A DNA stretch of 64,000 nucleotides from Cenococcum geophilum (lineage: Eukaryota), in assembly GCA_050273025.1 (NCBI GenBank), contig CP158635.1, positions 13,454,001 to 13,518,000 on the forward strand, in the 5' to 3' direction. The notes below the pieces were generated by a model. That model searched no databases and was not told the origin of the DNA. It worked only from the letters and a program-made list of their open reading frames with translations. Position numbers and translations under genes: made by a program. This document shows, piece after piece, positions 1 through 64,000 of this stretch; position 1 is the stretch's first letter, and each line of letters opens with the position of its first letter.

Positions 1-969
1 TTTATAGCCTATACGGAAGAAATCTTAGCAGAAGATATCGCTAGAATCTATATTAAAGAAGTATTTGCAAGATATAGAGCACTAAGTAAAATTATATTAG
101 ATAAAGATCTAAGATTTATAGCAGCATTCTAGGAGGTATTCTTAGCGGAACAAGAAATTTAAGCAGTAACTTTTACCGTATATTATCCGCAGACAGACGG
201 CTAAACGGAAAGATTAAACTAGACACTAAAACAGTATCTAAGATATTATATTAATCACGCACAGAATAATTAGGTATCGCTATTATTAGTTATACAGTTT
301 ATATACAATGCAACACTACAAGAAGAAATAGGTATGTTACTATTTAAGGCGAATTACGGATATAAGCTAAGAACATTATTATTGCCACGTTAAGTAAAGA
401 AAACAAGTAATAGAGCTAAGTAAAGGATGGAGACTTTAATAAATCTTTATGCAAACCTTATAGAAATAGCTAAGGTAGTACAGTAAAGAATAAAAAAGTA
501 CTACGATGCTAAGAGATCTAAGGGACCAGATCTTAAGGAGGGAGATAAAGTATAGCTACTATACAAAAATTTCAAAAGTCGACGACTAAGTAAAAAGTTA
601 GACCACGTTAGACTAGGACCTTTTAAAATTATACAGAGAATTTCACCAGTCACGTTTAAGTTAAACCTACTAGCTAAAATAAAGATCTACCCTATATAGC
701 ATATCGCGATAATAGAACTAGCATATAGGAATGTCAAGCTACTAGTTTATAAGGCAGACACATACAGAGGTTAGGAAGAAGATAAATAGCAAGTTTTAAG
801 GATTATTAGTTATAAGGACATTAACAATAAAACATAGTATAAGGTTAAGTAGATAGGCTATACTAAGACTACCTAGGAGCTACTAGAGAATTTAAAGAAT
901 ACTATAGAAAAGGTATAGGAGTATCGGAAGAAAACAGGTTAGGCAACATTAATAAAGAGGAATCGCTAA
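1..969 (+). pseudogene. pol: RIP-degraded Gypsy pol C-terminus (integrase, GPF/Y module, chromodomain)
   Basis: 181-243 reads Y(H)PQTDG(Q)TERLN(Q)TL(E)QYLR after RIP reversal; LGPFKI near 614-630; chromodomain-like tail ~770-920. Confidence 0.88.
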
Positions 970-1682
970 AGAATAAGTCACCTAAGGGGGACCTAGAAAG
1001 AGCGACTGCCAAACTACTTAAAGTTATTTCCTTCTCTATTAGAAGAGAATCTATTCTTTTATTACTAAGTTCCTACAGACCTTATTCTATAAGCTTCTAC
1101 TCCTTAAAACAAACTTTTTTATAAACTTTCTTAAGACGAATTAGTTAAGTAGACGTAGTAAGACGAGAATTAAGAGCCCGTTGTTAAGCATTAGTAGCCT
1201 TTTTTTTAGCGTTATATAAACGATAAAGTTCCGCCAAAGTAACGGACAACTTATTATTAAGTTTTATAGTAGTAAATTAAACACAAAACCCTATAATAAA
1301 TTACTTAGGGAACTTAGAGACTACTAAGAGTTATAGGACGCGTATACTTAGCGTTAGAAACCGAGCGAATATTATAAGACGATTAAACGTTTGCTCTAGT
1401 GTACTCTAAATAAGAGGAAGGTTGCTAGGACGAAGGACTTACTAACGTAATATAAACTAACCCCTCTTTCGTACAATAAGAACACGGAGATAGTATTACT
1501 TCACTAAGTAATAGTATGGAAGAGACTATATACATATAACAAAGAGTTAAAGAAGAAGAAGGTACTTTAGGTATTATAAGTAACAATATTAACCAAATTA
1601 ATTAGACGAATATTATACCTCTAGTAAACAACTTAGAGATGCTAGGTATCTTTAAGGATAAAGATAAAGAGAAGGGAGATAG

Positions 1683-2108
1683 TGTTACGGACGCTTTAAG
1701 TACAATATTATAACTACTTAGAGAGGAGTTAGAGGAAGCTAGTTGGTTAATATAAGCACGGTTTAGGATAGAACCCGTAGAACTATGTAACGAGGAATGG
1801 TAAGCAGAGTTACGTAATGTAATCTATATAATCTATATAATCTGCGAGATCTATAATAAAGCGAATAGAGTAGATAAAGTAGACAGAGTAATAACTTTCT
1901 TAAGAGTATGGTTGTGTATTTAAGGACCCATAGTCCCTACCTAGATAGTTCCTTCCTTATAGTAATTCTTAGAATATAATTAGAGTTAATCTATTGGGCA
2001 ACCACTCCACCAGTTGTTATTACGTTGTTAACTACTGTCTTTGCATTTCCTATACACCTAGCCTATTAACAGAACCCATCGTAGTTCCTGCTATAAGGTT
2101 CCGTTACA
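1683..2108 (+). repeat. 3' LTR (~426 bp) of the first Gypsy element
   Basis: TG...CA termini with a short imperfect inverted repeat, immediately after a purine tract. Confidence 0.8.
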
Positions 2109-4506
2109 ATTATAGAGGATAAGCTACTTCTCTTTCTCGTTAAGGAGGTTATAAGCTAGCCCTTAAAAGGGAAGAGCTGTAAAGCCAACATTAACGTACC
2201 TTAAGAGGAGACGCGGCTCTTATAGCGGTTAGTTTGCGGTTATATTACTACTTTAATAGACCTCTATTAGATGCAGAAAGCTATAGAAATAAATAGCTAC
2301 CCGTCTTCGCGGGAGGATAGCGTTAGGGAGTACCTAAAGATGCTATAGCGGAGGGACGCGTAGCGCGAGAAAGAGCAGTTCGCCGATAAGGGCAGAGATA
2401 CCTTTTTTAACGGCTATACTAAGGACGAGTTCTAGAGCGTCTGCTATAAGCTTTAGGCTAGGGGCGCCGCCTTATCCCTAGAGTGCTACTTCCATATACT
2501 TATTAATATCCTACTAGGCTACTATATACTTACCCACAGTGGCAATAAACGCTTTACTAAGATCTTAGATCTATTTACCTTTAAGTTTAAGGGTAAAGGC
2601 CCTACGCGCTATATGCCCTTAATATTTACTATACGCGTAGGTAAGTAGAACTAGTATGGCCGCCTTAAGACTATTAGGGCCCTATAGAACAGAAAGCCGC
2701 TTATTTATATACTTAGTGGGCTAGCTTTCTATCTCTTATACTACTGAGATCTTAGTATAGAGCTGTTTCTAGACTTTAGTAGGCGCTTAGTATAGTATAA
2801 TATACGCCTAATTAAGAGCGGTAGGGACCGTAAGGTGGCCCTCTTATATAACTTATAGTAAGATTAGGTTGTAAAGGTTTTTTAGTATATTAGCGTCTTC
2901 TTAGAGAAGAAGATGTATATTAGGCAGAGCGCTAGCGCTAAAACGGCGGAGCTAAAGGGGGTTAGCGAGGACTAGATTTGGCGCGCTAGGAGGTAAAACT
3001 AAGAGTAGATAGTAGGCTATTACTTAAACTTTCTCCTATAAGAGTTTATAAGGTTAATAGTAGGATACCCTTTATAGATGGGCTGCTTTAAAATCCACCG
3101 TATAGGTATTACGCCGCCTAATATACTGCTATTAATAATATAGCCCGAACTAGATAAATGGAAGGGCCGCTTTAGCTTATAGCTATACTAGATTAATAAC
3201 CTTACCGCTATAGGGGTTACAAACCTTCTCTTTTACCTTCGCGAGGTTATTCTATAGGACTTAGTAACCCTCTATAAGATATTCCTAAGCTATTTAGTAT
3301 AAAGCTACCCTATTTTTTAGTATAAGGTATATAAGGCCTTTATATAGGATCTAGAGCCCTACCTATAGGAAGAGGAGGGGAGCCTAAATTAGCTGTTAAT
3401 TCTTTATTAAGCTATACTACTTCTTACTAACTAAAGGCTTTATATGCTAAATATAAGTAGATAGCTAATAAGGTTAAGGGCTTATTAAACTATTTAGATA
3501 AGTTCTAGCGGGCCTAATCTTTATAGCTTTAATTACTAACATTTAGAGGCCTTACATTTTAACTAAAAGCCCCTTTAGCTATAGCTGCGGCTGCGGCTGC
3601 GGTATGGCCTTAGGGCCAGTCTACTAACCCCTTATATCCGCCTATAGAAGTGGCCCCTTTAGCTCTATCTGTTACGGGATCTAGTAGATATACGTCCGCC
3701 TAGGTAAGCGCTATAGGCTCTCCTTCCTATATAGCTTCGCCACTACTACTACCGCCGCCACTGCTATAGCCGCAGTTCTAGCTAGAGCCTAAATCTGGGT
3801 CTTTACCTATATACTATATAAGCCGCGCGGTAAACTCTATATAGGCCCTTTAGCGTAAGTAGATTAAAGGGCTAGGAGGTAATTCTTTTATAGTAGCGCT
3901 AGATTCTAAATAGGGCAGTAGATAGCGGGCTGGCTAATAAAAGGAGGTTTAATAGTACTCCCTATAGCTTAAGGTTATTAAGGAGATTAAGCGGGTTATA
4001 TAGGTCTAGAAGGTTAGTAAGGAAGTGGCTATATAGCAGGTTAATCTACGGTAGGAGCAAATATAGTGCTTACTAGATTAGCTTTATAAACGGCTTTAAG
4101 CGGGTAGAAAAGCTTTAAAATAGTTATATATATAACTTCTAATAAGATACTAAGAGGTTTTCTATTAAAACCTTTATCTATAGCCCCCTAGGGGCTTATT
4201 TTAGTACTATATAAGTTTAATAGGATGCTTTAGGGTGCTTATACAATAGTAGCGCGCAACTTAAAACGCGAATATCTTTATTAACCTATAGCTGATTCTT
4301 ACCATTCTAGTATAAGTAGAAAGCTCTTAGTAGGCTCTACGTATAGCACTTAATAGGTATTAAAAGCGCGGTGTCGCTAGTGATTAAAAATCGACTGTAG
4401 ATATAGGGTAATATCTATAGTCGCTAAACGTATAGGCCTCCTCACCTGCGTAATTATAACTTAGCTGCTAAATTAGCTATATAAACGTAACTGTAAATAT
4501 ACTATT
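2109..4506 (+). mobile_element. Crypton (tyrosine-recombinase transposon) copy 1, 5' end interrupted by the Gypsy element
   Basis: Aligns end to end with ~5016-7441; differences are mostly C>T/G>A plus small indels. Confidence 0.88.
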
Positions 4507-7441
4507 AGTATTAACTACCTGGCTAATCCTTAGTTAGCTAAAAAATCACATATTTAGCTAGCCACCTAGGTTAGATTTAAGGATCTCTATAGCGCCACTA
4601 GCGCTAAGCTAAGGAGATTTGTGTATCTAGGGCCACCTACTAATTAAGCCGCTAATTAACCCTAACCGTAGGGTAATTAGGGGCATTAGGGCCCTAAGTA
4701 TATATAAAAAAGTCCTCCCTACCTAATCCTTAATCGCGGTAGCACGTCTACTATTATACCTACTATATAAGATAGCGCTAACTAACCGCGTAGAGATTAA
4801 TATTGCTAATAATGCCAAATTACGCGCTAACGCGCAGTATATCCTTACCCTTACGTATACCATAAGGCCTAAGAATATGTTTTTAATATATAATCTAAAG
4901 CAGAAGGAGTTTAAGGTAATACTCCCCCTCTTTTAAAAGTATCGCGGCCTATAATTAACGCGTTATTTAGCTCTAGGCCTTCTGTAAACGGAAGCAGTAT
5001 TATAATAGCAATACTATTATAAAGGATAAGCTACTTCTCTTTCTTGTTAAGGAGGTTATAAGCTAGCCCTTAAAAGGGAAGAGCTGTAAAGCTGACATTA
5101 ACGTACCTTAAGAGGAGACGTAGCTCTTATAGCGGTTAGTTTGCGGTTATATTACTACTTTAACGGACCTCTATTAGATGCAGAAAGCTATAGGAATAAA
5201 TAGCCACCTGTTTTTATGGAAGGATAGCGTTAGGGAGTACCTAAAGATACTATAGCGGAGGGACGCGCAGCGTAAGAAAGAGTAGTTCGCTAATAAGGGC
5301 AGAGATACCCTTCTTAATAGCTATACCGAGGACGAGTTCTAGAGCGTCTGCTATAAGCTTTAGGCTAGGGGCGCCGCCTTATCCCTAGAGTGCTACTTCT
5401 GCATACTTATTAATATCCTACTAGGCTACTATATGCTTACCCGCGGTGGCGATAGACGCTTTACTAAGATCTTAGATCTATTTACCTTTAAGTTTAAGGG
5501 TAAAGGCCCTACGCGCTATATGCCCTTAATATTTACTATATACGTAGGTAAGTAGAACTAGTATGGCCGCCTTAAGACTATTAGGGCCCTATAGAATAGG
5601 AAGCCGCTTATTTATATACTTAGTAGGCTAGCTTTCTATCTTTTATACCGCTAGGATCTTAATACGGAGCTATTCCTAGACTTTAGTAGGCGCTTAGTAT
5701 AGTATAATATACGCCTAATTAAGAGCGGTAGGGACCGTAAGGTAGCCCTCTTATATAACTTGCAGTGAGATTAGGTTGTAAAGGTCTTCTAATATATTAG
5801 CGTCTTTTTAGAGAAGAAGACGTATATTAGGCGGAGCGCTGGCGCTAAGACAGCGGAGCTAAAGGGGGTTAGTAAGGACTAGATTTAGCGCGCTAGGAGG
5901 TAAAACTAAGAGTAAATAATAGGCTATTACTTAAACTTTCTCCCGCGAGAGTTTATAAGGTTAATAGTAGGATACCCCTTATAGATAGGCTGCTTTAAAA
6001 TCTACCGTGTAGGTATTACGCCGCCTAATATACTGCTATTAATAATATAGCCTAAACTAGATAAATGGAAGGGCCGCTTTAGCCCGTAGCTATACTAGAT
6101 TAATAACCTTACTACTATAGGGGTTATAAACCTTTTCTTTTACCTCCGTGAGGTTATTCTATAAGACTTAATAACCCTTTATAAGATAGTCCTAAGCTAT
6201 CTAGTATAGAGCCACCCTATTTTTTAGTATAAGGTATATAAGGCCTTTACGTAAGATCTAGAGCTTTACCTATAGGAAGAGGAGGGGAGCCTAAATTAGC
6301 TGTTAATTCTCTATTAAGCTATGCCACTCCTTACTAACTAACTAAAGGCTTTATATACTGAATATAAGTAGATAGCTAGTAAGGTTAAGGGCTTATTAGA
6401 TTATTTAGATAAGTCCTAATAGGCCTAATCTTTATAGCTTTAATTACTAATATCCGGAGGCCTTACATTTTAACTAGAAGCCCCTTTAGCTATAGCTACA
6501 GCTACGGCTACGGTATAGCCTTAGGGCCGGTCTACTAACCCCCTACGTCCGCCTATAAAAGTGGCCCCTTTAGCTCTATCTATTACAGGATTTAGTAGAT
6601 ATACGTCCGCCTAGGTAAGCACTATAGGCTCTCCTTCCTATATAGCTTCGCCACCACCACTACCGCCGCCGCTGCTATAGCTATAGCTATAGCTATAGCT
6701 ACAGCCGCAGTTCTAGCTAGAGCCTAGGTCTGGGTCTCTACCTATATACTATATAAGCCGCGCGGTAAACTCCGTATAGGCCCTTTAGCGTAAGTAGATT
6801 AAAGGGCTAGGAGGTAATCCTTCTATAGTAGCGCTAGATTCTAAATAGGGCAGTAAATAGCGGGCTAGCTAGTAAAAAGAGGTTTAATAGTACTCCCTAC
6901 GGCTTAAGGTTATTAAGGAGATTAAGCGGGTTATATAGGTCTAGAAGGTTAGCGAGGAAGCGGCTATATAGTAGGTTAATCTACGGCAGGAGCAAATATA
7001 GTACTCGCTAAATTAGCTTTATAAACGGCTTTAAGCGGGTAGAAAAGCTTTAAAATAGTTATATATATAACTTCTAATAAGATACTAAGAGGTTTTCTAT
7101 TAAAACCTTTATCTATAGCCCCCTAGGGGCTTATTTTAGTGCCGTGTAAGTTTAATAGGGTGCTTTAGGGTGCTTATACGATGGTGGCGCGCAACTTAAA
7201 ACGCGAATATCTTTATTAACCTATGGCCGATTCTTACCATTCTAGTATAAGTAGAAAGCTCTTAGCAGGCTCTACGTATAGCGCTCGACGGGTGTTAAGA
7301 GCGCGGTGTCGCTGGCGATTAAAAATCGACTGTGGATATGGGGTAATATCTATAGTCGCTGAACGCACGGGCCTCCTCACCTGCGTAATTATAACTTAGC
7401 CGCTGAATCAGCCATATAAACGTAACTGTAGATATACTATT
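4507..7441 (+). mobile_element. Crypton copy 2, full ~2.9-kb unit, head-to-tail with copy 1
   Basis: The same terminal sequence ...cgtaactgta(a/g)atatactatt ends both copies (4506 and 7441); unit length 2935 bp. Confidence 0.88.
4772..7055 (+). pseudogene. Crypton tyrosine recombinase (NDC10-II-like YR domain) with C-terminal GCR1_C DNA-binding domain, RIP-degraded, intron 4916-4976
   Basis: RPKN..Y..KQKEF | intron | AFC...KLLLFL. Catalytic-type motifs: LTRGGDRR (~5436), KKT(H)I(G)R (~5814), RA(G)R(W)N (~5889), G(C)YLN (~5922). (M)SRAVNSV(Q)AL(W)R(E)(W)..GLGGNPSI.ALD.K(W)G..(W)R at ~6753-6863 fits GCR1_C. Confidence 0.85.
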
Positions 7442-7541
7442 GCTACGGTAGTTTGGGTCTAATATTATTAATAAGAATTAAACCAATTAAACCAGCTAAA
7501 TCTTCCCTTAGTCTTAATGTTTTTTGGTTTTCGCGCATAGG

Positions 7542-8238
7542 TTTTCTTAGGTGCCTCAGCCGCTTCGTAGATAATTGGCAGGCCCGCCCCTTTACATAAC
7601 TTCTTACTAATTCTCAGCTCCACGTGACCCAACAAAATCCTCTACGTAGCGTCTAAGAGATTATGGGCGCGTGCTTGCTATAAGCTAGGCTACTTTTTCA
7701 ACGTATATTATTTTTAAGCAGCCATAATAGGGCCAATTTAGCAGCTATAGTTACAGTTGTTAATGCATTTAAATTATAACCTCTTCTTCTTATATATTCT
7801 TATTAATTTAATTAGCTAGCCTATATATTAGGGGTTGATATACAGCCTTAAAGTCCAAAAATGTATTTTTTAAAACTAGGCTAACCTAACTAGCTATATC
7901 AGAACCTCGATCGCATTTTACTACCACAACTTATTTTTCCCTAAGATTGGGTAAGCTACTTCTTATTATAGCTAAGAAGTAGCTTACCTAATCTTAGGGG
8001 AAAATAAGCTATAGTGGGGAAGTTCTATTTTAAAAGTATAAGGAAACTATAAGGTATAAGGGTGTAAAACGCGCCTATTTTCTCTTAGACCCTTAGAGAG
8101 GAATTGCCTCGCACATGCTCTAATTAGCTAGATCGCTTATATACGGCACCTTCCTTAGCAGAATTTTATAACAGAATTGCATAATATTTATAAAGTGAGA
8201 GGTAATTCCTTAACGAGGGTCCGGGGCACCTGAGATAA
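7542..8238. mobile_element. Non-autonomous hAT-like MITE (697 bp), copy 1
   Basis: 14-bp imperfect TIR TTTTCTTAGGTGCC / GGCACCTGAGATAA; perfect 8-bp TSD CGCATAGG (7534-7541, 8239-8246); second copy at 60951-61646. Confidence 0.92.
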
Positions 8239-8716
8239 CGCATAGGCCACTTTTATATTAGACACTACCGTAGCAAGGAATAGTCTATCTACTTAAATTG
8301 GGCTATATTACGGGACACCCCTATAATACCTTACACACATCTACCTGTTTTTACTAACTTAGCAATTAGAGACTAACCGCGAAATAGCAACCTAATAGCA
8401 ATCTAATGGCAATCTAACGGCAATCTATGGTATTTTGCTATATTCTGCCAAGTTCTACTAAATTCTGCTAAGTTCTGCTAGGACTATAAACTGAACCCTA
8501 TTCTGCCCTATGTATATATTAACTAAGCAACTAAGTTAACGATATATACCCCTTCTTCCCATTTTCCTACCTTCTTTCCTTACGTAACGTCTTGACTTCT
8601 TATACAGTTTATACACATAGCTTAATAATATCTACCTTGCTATATATTATCGCCGCTTATACTTACTCCGTAACACTATATTGCGTTAACTCTATATACC
8701 ACCTCCGAGATATAAA

Positions 8717-9930
8717 ATGACCCTAAAGCCCATATAACAGCCGCCGGTATTATATCTATACTCTAAAAATAACTAGCAGAAATATAAAAGTCTTTTATAG
8801 ACGCCCTTATATAAAACTAAGCTACTTTAAACTAATAATAAGCCGAATAAGAAGTATAACACTAGTAATTAATTAAGGACCTCTAAGAAGAAATCCGTAC
8901 ACTTAAGATGCCTATATTAGGGCCTTAAGACTAAATACTATTTTTAGAGATAAACACGCTGAACGTAAGCCCTAAACCTATAGTAACTGTCTACCTTAAA
9001 CTAACTACTATACTAAAACAATCTAAACAACTACTAAATCCCCTAGTATTTACTAGTAAATAATAAGAACTCTAATTATTCCTAAGCCAGCTTAAAAATA
9101 AGCTAACTAGTAACGCTAACCGTTACCTAACCGAAGCTAACCGACTTTATTACGCCCTAAGTCGACTAGGAGGAGAGGTAGCTAACTTTATTAAACCTTT
9201 TTAGCCAACCTTAGTATAAAGCCTAGTTGTACTTCTTAAAGCCTTATATAGTAACCTAAACCGCTAAGCTACTACCTAGAAAAAGATAAACTATATAGCT
9301 TAAGGAACGAAAAGTTTCCTAGTATACTTCTTTAAATTTAACCGTTATATAAGGGAAACAGGTTAGAATAACTCCGCACTAATTAATAGCCTTATTAAAT
9401 CTCTAAGCCCTAAACTAAAAACCTCCCTAATAGGCGTAGACTTACCAGGAGCCCTTAATACCTACGTAAATATTATTAATAAACGGTATAATAATATACT
9501 ACGCCTAATACTAAAACCCGCCCCCTAATATAATATAGCAACCCTATAAACGTTTACTAGGTTATTATCTTAGCCTAAGTACCCCAACGCTATAGATATT
9601 AACACTAGAACTCTAAAGTACGCCCTACTAGGGTCCCTTAAATAAGAAAGACGCATTAAGCTAGGCCTCTACTTTAAGTGCGGAAGTAAGGACTATATCT
9701 TAAAATACTATCTCGTCCCCTTACCTACGCCCTAAAACAATTTATAAACGGCTAATACTAGTAACTATTTACCGTATTAATCTTCTAGTTACCGCCCCTA
9801 ATCTTTACCTAGTTCTAGCCCCGTATTTAGTAAGCACCACTTATAAGGGTAAAGCTATAACCGACGTTTTATAGAAACCCCTTCCCGCTTATTACTAAAA
9901 GGTATATTTTAGAGTTACGTTGCTCTCTAG
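8717..9930 (+). pseudogene. gag: Gypsy gag (RIP-degraded) with CCHC zinc knuckle
   Basis: ATG at 8717; GL(C)FKCGSKD(H)I.KY(C) at ~9664-9711. End coordinate approximate. Confidence 0.75.
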
Positions 9931-12900
9931 GACGGCTCTGCCTTAAGATCTTATTAAATGCTTTAGATATTACAAACTCTAACTCTTAGGATTATAGTAT
10001 AACCGTTAACTATTATCTTTAGTAGAATAATTAATAGGCTAATACTTAAGTCCTAATTAATACAGGAGCTAGTAGCATAGGATTTATTAATAAGATCTTT
10101 ATATAAGATAATAGTTTTACCCTAATTCCCCTTAACTGGTATATTAACGTATTTAGATTTAATAGTAAACGCATGGTCTTAGGCTAAATTACCTATATAG
10201 TATACCTAAGACTCTAATACCTAAACCATAAAAAACTAATTAAGCTTTTTGTTACTACCTTAGGTTACCTAGTAATTCTTAAATAACCCTACATAAAGCT
10301 ATATAAGGTAACCATTAATTAGGACAACCTTAAGCTTCTATTTACCGCCTCCCGTTATAAGTAGAAGTGCCTTATAATATACCATCCTAACCCTAAACTA
10401 AAATTTAGAAAATCTACTAAAATTTATTAACTTAAGATTTCCACTAATGTCCACCCTATGCCTAAAGAATTTACTAGATTCTACTAACCTAGGAATTTTA
10501 CCAAATTCCACTAATATAAGATTTCCACTAATATCCATTAAGGATCTAAAATTTTTACTAAACCCTATAAACAGACCCTAAGTACTATACCGCCCTAAAC
10601 TAAGCAGAAGCTTAAGCTTAGTATATAAAACTACTAGAAGAACTAGTACTTTATAATAAAAGGAATACTTAAAAAACCTAAACCTAAACCTAATACTAAC
10701 TCTATACCTAATACTAAACCTAAACCTAAATAGGAAACTATAGACAATCTAAGCAAGCTTAGCACCCTAAATATCTATATAATCAGAGCTACCCCGCTAG
10801 CGCGACTTGCTAAGAAACCCAAATATATAATCTTCGCCGTCACTACAGCTGATATTAAGAAGGCCTTAGCACTAAAAAAGTACACTAACCCTGCTATAAA
10901 GGTACTAGTAGAGTACTATAACCGCCTAAAGGTATTCTTATAAAAGGAAGCTAGTAAGCTACCGGAATACCAATCGTATAACTATAAGATTGTACTTAAA
11001 GAAGGAAAGTAGCCTAGATTTAGACCCTTATACAGGATATCCTAAAACAAACTCTAAATACTATAAAAGTATTTAGATAAAAACCTAAGTAAAGGATTTA
11101 TTAGAGCAAGCTCGTTACCTATAGCTATACCAGTAATCTTTATTAAGAAACCCGGCGGCGGTTTATACTTCTATATAGACTACTAAGCTCTTAACACCGT
11201 CACTATTAAAAACTGATATCCGATCCCGTTAATATAAAAAACACTAAACTAACTAAGTAAGACTCGCTACTATACGAAGCTTAATATTATCTCTATATTT
11301 AACCACCTCTATATAGCAAAAGAAGATAAATAGCTTACTGCATTCCGTACTTAGTATAGATTATTTAAATACTTAATAACGCTATTTAGCCTCGCAAATA
11401 CTCCGAGCTTGTTTTAATATTATATAAATAACACCCTACGTCCCTACCTAGATATCTTTTATACTACTTATATTAACGATATCCTAATATACAGTAATAA
11501 CTTAACTAAATATTGGAAATACGTTAACCTTATTCTATAAGCCCTATACGGAGCTAGTTTATAATTAGACGTAGATAAATACAAGTTTTATAAAACGAAA
11601 GTCCTATACCTTAAACTCCTTATTTCTATAAACGGTATATAAATAGACCTAAAGAAAGTTAAAGTAATTATAAACTAGCAAAAACTTAAGAACGTTAAGG
11701 ATATAAGAGCCTTTATAGGATTTACTAATTTCTACCAACGGTTTATTAATAACTTCTCCGCCTTAGTTTTACCCCTTATTACTTTAACCCAAAAGGAGAA
11801 AGCTTTTATCTTTAATAAGGAATATAAAAAAGCCTTTACTTATCTAAAGGTTATATTTACTACTACACCTATACTCTAACACTTTAACCTAGAATAAATA
11901 AGTATTATAAAAGCCAACTTATCTAATTACGTTACTAGAGGTATTTTATCTTAATATAATAAAGAAGAAGTATTACACCCTATAGTATACTTCTTAAAGC
12001 AACTAAGCCCTACTAAATATAATTGTAAGATCTATAATAAAGAATTACTAGCTATTATTAGATACTTTAAGTAATAGCAACCTAAACTAGAAGGCGCCGG
12101 ATTTCTAATTAAGGTCCTTAGCGACTATAAGAACCTATAGTACTTTATAACTACAAAATAGCTAAGTTATTATTAGGCCTACTAATTAGAATATCTATTA
12201 CGCTTCCAATTCTTAATTATATACCGCCTAAGCGCCTAAGGTTAGAAGCCTAATACCCTAACCTAATACTCGCAAGACGCGCTAGCCCTAGAAAAAGCGC
12301 GCTCTTACTAAAATTAAACCCTACTTCGCCCTAAACTATTTAACCCCCCTACTAAAGATCTTACGATACACGCCCTTAAAATAACTAATTAATTAATTAA
12401 ATAAATTATAGTTAATAAATACCTAAATAACAAGTTTATTTAAGAGACACTTAAGCTAATATAAGATGGCATTAAACGCTCTAAAAAGATTTCTTTAAGT
12501 AAATATAAAGCCTACGGAAACCGCTTATATTACTAGAACCGTCTAATTATCCCTAATTATAATAAGCTTAAGATTAAGCTCCTTAAACATATATATAATC
12601 TACCCATTACCAGCTACCTAGGCTAAGGAAAAACCCTAAAACTACTCTAATGGGAGTATTACTAGCTGAATATATATAATATAATATAAAGGTATGTCTT
12701 TAGCTACTATACCTACTAACGAGTTAAAGCCTCGCATAAGATATGTAACGGCCTTCTAAAGCTACTACCTGTTCCGGACCGAAGATAGAAAAATATCTTA
12801 ATTAACTTTATTATTAACCTCCCTAAAAGTAAATGCTATATAAACATTATAGTAGTTATAGACTAACTATCTAAGATAAGATACTTAATCGCCTGCCCTA

Positions 12901-13905
12901 ATATATTAACGCCTACTATTGCCTAGCTATTCCTAAATTATATATAGAAACTCTACAAACTCCCTAAAACAATTATCTCCGATAAAGGCAGCTAATTTAT
13001 CTTAGCATCCTAGAAAAAACTAACTACTTAACTCTGCATTAAAGCACTATTATTTACCGCGTATTACCTAAAAATAGATAGTTAAACGGAACGCGTAAAT
13101 GCTATAATGGAATAGTATATTTAGATATATACGTTATATTTATAGGATAACTAAATTAACTAGCTTGTATTTACTAAGTTTACTATAAATAATTCCGTCT
13201 CGGAAACTACGAAAGTCTCCCTATTCCTAGCTAATTACGGCTAATACCCACAAATGGGTTTTAAACCCTTTAGTAATATTCTTTACCCCGCTTATTACGC
13301 CTTATAAATTATAAAAGCAAATAAATTTATAGAAAAGATAGAGGAACTATAACAGTTCCTTACTAATAAGATAATATAGGCTTAATCTGTCTATAAAGCC
13401 GTAGTAAATAAGAAATAAACCCTAGTACCGGCCTACTAAACTAGTAATTTCGTCTAGCTAGATATAAGAAATCTAAACACAAAATAACCTATTAAAAAAC
13501 TTAATTGGAAGAACGCTGGCCCTTATTAGGTTAAGAAGGTCGTCTTCTCTTACTCCTACCGATTAAAGCTCCCTAATACGGTTAAAATCCACCCCATATT
13601 CTATACGTCAGTCCTCTATCCCACTACCTCTATATTAAACGCCCTGTCTAGATAGATATAAAACCCTCCCCTACTAGTTAAAGTAGATGGTAAGAACGAG
13701 TATTTTATTAAAAGAATTAATAATATTAAATATAATAAACGGAAACGCTAATATATATATCTTATAAAATGGAGAGGCTTTACTAAGTCCTTATAGGAAC
13801 CCGTTAACTTTATAGGACTTATATAAGCCGCAGAAGACTTTTATAAACTCTACCTAAAACTACTACAGCCCTATCTCGCAGAAGCTCGAGTTTAAAAGGG
13901 GGGTA
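9931..13905 (+). pseudogene. pol: Gypsy pol (protease, RT, RNase H, integrase, chromodomain), RIP-degraded
   Basis: KKPGGGL.F(C)(V)DY(R)ALN..TIKN(R)YPIPL at ~11144-11232; YI(D)DILIY at ~11470; AY(H)(P)..D(G)(Q)TERVN at ~13060-13100; chromodomain ~13695-13860. Confidence 0.9.
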
Positions 13906-16900
13906 CTATTATAAGACATCCCCGTAACACCTTGTATATATCTACCTATTTTTACTAACTTAGCAATTAGAGACTAACTATAAAATAGTAACCTAATAGC
14001 AATCTAATAGCAATCTAATGGCAATTCATGGCATTCTGCTATATTCTGCTAAGTTCTACTAAATTCTACTAAGTTCTGCTAGGACTATAAACTAAACCCT
14101 ATTCTGCCCTATATATATATTAACTAAGCAACTAAGTTAATAATATATACCCCTTCTTCCCGTTTTCCTACCTTCTCTCCTTACGCAACGTCTTAACTTC
14201 TTATACAGTTTATATATATAGCTTAATAATATCTACCTTACTATATATTATCGCCGCTTATACTTACTCTGTAATAGGCTAGCAGCTAAATACTATTACG
14301 GAACAGCTACACGTTAGTTAAACTACTATATATAATACCAAACATTACCTTATACAATATGGCTAGCCTATTAGGCCTTATATATAGAAGACTAGCTAGC
14401 TAGCGGCGTTAATAAAAGCTAATAATAAGGCCCTTCTTAAACTCCTACTTTACAATAGCTAGAAATATCTAGATAAAATAGACGAAATTTAGTACTGGCT
14501 TTATTATAAACATAGTCTTAATATTACTAGTACTATAATCTACTATATCTTAAATAAGAAAGGGTAAATAAGGAAGGCTATTAGGCGTATAATATAGAGC
14601 TATAACTTATAGCTAAGGGAGCTCTATTATAATAATATAAGGCGGTTTCTAGTAGATATTATAGTATTCCTTAATAAGGCTATTTTTAATAATAAAACTA
14701 GCTAGTAGATAAGAGGGTAGGCTCTAGTTAGTAAGGAAGCGTATTATAGGGGCGATCTTTAAAGAGGCGATACTTAGAGTATCTGCGTAGCTGTAATAAT
14801 TAACGGCTAGGTCTACTATTAAGCCTATAAGGGCTATTTTTGTATTAATGACTTTATTAGGTAGCTATACGGCTACCTATTTCTTATACTTTATAAGCAA
14901 TATCTAAATCGGACTATAGTAATTATAATAAATAATTTTAAGATTTACGTTAACGCGCAAATTCTAGCTGCTATTAAAGAGAAGGGCTATATCCTTTACT
15001 ATCTACTGCTATACTTACTAGATTTTAATCTAATTAAACTTATATAGGCTATTTTAAAGGTATAGATCCGTTACTAGCACCTATATACTTAAGAATTCTA
15101 CTATAATTATAGTAAGTTTCTTAAGCGAGCTATTTATAAGAGTAAGTATAATTCCTTTACCTAATAGCAGTTTTAATATGCTATAGGAGGAATATATATA
15201 GAATAGGCTAAGCTAGAGCGTTTATAATATTAAGGTTTAAGGGCTAGGTAAGTTAACTACGGCCTTTAATATCGCTATAGGCACCTAGTTAGGAAATTAT
15301 TTTATATTAAATTGCTATAGAAAACACCTCTTTTACCTAGTTTATATATCCTTTACCTCTATATAAAGCCTCCTACTAAGTCTATAAAAGCGTTTGCCGC
15401 TATAGCGGCCTTTTACTACTTATAGTATACTTTAAACTTATAGAGCTAGCCAGCTATATTACTAATAAAGCTATTAGCAGCACCTAACTCTAAAGCCCTA
15501 TAGAATTTGCGTAAATTTTTTTTTTATAATACGTAGATTATTTAGACTCTACTATTATTCTAATATAATATCCTTAAACTGCTTTAGTTTCTCTTGCATT
15601 ATAGCGTTATATATCCCCTTTAGCTTCTAGATAAATAGACGCTAAATAATATCTATATCCTCTTTATTAACTAATATAGGACTTAAGTATAGGTAATTGT
15701 TAATAGTATATATAGAGGTAGGAGGCGGCGGCGGCAAAGGGCTAACAATAGGAGTAGTAGCTTAGATTTAAGGTTAAATAGGCAGTTAAGTAGGCGGCGT
15801 TATAGGTAGCTAAAGCTACTATAGTGGCAGATAATAAGGCACTTAATTCTACGGGTACTATATATAGGAAGGGCTAGTATAGTGTTAAGAATATATAGAA
15901 AGCTGCTAATTAAAGCTATATAAAAATATTGCTATTTACTACTGCTATCTCTATATAGTAATTAGACGGTAATATTCCTCTCGCTCCTTATATTATTCTT
16001 TATAGCGCTTATCCATTTCTTCCATTTTATTCTTTGATTAACGTCTATAGGCCTCTATTTGCAATTCTTAAAGCTTAGCTATATAGTTAGTTACTATATA
16101 AAGCTTAGTTACGGCTAAAGATCTATAGGGCTATTAACCTAGGCGGCTAACTAGACTATCCGCTATAAGAGCGCGGAAAACCTTTATAGGTGGCTCCTTG
16201 TAGTAAGTGTTACTAAAGGTAATAGTATTTACCTAGGCCTTATGCTAAGCAGCGTTAATAGCGTAGTATTAACTATTAAATATATAGTAGAAGTTTTAAT
16301 AGTTACTATAGTTTATATTTATACACTTAATTTATTTCCTTAGGTAAGCTTTAAAGTTAGCAATATTCTTATATACTACTTAATGGCTTAGATTTTGCTA
16401 TAGTAATAGCTCTAAGTATAATTTTATAGGTGCGCCTTTACCTAATATAAGAATAAGACTTTTAGATTATAAGGTAACTAGTAGAAAAGATAGGATCTTG
16501 ATAGACTCCTTAATATCCTTAATAACCTTTCTCTTTTTCCTAACTTTATTAATGCCTTATAGTTAATCTTAACTTTAAAAGTTAATTAAATATTACTGTC
16601 TGTACAAGTAGAGGTTACGTGGTCATGTCTCTGATTAGTCATCCTTACGGTGACTCATCAGCCCCCTATTTAGGCACCGCGATCCTTACAATCCTCTGCG
16701 AAAGACACGAATAAATTAAAGAACCTATTACCTTATATTGCAATTACAGTACCCCCCCAGGTAATACCGACACTAATCAGTGGATATCACAGATCAGCCA
16801 GGTGTTATTACGAAGAGAGGCACCACGCGATCGCTCCTACCAAGGCCCGTCGACCACGTTGTGTTTGCTAAGGAGAACCCTTCCTATATAGGCCCTGGGA

Positions 16901-17659
16901 ACTTAAAGAACCGACTCCTCCAAGGCTTCGTTCGGTTCGCGTCCATTACGCAAAATCTACTACAAGAGACAACACGCGATCGCTCCTACTAAGGCCCGTC
17001 AATCACGTCGCGTTTACTAAGAAGAACCGACTCCTACCAAGGCTTCGTTCGGTTCGCGTCTACCACGCAAATTAATACCCAGTACGACCTCTTTACTAAG
17101 CGCCAGTACACCCAGCAGCGTCAGCAGCACCCCTACCTACACCCCTACCTACACCACGACCTACACTACGACCTAAACCACGACCTACGCCAGCCAATTA
17201 TGTTCGATATAAGAACCTAACGTCCGAACTAGGCCAACGGAATCACCCTAACCAGCAAGACTACTGCAGAGGATATTACCAATTACATTTACTTCAAAAT
17301 CAATAAGTATACTAGCTATAACTTTAAGGATAAAACCCTATGGGATTTATACCAAGAGGACTTTAATAATTTTAAGGTATAAATATTTAAGGAAGCTAAT
17401 AGGTCTGCAATTAAAAAACTTAAACAACTGCTCCAATATAATAGAGTATAGGTCTTTAACAAAAAGAGTAAGTTAGTACCACAAGCACTATATAACGTCG
17501 CTTACGAGGACAACCGTACGGAATAGTTAGATGCAGAAATTAAGCTATATATCAACAACGAAGGACCCTTTAATTCGTATGCTATCAACTATCGTCTCAA
17601 ATTACGCCCACTTGCCACCACCCCTAGGACACCTCAACCACCTGTTGCATCTATACCCT

Positions 17660-17900
17660 AGCAAGCTCCGCCCACACAAGCCTCGTCCGCGCAAGCTCCG
17701 TCCAAGCAAGCTGCTCCATCCGCACAAGCTCCGCCTGCACAAGCTCCGTCCACGCAAGCTCCGTCCACACAAGCTCCGCCCGCGCAAGCTCCGTCCAAAC
17801 AAGCTTCGTCCGCGCAATCTCCGTCTACGCAAGCTCCGCCCACGCAAGCCCCATCTACACAAGCCCCATCCGCGCAAGCTCCGCCCGTGCAAGCTCCGCT
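17660..17900 (+). repeat. 15-bp coding minisatellite (GCAAGCTCCGYCCRC)n encoding QAPPA/QAPST
   Basis: About 16 tandem units visible; this repeat produces the overlapping ORF-track calls. Confidence 0.9.
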
Positions 17901-18429
17901 AGCTTCACCCTCTCCCTTAACCAAAGCCAAGGATCCACAGCAGCCAAGCTCATACGAACCTCCGCAACCTACCTAGCGACAGTACAACTCAGCCCCAGCT
18001 GTCTCAAATAACCTTCCTCCTACGGCCAAGCTCCCCCTGCCTACAAACGTCACAGCTATCTTAAATAACCTTCCTCCTACAACTGAGCTCCACTTGCCTA
18101 TAAACGTCACAGCTACTTCTACAAACGTTACGGCTCCCTCTGCGAACGTCACGGTTCCCTCTACAAATGTTACAGCTCCCTCTACGAATACCCCTATAAC
18201 ACCTTAAACACCTATTGCATTTATATCCCAACAGCCTACCCAGCAGCAGCAGTACGACCCTTAGCAACCTAGCCGATAGCAGTATACCCTATTGCAATTT
18301 ACCCGACAACAGCAACCAGACCCAGGAGGAGGAGGAACAACAATATACAATACTTGGTTATCAGCCCTTCCACCTGTTTTCCCCTATAGACACCCCAGTA
18401 ACACCTTATACGCGTCTACCTATCTCCAC

Positions 18430-18575
18430 CACAATATCCGAATATTTACGATATCCGCAATATCCGCAATATCCGTAGCAATATTCGCAATATCCGTAGC
18501 GATATCCGCAATATCCGTAACAATATCCGCAACGTCTGCAATATCCGTAATATTCGCAATACCCAAGACATTCGC
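18430..18575 (+). repeat. 9-bp tandem repeat (ATATCCGCA)n, YPQ in the gag-like frame
   Basis: Repeated atatccgca/atatccgta units. Confidence 0.85.
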
Positions 18576-19182
18576 GATTACTGCCCTGAGCACCTGTTGA
18601 CCTATATACTTCTCCTTTATACTTTTATACCTTCTTTCCTTTTTATAAATATCGCCAGTGTCTATATAAGTAGAGGTTACGTAGTCATGTCTCTAATTAG
18701 TCATCCTTACAGTAACTCATCAGCCCCCTATTTAGGCACCGCGATCCTTACGATCCTCTGCAAAAGACATGAATAAATCAAAGAACCTGTTACCTTATAT
18801 TGCAATTGCAGTACCCCCCCAGGTGATACTGACAATTACTATTAAGGTTATGCGCCTACTAAATATTAACTACTTTAAGTAGGTAATCGCTCTATTTAAT
18901 AGAGAAGTTATTAATAGAGTAGTTAGCTTATTTGCTACGGCTAAAAATATATTATATAACTATAAGACGTTTAACCTAGGTAAAGATTTTACTACTAAGT
19001 TAACGGTTAATTTTACTTATAATGGCGTCTTTAATATTAAAGTTCTTATTATTCTAATTAACAAGATCTAAGCTATAAGGGCCCTAATTAAGCCTCTCTA
19101 GATCTAACAGAACTTTTAAATTTAGGCCTTTAAGTCTCCTAATATTATACTCCTATCTAGCCTAAAGCTTATCCCTTCTATA

Positions 19183-19407
19183 TATTAGGTAAAACCTAAG
19201 TAGATAGTTATATAGCTGTAAGGCATAGGCGACCCTAGGGCAACCTAAGGGTGACTCGCTTGTAAGGTATGTGCGCTATATATACCTAGGGAAAACCCTT
19301 CCTACCTCGCACATAGACTCCTCCTTTTCCCTTAAGGATTTGTCTCTATCTATACAATATACCTATTATTCTATTATTAGACTCCCTATCTACATCCTTA
19401 CCTTATA
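19183..19407 (+). mobile_element. Solo LTR (225 bp), distantly related to the LTRs at 38521 and 49435
   Basis: Absent from the homologous site in copy B (~20420); 5-bp TSD CTATA (19178-19182, 19408-19412); shares CCTTAAGGATTTGTCTCT with that LTR family. Confidence 0.8.
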
Positions 19408-20224
19408 CTATACTCCTTCCTTACCTTAACTTCCTCCTTAGTTTTATTATAATAGCGCCTATAATAACTATAGCCTTCTAATACCTAATATAATATAGCC
19501 TCCTTAACTTCTTTAACTTTCTTAACTTTCTTATTTTAAAACTGTATACGCTAACTATAGTCTATATATAGCTCTATATAAGTTACCCAAGTTACCTTTA
19601 TTAGTTTAGCGCGCTAGCTAGGCTTAGGTAGCCCTAGAGGAGGAGGAGTAGATAGCTTCCTACGTTTATTTATAGTAGAAGCCTTAGGAGCGACACTAGC
19701 AGTACGTAAATAAGCGTAAGTATTACTAATAAAGCGAGTACTGCTAGCTAGAGGAGCTGCTAATAGCGTTACTAGCGTTAACTTTAAGGCCTACTTTGCG
19801 GGCTATTTTGTAGGCTTCTTTACAGGCTTCTTTGCAGGTACTATAACACTAGAAAACGCGTTAAAATAGGTTAAATAGTAGGGTGACGTCGGCTTTAACT
19901 TACTAACTAGTAGTAGGGATATTATATCGATAATAAGGCGCGTTTAACGTGGGAATAGGCTATCTCACGGTTTTACACATAAGGTTAGGTGCAAAATTTA
20001 GGGATCTGCATACTAAGGATTAGTTGGTTACAAAACGGACTAGAATCCTTAGCATGCAAATCCCAAATTTTTGCGCCTAACATTACGTATAAAACCGTAA
20101 GATAGCCCATTTTCCACATTTAACGCGCCTTATTATTAACATAGCTCCCTATAATCCATTAGTTAGTAAGTTAAAGCCGACATCTCCCCGCTATTTGCCT
20201 TATCTTAACGCGTTTCCTAATATT

Positions 20225-22140
20225 ATAGTACTCACAAAGAAGCCTACGAAGAAGCCCGTAAAGTAGGCCTTAAAATTAACACTAGTAACGTTAATACCAT
20301 TAGCAGCTCCTCTAGCTAGCAGTACTCGCTCTATTAGCAATACCCACGCTTATTTATATACTGCTAGTATTATTCCTAAGGCTTCTACTATAAATAGGAA
20401 GTTAAGGTAAGGAAGGAGCATAGGAGGGACGAGCTTTATACTAGATAGAAGTATAATATTAAGAGACTTAAAGGTCTAAATTTAAAGGTTTCGTTAGATC
20501 TAAAGAGGCTCAATTTAAGCCCTTATAGTTTAGATCTTGTTAATTAGGATAATAAGAACTTTAATATTAAAGATATATTAAAAGGCTAGGCGGGAGATCT
20601 ACGTTAAAGGCGTTAAATTTATGATTAAGGTATTTATCTTAAGCGTTAAACTAAGTAGGTAACTATTAACTATCCTATCTATAGTTAATTTAGGCTCTAT
20701 ATTAATAGTTCTAAGATTACTATAAACTATTTAGTTAAGTAAAAACGGTAGTTATATAACCTAAGCCTTATTAAGGACACAATTATAAATAAGATTAACT
20801 ATTAACTTAGTAGTAAGATTTACACCTAGGTTAAATATCTTATTATTATATAATATATTTCTAGCCATAGTAAACAAGCTAACTACTCTATTAATAACTT
20901 CTCTATTAAATAGAGCGATCGCCTACTTAAAGTCGTTAATATCTAGTAGGCGTATAACCTTAACAGTAATATTTAATTAACTTTTAAAGTTAAGATTAAC
21001 TATAAGGCGTTAATAAGGTTAGGAAGGAAAAGGAAGGTTATTAAGAATATTAAGAAACTTGCTAAGATCCTATCTTCCCTATTAGTTACCTTATAGTCTA
21101 AGAGTCCTACTCTTATATTAAGCAAAGGCGCTCCTATAAAATTATGCCTAGAGCTATTACTATAGTAGAATCTAAGCCGTTAAGTAGTATATAAGGATAT
21201 TACTAACTTTTAAGCTCGCTTAGGGAAATAGATTAAGTGTATATATATAAACTATAGTAACTATTAAAACTTCTACAATATATTTAATAGTTAATACTAC
21301 GCTATTAACGCTGCTTAGTATAAGGCCTAGGCAAACGCTATTACCTCTAGCGACGCTTAATATAAGGAGCCACCTATAAAGGTCTTCTGTACTCTTATAG
21401 CAGACAATCTAATTAGCCGCTTAGGTTAACAATCTTATAAACCTTTAGCGGCAACTAAGTTTTATATGGCAACTAACTATATAGCTAAGCTTTAAGAACT
21501 ATAGATAAAGGCCTATAGACGTTAATTAAAGAATAGAGAAGAAGAGAAGAAGGAGCGCTATAATAAATAATATAAGGAATAAGAGAAGCATCGCCGTCTA
21601 ATCGCTATATAGAGATAGTAGTAACAAATAACAATATTTCTATATAGCTTTAATTAGCAGCTGCCTACGTATTCTTAATACTACGCTGGCCCTTCCTATA
21701 CACAGTATCCGCAGAATTAAGTGCCCTATCTACTACCGCAGCAGCTTTAACCACCTTTACTACTACCTACTTAACTGCCTATTTAGCCTCAAATCCGAGC
21801 TACTCCTACTATTAGCCCTCCACCGCCGCCTCCTCCTATACATAATATTAATAATTACTTATATTTAAGTCCTATATTAGTTAATAAAGAGGATATAAAT
21901 ACTATTTAGTGTCTATTTATTTAGAAGCTAGAGAGGATATATAATATTATAATATAAGAGAAACTAAAATAGTTTAGAGATATTATATTAGAATAATAGT
22001 GGAGTTTAGATAATCTACGTATTATAAAAAATAAAAACTTATATAAATTTTAGAGGGCTTTAGAGCTAGATACCGTTAATAGCTTTATTAATAATATAGC
22101 TAGTTAACTCCGTAAGTTTAAGGTATACTATAGGCAGTAA
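20225..22140 (+). pseudogene. Unknown ORF2 of copy B: Cys/His-motif protein with a helical C-terminal domain
   Basis: Starts (M)VLTKKP.KKP.K. 21232-21375 reads KC...N(C).N(H).NF(C)..F.G.(H)YA.NAA.(H).A(W)ANAI.S(G)DA....PP after RIP reversal. WSLD.LR near 21999. Confidence 0.6.
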
Positions 22141-22509
22141 AAGGCTGCTATAGCGGCAAACGCCCTTATAAACCTAGTAGGAGGCTTTACACGTATATAA
22201 AGTATATATTAACTAAGTAAAAGTTGGTGTTTTTTTATAGCAATTTAATATTAGATAATTTCCTAGTAAGTACCTATAGCAATATTAAAGGCCGTAGTTA
22301 ACTCCTCTAGCCCTTAAACCTTAACACTATGCTTAAACTACTTTAATTAACGCCGTAAACGCTCTAGCTTAGCCTATTCTATATATATTCCTTCTACGGC
22401 ATATTTAAACTACTACTAAGTAAAGAAATTGCACCTACTTTTATAAATAGCTCCATCGGGAAAATATTCGCAGGATAAGATTTAAGTAGACTTTGGTTTT
22501 CTCGTTTCG

Positions 22510-22850
22510 CGTAATTGACATGCAATTTGACCAACTCGACACGTAATTAACTAACTTAAAACGCAATTGACCAACTTGATACATTTAAAGGTTAAATAAC
22601 ACGCAGTTAACCTACTTAACAACTTTAAAAGCTAACTACATATCTCTTAACACGCAGTTAACCTACTTAGCAACTTTAAAAGCTAACTGCATATTTCTTA
22701 ATATGCAGTTAACCTACTTAACATATTTAAAAGTTAAATAATATGCAGTTAACCTATTTAACAACTTTAAAAGCTAACTACATATTCCTTAACACGCAGT
22801 TAACCACTTAGCTACTTTAAAAGGTAACTATATATTTCTTAATATGCAAT
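22510..22850 (+). repeat. ~20-bp and ~41-bp tandem repeats (TTGACCAACTTGATACGCAA type)
   Basis: Recurrent gcagttaacctacttaacaactttaaaagctaact units; also at 34200-34390. Confidence 0.75.
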
Positions 22851-22934
22851 TAAGGTAAAGTTATATACTATATATTTAACTATTATATATTATCTAATAT
22901 AATCTTATATAATCTTATATAGTTTTATTACTTA

Positions 22935-23092
22935 GAGGCTCTATATAAGGCTCTATATAAGGCTCTATATAAAGCTTTATACAAAGCTCTATATAAAGCT
23001 CTACACGAAGCTCTATACAAAGCTCTATATAAAGCTCTATATAAAGCTCTATACGAAGCTCTGCGTATAGAGGCTTTGCACGAAGCTCTGTA
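22935..23092 (+). repeat. 12-bp tandem repeat (AAAGCTCTATAT / GAAGCTCTGCAC)n
   Basis: Directly visible; related arrays at 34450-34508, 36770-36922 (reverse) and 56985-57335. Confidence 0.85.
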
Positions 23093-23177
23093 TTAGGTCC
23101 CCACTATATTCCTAATAGCCTCTATATATGCCTTTACCCTATATAGCTACCTTATTTTTTTTACCCTTCCTTTCTTA

Positions 23178-23486
23178 CGGAGGTCCCTAATAAAAGTTCT
23201 TACACCTTCCTAATTAGGAAGTTTTAAACTGATATACGCGTAAGTATAGGTGCGTATTTTATAGCCTACGTAGCGTATACTAGAGTTCTTACAGCGTATA
23301 TTAAGGCATATAAACTTTAAATATTAATTTACCAGCCTAATACTATATATAATAAAAATTCCCTATTAGATTTTTAATTTATACTTAGTAAGATAATATA
23401 TAAAAATATAAAAAGTAGTAATAAGTATTATTATTCCTAAAACTTCCTAATTAGGAAGGTGCAAGAACTTTTATTAAGGACCTCCG
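23178..23486. mobile_element. Tc1/mariner-type MITE (309 bp)
   Basis: ~48-bp TIR CGGAGGTCC(C/T)TAATAAAAGTTCTT(A/G)CACCTTCCTAATTAGGAAGTTTT; TA on both sides; absent from the homologous position (~34590) of host copy 2. Confidence 0.9.
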
Positions 23487-23944
23487 TATATCCTCCCTAT
23501 TTAAAAAGGCACTAAAATAGTAGCTAGTAAATGACCGTTACTAGAACTAAATAACTATCGCTAAAACTAAATAACCAATACTAGAACTAGATAACGACCG
23601 TTTAAATAACTAGCTAGTAAACACTATAAATAATTTAATTAATTAATTAATCAAATTAAACTAGAGCTTTAATATTAGCCTATTACCGAATTAAATCAAG
23701 GCCTTCTAGGGAGGCACCCTAGATAACTACCGTTTAAATATAATTAGGGCCTTTAATTAGGCCGACCTTTCCCCTAAATTAAATTATATACTAATATAGG
23801 CAGGCAGGTAAATAGGCAGGCAGGTAGGTAGGTAGATAGGTAGGTAAATAGGTAGGTAGGTAGGTAGGTAGGTAGATAGGTAAATAGGTAGGTAGGTAAG
23901 TAGGTAGGTAGGTAGGTAAGTAGGTAAATAGGTAAGTAGGTAGG

Positions 23945-26040
23945 TTTTATTTTTATTTTTATTTTTATAGGTCTGTTGTATTATACTACGTACAATACTG
24001 CGCATGTAGCCTCTAGGCTATAGCGCTATAGTTCTATATACATAAATCCTTTCTAGGCAGCTTAATATATACTAGTAGCTATGTCCTAGTAGTTTATAAA
24101 CCCCTAAGGGTATATAGCTCCTTAATAAAATACTAAGGTACTGCAACTACTAGGGAATAAGAAAACGGTAGGAAAAACCATAGGAAATCCTAACACCTAT
24201 CCCTGTCCTTTTGCAATTTATTTCTGTCCCTTTACTCTCTAATATCTTTTTAAGAGCCTAGTAGGAGTTGCCTCCTTCTAGGGTCCTATCTGTTTTATTC
24301 TTCCATAGAATCTTCTTTACGTACTAGTTTAGCAGCTTTAAGAGTCTTGCAATCTTTACTATTAGCAAAGTGTTTTTCTTTACAACTAATGCAAAGAGGG
24401 GTGGTATGCTAGTAAGGCTTGCCTATTATTATATAGGTAGAATAGGAATAGTCTTTAGATAAATATACAGCTACACAGTATCTATAGGCCCTAGTAGAGC
24501 ACCTATCTCCTATATGGCCGAATTTTTAGCAGCTCGTACACTGCGTAGTAGGAGAGACTTCGAGGTATTTTACTACCTTAGTAGCTGTACCTGCAATTGA
24601 TATCTCTTTTTACTTAAGGATTTCTTGTCTTTTTTCTTCGTTCTCTATAGTAAAAACTATAGAGCCAAATCTGGTCTATAGATTATGTCTTTTTTCACTA
24701 AATAAGATCCATCTAGGTAGTCCTTATATCCTTATAGGATTAAAGGTCTCAATTTCTTCCTTTAGGAGCTTAGAGCCTCCTTCTCCTAGGAAAGGTAGGG
24801 TAGGAACCCCATAGGCTATAATTTGAACCCATAGTTCTAGTTTTTGTTCTCTTTAAAAGGTAAAGCAGTTATACTAGATATCCTTATATTTAACTAAGAA
24901 ATCTGCATTATACTCTTCTGTAGTTATAAGGAGAATATTTTGTTTTCCTTTTGTTCTAGCTATCGATGCTAAAACTGGCTTTTTTACTTGCAATTTTGAT
25001 GCAAATAGTTAATTGACTTTATTTCGTATAGAGAAGGTATCTAGGGGTTAGTCCTTTTCGTCTGTAATTAGGACTAGCTTTCTTTCTTATAGCTGCTTTT
25101 TCTTACTTCTAGTAAAAGTAGAAGGGGTAGGAGAAGGTAGTGATAAGGAAGGTAGTAAGAATAAAGAAGGGAGGTCCTTCTTTAGCCTCTCTATATAGGT
25201 TTCTTTAGTAGGGGCCACCTCCTTACGGAGAGCTCTTACTTCTTCGACTAGTCCTTTTAGGACTTCTTTTGTCTTTTCTTTCCCTTTTATAAAGGGATTT
25301 TCTCCTACTAGGATACTGCGTGTATAGTCCTCTAGCTGTTTAACTTGTTCTTTTTTTTCTTCTTCTTCTTCTTCTAGCCCTTTATAGGCCTGGGTTAGGC
25401 TTTCTAAGGCCTTTTATAGGTGTTGTTCTGGAGAAAGGGGAGGGAAGGATATACTAGGTATACCAGCCGTAAAAGTTATAAGTTTTATTGTCTTTTTTGC
25501 AGGTTTTTGGTTTTCTTTTTCGGTAGAAGACTGAGGATGTCCTCTTTTTCTCCTGTCTCAAATAGGCCAGGAGAAGGAGAAGGGGCAGAGAAAGTGAATG
25601 TAGACTCATTGTCACTTATTTCTATAGGAGGTTGTTGTTTTTTTTTATGCCTACTAGGCTTCGGCATCTTATAGGAAGGCTCCCTAGTTTTTACTATCCT
25701 TATACCCTTTTTCCTTACTAATCCTACTAGAAGATTTCTGGGGAGATTAGGCTAAAAGGTAGTAGAAAAACTAGCTCCTATTTTGCAGTTTTGGTATTAG
25801 TGGTAGTAGTAGTAGTTTTGGTGTTCCCGTCCGTGCCTCGCTTATAAGCTAGGGCCACCCTTAAAGAAAATTTTCTGTTGGGAAAAAGGGGTAAAACAAT
25901 AAATAAATCCACCTCTAGCTCGCTAGGTAGTAGGAATTAGGTCTTAAAAGTTGGAAAATCGATTGTTTTTGATGGTAAGATAGGTATGCGTAAGTTTTAA
26001 AGTGTGGCGCTACCTTTTGGTAAGGTTGCATGTGTAGTAA
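23945..26040 (-). mobile_element. ORF1-only non-LTR (LINE-derived) retroelement, copy 1 (~2.1 kb)
   Basis: Near-identical to 44439-46536 apart from RIP and small indels; (TAAAAA)n tail directly after the single ORF; TSD obscured by the AGGT repeat. Confidence 0.75.
23975..25667 (-). pseudogene. LINE ORF1/gag-like nucleic-acid-binding protein (MPKPSRHKKK..., C-terminal zinc knuckles), RIP-degraded
   Basis: ORF-track start at 25667; C-terminal (C).N(C)(Q)D.....(H).AA(W)KG at ~24045-24105 fits the last knuckle of fungal LINE ORF1. End approximate. Confidence 0.65.
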
Positions 26041-26127
26041 GTAGGTAGGTAGGTAGGTAGGTAGGTAAGTAGGTAGGTAGGTAGGTAGGTAAGTAGGTAG
26101 GTAGGTAGGTAGGTAAGTAGGTAAGAG

Positions 26128-26292
26128 ATTACTATTACTAGAACTAGACTACTATCGCTAAAACTAAACTACCGTTATTAAAACTAGATAACTGTTACTA
26201 GAGCTAGATAATCGTTACTAGAACTAAACAACCGTTACTAAAACTAAACAATTATTACTAGAACTAAACAACCGTCGCTAGAGCTAAATAAT
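26128..26292 (+). repeat. 20-bp tandem repeat (AACTAGACGACCGTCGCTAG)n
   Basis: Directly visible; also at 23530-23600, 34640-34900 and, reversed and less mutated, at 36385-36628. Confidence 0.88.
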
Positions 26293-26425
26293 AATAACTA
26301 GCTAGCGAATACTATAAACAATTAAATTAATTAATTAAATTAAGGCAGTATAGATAAATAGGTATAAATAAGGAAATGCTAACAGGTAGGTAAATATAGA
26401 TAGGTAGGTAGATATAGGTAGGTAA

Positions 26426-29400
26426 TGTTATGGCACTAACCTAACGCATACTGTTTTATACTATCTCATACTATTTCCTACTATTAGCCAGCCTACTACT
26501 AGTGACTTAGCGGCTGGCCCTACCATTTATATATAATACCCCCTTTCTACCTTCTTCCCCTCTTTATACTATAACGTAGTTATTTAGTCTACTTTATTAT
26601 AGTACTATAACAGTTTATAGTATCTTTAATTTACGCCCTATTACGATCACTAATTCCTTATACCCTAGCTAATTAACCTCCACTTAGAGCAATTACGACC
26701 TATATACGCCTTTACTAAAACTAATACGTCCCTAGCATAGTTCTAAAATAATCCTTAGTTTTTACCTAGCGCCTAGATAGGCGACACTAATAACGCCGAA
26801 ATGGCCGAAACTTAAAACCCCTATAACGTCTTTATAGACCTCTTTATAAAGATATACCCCAATATTATATAGATAATCCGCCACTCCCTACTATACCCTA
26901 AGACCTTTAAGCCTAGCAAAGCTTACCTTACCCTTATTAACTATACTAACAAGTTCCTTAATAATATTAAAGTAGGACTATAGTATATATATAATATAAA
27001 CACCGCCAATAAGAAAGCTAATAAAAACCTTATTACCCTTATTGCTTTCTAGATAGGAACTATTAACTCCTAGGCAGAGACTATCGCCGTTCTAAAATAA
27101 TTAACCCCTATAATAATAGTAGTAACCTAGTAGAAAAAACAGAGATCTAAAGACCCGCTAATATTTAGCGGAAAAGGTACCCTACTAAAATAATAAGCTA
27201 ATTTTAAGACCTAGCACATTAAGATTAAGGGAGTCTTTAACTAGGACTGGGACTACTTTAATATAATTTAGTCCCAGATCCTTTATATCTTAAGTATACT
27301 AAAGAATAAGACCTATAAGTTTATTAAGTAGGGCCTAGAGCTTATATACGAGAACCTAAACAATATATTTGCATAGAAATAGCCTATTAAAGAAGATATA
27401 CTTAAAGACCTTACTACCTACTATAAGGTCCTTAATATAACCTAGGTTATAAAGAATAAGCTTAACCATTTCCCCTAGGGCGAGCGTAATTACTAGTCCT
27501 AAAAGGGAGAGCTTAATAAGCTAATAGTCCGCGCTAAAAAGATAGACGAATAGAAGGTAAACCTACTCTAAAAGTTTATCTCTCTAAAGATAAAAGAGCT
27601 AGTACTTAAACTTACCTATAAAATTAATAATAGCAACTATATAGGTTAGAGTAAGTAAATAGATATATTTGCTAAAAACTTTATAAATTATACACACTAA
27701 GCTAACCTTAAGAAGAACGCTAACTACCGCCTACCTGCCTAAGCCCATACCCCTATATTAACTCTAACCCTAGTAGTAACTAAAGAACCTATAAACTTTA
27801 ATAAAATCTTAGATACGGAGCGTAAGCGCCGCGTTAATAATAGATTATACCTTATCTATAGCCTACCTAGCTACTAAAAGGACGCCTATAACCCCGCTAA
27901 GATAGCAAACCTAGTCCTAATACCACCCTATTAAATAACGCGAACTAATAACCGCGGACGCAGCGACTATAGAGTCTATTATAGACGCGGCAACCGTAGA
28001 GCCTATTATAGCTACAGTGGACGGCCCCCCCTTTAACCCTACGGCTTAGTTACTCTAAACTATATCCTATATAGGAGCCTAACCCATTAATAACGCTTAG
28101 TATTAGCGGCTCCGCGCTAGTAAATATAAATACGGCTATATTATTAGCGAGGTATTATCTTCCTATACCCTAATTAAGACTAAAACTAATACCGCTAGCT
28201 AGATAAACACTAGACCGCCCTACTAAGACAGCCTTATACCCTAGTTGTTAAAAGGTAAACCCTTAGACTAAGTTATATCTAAGGGTCTAAACTATATAAG
28301 GAGGAAGACGAGAAGATTAGGTCCCTATTACTAGATTAATTAAACCTTTTTATTAGTAAGCTGCTACTTAATCTTAGATTAGCAAATAGTAATAAAAAAT
28401 TAATCCTTATTTAAACTTAACTCTCCTTCTTATATAACCTATACCCCTAAGTTTATATTAATATAGTAAGCCTAGTAGACTCTAGTAGTACTATAATAGT
28501 ATTTATTAACGCAGAGTCTATTATAAAAAAGTATAATATTATAACTAAGAAGCTGCTAGTACCTAGGCTACTACGCCTTATAGATAGTATTCTATCTTCG
28601 CTTATTACGGACTACTTTACCGCCTAAATATTAATCGGCCTTTATACTAAAGCTATGCTTTTTTTAATTACTAAACTCTTGCCTACTACCCTAATTATTT
28701 TAAATATACCCTAGCTTTAGAAGTATAAGCCCCGCCCTAGCTTTAGGAAACTTAAAATCCGCTTTAACTTAGACTACTACTTTAGGTACTACCTTCCGTA
28801 GGGGATAACCGACGGTAGTAGGGACGCCTTATGTAGATACTTAGCACTACTAAGCCTAGTGCCTAGGACTATATATAAAGCCCTAATAGTAAAAGACGTT
28901 CCTAATAAAAGGGAGCCTATATAACTATAAAGAAACGAAATAGTAGAAGACTAAACTACCCTAGCACTTAAGACTAAAATAATAGGCCAGCCAGCCCTAC
29001 TAAGACTAAAAAAGAAGGTCCGCTTTACGCCGCTATTATTAAGAATCTAACCCTAACCTAGGTACTATTTAAACCCTAACCGCCTAGCCCAATACCTAAA
29101 ACTAAGCTATATACTATATACGTATACTATAGCTCGCGTTATAGCAAGGACTGGCTATAGAACTACTAAGACCCGGATAATAGAAACCGCGCCACTATAA
29201 CGCCTAACCTTATACCTATCTCCCGCGCGTACTATATAGGGCCGCCGCCTCATTTCCGCCCCCTTAGGCCGACTAAGCTATGCTAGCCTAGCTGTAGCAC
29301 TAGATAACTAGATACGCCCTAACTTAGATAATATTAAATATACTTATACTATTAATTTCACCCAGTTCTATAAATAAAAGGACGTAAAGGTAATAAGGAT

Positions 29401-32400
29401 CTATATAGCAGAGCTAGTAGAACTAGTTAAATAAGATAAGCACTAATAGCTACTTAGAGAGCTACCTATAGGCCTAATAGAAGTACTAAACCTATTAAAA
29501 AGGGTTTTCCGCTAGCTAGTAGAAGGCAACTATATAATAAAAGAAGCCTATAAAGTGCTCCCCCTCTATTTCTATAACTTCCTTAAGATAAATCTAAAAA
29601 CTAAACCTGAGCTTTTACGTTAGAAGATAGTTAACACTAATATTAAAAATTTCCTAAAAGGTAAACCAGGATTAACCCGTAAAGACTTTCTATAATGCCT
29701 ACTAAAGGAGTTTCGTAAATATATTAAGTACTTCCTCCCTAAAAATATAGATAAGCTGCCCCCTTACCAACCATAGGACTATAAAATTAAGATTACCCCC
29801 GGAAACTAAGCCCCGTACTATAAAAATAGACTACTCTTACTTACTAAACTTAGGTATATAAAGAAGTGGATTAATAAAATACTGGATAGGGGTTTTATCC
29901 GCGAATCAACCTTACTAGCTACTATACTACTCCTTTTTACTACTAAGCCTAGCGGCGGTATATAAATCTACTATAACTACTAAGGCCTAAATACAGTCAC
30001 TATTAAGAATTAATACCTACTGCTACTAATCCGCGAGATACTTAACGCACTCTATAGTACTAAGTACTTTATTAAACTTAATATAATTACTACGTTTAAC
30101 TAAATCCGGATTGCGGAGGGCTATAAGTAGCTTACAGCATTTATTACCCAATTTGGACTCTATAAAATGCTAGTTATACTATTTAGCCTTTATAACGCAC
30201 CCGCTATATTCTAAAACTATATTAACCATATTCTATATAACGCCCGTAATAACTACTACACTGCCTACCTTAATAACGTCCTTATCTTTTCTAAAATATG
30301 CGCTAAGCATACTAAGTATATAAACAAAGTCATTTAAAGACTTAGTAATGCTAGACTTTAAATTAATATTAATAAGTTTAAGTTCTACTTTACTAAAACA
30401 AAATACCTTAGCTTAATTATCTTAACTAATAGTATAACTATAGACCTTAAGAAGGTATAAGCCTTATAGAAATAAAAAGACCTAACATTAATTAAAGAAC
30501 TATAATAATTTCTTAGCTTCGCGAACTTCTACTAATAATTTATCTAAGGCTACTCTGCTATTGCTACACCTATAATAAAACTCCTAAAGAAGGATATCAG
30601 ATGGCTATAGGGACTAAAATAAGCTAAATCGTTTAAGGCCCTTAAGGGAGCCTTTACTTCAGCACTAGTATTAGTATACTATAACTATATAAAGAAAATA
30701 GTGGTAGAGATAAATGTATTAAATTAGGCTTCCGGCGGAGTCCTTTCCCAGTATAATAATAACGGAAAATTAAAACTGGTTGCATTCTTCTCTATAAAGC
30801 ACTTTACGCTAAAGTATAACTATAAGATCTATAATAAAGAACTCTTAGCTATTATTAAGGCTTTAGAGAAATAGCGTCCTAAGCTATAAGGGACTAAGGA
30901 GCCGTTTAAAATTATTACCGACTATAAAAACCTATAGACATTTATAACTACTAAGCAGCTAAATTAGCGCTAAGTCTAGTAGGTAGAGTTTCTTTTATAG
31001 TTTAACTTTGTAATTATATATAGACCTAGTAATAAAGCTACGCTCCCTAACGCCCTAAGCTGGCTACTAGGAATAAGGCCTAAGGACGCTAATAATAAAC
31101 GCCTTTACTACCGAGCCTAAGTCGTTATACCGCCCTAAAAAGTTAACACTATAATCTTAGAAGAATTACTATATAAGTCCTATAATTATAATAACGTAGA
31201 GTTTATAGCCGCTTTAGACCCCAAAATAGCTAAAACGTTACTAGATAAGTTAATCTAGCTAGAATACTAGGAGAACGAACTTATAAGAGATATAATAGCG
31301 GCCCTACGTAATTAGAAAGCTCGCTATTAGCTAAAGAAGATTAGGAAATTACTTTATTATAATAAGTTAGAATATAGTATTATTAACAAATAGATCTACT
31401 TCCGCCAACATCTCTTTATCCCTAATACCCTATACCTCCGCCTAAAAGTTACCTATTACTCTTATAGCAGCGGCCCCACTAATTACCCTAGCTGGGTTAA
31501 AACTCTTAACCTCTTAAACCAAATATATTAGTAGCTAGGAATCTCCTAATTTACGACTACCTTTGTTAAAGACTATACCCTATACTTTTATACTAAGACC
31601 CCTTATTCTGCCCCGCCTAGTTTTCTAAAGCTACTATAATTACCTACCTACCTGTAGACTAATATCTTAATTAACTATATTATAACGCTGCTAGTATACT
31701 AATGCTATAGTAAGGTATATAAATATATCCTTATTATTATAGACCGCCTAACTAAAATATAACACTTTATTTTAGTAATAAGACTCTTAATAAAGGAGCT
31801 AGTTAATAGCTTTATTAATAACGTATATAAGCTCTATAGTATACCAAGTATAATTATCTCCGATTACGGTATATAATTTATTAGCAACTTTTAGCGACGA
31901 CTAAGTAAACGCCTTAAGATAACCTTGCGACTAAGCTTAACCTAATACCTAGAAACGGACGGCTAAACTAAAATTATTAACGCTGCCGTAAACAAATACC
32001 TTTATACTTTTGTTAGCTTTATATAGGATAACTAGGTTAACTACCTATTGCTTACTAAGTTTGCTATAAATAACTAAGTTAATAAGAGTATAGACATCTC
32101 CCCGTTTTTTGCAAACTATGGCTTTAATCCTTACCTTAGAATTAAACCTGCTAGCTCCCGCCTACTAATACTATTAGTATAAGCAAAGGAGTTCTTCTAC
32201 GCAGACTTTATAGCTAACCGCTTTAAGCGGATATTAATATAGCTTAAGGCCCTAGCCTAGATTTTATAGTAATACTATAAAGATAATACTAATACTTATA
32301 GGGATGAGAGCGCGTTATTCTACGAAGGCGATATAGTTATAGTTATAGTTAGCTTAAAAAATATAAAGATAAATAAATCTAAGAAGAAATGGGATAATAA

Positions 32401-33341
32401 ATAGGACGGCCTATACCCCGTACTCGTAGTATACTAAGGGGTAGTTATAGTAGACCTTTCGGACTATATCCGAGTAAATAAATCCTTTTATACATCTAAG
32501 GTCCGCCTTTAGGCTGCTAAAGAGATCCCTAGCTAAGCAAATATTAATACTATAGAGCGCCGTAATATATTAGGACAAGTAGTAGAAAAAAAATAATAAC
32601 GGCAATATAGAAGACAAATAGGAGTTTAAGAAAATCCTTAATATATATAACGAAGACCCCTAGGGCCTAACTTATAAGATTAAATAGAAATATTATAAGG
32701 ATATAACCTAGTAGCTAGAGGAAAATCTAAAGGGTTGCAAATAAGCTATATAGCACTTTTATAAGTAATACCCTAAGAAGCTAGGACCCCCAGACTAGGC
32801 ACGAGATAAGGAAAAGTTATACTAAAGTCGCGGCCGACTACCGTATTAAAATTTATGGTAGTTAAGATGTTATAGAACTTTAACCAGCGGTTAAAGTTAT
32901 TTAATTAGCCAAATTCTTGCCAAGAAACGCCACGCGGATTAATTTAGGTGGTAGTATAGAGTTCTATTAACCTTACTTACTAAACTAACTAATTAGGATT
33001 TTCTATACCCGGTATAGAAAATCACTATTAGCTTAGTTAAGGGCGGTAAGCAGAACTAATATCTTTGCGGTAAAAAATAGGTAACCCTATACACTGCCTA
33101 TTTTTAAGTTATCTATTTAGTTTAAGGACCAAACTATCTAGAGGAGAGAAGTACTGTTACGGTACTAACCTAACGCATACTGTTTTATACTGTCTTATAC
33201 TATTTCTTACTATTAGCCGGCCCACTACTAGTAACTTAGCGGCCGGCCCTACTATTTATATATAATACCCCCTTTCCACCTTCTTCCCCTCTTTATACTA
33301 TAACGTAGTTATTTAATCTACTTCATTGCAGCACTGTAATA
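26426..33341 (+). mobile_element. Full-length Ty3/Gypsy chromovirus (6916 bp), RIP-inactivated
   Basis: 187-bp LTRs at 26426-26612 and 33155-33341; TSD GGTAA (26421-26425, 33342-33346); PPT GAGGAGAGAAG before the 3' LTR. Confidence 0.95.
26801..32860 (+). pseudogene. pol: Gypsy gag-pol remnant (gag from 26801; protease, RT, RNase H, integrase, chromodomain from ~28380)
   Basis: LVDS(G) at ~28472; KP(G)GG...(D)Y(R)GLN.VTIKN(R)Y(P)L(P)LI at ~29945-30030; AYL(D)(D)VLIF at ~30262; (H)(P)ETDG(Q)T(E)I.N at ~31946; chromodomain ~32615-32770. Confidence 0.88.
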
Positions 33342-34141
33342 GGTAAGTAAATATAGATAGGTAAGTAAATATAGATAGGTAAGTAAATATAGATAGGTAA
33401 GTAAATATAGATAGGTAAGTAAATATAGATAGGTAGGTAGATACTAATAGGTAGGCTAATATAAATAGGTAGGTAGATACTAATAGGTAGGCTAATATAA
33501 ATAGGTAGGTAGATATAGATAGGTAGGCAATATAGATAGGTAGGTAATGTAGATAGGTAGGCGATATAGATAGGTAGGCGATGCAGGTAGGTAGGTAGAT
33601 AGGTAGGTAGATAAGTTAATAGGTAGATAGGTAGAAGAGAACCATCGCTATATTATATTAAATTATCTAAAATAATATTTATTTTGCTAGCCTTATAAAT
33701 AGCCTTAAAGTAGCTTTTATTTATTTAAAAGAGGTAAATATAATTATAGTTACGAAATGCGTAGATTACTAGTAGGTTGCGTATAGGCTATATATTAAAA
33801 AAACACAATATAGGCTAGTCGGTCAAGTTGCTAAATGCCCTTAACTACGCGCTAATTACGTCAACTACTAACCATTAAGGCCATTGGTAGGGTACTATAT
33901 TTTGCCGATATCGCTTAAGAAACTTACTATAATTATAGTAGAATTCTTAAGTATATAGGTGCTAGCGACGGATCTATACTTTTAAAACGGCCTATATTAG
34001 CTTAATTAGATTAAAGTTTAGTAAGTATAGCGATAGATAGCAAAGAATATAGCCCTCCTCTTTAACAGCAGCTAGAATTTACGCGTTAACGTAAACCTTA
34101 AGGTTATCTATTATAATTACTATAGTTTAATTTAGATATTA

Positions 34142-35516
34142 CATCGGGAAAATATTCGCAGGATAAGATTTAAGTAGACTTTATATAGCGCGTTTCGCGT
34201 AATTAATATGCAATTTAACTAACTTAATACGCAATTAATTAACTTAATACGTAATTAACTAACTTAATATGCAATTTAACTAACTTAATACGTAATTAAC
34301 TAACTTAATATGCAATTTAACTAACTTAATACGCAATTAACTAACTTAACAACTTTAAAAGCTAACTATATATCCCTTAACATGCAATTAAGGTAAAGTT
34401 ATATACCAATTACGTAATCTTATATAATCTTATATAGTTTTATTACTTAAAGGCTTTATATAAGGCTTTATATAAGGCTCTATATAAAGCTCTATATAAA
34501 GCTCTATATTAGGTCCCCGCTATATTCCTAATAGTGTTTATATATATCTCTACCTATATAGCCGCCTTATTTTTTACCCTTCCTTTCTTCCTTATATCCT
34601 TCCTACCTAGGGAGGCACTAGAACGGCAGCTAGTAGAGGACCGTTATTAGAACTAAATAACTATTACTAAAACTAGATAACCGTCGCTAGAACTAGACGA
34701 CCGTTACTAGAACTAAACAACTATTGCTAAAGCTAGACAACCGTTACTAAAACTAGACGACCGTTATTAGAGCTAGACAACTATCGCTAGAGCTAGACAA
34801 TTGTCGCTAGAACTAGATAACTATCGCTAGAACTAAACAACCGTTACTAGAATTAAACAACCGTCGCTAGAACTAAACGACCGTCGCTAGAGCTAGACGA
34901 TAATAACTAGCTAGTAAATACTATAAACGATTTAATTAATTAATTTAATTAAGGTAGTATAGACAAGTAGGTATAAACAGGGAGATGCTAACAGGTAGGC
35001 AGATATAGATAGGTAAGTAGATATAAATAGGTAAGTAGATATAGATAGGTAAGTAGATATAAATAGGTAGGTAGATACTAATAGGTAGGCAGATATAAAT
35101 AGGTAGGTAATGCAGATAGGTAGGTAATATAGATAGGTAGGCGATGTAGGCAGGTAAGTAGATAGGTAGGTAGGTAAGTTAATAGGTAAATAGGTAGAAG
35201 AGAACCATTGCTATATTATATTAAATTATCTAAAATAATAATATTTACTTTACTAGCCCTATAAATAGCTTTAAAATAGCTTTTATTTATTTAAAATATG
35301 CTATTAGTATAAAAAAGGTAAATATAATTATAGTTGCTAAATACGTAGATTACTAGTAGGTTGCGCATATGTTGCGCGCAGGCTACGCGTAGGCTACGTG
35401 TTAAAAAAACACGATATAGGCTAGTTAGTTAAGTTGCTAAATAACCTTAACTACGCGCTAATTGCGTTAACCACTAGCCATTAAGGCTATTAAAAGGGTA
35501 CTATATTTTGCTAATA
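34142..35516. mobile_element. Non-autonomous minisatellite-rich TIR element (CATCGG termini), copy 2, uninterrupted (1375 bp)
   Basis: Same termini and repeat-block order as 22454-33910; 2-bp TSD TA/TG (TG before RIP) at 34140-34141 and 35517-35518. Confidence 0.85.
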
Positions 35517-35630
35517 TGCCTATAAAGCGTAGGAAATAGGTAGCCGTATAGCTACCTTATAAAGTTATTAATCTTAAAGTAGCCCTTATAGACTTAATAG
35601 TAAACCTAGTTATTAATTATTATAGCTACG

Positions 35631-36924
35631 TTAGGAAAAAATTTACTAGCATTTTTATAGCATTTAGTAGCATTTAGCGGCCAAATATATATTCCACGCA
35701 CTATAATATATAGCGTATGGTATCGACTAAGGTATAGTATACTACTATATTTAACAATATAGTGCGGTATACTGCTGTATTTAATAATACAGTGCGGTAT
35801 ACTACTGCGTACTACTATATTTAACAATATAGTGCGGTATACTACTATATTTAATAATACAGTGTAGTATACTACTATATTTAATAATATAGTGCAGCTA
35901 ATTACGCATTTTGCACTTAATGCGCAATTAATATATAATGCCCTCCTTATATATTCTGTATAATGCCCTTCTTACGCATTCTATATATCTTACTTAATTT
36001 AAGCAATAAATAAGTATTACTCTTTCTACGCAGTTAGTGCAAAATAAATTATATTATTTTAGATAATTTAATATATAGCGACGGTTCTCTTCTACCTGCC
36101 TATCTACTAACTTACCTACCTGCCTACCTATTAACCTACTTACCTACTTACCTACTAACCTACCTACCTATCTACTTGCCTGCCTACCTACCTGCCTACC
36201 TATCTACCTACCTACCTGCCTACTTACCTACCTATCTATCTATTTGTCTGTCTGTTTATCTATTTATACCTACCTACCCGTCTATACCTATCTATGCCTA
36301 CCTATCTATACCTACCTGTCTATATTACCTTAATTCGATCAATCGATTAAATCGTTTATCGTGTTCGCTGGCTGGTCGTTTAAACGGTTATTGTGTGGCT
36401 CTGGCGACGGTTATATAGCGATAACGACGGTTGTCTAGCTCTGGCAACGGTTATCTAGCTCCGGCGACGGTCGTCTAGCTCTAAAGACGGTCGTCTGGCT
36501 CTGATAGTCGTCTAGCTCTGACGACGATCGTCTAGCTCTGGCGACGGTTATCTGGCTCCGGCGACGGTCGTCTAGCTCTAACGACGGTCGTCTGGCTCTG
36601 ACGGTCGTCTAGCTCCGGCGACGGTCATCTGCTGGCTGTCGTTCTGGTGTCTTCCTAGGTAGGGAGGATATAAGGAAGGGTAAAAAATGAGGTATACTTA
36701 GCAGAGGTATGTGTAGAGGCTATTGGGAATATAGCGGGGACCTAATAGTAGTGTGTCGCGCGTATATATAAAGGCTTTGTGTAGAGCTTTGTATAGAGCC
36801 TCCGTATATAGAGCTTTATATAGAGCTTTATATAGAACTTTATATAGAGCTTCGCGTAGAGCTTTATACGGAACTTTATATAGAACTTTAAACTTTATAT
36901 AGAACTTTATGCGGAGCCTCTATA
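35631..36924 (-). mobile_element. Reverse-oriented relative of the minisatellite cassette with a different terminus (TTAGGAAAAAATTTACTAGCAT)
   Basis: 36050-36920 is the reverse complement of the cassette in 34450-35240; extra 30-bp tandem repeat at 35735-35895; TSD not resolved. Confidence 0.7.
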
Positions 36925-37226
36925 TTAGGAAAAAATTTACTAGCATCTAATTTTACTTTTTTACTTTTTTAGCATTTTCTAGCATTTAGCAGCTAAATAC
37001 TAATACTTAATTATATATACAGCATTTAGCGGCTAAATGCTAGTACTTAGTAATAAATACAGCTAAATGCTAATACTTAATTATAAATACGGCATTTGGC
37101 GGCTAAATACTAATACTTAGTAATAAATGCCGCATTTAGCTACTAAATGCTAGAAAATGCTAAAAATGCTAGAAAATGCTGAAATGGCAGAAAAGTAAAA
37201 TTAGATACTAGTAAATTTTTTCCTAA
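36925..37226. mobile_element. Foldback MITE (~300 bp, largely self-complementary)
   Basis: TTAGGAAAAAATTTACTAGCATCTAATTTTACTTTT mirrored by AAAAGTAAAATTAGATACTAGTAAATTTTTTCCTAA; internal GCATTT/AAATGC repeats. Confidence 0.8.
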
Positions 37227-39929
37227 TATATATAACTACTCTAAGTATCGCCTCTTTAAGAATCGCCTTAATAGCACGCCTCTTTACTAACTAGAGCTCG
37301 CCCTCTTATCTACTAGCTAGTCTTTTTTATTAAAAATAGCCTTATTAAGGAATACTATAATATCTGCTAGAAACCGCCTTATATTATTATAATAGAGCTC
37401 CCTTAACTATAAGTTATAGCCCTACGCTATACGCCTAATTCCCTTCTTTAACTACTATTTCTTTTTTAAAACACAGTGGATTATAGGATAAGTAATATTA
37501 AGATCGCGTTTATAATAGAGCTAGTACTAAATTTTATCTAGATATTTCTAACCATTGTAGAGTAGGAGCTTAAGGAGGGCTTCTTTATTAGCTCTTATTA
37601 ATGCTACTAGCTAGCTAGTCTTCCGTATATAAGGCCTAATAGGCTAGCTATATTATATAAGGCAATGTTCGGTATTATATACAGTAGTTTAACTAGCGTA
37701 TAGCTGTTCTATAATAGCATCTGGTTACTAGTCTAATTTAAGTAGACAGATTATATCCGCGCGACAAGTAGGGTTAATACGAGGCACTATAACACTAGGA
37801 AACGCGTTAAGATAGGGCAAATAGCGGGGCGACGTCGGCTTCAACTTACTGACTAATAGACGGTAGGGAGCTATGTTGACAATAAGGCGCGTTAAATGTA
37901 GAAAATGGGCTATCTCACGGTTTTACACGTGAGGTTGGGCGCAAAAATTTGGGATCTGCATGCCAAGGATTCCAGTTCGTTTTGCAACCGACTAATTCCA
38001 GTTTGTTTCGTAAACGATAAATACTTACAAAAACGGTAGTAAGAAAACTGCAGTACCGATATTTCGGTGATGACTGTAACGCGTTAACAACCTACTGTAA
38101 GTGCCCAAATATTGAACCTGGCGCGTTACCTAGTTAGAGGTCACGACGGGCTCGTGCACGGTTTGATCACGCATTATTACCAACTTCAAAAACTCACAAC
38201 TCCACCAGATATTTATAGATTTCTACCAAATTAAAATCAGAGAGTCTTTTAGTGTTACGCTTTCATTCCATTGTAATCACAGAGTCGCCGTGCCATTTGG
38301 GGGGGTTGCGCATTTGTTAAGGCCGCCTGGAGACCACCTTCTCAACCCCATCCTCTACCTCGTACTCCTCCTTAATAGAAGCCTCCTCCGGAATAGTAAA
38401 TATAACCTACTTAACCTTCTGCCTCTCCTATATTAATCTTCTCTCCGCTTTAAGCTATGCGTTAAACTCTTATATAAAGCGAGCCTTATCTATAAAGCGC
38501 TTTTTCTCTTGCTTAGTATCTGTAAGTGGATTTTGTAGACAGGGGGCTATAAGGACACAATTGTAGAACAGGATAAATTGGTAAGAGAGACGAATCCTTA
38601 AGGAGATAAGGCCTCTAGGATCGTGGAGACTATATACTACGGGCACGTGCCTCCGGTACGTGACTAGTAACTATTTAAGGGGCGTCTAGGAGTTGTCCTA
38701 AGGGCAACCTAAGGTAACCGCAATAATATCCCTCACATTGCCCCCCCTCCTCCCTCTTACGGTCAGCCCCTAATCGCTATTACCTTGCGGTAGGGAGATT
38801 ATAAGGGCTCGTCCTAGAAGGGGTTCAGAGAGATATTAGAAAGGTATTAGTATACCACTATATATTTTCTATCTATCTAACCCTTACTTTAAACTCCTAA
38901 AAAACCTTAATAAGGGAAAAATATAACTAGAGAAAAGATATAAGGATTACTAAGAACCTACTAGAGGCCTACTAGAAGCCTACTAATAACTACCTAGGCT
39001 AACTTAAGGATTTTTATACAACTTTATATCTAAGCCTTTATACCAGTCTATAATTAATTATAAGTATTATAAGCAATTTAGTGTTCCTAATATAGTTCCG
39101 TAGAACTATTTAGTATATAGCTTAATATATAGGGCCTTAGCTTGCCATTATCTTTTAACTATTAAAATATAATCTATAATCGTTTTATATAATCCTTTAC
39201 GTCACTAATATATTATTCCCACATTTACCCTTAGGCTATTAGATGCGGTTAAGGTATTAATTAGTTAATTAAGGAGACTTGTCTCCTAAGATTTAGTATA
39301 TATTATCAGGTGACGAAGTCACCTTACCTATATATATTGTTCCGCACAGCCGTGTCTAGCATTAAGCCAGTCACTCGTTTACCTTTTGCGGGTTTATGTA
39401 GCTGAGTGGTGCGAAGCTTATCACCTTATATATATACTTTTAAATCTAGTAGTCCTATGCCATATATTTGGCGTAGCTCTACTACCTAGCAAATAGGGAC
39501 ATTTCGCGATAGTAATTATAGCTATTATGCGATTATCAAGAACGTCTATAATGTTATTCTTTAATACTATAGTATCGTTTTAAGTCTAATTTAACCCATA
39601 TACGTCTTTAATTTAATATCTTAATTACCTTCCCCTAGCCGCGTAGTTAGTTTTTATAAAGAAGTAATAGTTAAATAACTTATACGCGTGTTTCCTTTTT
39701 TTTTTTAAATAGCGCTATTATAACGGAGTTATATTAGTAAGGTTGCGGCTATTTACTAGAAGGGTATTGGACGGTAAAGTATAAAGATACTTTGCTTATC
39801 GAGCTTAATCCTTTTCCTTAACACCTTACTTCCCATTATTAACCTTCGTCTAATTTAGACGTATCTTTAATATATTATTAAGATTTTCTTCTTTTTTATT
39901 ATTAATTTAATATACCTCTTTATTCTCCT

Positions 39930-40560
39930 GCTAACTGCTTTTCTAAGCAAATTCTATAGTATATTCTGGCCCTACCTTTGCATATAGAACCCCAACCTCC
40001 GCTAACCCGCAACTGGTGCTAGTCCTACCTAAATAATTTTACCTACACGTCTTTAAAAGACCAGAAATCTAATAATAGGATTTTAGAGGCTTATAATAAG
40101 ACGTACTGTATTAAATCTAATACCTTTAGTCCTTGTAATTAATACATACATACTAAGAGCGGCAGTTGTATTAAGGTGAGCTTTTCTATCCTTAATAGAT
40201 TTCCATTGCTGACTTTAATAGCCTAGGCCTAAGTGGCGACGTTCCTTTAATATCCTTAACTACTATATCGCCCGGGCTCTCTTCTATTTAAGCGCTAATG
40301 CTAAATATCTAGGTCGAATTTAAGACTATACTATAGCTATCTACACCGCCTATAATTCCTAGTAAGCTAGCTGGTAACGCCTAATACGAGAGTAAGGTTA
40401 GTATACTAAGAATAGGGTAAGGGATAGAGGTGATAAGAAGAAGGTCGCTGTCTACTATAGAAAGGAGTTTACGTATACGCGTTAAGTTTTAAAAGAGCAT
40501 AATATAATGCGGTATTAGGTAGGTTACCCTTTGGGTACCTAGTAAATAGGTAACTAGCAG
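39930..40560 (+). pseudogene. Putative spliced antisense accessory gene with a Cys cluster in the Gypsy 3' region
   Basis: YC....F.PC..(C)...KSGSC at ~40104-40170, followed by a canonical fungal intron GTGAGC...GCTGAC...TAG (40176-40221). Limits uncertain. Confidence 0.4.
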
Positions 40561-41149
40561 TTACCGTAGCAAGGTCTTAGTAGTTTTAGATTATACTAGC
40601 TAGTTAACGTCTCTATTTATTCTGGGCTTAAGCGTATCTTTATTAACTATAAGCTTACGCCATAAGAGCTTTATTAGTATTGGTTTGGACCTAATATTAG
40701 TATTAAGCGTTTAAGAGTCTTTGCTCTAGCTATACCTTATCGTCCTGCCCCTATTTTTATACCTACTTATATGCCTACTAAGGGATCTAAATCCCATTCT
40801 TGTTAGCCGTCACTTAGTGGCCTAATGGATACTAATCCTACTCCTAATAATAAGGCATAGTGGCTTTTTAGATTAGGCATTTGTGGTTTGGACTTTTAGG
40901 ATTCGTTCTTATATATAGTAGTAATTAAGGACCTTAATTAGGTGCTTAGAAAGGGCTTAAAAGGCTTTTAGAAAGGGCTTAGAAGCCCTAAAAACAATGT
41001 TCCTAGTATAGATTAATAAATAGGAATGCAATTCTAGTAAAATGCCCTATTAACTCTATACTATATATATAAAAAGGCTAAAAACCCGTCCTACCTTAGG
41101 CTATAGCTCTAATCCTTGTAGTTTCTGGAGCTTATCCGTTCTATATCTA

Positions 41150-44100
41150 ATTTAACTTATTTACTCTTTTCGCGAGCTTTCTTTATAGGTCGCAATAACA
41201 CTATAGTATTAGAGCGCTTTCTGCGATTTACAGATTATAGACCTTAGTCCCAATATTCTTTTAAAATATCTTTATAATAATTAAGGTAATCCTCTAGTTC
41301 CTATATAGAGTCCTCAGCGGGCCAGCCTAGCTATTTAACTTTAAATTGAAGCTTATTCTTAATAGACTTATAGCGTAGTATAGCTTTAACCTTATACCGC
41401 TTGCCTACTACCTTAGGGTGTTTAATTAGGCCTAGACGGAAGTTCTTTTCTAGTAGTAGTCTATGCTATAGCTTTAGTAGGTTTATATAAAATATTAAAT
41501 ATATATAAGCTATAAATAGGGGTAGCTAAAGACAATAGGCTAGCTTGCTAATTTGTTCCTTAACTTAAAAGGGACCCAGGTATCTTATATTAAGCTTTTT
41601 TAATAGTTAATATGTCTTAATATTTATTAAATATAATAGAACCTTATCGCCTACTCCAAAATACTTATTTTAATGCTTATAGTTATACTAAAGTCTCTAC
41701 TGCTCTTAGGTATCTTATAGGCTCTACTTTATATACTTTTATTACTTCTCCCATTCCTAGAGGTATCCTTATACTCTTTAATAAATGTCCTTAAACTTCC
41801 TAGTAGGATCCTATAACTAATTATACGGCCTTAGCTAGTAATTATTAGGTATACCATTAAACCCTAATAGTTAAACGCTATAGGTAATCTGGATTAGTGC
41901 AAACTAATATAATAAATGTTGCTTTAAATTATAAGCGTACTCCGTATACAGAAGTAGCTTATACTAATTATCTTACTAGTAGTTTAAATATATTTATAGG
42001 TAAGACTCTAGTTCCTAGTTCTAGCGTTCTATTTATCCGTCCGTCTATAGATAAAAAGCCATACTATAATAGTGGTCTATCTTTAAATAGAAGCATAGGT
42101 CCGACCAGTATTAGCTTATAAAAATACTACCCCTATTAGTAATAATAGAGTGTGGCTAATCTACTTTAAGAAAGCATTTCTCCTTAATTAGGTTGGCAAG
42201 CTCTTATATATTAATTATTTTATTAACGGGAAGGTATTAGACGTACTTTAAAAACCTATTAATAAGTATAAGGACTAAATCGTATATTCGTCCTTAGCCA
42301 TCTTTAAATAGTAGAAGATCCGTAATGAAGTCTATAGCGTAATATCGCTATAGCTTACTAGCAGGGGGAACTAATTTAAATAAACCCTATAGCTTATACC
42401 TATAGATCTTATATACTTAACACTTCTTATAATAGCTAATGTACTCCTTTACTTCCTAATTAAACCTTAGCTAATAGTATTTACGTTAAAGTAATTCTAC
42501 TATTTTTACTTAACTATAGTGGCCGCCTAGAGGATTATTATAATTCTTTATAAGAATCTTCTATTATAGATTTACTTCTTATAGCACCCAAACCTTACTA
42601 CCTTTATATAGTAGGCCCATCGGGTCTAGTTCCTAATAGTAGCGCCTAATAGCTTCCTTTCTATTACGTTTCCGGTCTACTTCTATATTAAGGATAGCAT
42701 AGAAAGCGTCCCTCCGTTATACCTTACGGATAAAATCCGTTAACCTTTTAGGTAGTTCCTAGGTAAAAGCTATTTTATCCTATATTACTTTAAGTGTAAG
42801 ACTAGATAGTACCATAGATCTTATAACTCTTTAATACGTATATGTTAGGAAGGCCGCTATAAGGTTAAAGTCCTTTAGTTATTATAGGGCTTTAAGTTCT
42901 AATTGCTCCATAGCTTCGCTATTAGTTTAAGGGGATAGCTTAGCAATTAGGGATAGTATATTACTAGGTTCCAAGAATGTATTAGGGACGTCCTATTTAG
43001 GTATATTTAGACCCTTATTAGTAATAGACCGGGTACTAGCTAAAACGTTAGTGGAAACTAATAAAGCTTATACCGCCTAAGACTTGGTATATAGAGCTAT
43101 AGGTACTTAAGCATTCTATACCTAGAGCTTATTCTATAATATAGGGAGTAAGATATTTATTATCTATTTTCCTTCTCTTGTTTTAAAGCCTTTGGTATAG
43201 TCTAGCCATTATAACGGTTTATTAGCAGGGTTATTTCCCCCTAACTTATATTTAATCTTAAAATTAAATCATATAAGCTCCTTTGCCTATCTGGCTTGTT
43301 AAGGTATAAGCTCCTTTATAGTTATAAAGTAGCGTAGATTATAGTGATCTAAGAGTATATAAGTGGTATAGCTCGCGTACTCAAGGTAGTATCGCCACTG
43401 TTTAAAGCAGTTAACTATAGCTAGCAGTTTCTTATCGTGGGTATAATACCTAACTTTAGGTCCCTGGAATTTTTGGTTATAAAATGCTACTAGTCTCTAA
43501 TAGAGCTAGGTAGCGTCCGGATGCCTATTAGATTATAGTAAGATACTAATAAGGGCAAAATTTAATACATTAGTAATTATTATTAATGGCTAATCTAGGT
43601 CGAAATGCCGCAGTAATAGAGCTTTTATAAACTTTACACGAAGTTCCTAAAGGGCCTTTTAAACCTTTCTGGGCCATAACTATAGCTTATACCATTTAGT
43701 TGGTCCCTTCTTAGTTTCCTTCCTTACCGCCTTTAAGCTTTTTACTCCTTAGGTTAGGTCTTAGGAAGCTTCTATAATATAATTAAATAGGTATTAGGCA
43801 ACGTCTAAGTAGTTATAAATAAAGCGCCTATAGAAATTGGCAAAGCCTAGGAACACTTAAATATCCTAATAGCTCTCTGGCTCCGGCCACTCCTAAATTA
43901 TCTATACCTATACTAGGTCTATAACTACACCTATAGGCATTATAATATAACCTAGGAACTTAACCTACTTAGTATTAAAGATATACTTTAACGCCTTAGT
44001 ATAGAGGCCCTAATTATCTAAACGTTCCAGCACTTCGCGGACGTATTACTTATATTAATCCTTATCTTCTAAGTAAATCAAGATGTTATCTAAATAGATA

Positions 44101-47100
44101 ACGTATATGCGGTTAACTAGTCCCCCTAAGGCTCTGTAAATATACAATTAGAATGTTATAGGCGCATTAACTAGCCTAAAAGGCATTACTAGATACTCAA
44201 AGTGGCCGTATTAGGTCTTTTACTTATCCCCTTCTTTAATACAGAGCCTATAGTAGGCGTCTTATAGATCTAGCTTTGTGAAGATCTTCGCCCTAGATAG
44301 TTAATCCAGCATTTTACTAACTAGTGGTAGTAGGTAACGGTTCTTAATTGTAATCTTATTAAGACCGCAATAGTCTACGTATAGCCTTATAGTTCTATCT
44401 AGTTTTAAAATAAAGATAATTAGTGCGCCTGCCGGCAAATTTTTTATTTTTATTTTTATTTTTTACACCTATTGTATTATACTACGTACAATACTACGCA
44501 TACAGTCTTAGGCTATGGCGCTATAGTTCTATATACATAAATCCTTTTTAGGCAGCTTAATATATACTAATAGCTATATTATAAACCCCTAAATTAGGGG
44601 TTTATAGTTTCCTAGTAAAATACTAAGATACTATAACTACTAGGGAATGAGAAAATGGTAAGAAAAACTATAAGAAATCTTAACCCCTGTCCTTATCCTT
44701 TTGCTCTCTAATATCTTTTTAAAAGCCTAGTAGGAGTTGCCTCCTTCTAGAATCCTATCTATTTTATTCTTCCATAGAATCTTCTTCGCGTACTAGTTTA
44801 GCAGCTTTAAAAGTCTCGCAGTCTTTACTATTAGTAAAGTGTTTTTCTTTACAATTAATACAAAGAGGGGTAGTATGCTAGTAAGGCTTGCCTATTATTA
44901 TATAGGTAAAACAGGAATAGTCTTTAGATAAATATATAGCTGCATAGTATCTACAGGCCCTAGTAGAGCACCTATTTCCTATATAGCCAAATTTTTGGCA
45001 GCTCGTACACTGCGTAGTAGGAGAGACTTCGAGGTATTTTACTACCTTAGTAGCTGTACCTGCAATTAATATCTCTTTTTACTTAAGGATTTCTTATCTT
45101 TTTTCTTTATTCTCTATAGTAAAAACTATAGAGCTAAATCTGGTCTATAGATTATGTCTTTTTACACTAGATAAGATCCATTTAGGTAGTCTTTATATCC
45201 TTATAGAATTAAAGGTCTTAATTTCTTCTTTTAAAAGCTTAGAGCCTCCTTCTCCTAGGAAAGGTAGGGTAGGAACCCTATAGGCTATAATTTAAACCTA
45301 TAGTTCTAGTTTTTGTTCTCTTTAAAAGGTAAAGCAGTTATGCTAGATTTCCTTATATTTAACTAGGAAATCCACATTATACTCTTCCATAGTTATAAGG
45401 AAAATATTTTATTTTCCTTTAGTTCTAGCTATAGATGCTAAAACAGGGTTTTCTACTTATAGTTTTAATACAAATAGTTAATTAACTTTGTTTTATATAG
45501 AGAAGGTATCTAAAGGTTAGTCCTTTTAGTCTATAATTAGGACTAGCTTTCTTTCTTATAGCTGCTTTTTCTTACTTCTAGTAGAAGTAGAAGGAGTAGG
45601 AAATAGTAGTGATAAGGAGGGTAGAGAGGACGAAGTAGGGAGGTCCTTCTTTAGCCTCTTTGCGTAGGTTTCTTTAGTAGGGGCTACCTCCTTATAAAGA
45701 GCTCTTACTTCTTTAACTAGTCCTTTTAGGACATCTTTTATCTTTTCTTTTCCTTTTATAAAGGGGTTTTCTCCTACTAGGACACTACGTATATAGTCCT
45801 CTAGCTATTTAACTTATTCCTTTTTATTTTCTTCTTCTTCTTCTTCTTCTAGCTCTTTATAGGCCTGGGTTAGGCTATCTAAAGCCTTTTATAGGTATTA
45901 TTCTAGAGAAAGGGGAGAGAAAGATATACTAGGTATACCAGCCGTAAAAGTTATTAGTTTAGTTGTCTTTTTTATAGGTTTTTAGTTTTCTTTTTTAGTA
46001 GAAGACTAAGGATGTCCTCTTTTTTCTCCTGTCCCAAATAGGCTAGGAGAAGAAAAAGGGCTAGAAAAAGTAAATGTAGATATAGACTTATTATCACTTA
46101 TTTCTATAAAAGGTTTCTTTTTAGGCCTACCGGGCCTTGGCATTTTGTGTCCTATAGGGGGGTTTTCCTAGTTTTTACTATCCTTATACCCTTTTCTTCT
46201 TACTAATCCTACTAGAAGATTTCTGGGGAGATTAGGCTAAGAGGTAGTAGAGAAACTAGCCCCTATTTTATAGTTTTGGTATTAGTAGTAGGAGTAGTAG
46301 TTTTAGTGTTCCTGTCCGTGCCTCGCTTATAAGCTAGGGCCACCCTTAAAGAAATTTTTCTATTGGGAAAAGGGGGTAAAATAATAAAGAAATCCACCTC
46401 TAGCTCGCTAGGCAGTAGGAATTAGGTCTTAAAAGTTAGAAAATCGATTGTTTTTGATAGTAAGATGAGTATGCGTAAGTTTTGGAGTGTAGCGCTACCT
46501 TTTAGTAAGGTTGCATATGTGGTGAAGGTGGGCTTTCTACTGGCAACTTATTAAGCTAGATTTACCCCTTTTCTAGCAACCCATCGAGGTACTCCCGTAG
46601 GATCTTAAGCTTTTTACGCGAGAGGTTATAGATAGGAAGGTTTAGCGGTTATTTACCTTCTTCTAGATTAATTATATAATCGTACTCCAAGTTCTATAGT
46701 AGGACTTTAGCTCTCCTACCCAAAAATACCCTTAATAAGTCCCTTAAGCCTACTAGAATATTTAATAAATTAGGGTCGTGTTTATCCTCCGCGTTATCAC
46801 CAGGTAAGTCCTAAAGCTCCCTTAAAATACTTACGGGCAGCGTTATACGCTATAGTAGTTGCTTATATATAGTTACCACCATATATTAAACCGTTTTATA
46901 CGGTAGCTAGTAGAGGGTAAAGAACTCCTTAACGCAGCGTTTAAGGTGCCGTAGTATGCTCTTCGTATATTACTTAAGCTAGAGTAACCTATAGCAGTTA
47001 AAGTATCTTATAAGATCCTTAAGATCGCCGCCTTCCTATAATATCTCCGTAATATATTTAGTAGTTTTTTATAAGGTCTCCGTTATAGAGGGGTTATTAC

Positions 47101-49200
47101 CTATATTAGGCTCTATACCTATTTTACTATTAAATAGGGGTTAGATCTAATACTCCTTTAGGTATAGAGCGTACACTATTTTACCTAGGGCTACATTCTT
47201 TAGAATGTCCTTTAGGTTTATTAGTAATATACACCCTTCTAAATCTTTATTATTCCACTATTTAAAGGCTTTAGTCTTAAAGCGTATCTTAGGATCTGCT
47301 TTTGCAAGCTAAGGGTATTTAAAAATAAGGTTATAACCTATAAAGTCAGCCACCTTAAAGGGTTGCGGGCCAACTACCTTAGTGCGGTTATATATATCGG
47401 CCACTAATACTATAAGCTTATAGGCACTATATAGTTTAATCCAATACTTATTTAGGAAGCCTATAATAGGTTTCCGCCACCTTTATAATAGGATAAGTTT
47501 ATACTCTTTTACCAAATTATATTATATAAAATTAATTTCGGTGCCACTATTATATAGTGCTTAGAACTGTTATACCTTACCTATAGGGAGTGTTATTTCT
47601 AGCTTAATAGCAATACGGAGAGTCTCTCTTTCTATATCTTGCCCTAGTTATAGCTAAAAGAGGTCCGCAACTAGGGCTTTTCTTTTTTTAGATTATTAGT
47701 ACAGTTATTGCCCTACTTATTTTTCCAATAGGATCTGCCTCTAGAGTTTTTTCTTAACTTCTTAAAGTGTTCCCGTAAAGGTGCTAGATAGGTATTAGGT
47801 TAGCCCTAAGAGTCTTTCCCGTTATTTAAGGCCCCTAACTTTAACCCTTCTAAAGTTCTCTTTAAGAACGGCTTCTTTAAAGGTTAGGTCTACCCTATAT
47901 TACTATTAAAGTGCCCGCGCTTTTAGTAACCCCCTAGCTTCCTACTAAAAGAGGTCTAGTTCCTTACTATATCTTTAGCGTTTAGGACCGCTCGTTTAAA
48001 ATCTATATATATAGTAATCCGTAATAGGGCTCCTATACACTTTATTTTGTTATAAATTGCTAGCTTAATTCTAGCCTAGATAAACCCGATCTTCTCCTTT
48101 TTATAAATACTACTATCCTTATTTTTAAAGGGCTTTAGATCTATCTATTAAGTATAAGTTTCTATAAAGTTTATAAACTGGTGGAAGTTATGGCGGTTAA
48201 GTTATATCCTATTCTAGAATAGCTCTATATTATTATATTATACGATATATAGATCTTAAGTCCATTTCTTTAAATGGGTTTATAGCTATATAGTAATTTA
48301 CTCTTTATTAAGCTGATTAAGTGTAATCTAGTTTAGCAATTGGTCTTTAATCTTACTAATAATCTAGTATATACGCTCTTTGGTATTATCTTATATTATT
48401 AATATCTTAAAGAAGTTGTCTACTTTACGAACCTAATTATCTAACTGCTAGGCGTTAGGTCTATAGCGGAGTTCTAAACTACTAAAGGCCTTAGCTAGTT
48501 AGGCTATATCCTTTTTCTATTTATAGCGTAGATAACTCTTTAAGTCTTCTATACCTCCTTAGGTAAGTACTAAGTAGCTCCTAGAAAGCCCTTAGCCTTA
48601 ACTAGGTTATAAAAGAATTTACCTAGCTTAGATTAAACCCTACTAAATATAGATTTGCCCTTAAAGGGTTCTAATATATTTATTAGTGGCTTTCTCCCGT
48701 ATGGCTTCTAAGAGCCTTATAATAGCTTCCCAATATCCGTCTTAAAGGAAATTAGTATAGGGCTCTTAACCTTCTAAACTTAGGCCTAGAGAGGCTCCTA
48801 TTATAGAGGTAGTGTTAGTACTAGTAGCTAGTATAGGCTTCCTAATAAGACTTAGGTCTTAAGTTAGTAATTAGCTTAAATTACCTAAAGGGGTAAGCCT
48901 ACTTAGCTTGTAAGCAGTCTATATACCACCACTATACTAATTATAGGCTGGTAGTCTTCTAGGAGGGTTCTAGTTAGTTCCCTAGTTAGATATATTAGTA
49001 TATTCCTCTAGTATTTTTAGTTTAGGGGAAGATCTTAAAGTCGCCTCTAGCGCTTAATCTTTTAATTAGCCTAGGTAGGGCTAAAGGGGTTCTAGCTACT
49101 TTCTAGTAGTATTATAACCGTTATAGAGGGTATTTATATTTTCCTTAGCGTTACTAATAACCGTAAGTGTGTAAGAGTCTTTAAGCTCCTAGAGCATCTG
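41150..49200 (-). pseudogene. pol: Gypsy gag-pol remnant (gag ~49200-47780; pol ~47700-41150 excluding 44439-46536)
   Basis: (C)VDYCGLNKITIKNRY(P)L(P)L at ~44320-44383; YLD(D)ILIY at ~44075-44098; FLGFANFYR at ~43828-43855; chromodomain K(W)L(G)WP at ~41320-41342. Boundaries approximate. Confidence 0.88.
44439..46536 (-). mobile_element. ORF1-only non-LTR (LINE-derived) retroelement, copy 2 (2098 bp); ORF start at 46143
   Basis: 10-bp TSD CTGCCGGCAA (44429-44438) / CTACTGGCAA (46537-46546) differing only by transitions; (TAAAAA)n tail; removing it restores the Gypsy RT motif (S)PAGA(P)I. Confidence 0.85.
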
Positions 49201-50297
49201 GGTATTAGGGCTTATTCAGCCGTTTTACCCAAAGGGTTATATTATCGCAATCTCTCGCTATTAGAGGGACCTTTCTACCTTTACGCAACGGCTTTCTATA
49301 AGGTATCCATGGAGTTTCTATTTAGGTTATCGCGAGATTTTAAGGAAGAATAGTAGTTATAAATAAAAGATATAAATAAACAATCTGGTCCTTAAAGCTA
49401 ACTACCCTTTTAAAAGAAGTAGGAAGGATTTAAATATAAGGGGATCTTATAGGTAGGGGGCTATAAGGACATAATTGTGGAATAGGATAGATTGGTAAGA
49501 GAGACAAATCCTTAAGGAGGTAAGGCCTTTAGGATTGTAGAGACTATATACTATAGGTATATAACTTTAGTATATAACCGGCGACCATCTAAGGGGCGTC
49601 TAGGGGTTATCTTAAGGGCAACCCAAGGTGACCGCAATAATATCCCTTATAGTATCCTTCGCCATTTTATTAATTCTTTGCTTGTCTTCCTTCGCCAGCT
49701 ACCTCCACACCTTATCCTTTGCTTTACAAACTATATCAGCTTCCTTAGTATTCTTTTTCTCTTAGTAGAGCTCTTAGGCCCCCTACACCTTATTAGGTAA
49801 GTAGATAATAGCTCTACTACCTTTATTTAATGCTAGAATCTAAAAGAGATTCTTTTACCTCTTCCTCTTCCTTTATTTTATCTTAAAAGCTTCCTAATAG
49901 CCTTAAATACGGCTTTAAAGAAGTATGTTAGTTGCTATAAGCTTATAAATATCCTAGGTAAGAGCTCTTACCTATTTATTAGTCTTAGATTAAACTACGT
50001 CCTTTACTACCTATTTTAGCTAGGTTTCTATCTTCTTCCAATTACTAGCTATAAGGATTAAGCCAATAGAGTTACTAAAAAATAGTCTCTCTTTATCTTC
50101 TTTCTTCTTAGCGTTAAATTGCTCTAATACTGTATTAGGGTCCTATAGGTGTATACCGGTCTTTTTCTATCTACTAGCTATATTTATAAAGCGTAAGAGT
50201 CCTTTATAATTTATAAAGAACTAATTTAATTTATCTAAATAGTAAATAGCTAGAGGAGAGAAGAGAAAGACGTCTAAAGGCTAAAGCTAGTAAGTTA

Positions 50298-53200
50298 TTT
50301 CAGCCAGGTAGGTATTACGATAGATAATATAGGCCAGCTAATAGGTAGAGACACAGAATTGAATAAGTGATCTGTTTTATTTAAGGTGGCTCTAAGAGCC
50401 CTAATATATATAGGAGAATTGACCCCCTACAGGGGTCCCTAGAGAGTGATAATACACGTTAAAACTGACGTCGAACAGCACCCGTCCCACCTCTGTAGTA
50501 GGGCTACCTCAGTGGCTAATATACCCCCTCAGATCTAACGTATTACGTCAGAGCTGGATTACCGGATTAGGCAGTTGGGAGAGACGTGCTGGTGGTGAGC
50601 TTTGCCGAGCGTTAATTGACCAGATGTCTGATATCGCGGAGCCCTAAGACTTCGACGAATTTTTGATGATTTTGCTTTGAGAGAGCTTTAGTTAGTCCAT
50701 CTGCAGCCACCTCGCTCGTCGGTACCCATTGTACGACAAAGCTTCCGTTTTGTACCTCTTGGCGAAGCCAGAACTAATGGATATCTACGTGTCGGAGTTT
50801 TGTAGATACCGTAGGGGTCTCTTTCGTCACAATCCGTACTGACTGCTAATTGTTACAATTAATAATGACGTCCTGTTCGGGATCGAATCTAATAGCTTTG
50901 AAGATCCGAACCATATGCTCGACCTCCCTACTGACGTGTAAGAGAGCTAGGAGTTCTGCCTTCGTAGTAGACTTAGTGACTGCCTTTTATCTAGTTGCCT
51001 GCTATGCTATAGGCCCATTAAATAAGCTTATTAAGAAGCCCTATGAGCTCTGACGTGTTAGAGCATCGTTAGTAAAGCTGGCATTAGAAGCAGCTTTTAG
51101 AACCTAGTTTATCTTATATGGCGTAATAGTAGAGAACTCAAAAGCGAGGTATCTGGTATCGTAGAGATAGGTAAGTAATCTGTTAATCTCCGCAAGATAA
51201 GCTGGCGACGGATTTTGTAAGAACTTAGCCAGCCTGCTAACTGAGAAAGCAACGTCTGGTCGTGTAGTAGATGCAAGATATATCGCAGAACCTACACGAC
51301 GTTGATATCCTTTCGTCTGATTCGGCGTAGCTTCTCCCTCGTACGGCGTTAATTCCTAGCCCGATAGTGGTGTAGCTGATGGCTTTAGATATTCTAGATG
51401 GTATATTAAGACTAGCTTCTCGAGATATTGATCTAGACAGAGCTAGAGCTTTCCCTTTTGTTAATCTCGCACGATACGAGTATTTAGGAATGACGTAAAT
51501 TGTGGTATTTGGCGTATCTCGAAACGGTCTTATAGCTGCCTTAGGATGTCCTCTATCTGCTGATAACAGCTTAGGTGACCGATAATTAGGATATCGTTAA
51601 CGTAGAAGAATATAAAGATAGGCTTAGTAGGGTAAACGTAGAGATATAGCTTATCTAGTACCGCTTTTAAACCTATGCTTTGCAGAGCAGCAGACATCTC
51701 TAGGAACTACAATTTAGGAGATTTCCGTAGTCCGTACATTGCCTTTCTTAGATGGAGAGAGAATCCAGGTGGTAGATCTATACCCTCGGGGGGAATAAGA
51801 TAGACTTTATTGTCAACTAAGGCGTTGATAAATGCATTAATGGTGTCAATTTATATAACGTCGAGGTTAAAGCTAGTAATAAGAGTATAAAGAAGACGGA
51901 AGGTTTAATAGGCTGCCGTTATAGCTTTAACCTCCTCCTATAAGACTGCTTAAAGGTCTCTATAGATAACTAGACGAGCCTTAAATCTTATAATATAGCC
52001 GTCTAAATCTTCCTTATAGGTTAAGACCCACATAGTAGGAAGTTGGTGAGCCCTCTTAACTAGCCGTACCTTATCCTAGGTATATTTTCCTATTAAAGCT
52101 TTTATCTTAACGTAAGCAGCTGCTTTAAACTCTATAGCGTACTTATAATTAAGCATCTCTTTCTATAACTTTAGTGGCGTTAGAAAGTTGTCTTAGTGTC
52201 TATACGTCTTCGTCGCAGTAGTGTAGAAGGCGTAAGCCAATGGCGTCGTCTCTGGATTGATAAAATTATTACTATTATTAATTTGAACCGTAAAGGCTCG
52301 TCGTCATAGATCCTGATTTGGTATATCTTTCTTCTTTACCATAGACCGCTTTTTACGGCCAAAATATCTCTTACCCCCTAATAATAAGCCTGCTGTCGTC
52401 TGAGGTTTAGAATAAGGTGTAGGATCTATAAACGGTAGTTCGGTGACTTTAGAAGATGACTAAGTAGTAGATGGTATCTGTGGCGTAGATGCCGTAGTAG
52501 ATAGTAATTGCTAAAGCGCCAAAGACGCTAATGGTATAGACGGTTCTGGAGTTAGCTCCGGGGTAGGTAGCTAAGGGAGTTCTTCTGTTAAGATCTAAAT
52601 GCTTTTTAATATAGGAGTAACATTAATATTTGCTAAATACGGCAGTCTTACATCCAGTTCTTTGTTAAGGTTCTCTATCTAGTCCTTACTGCCATCTTAA
52701 AGATTATCTAGTAGGTCCTGGACTTGCTAAAAACAATCCTTTTAAGCCTGTGAGATAATGAGATGTTCTGGTGTTTCGGGAGATTAATATCTCTTTAACT
52801 TATTAATTCGTACGTTACGAGATCGGATAATGCGGTTGGTGGTTAGTATCTATATCCTATAGATATTTGACGCTTCTATACCGACAAGATAACCTATTTA
52901 GGCTCGTAGCTCAAACTTTGCTTTCCTAGGAATGCCGTATTTAATAAGCACGTAGGTTAAAGATCCAGCCATATAAAGTCCTACTAGCCATAGCTTCCGT
53001 TTATATAGCATCTTAAATAGGGTCTTCCAGTTAATAGACTTAATGGGAGTTTAATTAAGTAGGAACACTGCTAGAAGTATAAACTCGGGCCATAAATCCA
53101 CGGGTAACTTTGCTTTAATAATAGCAGTCCTTACTTATTTAGAAATGGCTCTCCCTAACCTCTCTATAGGTCCATTTTAAGCTAGGGTATATAGCGTCGA

Positions 53201-55748
53201 TTGCTTAATAACACCTCTATTAAGCTGGATGAGGTTCTTTACCCTAGCGCCTATACCTTACTCCTTATCCATATACTAAATACGGATACCTTAAGCATCA
53301 AATTTCTTCGCAAAAGCTATTATCGATTTAAAGAGTAGGAGCAGTGTCTCTTACTCATGGTTCTTGATAGGAAAAGTATAATAGTACTTTATATAGTTAC
53401 ACCAAAAGTAAGCTACATACGTATCTCCATTAAACCCGTCTTCCTCTATAATAACATTAAAGTAAATACGTTTAAAAGGGTAGGTTCCCTTTACGGATAT
53501 TCTGCGAGATATCTACTATATTATCTTTCTAAGAATATATAGTTTATAAAGTGGTACACTATACGGAGTTCTTCCTCTATCCGTCTTAACCACTTTAACC
53601 CTATCTACCACAGTCGGCAAATAATCCACTAACTCTATATTATAGTGTAATAAGCATTAATGCCATATTTTATTATATACTGAGGTCTTAAAGAATCTAG
53701 TAAACGTAGCGTAGGCAGTAGGAGTAGGTAGTAAGCAGGCGATGGCATTGATGAGGTAAAGACCTCCGTATTCTATAATATTGGCGAATAGGCTTCCGTC
53801 ATCTTTATAGCGTAAATAATTCGTAAATTAGTTAATAATTACTCCGACCTTACGAAGCTTTACTGCGGATATTAAATTGGTATAAAAATACGGAGTATAC
53901 GCTATATTCCTTAATGTCAGATACCAAGTTAGGCGTTATTGGCCCACCTTAATTACCAAGTTAATATCACCATATCCATAAATTTCTGCCCCAGAATCTC
54001 CAGCTATTGCTATAGATATGCTTAGCTTAAAGTTATAGAAGTATCTAATATCGTTATAGAAGTGGGTATCTACCATAGTGTTATACTCCCAGGCGTTAAT
54101 TAAAGACAGATCTGGATAATCCTATAATAATATTAATAATTTTAATAATAAAAAGGATGTTTTTATAGCCGCCGCTATAGCTTAAGGTCGGTCCAGATCC
54201 TCAATCTTTTCGGCAGTAGATAAATCTGACGGAGACGTCCTTAACCTAGGGCCTTCCCTCTTAATCTGCTTAAGCCTCCTATTATAATACTACTTGTTTA
54301 TTAGGACCTTAAGCCATTCCTAATACCTCCGTAGACATTTATTATTTAGTACAAAGTTCGGACCTTAAAGAGACTGAAACAGTTACTTATAATTCTTTAA
54401 CTTATAGAGTAAACCACAAGCAAAGCACTTTACCTCAGGTAATTAAGAAGGTATTAGGGTAGTAGACGTCGTAGGATCTATAGCTAGCTGCCCTAAGAGT
54501 ATAGCATAGGCGTTACGTCCCGTATTCGGATGCTTATAGAGGAGGTTAAATTCCTTAATTATTGTCGATATTTCGAGCTTCTCTAACCTCTTTGCTACCT
54601 TTTAGATAAAGGTATAATATAGAGCTAAACAGATCTCCTTACAGTCCTAGACAAAGGCTCGTACAACGCTACCTTCTATTACCTCTATCAACCCTTCCTC
54701 TAGCTCTTCGCCGTTCTATATAATGGTGATATAAAGCTAAAGCCATAATTCTAAAGTCTGGCGTTTAGGCCCTTGTTTCCGTTTCTTAAGATCGTCTAAT
54801 ACTATTTGCTGCAATGTAGCTTATGACGGCTTTACTACCTTTTTTAGCTGCCTCAAAATCGAATATAGTGTAGTGAGGTTTTTAAAATATCCTGAGAAGT
54901 TAGTGCCTATAGTGGCATGCAACAGTGCTGCAAAGGTATAGAGCTTCTCTTCCCGTTTTATATAGTCCTATTATTAGAGCTTATAGAGCTCGAAGAGCAT
55001 TCTCTATATCTCTAAAGATTGCGGAGTTTATTATCCTTATTAACTTGATAACCCAGGTATAGCTGTTCCAGTAGACGCTGGAGTTGCTGCTAAAGTTATA
55101 GGAGCTGCTACTGCTATTACAGAAGCTGCTGCTAGTGCTGTAGGAGCTGCTGCTAGTGCTGTAGAAGCTGCAGGAGCTGTTACAGGTGCTGTAGGAGCTG
55201 CTGCTATCGAAGGTATGGCTAGCTTAGTGTTTTCTTTAATTTCGTTCTCCGTCTTATCTGGGTTAACATAGTCCCAGATCTTCGCAAAACTTACTTCTTA
55301 GCAGATAAATTGAAACTATATAGGCCAGTCTTTCTAGGTTAGCAAAAGAGGGTTTATAGAGTCCTTAGTTGCCATATTAGCTTTTGTTTTAAGGTTGTGT
55401 AAAAAAACGCGCTTACGCGTAAAGCACGCGATATTTCGTAACGAACTATACTTAAAGAGGCTTAGTGGTATTCGTCTGGCCACTGAGATCTCCCTAGTGC
55501 TCAGAAGGTTACTAGGCTTATAACTTTTAGCCAGGTAGGTATCACGATAGATAATATAGGCCAGCTGATAGGTAGAGACATAGAATTAAATAAGTAATCT
55601 GTTTTATTCAAGGTGGCTCTAAGAGCCCTAATATATATAGGAGAATTGACCCCCTACAGGGGTCTCTAGAGAGTGATGATACATATTAAAACTGACGTCG
55701 AATAGCACCCGTCCCACCTCTGTAGTAGGGCTACCTTAGTGGCCAACA
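50298..55748 (-). mobile_element. Full-length Ty1/Copia LTR retrotransposon (5451 bp)
   Basis: 224-bp LTRs at 50298-50521 and 55525-55748; TSD AGTTA (50293-50297, 55749-55753); PPT GAGGGGG; PBS GTTAT(G)AGCC. Confidence 0.93.
50612..55375 (-). pseudogene. pol: Copia gag-pol polyprotein (gag, protease, integrase, RT, RNase H), RIP-degraded
   Basis: ATG at 55375; Ala/Pro-rich repeat at 55065-55205; FKARLV at ~51968-51986; YGLRKSPKL at ~51710-51737; FYV(D)DI at ~51590-51607; HVDIH..WLRQE and ADGLTKAL at ~50680-50791. Confidence 0.9.
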
Positions 55749-56984
55749 AGTTAAATAAGGAGGATAGATAGCTAGGAGAATTCTATAGTTATTATAATAC
55801 TTAATAAACTTTATATTTATATAAGAACCGTACCTATTAATAATAAAAAGCCTTTAATCTCTTTTAGCCTTTACCTTTATCTCTTTATTAAAGATCTTTA
55901 ACTATTAAAGGCCAAGGTCGTTATTGGTCTATCTAGAAGGTATTAAGGTAAAGAAGCAGCTATATTTATTAGGGTTAAAATCCTCTAGCTATATATCTTA
56001 AACGTTATTTATTATAGCTTAATAGATAAGAGTTAGTATAAGTACCGTTTAGTCTACGTAGATAGCTGCTACTACTATAATCCACTCTTTATTTCTATCC
56101 TAAATAACATTTTGCATTCTTCCTAACTTAAAGGCACTCCTACTAAAGATCCTCTACTTCTTTTTTATATAACCAATAAGGAAGCCCTTTTTATCTATGT
56201 TCTAGGTATTACCTAGCTTAATATTATATTCCTTTATCTTTCGTCTTAAGAGCTTAAAGTAAAGGCTATAATACAGCGCTAAATTAGCCCTCTTCCTAGA
56301 TTTATTAATAGGAAGAAGGTATCCTAATTAGAGTATTTTTAATTTCTATTTAACCCAGCGTAAAGCTTAGTTAATTTCTGGCATTCTTCTAGCTATTTTT
56401 AAGGCTAGATTTCGCACCATCTAATATAAAGGGGGCAGCCCCATTTTAGATAAGTCGTTAATGCGATTAATAAGAGCCCTCTCCTGCCTAGGGGTGAGAA
56501 TCTTTTAAGAATTGTAGCCATTGACCTTGCTGCCCGTCTTGCCATTAAATCGCTTTAAAAGGGTGCTTTGGTTGACCCCATGCTTATCTGCCATAGCCTG
56601 GATATTCTTTTTCTCTTAGAGGTGAAGCTCCGCGATCGCATCTTCAATTTTACCCATTTTTTATTGAAATCTGTTGAATATTGGTGGGGTCGTGTGCGTT
56701 GCAAGATGAGTGGTAAGGGCCCAGACCTGCGGAGGATAGGCCGGATAGGCCTCTCGGATAATAGACCTATCAGCTAATAGTATCCGGAGACTATCCGGAT
56801 AGTCTCCGGATAGTCTTAGCAAAAACCCCTAATATACTTACACTTGTAATGCACCCCCCAATATTAAATAAATAATTTTTCTATTAGTATAGATTTATAG
56901 AGCTTATAAAGCGCTTTAAAATGGTACCACTTTTATCTAAATATCCTAAGGATAAGTAATATTATATAGATATAAGGCTTATAA

Positions 56985-57335
56985 GAGCTCTGCGGGGGAG
57001 CCCCGCACGGAGCTCTACTAAAGCTCAGCAAAAGCTCCGCACGAAGCTCCGCACAAAGCTCCGCACGAAGCTCTGCGGAGGCTCCGCTCAAAGCTCTACG
57101 GAGGCTCCGCTTAAAGCTCTGCGGAGGCTTCGCATAAAGCTCTGCACGAAGCTCTATATAAAGCTCTACACAAAGCTTTTATATAGAGCCTCCGTAGTAG
57201 AGCTGTTGTACACAGAACCGTTGTACGCAAAGCCGTCGTGCAGAGCCTCCGTATATAGAGCTTCGTGTAGAGCTTTGTATAGAGCCTCCGTAGAGCTTCG
57301 TGCAGAGCTTTATGTAGAGCTTCGTGTAGAGCCTT
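56985..57335. repeat. 12-bp repeat array in two opposed orientations inside the hAT element
   Basis: aaagctccgcac-type units to ~57180, then gtagagcttcgt-type (reverse-complement) units. Confidence 0.85.
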
Positions 57336-57489
57336 AGCAAATACCTTTAGCTTTCCTACTAATTAGATATCTTCTTTCTACCTTTTTATTTATATTTCTC
57401 TTTATATAAAATACTATAAAATAAAATAAAAATAGGAAAAAAGAGAGAAGACCCAGTAGTTTAAATTTAGTAACTTTTTTCTACTCCTT

Positions 57490-58070
57490 ATCATCCCCCA
57501 GTTCCACGATCCGATCCTTACCCTTTAATACTCCCGCTGCCGCCACTATAGGCTAAGAATTTATATCGTACGACGAACATTAAGCTCTATAATCCCGCCA
57601 CTTATAATTTCCACAGCACCCACTATAGAACCCTGGGAGACTCCGATATTTAGTAAAGGGGTAAGGGCCTACTGGACAACGTAGAGTCGCCGTATAAGTC
57701 TTGCAAGGCTAGTATTAATTAGCTTTCTACCTTGTATAAGTAATATAGATTGCTTACAGTTATATTTAGAGACCCATAGCTCTAAATTAGAATTGCATTT
57801 ATATATAAGGGCCTCCCTATCCGCACCTACCTCTCCGATATACCCCTAACCTAAGCCTCTATATTAATTGCCGGTAAAGCTTCTACCCTCTCCTACTTAT
57901 CTTAAAAGTAGTTAGTTATATAAGTATATCGTACAGAAAGGAGAGTTTACTTATAGTATAGTAATATTGCTAGAGAATCTGTTATATAGTAGGACGAGAA
58001 GTATACTAGATAATTATATTTCCTAATTCTTAATAAAGGACAACGTCGGTGGGATTTAAACTTATAATCT
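57490..58070 (-). pseudogene. DUF3716-type Cys-rich fungal protein carried inside the hAT element, intron 57709-57757
   Basis: GRP(S)YINAILI(Q)S.G | GTAAGC...GCTAAT...TAG | PCKT(C)...GPYPFT.(C)RSLPGF..GCCGN(C)KWRD...(R)CS. Confidence 0.72.
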
Positions 58071-58216
58071 ATTAAGTTTAAAGTTAGCATATATTTACCT
58101 ATACCACCTATACGCCTTTAGTGGTTACCTTTTACCTAAAATTATTTTATTTATATACCCCCCTACCCCCCTTTAGTATTGTATAACACACCCCTTATAT
58201 ACTTTCCCTTATGCAA

Positions 58217-60717
58217 CTATAAGAGAATACTTAGAATCTTATAAGCTGCCTAGTCCTTCGCGTATTCTAATACCTTAAGTATTTATAGAGTAGTATTTAT
58301 ACAATCCTATAGAACGCGACGTTAAGAACCTAAAAATACTCTCTCTAACTTATCGCTTATTTTAGGTATTAAGAGAACTTTAATTGTAAGCTATAAGAGT
58401 TATGGAAATCTTAAATACTAAAGAGGCTAGTTTTACTATTAAATAGCTATTATATAGCTATTAAGCGGAATTAGATTTTTATTAATGTAGTTATTAAACT
58501 TATCTAAACTCTACGGATAAGTATATTTTAAATAATACTAAAGATAAGCCTTATAGAAGGCAGAGAGATTTTATTTAAACTCTAAAGATAACTTTTAAGT
58601 TTTCTTAGTTGCGTATAATATAGTTAAACCTAAAAGTATTGCTTTCTTACGGAATCTTTTATAGAGCTTTTATACGCTAAAAAGCTTCTTTTCTCCTTTA
58701 ACGGTAATACAATCGTTCTAATCTTTTAAGAAAGCTGTATAACACTCTAGGTTAAGAACTCGTACCGCTAGATAGTAGGGAGAATTATCTAGCTTCTTAA
58801 CGTACTTTATAAGCTTTTCCTTAGCACGTTAGAGTTAAGGAGTTATAAACTTATCCTTAGCCTTAGTAGCTATTACCTATAGGAAAGTTAGCTAAAGAAA
58901 TATTAAGAGTATTATATAATATACTAATGCGGTCTATATTATATCCTTAAGAATATTAACTAATTCTAAAACCCTCTCTAGTATTATATAATCTCCTTAA
59001 AGAAATAGAGTTACTTTATAGAAAGATTAAAGGAAATTATAAATCGTATAAAGATGTATCTATTCGCTTATTAAGAGGATATTATCTTTTAAGTTATCTT
59101 TATAGTGCTCTATATAGAGTTAAAGCCTAGCCTTTACCTTATCCTCTAGAGCTATATATAGTATAAGAAACTAGCTATTCTATCTTATACGGTTATTAAG
59201 AGGAACTATTTTACTAGCACGTTTGGTAAACCATATTATATAGTTAGCTAAGCTACGGATATAAACGATATAGTTATAAAGCTTTCCCATTAGCCCCATA
59301 ATATTTTAAATATTTTAACCTCTTTTACGCTTTTTGTTTAATGCTAGCTCTAATTTTTTATCCTTCTTTTTCTTTTTTTTAACTAGCGGTAGTACTTATT
59401 ATACAACTTCTTCTTCTTCTTCTTCTTCTTCCTCTTTTTCTTTATTTTATTTCTTATCCTTTTTATTATATAAGTTTATAAGCTTCTTATCCTTTTTTAA
59501 ACTAAATAGAAAGGCTTAAATAATAAGATTAATAACGTGCCCCTAATAGCGAATTCTTTAATACGTTGCAATCTAGTTAATTTTATACTTAAGGCTAAGC
59601 CATTAGCTAATTATACGATAGAGAACATCGTTTAATCTAGTATTATCGCCAATAAGAGCTCTAATCTTTATTTTAATGCTATACTTAATAAGAACCGGAC
59701 GAAGCGCCTCCTATTAATTTATACTATTTTAACTAGATACTATACAAAGGGCAATTAAGGGGTTCCAGTATTTATCCTAGATATTAATAAAGCTAGCACA
59801 GATTCTAAGAAAAAGGGAATAACTTAGAGAGGTCCAGATATTCATAGCAAGGTAAATATTTGTTTTTATAGATTAAAGTACTTTTCGTATAATATCTTAT
59901 CTCTTGGTAAAGTGTTTAAGAATCTAGGCTATAATCGTTAAGTAGTATATAGGGATAATTAAGGGTGCTTCTTAATTTAATGCTTTTACGAAAGCATAAA
60001 ACTCTGGCCATTCTATATATAAAAAGGGAAGCCGTTATACGATAATTAGATCTAGAAGTGCTTGCTTTATAGTATTTTAATATACTATACGCTTTAGAAC
60101 CTTACCCTTAAGACCTTAAACTTCTCCTCTTGCTAAAAGCTTTTAATATAGTTCTAAAAGAGATCTCTCCCCCTAATCTTTTACTATCGTACGCTCCTGG
60201 TTCTCTACTAGATTCCATTTAATATTATATTTTTTAAAATGGCCTTATAATCCAACTATTACGGCTCGTATAAGTGCCTCTAAACCGAAGCTTGTAGAAT
60301 GCTATATTACGAAGATACTAAGCTAAGGAGCAGAAGGAGGTTAAGGAAAGGACAGGTCTATATATACAAGCCAAGTCTCCAAGCGAGCCCCTAACTAGGC
60401 TGCATGTAGACGTCGCAGGGGCGGTACCCCAGCGCCGTCACACCAACGGTTAAGGAATAGTGTTCTTTTGGGTCTTAAGGAGGATAGTATTTACAAAAGT
60501 AGCGTTTCTTTATATAAGCCTTTTCTTTCTTTATTACCGTACGAGTATGTTTATAAATTAAGGAGACTTATCTTGAGATCTGTGTTATATAAGTAGTTAG
60601 GATTAAACCAGTATCAGCTTTAGTCTTAACGCCGCTTAAAAGGGTAGAAAGTGTATTGACTTTAAAGGAATTATTATCATTAAAGTTTTTGGGGTGAATT
60701 TTACTAGTACTAGCCAT
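58217..60717 (-). pseudogene. hAT transposase, RIP-degraded
   Basis: LAM(D)IWTS at ~59830-59853; GDN...N at ~59630-59650; IR(C).GHVINL (CxxH) at ~59525-59555; dimerisation motif L(S)IP.(M)SD.(P)ERVF(S) at ~58330-58376. Confidence 0.85.
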
Positions 60718-60950
60718 ATTTATAGCGTCGTACAATAAGCGGTAAAGGTTTAGTTTATAGTTAAAATTTTGCGGATATCTAGATGTTATCCGGATATTAT
60801 CCGGATATTATCCGATATCCAGGCTATCCTCGGATAGGATTATTATCCGCCCGACCGGATAGGATAATCTATCCTCCGCAGGTCTGGGTGAGGGTTGATA
60901 AGTGTACACGAACCCGTAATGTGCATGAGCCCGTCGTGACCTCTAAGTCA

Positions 60951-61646
60951 TTATCTTAGGTGCTTTAGCCGCTTCGTAGATAATTGGCAGGCCCGCCCCT
61001 TTACATAACTTCTTACTAATTCTCAGCTCCACGTAACCTAATAAATCCTCTACAAAGCGTCTGAGAGCTTATGGGCGCGCGTTTGGTGCAACTCGTATGC
61101 TATTTCTAACGCATATCAAATTTAAATAGCTATATTAAGGTCAATTCAGCAGCTATTACTACAGTTCGCAATGCATTTACATTACAATCTCTCCTACTAA
61201 TATATTCTAATTAATTAAACTAGCTAACTAACGTATTAGGGGGCGAAGTATAGCCTTAAAGTTTAAAGACGTGTTTTTAAACCCGTATCTACCTAACCAG
61301 CTATATTAAAACCTTAATCGCATTTTACTACTATAACTTATTTTTCCCTAAGATTAAGTAAGCTACTTCTTATTATAGCTAAAAAGTAACTTACTCAATC
61401 TTAGGGGAAAATAAGTTATAATAGGGAAGTTCTATCTTAAAAGTATAAGAAAACTATAAGGTGTAAGGGTACAAAACGTAACTATTTTCCCTTAAACCCT
61501 TAGAGAGGAATTGCCTTATACGTGCTCTAATTAGCTATATCGCTTGCGTACGGTACCTTCCTTGGCAGAATTTTATAATAGAATTGCATAATATTTATAA
61601 AGTAAGAGGCGAATTCCTTAACGAGGGTCTGGGGCACCTAAGATAA
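60951..61646. mobile_element. Non-autonomous hAT-like MITE (696 bp), copy 2
   Basis: TIR TTATCTTAGGTGC / GCACCTAAGATAA; perfect 8-bp TSD CTAAGTCA (60943-60950, 61647-61654). Confidence 0.92.
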
Positions 61647-61683
61647 CTAAGTCAATTGTATAGAAATCTTAGTGTTGCAACTT

Positions 61684-63200
61684 ATGGCGCCCTAACAGCT
61701 GCCTACTTAATTGTTGGGCTGTACTCTAAAGCCTTCTATAAAAGCGGGCTTAATTTGCGCTTATTTCTGCTATCTTACAGCCGCCTAAGAAGAAGGTAAA
61801 GAGGAAGGCGAAGAAGGCGAAGAAGAGGCAGAAGATAATACCAGTACTATCGCCGTTACCGTTGCTGTCGCCGTCACTAGCAACGCCCGCAGAGCCTATA
61901 TCTACAGATAAGGTTAATAAGGGTAAGGATGAGAATACCTAGGAGCCTATAGAGGTGGAAGATAAGGATATAGGCTTGCCGTCGCCGCGCCCGTACGCTT
62001 TATAAGTGTTTGGAAGGCAGTTGCGAGTAGTAAAGAGGATACTCTCCCTAGCACAAGATTAGATGTTCTTAATACTAAAAATATATACTACTTTAAGCTG
62101 GATTAATGGCAGAACGAGACCGTACTTCTTCATTACTACGGAAGTTTAAGATTACTTAGCTCTAAGCTATCGCCTCTTATAAGAAGGCGCGGCAAGCTAA
62201 CTACTGGCCTTAAAATATTCGGTCAAGTAAGGATCTTAATTAAGCTCTCGCTATAATTGAGGAGTGGTATAAATGCTAGCCGTTAAAGTCTCTATCCTTA
62301 AACTTTACCTTATATTTAGTTAAGGATAAGGAGCTAGAGACTTAGGTTCTTATTATAACTCTAAGTTAGTATATAGGCGATATGCCTATAGGCAGAAGGA
62401 TAGCTATATAGCTTAACTTACGAATCCCCCTAACGTAATTGCTGGTAAGGAGGCCTCTGCCAATAGGATGCTAGTAATTGTAGATAGGTGGCCTTATATA
62501 AATATATATTACCGTAATAAAGGTAAGATATACTAGTAGAATAAGAAGTCGCCCGACTTGCCTACTACCGTAATTAACTATTATCCTATTAGTGTAGAAA
62601 ACTTCTAGTGGTGGAATAAAGAGCTCCTTTTAGGTGACTCTACTATTAAGCAGCCGTCGCAACATCTTATTATTAGCTTGGTCGGCTATAGAAAGAGAAG
62701 TTAAAAGAGCTAAAAGGAGCAGGTAGTAGAGAAGGAAGATTCTACTATATTACATATTAAGAAGCTAGCGTTAGTTATACTTATAAAGGAGCTTAAATCT
62801 ATAGGCTAAAATCCTTACCTTTCTTAATAATATCCTCCGCTATATTTAAATATCAAAGCACCCTAGAACTTAAGCCCTGTTTAGTCAGAAATAGATTTAG
62901 TTAAGCTACTTAGCTAGTTCTTTAAGTAGCTAGCTAACCAGCTAAAGTTTAATAGCGAGAGGTAGAGGGCTATTTTGGAGCCGATTAAGGATAAGTTAGT
63001 AGAGGAAGAATAGAATATTAACTCGCTAAAGTTATAGAAGCTAGGTAAAGGTATAACGTCAAATTAATAGGAGAACTACAGCTTTAAGATTGGAACGCTA
63101 TATAGAATTAGGCCTCTAATCTTAAAGTTTAAGCGCTTAAGATAGTAGCTATCTATTAATCTATTAATCTATAATATATCCTACCTCTTAGAAGTGCGCT
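61684..63200 (+). pseudogene. RIP-degraded gene of the same unknown Cys/His-motif family as ORF2 of the two-gene transposon (distant homologue)
   Basis: ATGGCGCCC at 61684; acidic tract at 61788-61840; RWP(C)...(H)(C)RNKGK.(C)(W)...(H)YP....F.WWNKEL..GDST..QPS at ~62482-62660; FF.(W)L...(W)NI(D)SL...Y(G)FKIGTL.RIR..I..FKR at ~62918-63137. Confidence 0.55.
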
Positions 63201-64000
63201 CCTATATATATACTATATACTTAACTAACAGCAAAATATAGAAAGCTCTCGAAGCTCTTAAATGTTAAGATTTGACCCTTTAGTGGCGTAGGGAGGTTAA
63301 TACCTAGTCTCCTTAATATTGTATTATATAGCTACTAGCCCTCTAATATTGGAGATAAAATAATTTAAGTAATTAGTATATTACATTTTAACATTAAAGT
63401 CCTTAACTAGCCGCTGGTTCCTTTTAATCTAAGCCTTAACGTTATTAAACGTAGCCTTAATAGGATTATAATCTGGTTAGTAGGGTAGTAGGAACTGGAG
63501 CTTAATACTATACTGCTTATAAAGTGTTAAGAATCGGCCTTCTAGTGGCGTAAGGAGGCTAGTAAAGCCAGCCTCCTTAATATTATACTATATAGCCACT
63601 AGTCTTTCCCTAAATAGATAAATTAAGCAATTAAAGTACTATATTTTAATAGGTTATAAGCCTAGATTATATAAATTAAATTAGCTAAGTTCTACTATAC
63701 TTTATAATTAACTATATAACCTACTAAAAGAATATATTTTAGAGAAGAGTCTACAGCCTTATAGCTATTTCCGCTATATACCTCTATAATATATATAAAC
63801 TAATTAAAATAAAAAGGCACGGAAAAAGGATTCTAGAAAGACTTTCTATAAAGGTAGCTAGGTACTAAGACGCTAAAAACCTAACCTTTTAAATCTCTTC
63901 CGAAACACTAAACCCCTATACTAGCCTTTCTATTTTATAAAAACAACTATATATCTAAACTTAAAATAGTTATATACTCTATTAAAATCCACTATAATAG

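Follow-up and report, generated by a model that had tools for sequence, protein, structure and literature searches.

A RIP-inactivated and probably two-gene fungal transposon with an IS630/Tc1-type transposase and TIRs that may serve as a shared start cassette

Tc1/mariner elements are the textbook minimal transposons, with one gene between two repeats. Can an element with such a transposase also house a second gene, and can one repeat start both? The question is raised by a locus in the DNA analysed here (a window of 64,000 nucleotides from Cenococcum geophilum, contig CP158635.1), for which a first-pass annotation had proposed two convergent genes in a MuDR-like layout built on an IS630/Tc1 transposase. 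The locus is quite probably a RIP-inactivated two-gene fungal DNA transposon, in which an IS630/Tc1-type transposase and a convergent frame, ORF2, use the TIRs as a shared start cassette.

The element (copy 1) is interrupted by three nested insertions, at 22454..33912 (11.46 kb, from an unrelated family of TIR elements), 34142..35518 (1.38 kb, with termini identical to those of the first) and 35631..37237 (~1.6 kb, with a perfect 19-nt TIR). These boundaries, as first drawn, are all correct: an inverted second copy (copy 2, about 14275..20020, minus strand) is contiguous across each of the three points and supplies the empty site for each insertion. The element rebuilt after their excision measures 3,531 bp, as against the ~3.5 kb first estimated, and has TIRs of 211 nt, which is also the TIR length in the family, whose canonical element is ~3.77 kb long. 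The two arms, 20019-20229 and 37786-37996, are 88% complementary; within them, the TIRs of copy 1 span 20021..20229 (plus strand) and 37786..37994 (minus strand). The left TIR aligns with 17 other family ends, and the sequence is conserved across the 18; an internal direct repeat of the IR/DR type was looked for in the TIRs and none was found. The genes converge where this had been proposed, near 22140-22330, with stop codons at 22198-22200 (ORF2) and 22316-22314 (transposase, minus strand) separated by a 113-nt spacer (22201..22313).

Tc1/mariner elements are defined by a TA target duplication, but the duplication seen here, likewise of 2 bp, is AT and not TA. Copy 1 lies within the left TIR of copy 2, a point missed by the first annotation, and is flanked by AT at 20019..20020 and at 37995..37996: the interrupted TIR reads ggaAT, copy 1, ATcct, and the uninterrupted TIR with which it was compared reads ggaATcct. 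AT is thus duplicated at the one empty site available for the element itself. Across the family, AT borders 17 of 19 ends, and CT is found at both ends of one locus (L015).

The transposase lies on the minus strand in four pieces, namely a 5′ part with the HTH and first Asp region (37238..37786), two pieces placed by comparison with copy 2 in the rebuilt element (35519..35630 and 33913..34141) and a 3′ end recognized by translation (22314..22453). The window copies themselves gave no Pfam match. Their orthologue in the metagenome locus L001 (query L001:2300-3508, minus strand) exceeds the Pfam cut-offs for DDE_3 (PF13358; E 3.6e-15, 56.5 bits, cut-off 28.6) and HTH_23 (27.9 bits, cut-off 24.6, residues 9-49), which bears out the IS630/Tc1 assignment, and it scores 81.6 bits (E 6.4e-23) with NCBIfam IS630, under the cut-off of 100. 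Only DDE_3 and HTH families, and no MULE family, occur among the nine Pfam families reported at E <= 0.1. The predicted protein of ~400 aa is of IS630/Tc1 type and has DD35(E) spacing, with D150 (D in the consensus, N in L001), D236 and, 35 residues further on, the E position, where all 14 copies have K (AAG/AAA); since the G of GAG stands in a TpG context, its conversion into AAG through RIP is plausible, if unproven.

How the two genes begin had been explained by ATA triplets at 20225 and 37790, taken for RIP-mutated ATG codons, each 204 nt from its terminus. The distances are right but trivial, both triplets lying inside the repeat, and the former ATG was rejected: when the 18 ends were aligned, three of the less mutated ones (right end of L001, left end of L005, right end of L011) read GTA, and the G of this triplet stands in a TpG context, pointing to GTR as the ancestral codon. 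The broader claim that the start of each convergent gene is provided by one of the long TIRs nevertheless holds, by way of splicing and not by the mechanism first envisaged. At the transposase end, contigs from two runs (X22 and X23, labelled RNA as a guess and judged to be so from their coverage pattern and intron-less joints) pass from position 3501 to 3567 of L001 with two letters, TA, in between, which equals the removal of 3502-3564. This joint has a depth of 80 in X22 and 213 in X23 and occurs in none of the contigs of the DNA run X1 (967 records); splicing at this end is thus observed. Placed on the window through the gapless TIR pairing, the 63-nt intron occupies 37787..37849 (minus strand): exon 1 ends in A at 37850, exon 2 opens with TG at 37786-37785, and the product reads A|TG CCT, so that removal of the GTAAGT...AG intron forms a start codon precisely on the TIR's inner edge. 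The Pfam HTH match (L001) begins five residues past the Met formed by splicing, at a point that precedes the first ATG in the genomic sequence.

At the ORF2 end, splicing is predicted from the match of the left TIR to the intron removed from the RNA contigs. The putative leader intron (20166..20228, plus strand, 63 nt, GTAAGT...TAG) follows an exon 1 ending in A at 20165, and exon 2 opens with TA, a RIP-mutated TG, at 20229; of the exon at the left TIR, L001 contains just 40 nt. Among the 18 family ends, GTAAGT preceded by A is found in 17, of which 15 have the acceptor AG|T(G/A) at 63 nt. Relative to the TIR, both genes have an identical frame and start at its inner edge, the predicted proteins opening with MPPIDPARRAD... 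(transposase) and MPAKKPAKKPAKQ... (ORF2); one repeated sequence would thereby start two different proteins. Each TIR would then form the same expression cassette read inward, in which a promoter is followed by a first exon without coding sequence and by the 63-nt intron.

Sense RNA runs inward from both ends of the element: in X21, a stranded RNA run, first mates map to the minus strand at L001 125-620 and to the plus strand at 2977-3596. This pattern is consistent with promoter activity in the TIRs. Over the body of ORF2 (L001 621-2480), RNA depth is nil in all three RNA-type runs, and a full-length ORF2 message was accordingly not seen.

Is ORF2, then, a gene? In copy 1 it extends over 20229..22200 (plus strand, stop codon TAA) in RIP-mutated form, and a deletion of about 235 nt at about 20391-20396, overlooked at first, moves its frame from +1 to +3. 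Opening of the frame in a de-RIPed consensus had been proposed as the check, and there ORF2 forms one frame of ~775 codons, with 9 stops in 732 codons where the five remaining frames have 28-58; for the transposase, 4 stops fall in 341 codons, so that the residual stop density is the same in both genes (1.2%). The frame is unbroken over all the sequence present in 11 of the 16 loci and changes one to three times in the other five, indels (<=30 nt) are multiples of three in 19 of 24 cases in ORF2 vs 5 of 20 in the rest of the element, and codon-position composition agrees with that of the transposase. A phmmer search with ORF2 gave 15 matches, including an intact distant homologue of 624 aa (P0018), which aligns with ORF2 from end to end at 22-28% identity (tblastn against L001: E 1e-19, 28% identity, 299 aa). 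Transversions by codon position (29/32/44, p 0.17) gave a non-significant test for purifying selection, as did the transposase control. Judged from these comparisons, the second convergent gene of the first-pass annotation is a real coding gene and a constant part of the element family.

This constancy is apparent in metagenome contigs, where the same element was found in 16 of 16 loci, with 72-93% nucleotide identity per aligned block (80-88% in the main blocks). Order and orientation are identical in the 13 loci that extend into both genes; of the other three, L008 and L012 stop at the contig end and in L009 the copy breaks off. Two subfamilies differ in their terminal sequence (TAGTCG and TTGTCG), the linkage of ORF2 and transposase being observed within this one element family.

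Searches for known domains in ORF2 returned no Pfam family for four natural translations and no NCBIfam family; P0018 likewise has no Pfam family above the cut-off. The protein has an N-terminus rich in Lys and Pro, coiled coils, a small alpha/beta domain, a stretch with the pattern Cys-x6-Cys...His, a linker rich in Gln and Pro and, lastly, a helical tail. In the model of P0018, residues 192-299 (pLDDT about 52-66) resemble the PB1 domains of MKK5, NBR1, Cdc24 and p62 with Z 6.2-7.4 (rmsd 3.2-3.7, 83-92 residues aligned), values below the Z of 8 from which a structure match was counted as meaningful. For the C-terminal tail, language-model look-alikes are SAM clusters (0.80-0.83, at the level of a lead); its model (pLDDT 70.9) reached no better than E 2.4 in Foldseek and Z 5.4 in VIA (RbcX), with the tankyrase SAM at rank 39 (Z 4.0). 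MURB and PIF ORF1 are thought to act in DNA or chromatin binding or in assembly of the transposase complex and, by analogy, ORF2 may serve transposition in such a way.

Alternatively, ORF2 could be a passenger, i.e. a host gene captured beside the left TIR and expressed from a symmetric TIR promoter without a role in transposition. P0018, intact and distant as it is, could be an ordinary host gene, ORF2 has no transposition-linked domain, and X1 DNA contigs contain forms that have lost nearly all of ORF2 and kept the transposase (joints 187->2353 and 229->2231 of L001); moreover, mariner elements are known to carry additional, unrelated genes (PMC3627910). Against this stand the in-frame junction of ORF2 with the TIR-borne start codon, the retention of its single frame in both subfamilies and the predominance of in-frame indels, and a mere passenger is considered unlikely.

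A chimera, in which the ORF2 half stems from another transposon inserted into, or recombined with, a one-gene Tc1-like element and does not cooperate with the other half, would account for a size twice that usual for Tc1. It could also draw on the transposase RNA contigs, which depart from L001 exactly at the stop codon and continue for 94 letters absent from the window and from the 16 loci, so that variants with a different 3′ half may exist. Yet the ORF2 half is delimited by no internal TIR or TSD, the two TIRs share a single sequence, with ORF2 beginning at the start codon they carry, and the arrangement is constant in all 13 loci reaching both halves, which makes a chimera very improbable. 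That the left 2 kb are filler without coding function, with a start-codon symmetry that merely mirrors the TIRs, is the least credible reading of all, being contradicted by the de-RIPed consensus and the homologue P0018, with gene-like codon-position composition and in-frame indels also against it, while what speaks for it, besides the trivial ATA symmetry, are nulls from the window copy (9-10 stops per 100 codons in the ORF2 frame and alike in other frames, fewer stops in two other frames over the first 900 nt, negative Pfam result) that carry no weight because the undoubted transposase gave the same nulls there.

With a two-gene element as the preferred reading, its place among known systems can be considered. 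Tc1-like elements of the IS630-Tc1-mariner group (in fungi, for example, impala and Fot1; usually about 1.3-2 kb) share with it the DDE_3 catalytic domain, an N-terminal HTH, TIRs, a 2-bp target duplication and cut-and-paste anatomy, but have one gene where the present element has two, is 3.77 kb long, duplicates AT and has a start codon made by splicing of a TIR-borne intron. PIF/Harbinger elements, with a DDE transposase and a Myb-like second protein needed for transposition, are alike by description, but belong to another superfamily and have a 3-bp TSD. MuDR of maize has two convergent genes, the second without an assigned function, and its promoters lie in the ~215-bp TIRs (PMC3440606). 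The present element shares the convergent genes, inward RNA from 211-nt TIRs (with a presumed promoter) and a spliced leader starting in the TIR; however, its transposase is DDE_3/IS630-type and not MULE, its ORF2 matched no known family, and its TSD is 2 bp instead of the 9 bp given for Mutator (PMC3627910). The MuDR-like architecture first proposed therefore stands as to layout and falls as to ancestry, the likeness being one of convergent layout and not of kinship. Some Tc/mariner elements, mostly in giant viruses and protists, carry one or two further genes beside the transposase within their TIRs (Fanzor1, endonucleases or methyltransferases) and have TA TSDs (PMC3627910). Fanzor-bearing Mariner elements share with the present element a Tc/mariner transposase accompanied by a further gene inside the TIRs, but ORF2 has no OrfB_Zn_ribbon or nuclease match in Pfam and is fused to a TIR-borne start.

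A search confined to the literature found no description of such a two-gene family. More tentatively, a two-component IS630/Tc1 lineage, with this family as its founder or one of its members, may exist in filamentous fungi, with ORF2 as a dedicated and hitherto undescribed accessory protein that transposition requires or is regulated by, a shared TIR cassette that expresses both partners and a specificity of integration shifted from TA to AT. A lineage retaining a second gene of 775 codons would depart from the one-gene picture of Tc1/mariner. Its TIRs, with a leader exon and intron giving start codons and presumably promoters, would let one repeat co-regulate two proteins, a comparable solution having arisen independently in maize MuDR, and a start codon present only after splicing would couple translation to RNA processing. 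ORF2 would represent a new family of proteins that probably act in transposition or in controlling it, the AT target offers a testable handle and, for genome annotation, such elements would account for Tc1-like repeats that look 'oversized' in fungal genomes affected by RIP.

Both copies in the window are dead. Copy 1 inserted into the TIR of copy 2 and then acquired its three insertions and the 235-nt deletion, RIP afterwards mutating both copies and the inserted DNA. The insertion cut off the outer ~24 nt of the left TIR of copy 2 (37997..38020, minus strand; 26 nt counting the AT at 37995-37996). Minisatellite DNA at 16600-18834 divides copy 2, which is missing the 5′ end of the transposase and the right TIR; at 19181-19667 this copy retains some of the ORF2 sequence missing from copy 1.

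The element at 20019..37996 of the window (copy 1) belongs, as a genuine but RIP-inactivated copy, to a two-gene family of IS630/Tc1 type in which the transposase gene converges with a second gene, ORF2, and the terminal inverted repeats (TIRs) probably act as twin expression cassettes. Its TIR arms, 20019-20229 and 37786-37996, measure 211 nt and are 88% complementary, which bears out the ~211-bp pair described in the first-pass annotation. BLAST of element pieces against the window gave a second copy (copy 2) on the minus strand, running from 20042 back to 14275; copy 1 sits within the left TIR of copy 2, whose outer 26 nt are found at 37995-38020, directly after copy 1. Copy 2 is unbroken at all three insertion points of copy 1 (15127|15126, 14899->14895 and 14786->14780), so the three excisions proposed in that annotation were right and the rebuilt copy 1 amounts to 3,531 bp. 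The convergent genes likewise end where they had been placed, with stop codons at 22198-22200 (ORF2) and 22316-22314 (transposase, minus strand).

The inserted sequences have features of their own. Nested insertions 1 and 2 (22454-33912 and 34142-35518) share common termini, CATCGGGAAAATATTCGCAGG... at one end and ...ATATTTTGC..ATA at the other, and are bordered by 2-bp duplications (TC; TG/TA) when copy 2 is taken as the empty site; they are a long and a 1.4-kb member of another TIR element family. Nested insertion 3 (35631-37237) has a perfect 19-nt TIR, TTAGGAAAAAATTTACTAG, and at its right junction the sequence differs by a few bases from copy 2. Copy 2 is itself split by ~2.2 kb of C-rich minisatellite arrays (16600-18834) with periods of 9-57 nt (e.g. 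17661-17898 and 18432-18561), a stretch that forms the GC peak of the window (0.41-0.49).

The 64-kb window is AT-rich throughout (GC per kb 0.28-0.49), and its longest stop-to-stop frame does not exceed 127 aa. Between copies 1 and 2, C->T and G->A changes make up 367 of 426 differences. Such a predominance between repeat copies is what repeat-induced point mutation (RIP) in fungi leaves behind; RIP prefers CpA/TpG. In the true transposase frame of the window copy, stops occur at ~10 per 100 codons, equal to the wrong frames, and de-RIPing from the two window copies alone barely reduced the counts. Pfam searches of all six frames of both copies, with X at stops, returned 0 families for 13/13 queries, transposase included, despite transposase motifs visible by eye. 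When the window transposase served as query in a k-mer protein search, none of the 865 candidates was significant. Because RIP empties Pfam and k-mer results even for the transposase, null results on the window copies are uninformative.

With a single protein, P0020, as query, metagenome contigs from JGI were scanned for the family. This yielded 16 loci, with the same element in 16/16 and both genes reached in 13; nucleotide identity per aligned block is 72-93% (80-88% in the main blocks), and complete copies are ~3.77 kb long (e.g. locus L002, 93-3866). Copy 1 of the window is without ~235 nt at element position ~376, hence the shift from frame +1 to +3 in its ORF2. Deletion forms also occur among contigs of the DNA run X1, where nearly all of ORF2 is gone and the transposase is kept (joints 187->2353 and 229->2231 in the coordinates of locus L001).

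The transposase was analysed from L001, the least mutated copy (2300-3508, minus strand). Both DDE_3 (56.5 bits, cut-off 28.6) and HTH_23 (27.9 bits, cut-off 24.6) pass the Pfam thresholds in this orthologue, in agreement with the earlier assignment to IS630/Tc1; the NCBIfam IS630 model reaches 81.6 bits, under its cut-off of 100. The catalytic spacing is D...D followed by 35 residues to the E position, which is occupied by AAG/AAA (K) in 14/14 copies. RIP acting on GAG could account for this K, since the first base sits in a TpG context.

Whether ORF2 is a gene could be approached through its purine/pyrimidine pattern, which outlives RIP because RIP makes transitions only. A strong three-base rhythm is found at element positions ~100-1100 (p down to 6e-5 per 300 nt), and the ORF2 region shares its codon-position composition with the transposase. 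With that composition as its model, a frame-likelihood track recovered the transposase frames too and favoured frame +3 for ORF2 in copy 1. A phmmer search of 1.84 billion representatives with the X-read frame +3 (P0003) gave 15 matches at E <= 1e-3, 8 of them at E <= 1e-10, most being short ORF fragments of 57-82% identity from ENA, Logan and JGI assemblies. Two matches, P0008 and P0017, start in frame +1 and continue through the stretch absent from copy 1. The first-pass frame +1 thus holds for the start of ORF2 and fails for its body in copy 1, which is in +3 after the 235-nt deletion; an interim view that ORF2 is coded in +3 instead of +1 was half right, the frame switch resulting from that deletion. 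Another match, P0018 (E 7e-5), is an intact 624-aa protein alignable with ORF2 from the central domain through a Cys-x6-Cys region to the tail, and tblastn of P0018 against L001 gave E 1e-19. When P0018 or the ORF2 profile A2 served as query in k-mer searches, the only hit was P0018 itself.

In the de-RIPed consensus of 16 copies (3,766 nt), a single ORF2 frame begins inside the left TIR and reaches position 2410. Residual stops number 9 in 732 codons, vs 28-58 in the other five frames, and the consensus transposase frame has the same 1.2% density (4 stops in 341 codons). ORF2 is one unbroken frame over all of its sequence present in 11 of the 16 loci, with 1-3 frame changes in the other 5. 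Indel events of <=30 nt are multiples of three in 19/24 cases in ORF2 vs 5/20 elsewhere in the element, counts that are not fully independent because 8 of those 19 measure 9 nt, just like the EVK repeat unit. Transversions by codon position (29/32/44 in ORF2, p 0.17) are not significant for ORF2, nor for the transposase. The view that ORF2 is not a gene, initially favoured by a clear margin of belief, was overturned by the homologues, the 16-locus family, the consensus frame and the P0018 alignment.

Without splicing, both genes lack an in-frame ATG at the place where the N-terminus has to start, and the Pfam HTH match of the transposase begins upstream of the first genomic ATG. The ATA at this place had been taken for an ATG killed by RIP. 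That reading is wrong: GTA stands there in 3/18 aligned ends (L001 right, L005 left and L011 right, all of them less mutated ends), and the G has a T before it and a G of the TpG context. In L003 the inner edge of the TIR is variant and carries a genomic ATG. GTAAGT follows an A in the TIR in 17/18 ends, the exception being the left end of L005, which has a deletion there; 15 of those 17 have a TAG acceptor 63 nt on, and a branch-like CTTGAC/CTTAAC site lies ~20 nt before it. Donor and acceptor were judged by the fungal splice-site consensus. Splicing would join ...tcA|TGcc and so create both starts; the transposase would begin MPPIDPARRAD... and ORF2 MPAKKPAKKPAKQ... No IR/DR-type repeat was found in the TIR (score 12 vs shuffle mean 13.2).

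Four runs were placed along L001:1-3704; the RNA label of two of them, X22 and X23, is the tool's guess, and no RNA runs are listed for the window stretch itself. Contigs from both X22 and X23 carry a joint 3501 -> 3567 with two letters (TA) between, at depths of 80 and 213, respectively. Checked against the sequence, this joint corresponds to loss of the predicted 63-nt intron (3502-3564) together with one RIP-type mismatch; in the DNA run X1 it is seen in 0 contigs among 967 records. In another X23 contig the donor is unchanged but the acceptor lies 8 nt upstream (L001 3509/3565; window equivalent 37794), which removes a 55-nt intron. This acceptor depends on a RIP change of CTGG to CTAG, and its use would leave the new ATG out of frame.

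Coverage by X22 and X23 is strong over the transposase (2481-3704), weak over 125-620 and zero between, so that the ORF2 body has no RNA depth in these runs on L001; X1 covers all 30 bins. In X21, a stranded raw-read RNA run from a related organism, first mates map to the minus strand over 125-620 (depth 7-28 vs 0-3.4 on the plus strand) and to the plus strand over 2977-3596. Since the splice assigns the transposase RNA to the minus strand, the RNA at the left end belongs to the plus strand, sense for ORF2. L001 includes just 40 nt of the left-end exon; the splice was observed at the transposase end and is predicted at the ORF2 end. Two further features of the RNA-type contigs concern the transposase. 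A 49-nt skip (L001 3031-3081) in X22 and X23, absent from DNA contigs, removes the region of the first catalytic Asp; it is read as a deletion variant because CCGGC direct repeats flank it and there is no GT-AG intron. Transposase contigs also depart from L001 right at the stop codon (2484) and continue for 94 letters that have no match in the window or the 16 loci; a loose 30-mer after the stop is likewise absent from the window (<=3 mismatches) and the 16 loci.

ORF2 may, tentatively, have an accessory role in transposition. Its natural translations and P0018 match no Pfam or NCBIfam family, and a PDB sequence search with A2 gave no match (best E 0.59). The AlphaFold model of P0018, built on the shallow alignment A2, is poor (mean pLDDT 45.5); its central alpha/beta domain compares with PB1 domains at Z 6.2-7.4, below the tool's trusted level. 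The tail is modelled as four to five helices (pLDDT 70.9), and its language-model look-alikes are SAM clusters at 0.80-0.83, a lead-level result; fold searches with the tail gave no clear match and did not single out SAM. In an accessory protein, the Lys/Pro-rich N-terminus might contact DNA or chromatin and the folded domains might mediate self-association. That ORF2 is instead a passenger gene seems unlikely.

In MuDR, according to PMC3440606, two genes are transcribed convergently and the ~215-bp TIRs contain the promoters. The MuDR-like architecture proposed at first stands as far as layout goes, with two convergent genes and TIRs; the transposase family and the target site duplication differ from those of MuDR. 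Mariner elements with extra genes (Fanzor1, nucleases, methyltransferases) are known (PMC3627910), so ITm elements with several genes have precedents; ORF2, however, is none of these three. No description of a fungal two-gene Tc1/mariner element was found in the literature searched, including PMC5751038 and PMC9977792 by term search, nor was any of a TIR-borne intron forming a start codon. The RNA evidence for such an intron and the AT target duplication are the new details.

PMC3627910 also gives TA target duplication as a hallmark of the IS630-Tc1-mariner superfamily. Here, 17/19 ends are flanked by AT and both L015 ends by CT; since the latter differ, the flanking dinucleotide comes from target duplication and does not belong to the repeat. 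The TIR of copy 2, which provides the single empty site, shows AT duplicated at its junction with copy 1, so the element departs from the TA duplication that defines the superfamily. Across the termini of all loci, the left ends of L003 and L015 among them, at least two terminal-sequence subfamilies can be distinguished, TAGTCG... and TTGTCG/TTATCG....

What the first reader, a model, noticed from the sequence alone, without database searches (positions are those of the whole stretch)
20225..22140. Unknown accessory protein family (Cx4CxN-x3/4-C...H...W...G...PP plus helical C-terminal domain)
Seen after RIP reversal: a basic K/P-rich N-terminus, a three-Cys/one-His motif followed by W..(A/E)(I/L)..G.(A/S)....P, a Q/P/Y-rich linker, and a C-terminal block F.W...W.L..L....G....FK. 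Inference: a zinc-binding module plus a possibly SAM-like domain, a candidate targeting or anti-silencing factor analogous to MURB or Harbinger ORF2. I cannot assign a named family.
Basis: partly seen in the sequence, partly recalled or inferred. Interest (0 to 1): 0.7.

Follow-up and report, generated by a model that had tools for sequence, protein, structure and literature searches.

The report
Second gene of fungal Tc1 transposon
This stretch is a mutation-riddled dead copy of a real, still unnamed protein gene that travels as a second gene inside a family of fungal cut-and-paste (Tc1-type) transposons, a class that normally carries only its transposase.

Summary
Window 20225-22200 (+) is a RIP-destroyed copy of a ~650-750-residue protein. 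A profile made only from the window's stop-riddled frames found intact fungal proteins. A profile made only from those intact proteins finds the window again (i-E 1.8e-30). The Cx4CxN-x4-C...H...W motif is conserved in intact homologues: C 19/19, C 18/19, N 19/19, C 19/19, H 18/18, W 20/20. Each Tyr or stop at these sites in the window is one RIP transition from the family residue. No Pfam or NCBIfam family matches.

On a metagenome contig the gene lies convergent to an IS630/Tc1 DD34E transposase between 205-bp inverted repeats, in a 3,656-bp element. The window shows the same layout. Aspergillus chevalieri has at least 5 near-identical loci.

AlphaFold models give a PB1-like beta-grasp, the Cys/His module, a long single helix and a SAM-like C-terminal bundle.

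The best reading is a transposon-encoded, self-associating adaptor that helps its transposase. That function is inferred, not shown. I found no printed description of this gene.

The parts
20019..20229 (+). Terminal inverted repeat (about 210 bp) on the accessory-gene side of element copy B
   Evidence: The same ~210-bp unit occurs at 37996-37786 (-) ahead of a transposase fragment, and inverted at 20042-19836 ahead of arm A's ORF. Its first bases resemble the tip of the L001 repeat.
20225..22200 (+). RIP-inactivated accessory ORF, copy B (the finding). ATA (from ATG) at 20225; the first ~60 codons are in the frame of 20225, the rest in the frame of 20227; stop TAA at 22198-22200
   Evidence: Profile hits to intact proteins, alignment A2, and an HMM of intact homologues at i-E 1.8e-30 over 20668-22161. 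The start lies 206 nt from the repeat tip, against 204 nt in L001.
20455..20965 (+). Region aligned to the family's N-terminal PB1-like beta-grasp domain (approximate bounds)
   Evidence: Alignment A2. AlphaFold model of P0029, residues 11-136, pLDDT mostly above 90. VIA Z 8.1 to the Cdc24p PB1 domain, 7.5 to the NBR1 and MAP2K5 PB1 domains.
21190..21396 (+). Cys/His module (W-x-C-x4-C-x-N-x4-C ... H-Y ... W-x-N-x-I-x2-G ... P-P). The codons now read C, Y, N, Y, Y, stop, S, P, P
   Evidence: Block scan: the starts at 21190 and 21292 are, with arm A, the top two of about 127,800 positions in the RIP-aware scan. Codons; conservation.
21400..21860 (+). Coiled-coil-type single helix, then a Q/P/Y-rich disordered linker (approximate bounds)
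   Evidence: Alignment A2. In the P0029 model, helix 278-349 is followed by residues 350-400 at pLDDT below 50.
21862..22122 (+). C-terminal helical (SAM-like) domain, blocks SSPI...FFxWK, W-S-I-x-D-L-x2-M and Y-x-R-A...G-I-x-D-G...F-K
   Evidence: Blocks C1, C2a and C2b start at 21862, 21961 and 22048. With arm A these are the top two positions for each block in the RIP-aware scan. P0018 model, pLDDT 95-98 over residues 80-170. VIA results.
22201..22453 (+). 3' remainder of copy B: the intergenic stretch and the antisense end of the transposase gene, where the copy is truncated
   Evidence: Similarity to arm A ends at 22453 / 15127. The transposase match in arm A runs to 15203.
15127..20042 (-). 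Arm A: inverted second copy of the same repeat plus accessory ORF. It is interrupted by an LTR element at 16597-18834 and carries about 226 extra bases at 19182-19407
   Evidence: Self-blast at 78-88% identity. Alignment with mostly transition differences. HMM of intact homologues at i-E 4.4e-11.
14100..15203 (+). RIP-inactivated Tc1/IS630-type transposase remnant, convergent with arm A's accessory ORF
   Evidence: tblastn with the L001 transposase, residues 52-361, E 8e-37. Pfam itself finds nothing in this RIP-mutated copy.
37244..37996 (-). Third partial copy, transposase side: repeat 37996-37786, then a transposase fragment
61684..63200 (+).
   Evidence: Colinear in-frame block hits at 62447, 62576, 62867 and 62972. 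The codons at all three Cys sites and the His site read Tyr, each one transition away, while W, G and P are kept. Not found by the HMMs or BLAST.
63417..63500 (-). Remnant of a DDE_3 transposase, convergent with the third accessory ORF
   Evidence: tblastn at 61% identity over 28 residues, E 8e-6. Pfam DDE_3 E 0.00099, below the curated cut-off.

Best explanation
The finding is a RIP-killed copy of the second gene of a two-gene Tc1/IS630-type DNA transposon. An intact element is about 3.7 kb. It has ~205-bp terminal inverted repeats. Just inside one repeat starts a DD34E transposase gene. Just inside the other starts this accessory gene, and the two genes converge.

The accessory protein is 640-756 residues long. 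It has a basic disordered N-terminus, a PB1-like beta-grasp domain and an S/P-rich linker. Next come a small module with three invariant Cys and one invariant His (a probable zinc site), a ~70-residue single helix and a P/Q-rich linker. It ends in a SAM-like helical domain and a short conserved GGF tail.

Shown: the gene is real, it is conserved, it is multi-copy, and it is physically linked to the transposase inside the repeats.

Inferred: it works as a self-associating, nucleus-directed adaptor for the element's own transposition. For example, it could bring transposase and the two long repeats together, or tether the complex to chromatin. I put about 0.8 on the identity and about 0.3 on this particular mechanism.
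For: Reality of the gene:
- The window-only profile finds intact proteins, and the intact-only HMM finds the window at 1.8e-30.
- All five family blocks score highest in arms A and B, out of about 127,800 positions, in the RIP-aware scan.

Conservation:
- C 19/19, C 18/19, N 19/19, C 19/19, H 18/18, W 20/20.
- P0029 has only three cysteines in total, exactly the motif ones.

Linkage to the transposase:
- L001 holds the gene at 10001-12046 (+), facing a gene at 13228-12077 (-). That gene matches Pfam DDE_3 (1.8e-27), HTH_32 and HTH_23 and NCBIfam IS630 (9.3e-36, above the cut-off).
- Both genes lie between inverted repeats 9798-10002 and 13250-13453, which are 97.6% complementary.
- A second contig, L002, shares the element from exactly the same first base, with an unrelated flank.
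- In the window, a transposase remnant at 14100-15203 converges on arm A. The same ~210-bp repeat precedes the accessory ORF (copies A and B) and a transposase fragment (37996-37244).
- The distant third copy also faces a DDE_3 remnant.

Mobility:
- A. chevalieri proteins at >=90% identity carry 9 locus tags: three full-length loci and two loci annotated as pairs of split models, so at least 5 loci. The tags suggest at least three chromosomes.
- Six homologues lie on contigs of 3,457-3,672 bp, the size of the element.
- RIP-mutated copies exist in other sources, for example P0009 and P0030.

Long co-residence: between the window element and L001 the transposase is 29% identical over 308 residues and the accessory protein 24% over 462.

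Folds:
- P0029 model, mean pLDDT 81.8, with PB1 matches at Z 8.1, 7.5 and 7.5.
- C-terminal domain model, with SAM and HhH matches at Z 6.1-5.0.
- The folded domains are neutral to acidic, while the disordered N-terminus and linkers are basic. This fits protein-protein modules better than a classical DNA-binding domain.
Against: - No experiment or expression data bears on function.
- The fold matches are all in the range that the tool calls common (Z at most 8.1). Foldseek found nothing at E<=0.001 for either model.
- The Cys/His module was never searched on its own against solved structures, and zinc binding is inferred from conservation only.
- Linkage to the transposase was seen directly at only one intact element (L001) plus the degraded window copies. 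For the named genome proteins I could not see the neighbouring genes.
- A TA target duplication, typical of Tc1/mariner, was not seen. The left flanks end in GG and GT, and no right flank was available.
- The L001 copies of both genes carry an in-frame stop.
Confidence: 0.8

Rival explanations
1. Passenger or captured host gene. A Tc1-type element picked up a cellular gene, which now rides along without any role in transposition.
For: Tc1/mariner elements are known to capture other genes, such as Fanzor1, nucleases and methyltransferases (PMC3627910, passages read). Atlas structure look-alikes of both modules exist in other fungal 'hypothetical protein' clusters, which may be cellular (leads only).
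Against: The gene is present in three deeply diverged element lineages: the window's A/B copies, the window's third copy, and L001. Its divergence matches that of the transposase. It starts at the same distance from the repeat tip in the window and in L001 (206 against 204 nt). Long intact ORFs with invariant motifs persist in several genera. No single-copy host orthologue was seen among the hits.
Confidence: 0.12
2. Counter-defence factor. The protein protects the element from genome defence (RIP, quelling, meiotic silencing or heterochromatin) and does not take part in the transposition reaction.
For: The polymer-type modules (PB1-like, coiled coil, SAM-like) and the basic tails would also suit a chromatin-associated protein. 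The element lives in fungi with active RIP.
Against: No similarity to any known silencing suppressor was found. The copies in this window were thoroughly destroyed by RIP. Nothing tested here separates this reading from the helper model.
Confidence: 0.07
3. Not a gene here: the motif is a chance pattern in AT-rich RIP-mutated DNA, or an ordinary segmental duplication of host sequence.
For: Every frame is full of stops, and after a two-copy deRIP the frame still has 67 stops in 807 codons. Pfam finds nothing in six frames.
Against: HMM matches at 1e-30 to a profile that holds no window sequence. Twenty database hits from the window-only profile. The top two ranks for all five blocks in the RIP-aware scan.
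Confidence: 0.01

Closest known systems
Canonical fungal Tc1-like (DD34E, Pfam DDE_3 / IS630-type) transposons
   Same: The transposase has HTH domains and a DDE_3 core, with 34 residues between the second D and the E by my count on the L001 translation. The element has terminal inverted repeats, is multi-copy, and has a patchy host range.
   Different: Those elements are described as a transposase between inverted repeats (PMC5751038 and PMC7325037, passages read). This lineage has a second, larger gene, convergent to the transposase, and ~205-bp repeats. A TA duplication was not confirmed.
Ciliate TBE and Tec elements (Tc1/mariner relatives with three ORFs)
   Same: They are members of the same superfamily that carry extra ORFs, including a zinc-finger protein in TBE. 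Tec also has long repeats of ~700 bp and one ORF on the complementary strand (PMC7325037, passage read).
   Different: The hosts differ (ciliates) and the ORF sets differ (a tyrosine recombinase in Tec).
Fanzor1-carrying Mariner elements (Bao and Jurka 2013, PMC3627910)
   Same: A Tc1/mariner-type transposase plus a large second protein with a cysteine motif inside one element. Examples occur in fungi (passages read).
   Different: Fanzor is defined by D...[TS][TS]xx-C4 zinc finger...RD. Zero of 17 family members have even one CxxC or that motif. No credible Pfam match at E<=1 in 9 members. The models show a beta-grasp, a long helix and helical bundles, not a RuvC-type nuclease.
Accessory proteins of other DNA transposons: the Harbinger Myb-like protein, MuDR MURB, En/Spm TnpA (recalled, not from a call)
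   Same: Each is a non-catalytic second protein encoded beside the transposase.
   Different: The superfamily is different. No Myb/SANT or other named domain was found. No sequence or fold link was seen.
PB1 and SAM domain proteins (for example Cdc24p, NBR1 and MAP2K5 PB1; tankyrase SAM)
   Same: These are the best structural matches of the N-terminal domain (Z 8.1, rmsd 3.6 A, 94 of 98 residues) and the C-terminal domain (Z 6.1, rmsd 2.8 A, 62 of 63 residues). Both domain types are known as self-association modules (recalled).
   Different: No Pfam PB1 or SAM match at E<=1. Sequence identity is 11-19%. The Z values are in the range where only a common arrangement may be shared.

Membership tests
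Unnamed accessory-protein family (type member: Rasamsonia emersonii T310_3744, P0026) | Match to a profile of intact members over most of the length | tested here: met
   The HMM of A3 (12 intact proteins, no window sequence) matches window 20668-22161 at i-E 1.8e-30, profile positions 214-688 of 709. Arm A matches at 4.4e-11.
Unnamed accessory-protein family (type member: Rasamsonia emersonii T310_3744, P0026) | C-x4-C-x-N-x4-C ... H ... W motif | tested here: met
   Family counts are 19/19, 18/19, 19/19, 19/19, 18/18 and 20/20. The window codons are TGT, TAT, AAC, TAC, TAC and TAG, each identical to or one C>T / G>A step from the family residue.
Unnamed accessory-protein family: third window copy 61684-63200 | Profile match | tested here: inconclusive
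   No HMM or BLAST match. Four colinear in-frame blocks rank 28th, 4th, 7th and 5th of about 127,800 positions, and the chain score is third after arms A and B. I read it as a distant member.
IS630/Tc1/mariner transposon (the element as a whole) | DDE transposase of the IS630/DDE_3 type | tested here: met
   L001: DDE_3 1.8e-27 and NCBIfam IS630 at 123.8 bits against a cut-off of 100. Window 14265-15203 matches the L001 transposase at E 8e-37.
IS630/Tc1/mariner transposon (the element as a whole) | Terminal inverted repeats bounding the element | tested here: met
   L001 arms of 205 nt, 97.6% complementary. L002 shares the same outer end with a different flank. The window repeat is shared by three element ends.
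IS630/Tc1/mariner transposon (the element as a whole) | TA target-site duplication | tested here: inconclusive
   The left flanks end in GG (L001) and GT (L002). The right flank is missing because the contig ends at the repeat tip.
Fanzor / TnpB | C4 zinc finger within D...[TS][TS]xx-C4...RD (PMC3627910) | tested here: not met
   0 of 17 family proteins have a CxxC or the motif. No credible Pfam match at E<=1 in 9 proteins.
PB1 domain (Pfam PF00564) | PB1 fold and profile match | tested here: inconclusive
   VIA Z 8.1, 7.5 and 7.5 to the Cdc24p, NBR1 and MAP2K5 PB1 domains, with eight PB1 entries among 50 rows. Foldseek best E 5.5e-3, to superantigen beta-grasp domains. No Pfam PB1 hit at E<=1. 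The basic and acidic PB1 interaction motifs were not examined.
SAM domain (Pfam PF00536 / PF07647) | Five-helix SAM fold and profile match | tested here: inconclusive
   The VIA top hit is the tankyrase-1 SAM domain (Z 6.1), with further SAM entries at Z 4.5-5.2, but HhH domains score equally (Z 6.0). Foldseek found nothing below E 0.4. No Pfam SAM hit at E<=1. The Atlas lists a SAM cluster at feature score 0.82, which is a lead only.
Zinc-binding module | Four ligands placed to hold one zinc ion | not testable with these tools
   Only conservation was seen, together with the placement of C, C, C and H on a loop and a beta-hairpin that I estimate from the P0029 model's secondary structure.

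The most novel reading that the evidence does not exclude
A widespread fungal lineage of Tc1/IS630 transposons depends on its own polymer-forming protein, built from a PB1-like domain, a coiled coil, a SAM-like domain and a CCCH zinc module. This protein would build a nuclear scaffold on the long inverted repeats that pairs the element's ends for the transposase, or shields the element from genome defence. That would be a two-component mechanism so far unknown in a superfamily taken as the textbook case of a single self-sufficient transposase.
Probability: 0.22. Interest if true: 0.8.

Novelty: new variant of a known kind. Interest (0 to 1): 0.6.

Why it matters
Tc1/mariner elements are the standard example of a transposon that needs only its transposase, and they are the most often horizontally transferred transposons in fungi (bioRxiv 10.1101/2025.06.16.659975, passages read). 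A lineage that has kept a second, larger, non-enzymatic gene through deep divergence raises a clear question: what does a Tc1-type element gain from a helper? Possible answers are end pairing on long repeats, nuclear import, chromatin targeting or counter-defence.

The protein family has no Pfam or NCBIfam model and is annotated everywhere as hypothetical. It carries a compact, strictly conserved Cys/His module. Intact, near-identical copies in Aspergillus chevalieri make the question directly testable.

For annotation, recognising the family lets 2-kb stretches of RIP-mutated 'unknown repeat' in fungal AT-rich blocks be assigned to a defined element.

Tried and rejected
- Pfam on six X-masked frames of 14001-23002: no hit.
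- No whole genome is held for this window.
- A two-copy deRIP did not open any frame; 64-106 stops remain per frame. I dropped stop counting as a test of coding.
- blastn, tblastn, a purine/pyrimidine-only alignment and both HMMs all failed to link 61684-63200 to the finding. The lenient scoring was uninformative, because the controls scored alike.
- Profile against PDB sequences: nothing below E 0.4. The L001 transposase against PDB sequences: nothing at E<=1.
- Foldseek against the PDB for both models: no match at E<=0.001.
- The VIA list for the full model was filled by coiled coils, so the Cys/His module remains untested against solved folds.
- Complex prediction, accessory residues 150-658 against the two halves of the L001 transposase: no verdict (score 0.09, mark 0.34; the alignment was not used).
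- The look-up of sequencing runs: no RNA holder listed and names are coded. I did not follow it up, and no reads were laid.
- Sequences upstream of arm A's transposase (13850-14130, 8250-8530) do not resemble the repeat, so that end of copy A is not intact.
- Literature: searches found no description of this gene or of a fungal two-gene Tc1 element of this type. The Styx element (bioRxiv 10.1101/2023.03.29.534637) and Gnawa are different elements.
The scan was redone with residue numbers.
Full report
**What is in the window.**
The whole 64-kb window is AT-rich (GC 0.28-0.43). It has no ORF longer than 127 codons in any frame. Its dinucleotide bias is that of repeat-induced point mutation (RIP): TpA/ApT is 1.76 and (CpA+TpG)/(ApC+GpT) is 0.45 for the window, and 1.75 and 0.37 for 20031-22453. 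The thresholds I compare these with are recalled, not from a call.

The finding lies in the right arm of a large inverted duplication. Arm B is 20031-22453 (+) and arm A is 15127-20030 (-). They are about 80-83% identical. Among their differences, 345 are transitions and 129 are transversions. The three + frames of 20225-22143 carry 48, 102 and 59 stops in 639 codons. A two-copy deRIP consensus still has 64-106 stops per frame. Pfam finds nothing in six X-masked frames. From the window alone, coding cannot be shown.

**The gene is real.**
I searched that profile against 1.84 billion representative proteins. Twenty proteins scored E<=0.001. Some are short fragments that look like less mutated copies of the same element. 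Others are whole proteins of 429-752 residues (P0011, P0015, P0019, P0020).

Further searches added named proteins, all annotated as hypothetical:
- Rasamsonia emersonii T310_3744 (P0026)
- Aspergillus keveii
- A. granulosus (two proteins)
- A. chevalieri
- A. cristatus
- Blastomyces percursus
- Lipomyces orientalis
- L. kononenkoae

An HMM built from 12 intact proteins, with no window sequence in it, matches window 20668-22161 in one frame at i-E 1.8e-30. It matches arm A at 4.4e-11.

There is a basic N-terminus and the motif W-x-C-x4-C-x-N-x4-C, followed by 7-9 residues and then H-Y. Further on come W-x-N-x-I-x2-G-E-A-T and P-P. A Q/E/R-rich helix and a P/Q-rich linker follow. The C-terminal block reads SSPI...FFxWK...W-S-I-x-D-L-x2-M...Y-x-R-A...G-I-x-D-G...F-K, and a GGF tail closes the protein.

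In the 25-row alignment the motif residues are C 19/19, C 18/19, N 19/19, C 19/19, H 18/18 and W 20/20. The single exception is a Tyr in P0030. In the window these codons read TGT, TAT, AAC, TAC, TAC and TAG. Each is identical to, or one C>T / G>A step from, the family residue. One member, P0029, has only three cysteines in all, exactly the motif ones.

**The third version.**
Region 61684-63200 is not found by blastn, tblastn, a transition-blind alignment or either HMM. I made position-specific score tables for five ungapped family blocks. I scanned every position of both strands, once plainly and once allowing each codon its possible pre-RIP ancestors.

In the RIP-aware scan, arms A and B take the top two places for all five blocks. 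In the third region, four blocks fall in one frame and in the right order, at 62447, 62576, 62867 and 62972. Their plain-scan ranks are 28, 4, 7 and 5 of about 127,800 positions. The chained score is third in the window after arms A and B, in both modes. The fifth block (C2b) is not found there. I read the region as a distant, RIP-mutated member. The claim rests on this custom scan.

**What the gene belongs to.**
A metagenome contig (L001) carries a copy 83% identical to the Rasamsonia protein. There the gene (10001-12046, +) faces a gene on the other strand (13228-12077). That gene matches Pfam DDE_3 (1.8e-27), HTH_32 and HTH_23. It also matches the NCBIfam IS630 transposase model (9.3e-36, 123.8 bits against a cut-off of 100). 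By my count on the translation, 34 residues separate the second Asp from the Glu.

Both genes lie between inverted repeats of 205 nt that are 97.6% complementary (9798-10002 and 13250-13453). A second contig (L002) shares the element from exactly the same first base but has an unrelated flank. These are therefore two insertions of one 3,656-bp element. Both L001 genes carry one in-frame stop. Six homologues sit on contigs of 3,457-3,672 bp, the size of the element.

The window has the same plan. A transposase remnant at 14100-15203 (+) converges on arm A's ORF (E 8e-37 to the L001 transposase). A ~210-bp unit precedes the accessory ORF in arms A and B. The same unit precedes a transposase fragment at 37996-37244. 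The ORF start (ATA at 20225) is 206 nt from the tip of that unit, against 204 nt in L001. The third version also faces a DDE_3 remnant at 63500-63417 (that Pfam score is below the cut-off).

In A. chevalieri, proteins at >=90% identity carry 9 locus tags. Three are full-length loci, and two further loci are annotated as pairs of split models, so there are at least 5 loci. By tag number they lie on at least three chromosomes.

Between the window element and L001, the transposase is 29% identical over 308 residues. The accessory protein is 24% identical over 462 residues. This fits a long shared history better than a recent capture.

**What the protein looks like.**
The AlphaFold model of P0029 has mean pLDDT 81.8. 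It shows:
- an alpha/beta domain at residues 11-136;
- a disordered S/P-rich stretch;
- a module at residues 175-276, made of a long helix, a beta-hairpin and two helices, which holds the Cys/His motif;
- one 70-residue helix at residues 278-349;
- a disordered P/Q-rich stretch;
- a helical bundle at residues 401-490.

The N-terminal domain best matches PB1 domains: Cdc24p at Z 8.1 (rmsd 3.6 A, 94 residues), and NBR1 and MAP2K5 at Z 7.5. Eight PB1 entries are among the 50 rows. Foldseek gives only weak beta-grasp rows.

The C-terminal domain was modelled alone from P0018, with pLDDT 95-98. It best matches the tankyrase-1 SAM domain (Z 6.1, rmsd 2.8 A, 62 of 63 residues). The Mus81 HhH domain and the polymerase X 8-kDa domain score the same (Z 6.0), and further SAM domains score Z 4.5-5.2. 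Foldseek finds nothing. All these values lie in the range that the tool says may reflect only a common arrangement.

The ESM Atlas gives leads only. The Cys/His module resembles models in fungal 'hypothetical' clusters from Mucoromycota, Basidiomycota and Ascomycota (TM 0.65-0.70). In one of these clusters, 18% of members carry Pfam SAM_1.

The folded domains are neutral to acidic. The N-terminus and the linkers are basic.

The protein is not a Fanzor. None of 17 members has a CxxC or the Fanzor motif, and no credible Pfam match was found.

**How it most likely works.**
Shown: this is a conserved, multi-copy gene that sits inside the repeats of a Tc1/IS630 element.

Inferred: with a PB1-like domain, a long helix and a SAM-like domain, all fold types known for self-association (recalled), plus basic disordered tails and a probable zinc module, it looks like a multivalent adaptor and not an enzyme. 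My best guess is that it helps the element's own transposition. It could pair the two long repeats with the transposase, or carry or tether the complex in the nucleus.

I give the identity 0.8 and this mechanism about 0.3. The rivals are a passenger gene (0.12), a counter-defence factor (0.07) and chance (0.01).

**Comparison and novelty.**
Canonical Tc1/mariner elements are described as a transposase between inverted repeats (PMC5751038 and PMC7325037, passages read). Known multi-gene relatives are the ciliate TBE and Tec elements (PMC7325037) and the Mariner elements that carry Fanzor1, nucleases or methyltransferases (PMC3627910, passages read). Other superfamilies have helper proteins, such as the Harbinger Myb-like protein, MURB and TnpA (recalled).

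Four literature searches found no description of this gene or of this two-gene fungal element. Repbase and Dfam could not be consulted.

Earlier notes of this scan report the same kind of element in other genomes. They agree with this report but are not independent evidence. One of them says that similar two-gene elements are already described in fungi. The only printed cases I could find are the Fanzor carriers.

I rate the finding a new variant of a known kind.

Noticed in passing
window 16597-18834: A 2.24-kb element is inserted in arm A only. It has 176-bp direct terminal repeats (92% identical) that begin with TG and end with CA, and a 5-bp target duplication (ATTAC). Arm B keeps the empty site. 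It is much less RIP-mutated than its surroundings (GC 0.47, RIP index 0.84). It has P/A/S-rich low-complexity frames and no Pfam hit. It looks like a non-autonomous LTR element.
   Followed up: partly
window 19667-20396 (centre about 20030): The two element copies abut head to head and form a near-perfect palindrome centre. Arm B's repeat starts at 20019 and arm A's inverted repeat at 20042, so the first ~24 bases overlap and one copy lacks its tip. The origin is not resolved. It could be nested insertion at an element end or a fold-back duplication after a break.
   Followed up: partly
window 7542-8239 and 60951-61647: A ~700-bp repeat (84% identical, same orientation, less RIP-mutated) stands at 60951-61647, 36 nt upstream of the third accessory ORF. 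Its other copy, at 7542-8239, is about 260 nt upstream of a transposase 5' fragment (8499-8756). That is the pattern expected of a long inverted repeat of the third element type. Its first bases do not resemble the tip of the A/B repeat.
   Followed up: partly
window 22454-23180, 33300-36900: Arrays of tandem and dispersed short repeats give frames such as LYKALYKA and LKANYISLNTQLTYL. They follow arm B directly. They also adjoin a transposase 3' fragment at 33911-34140.
   Followed up: no
window 2105-4506 and 5012-7441; 23945-26038 and 44442-46523: Two further repeat pairs of 2.1-2.4 kb (91% and 88% identical) were not examined.
   Followed up: no
family proteins (alignment A2), C-terminal end; window about 22170-22200: A short conserved GGGF / GGF motif lies within the last ~5-15 residues of many members and is kept in the window as GGF. 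It may be a docking motif.
   Followed up: no
proteins P0031, P0036 (Lipomyces) and the Eurotiomycete members: The family occurs in Lipomyces yeasts as well as in Aspergillus, Rasamsonia and Blastomyces, at 39-48% identity. This patchy range would fit horizontal transfer. A preprint reports a Tc1/Mariner transfer involving Lipomyces starkeyi.
   Followed up: no
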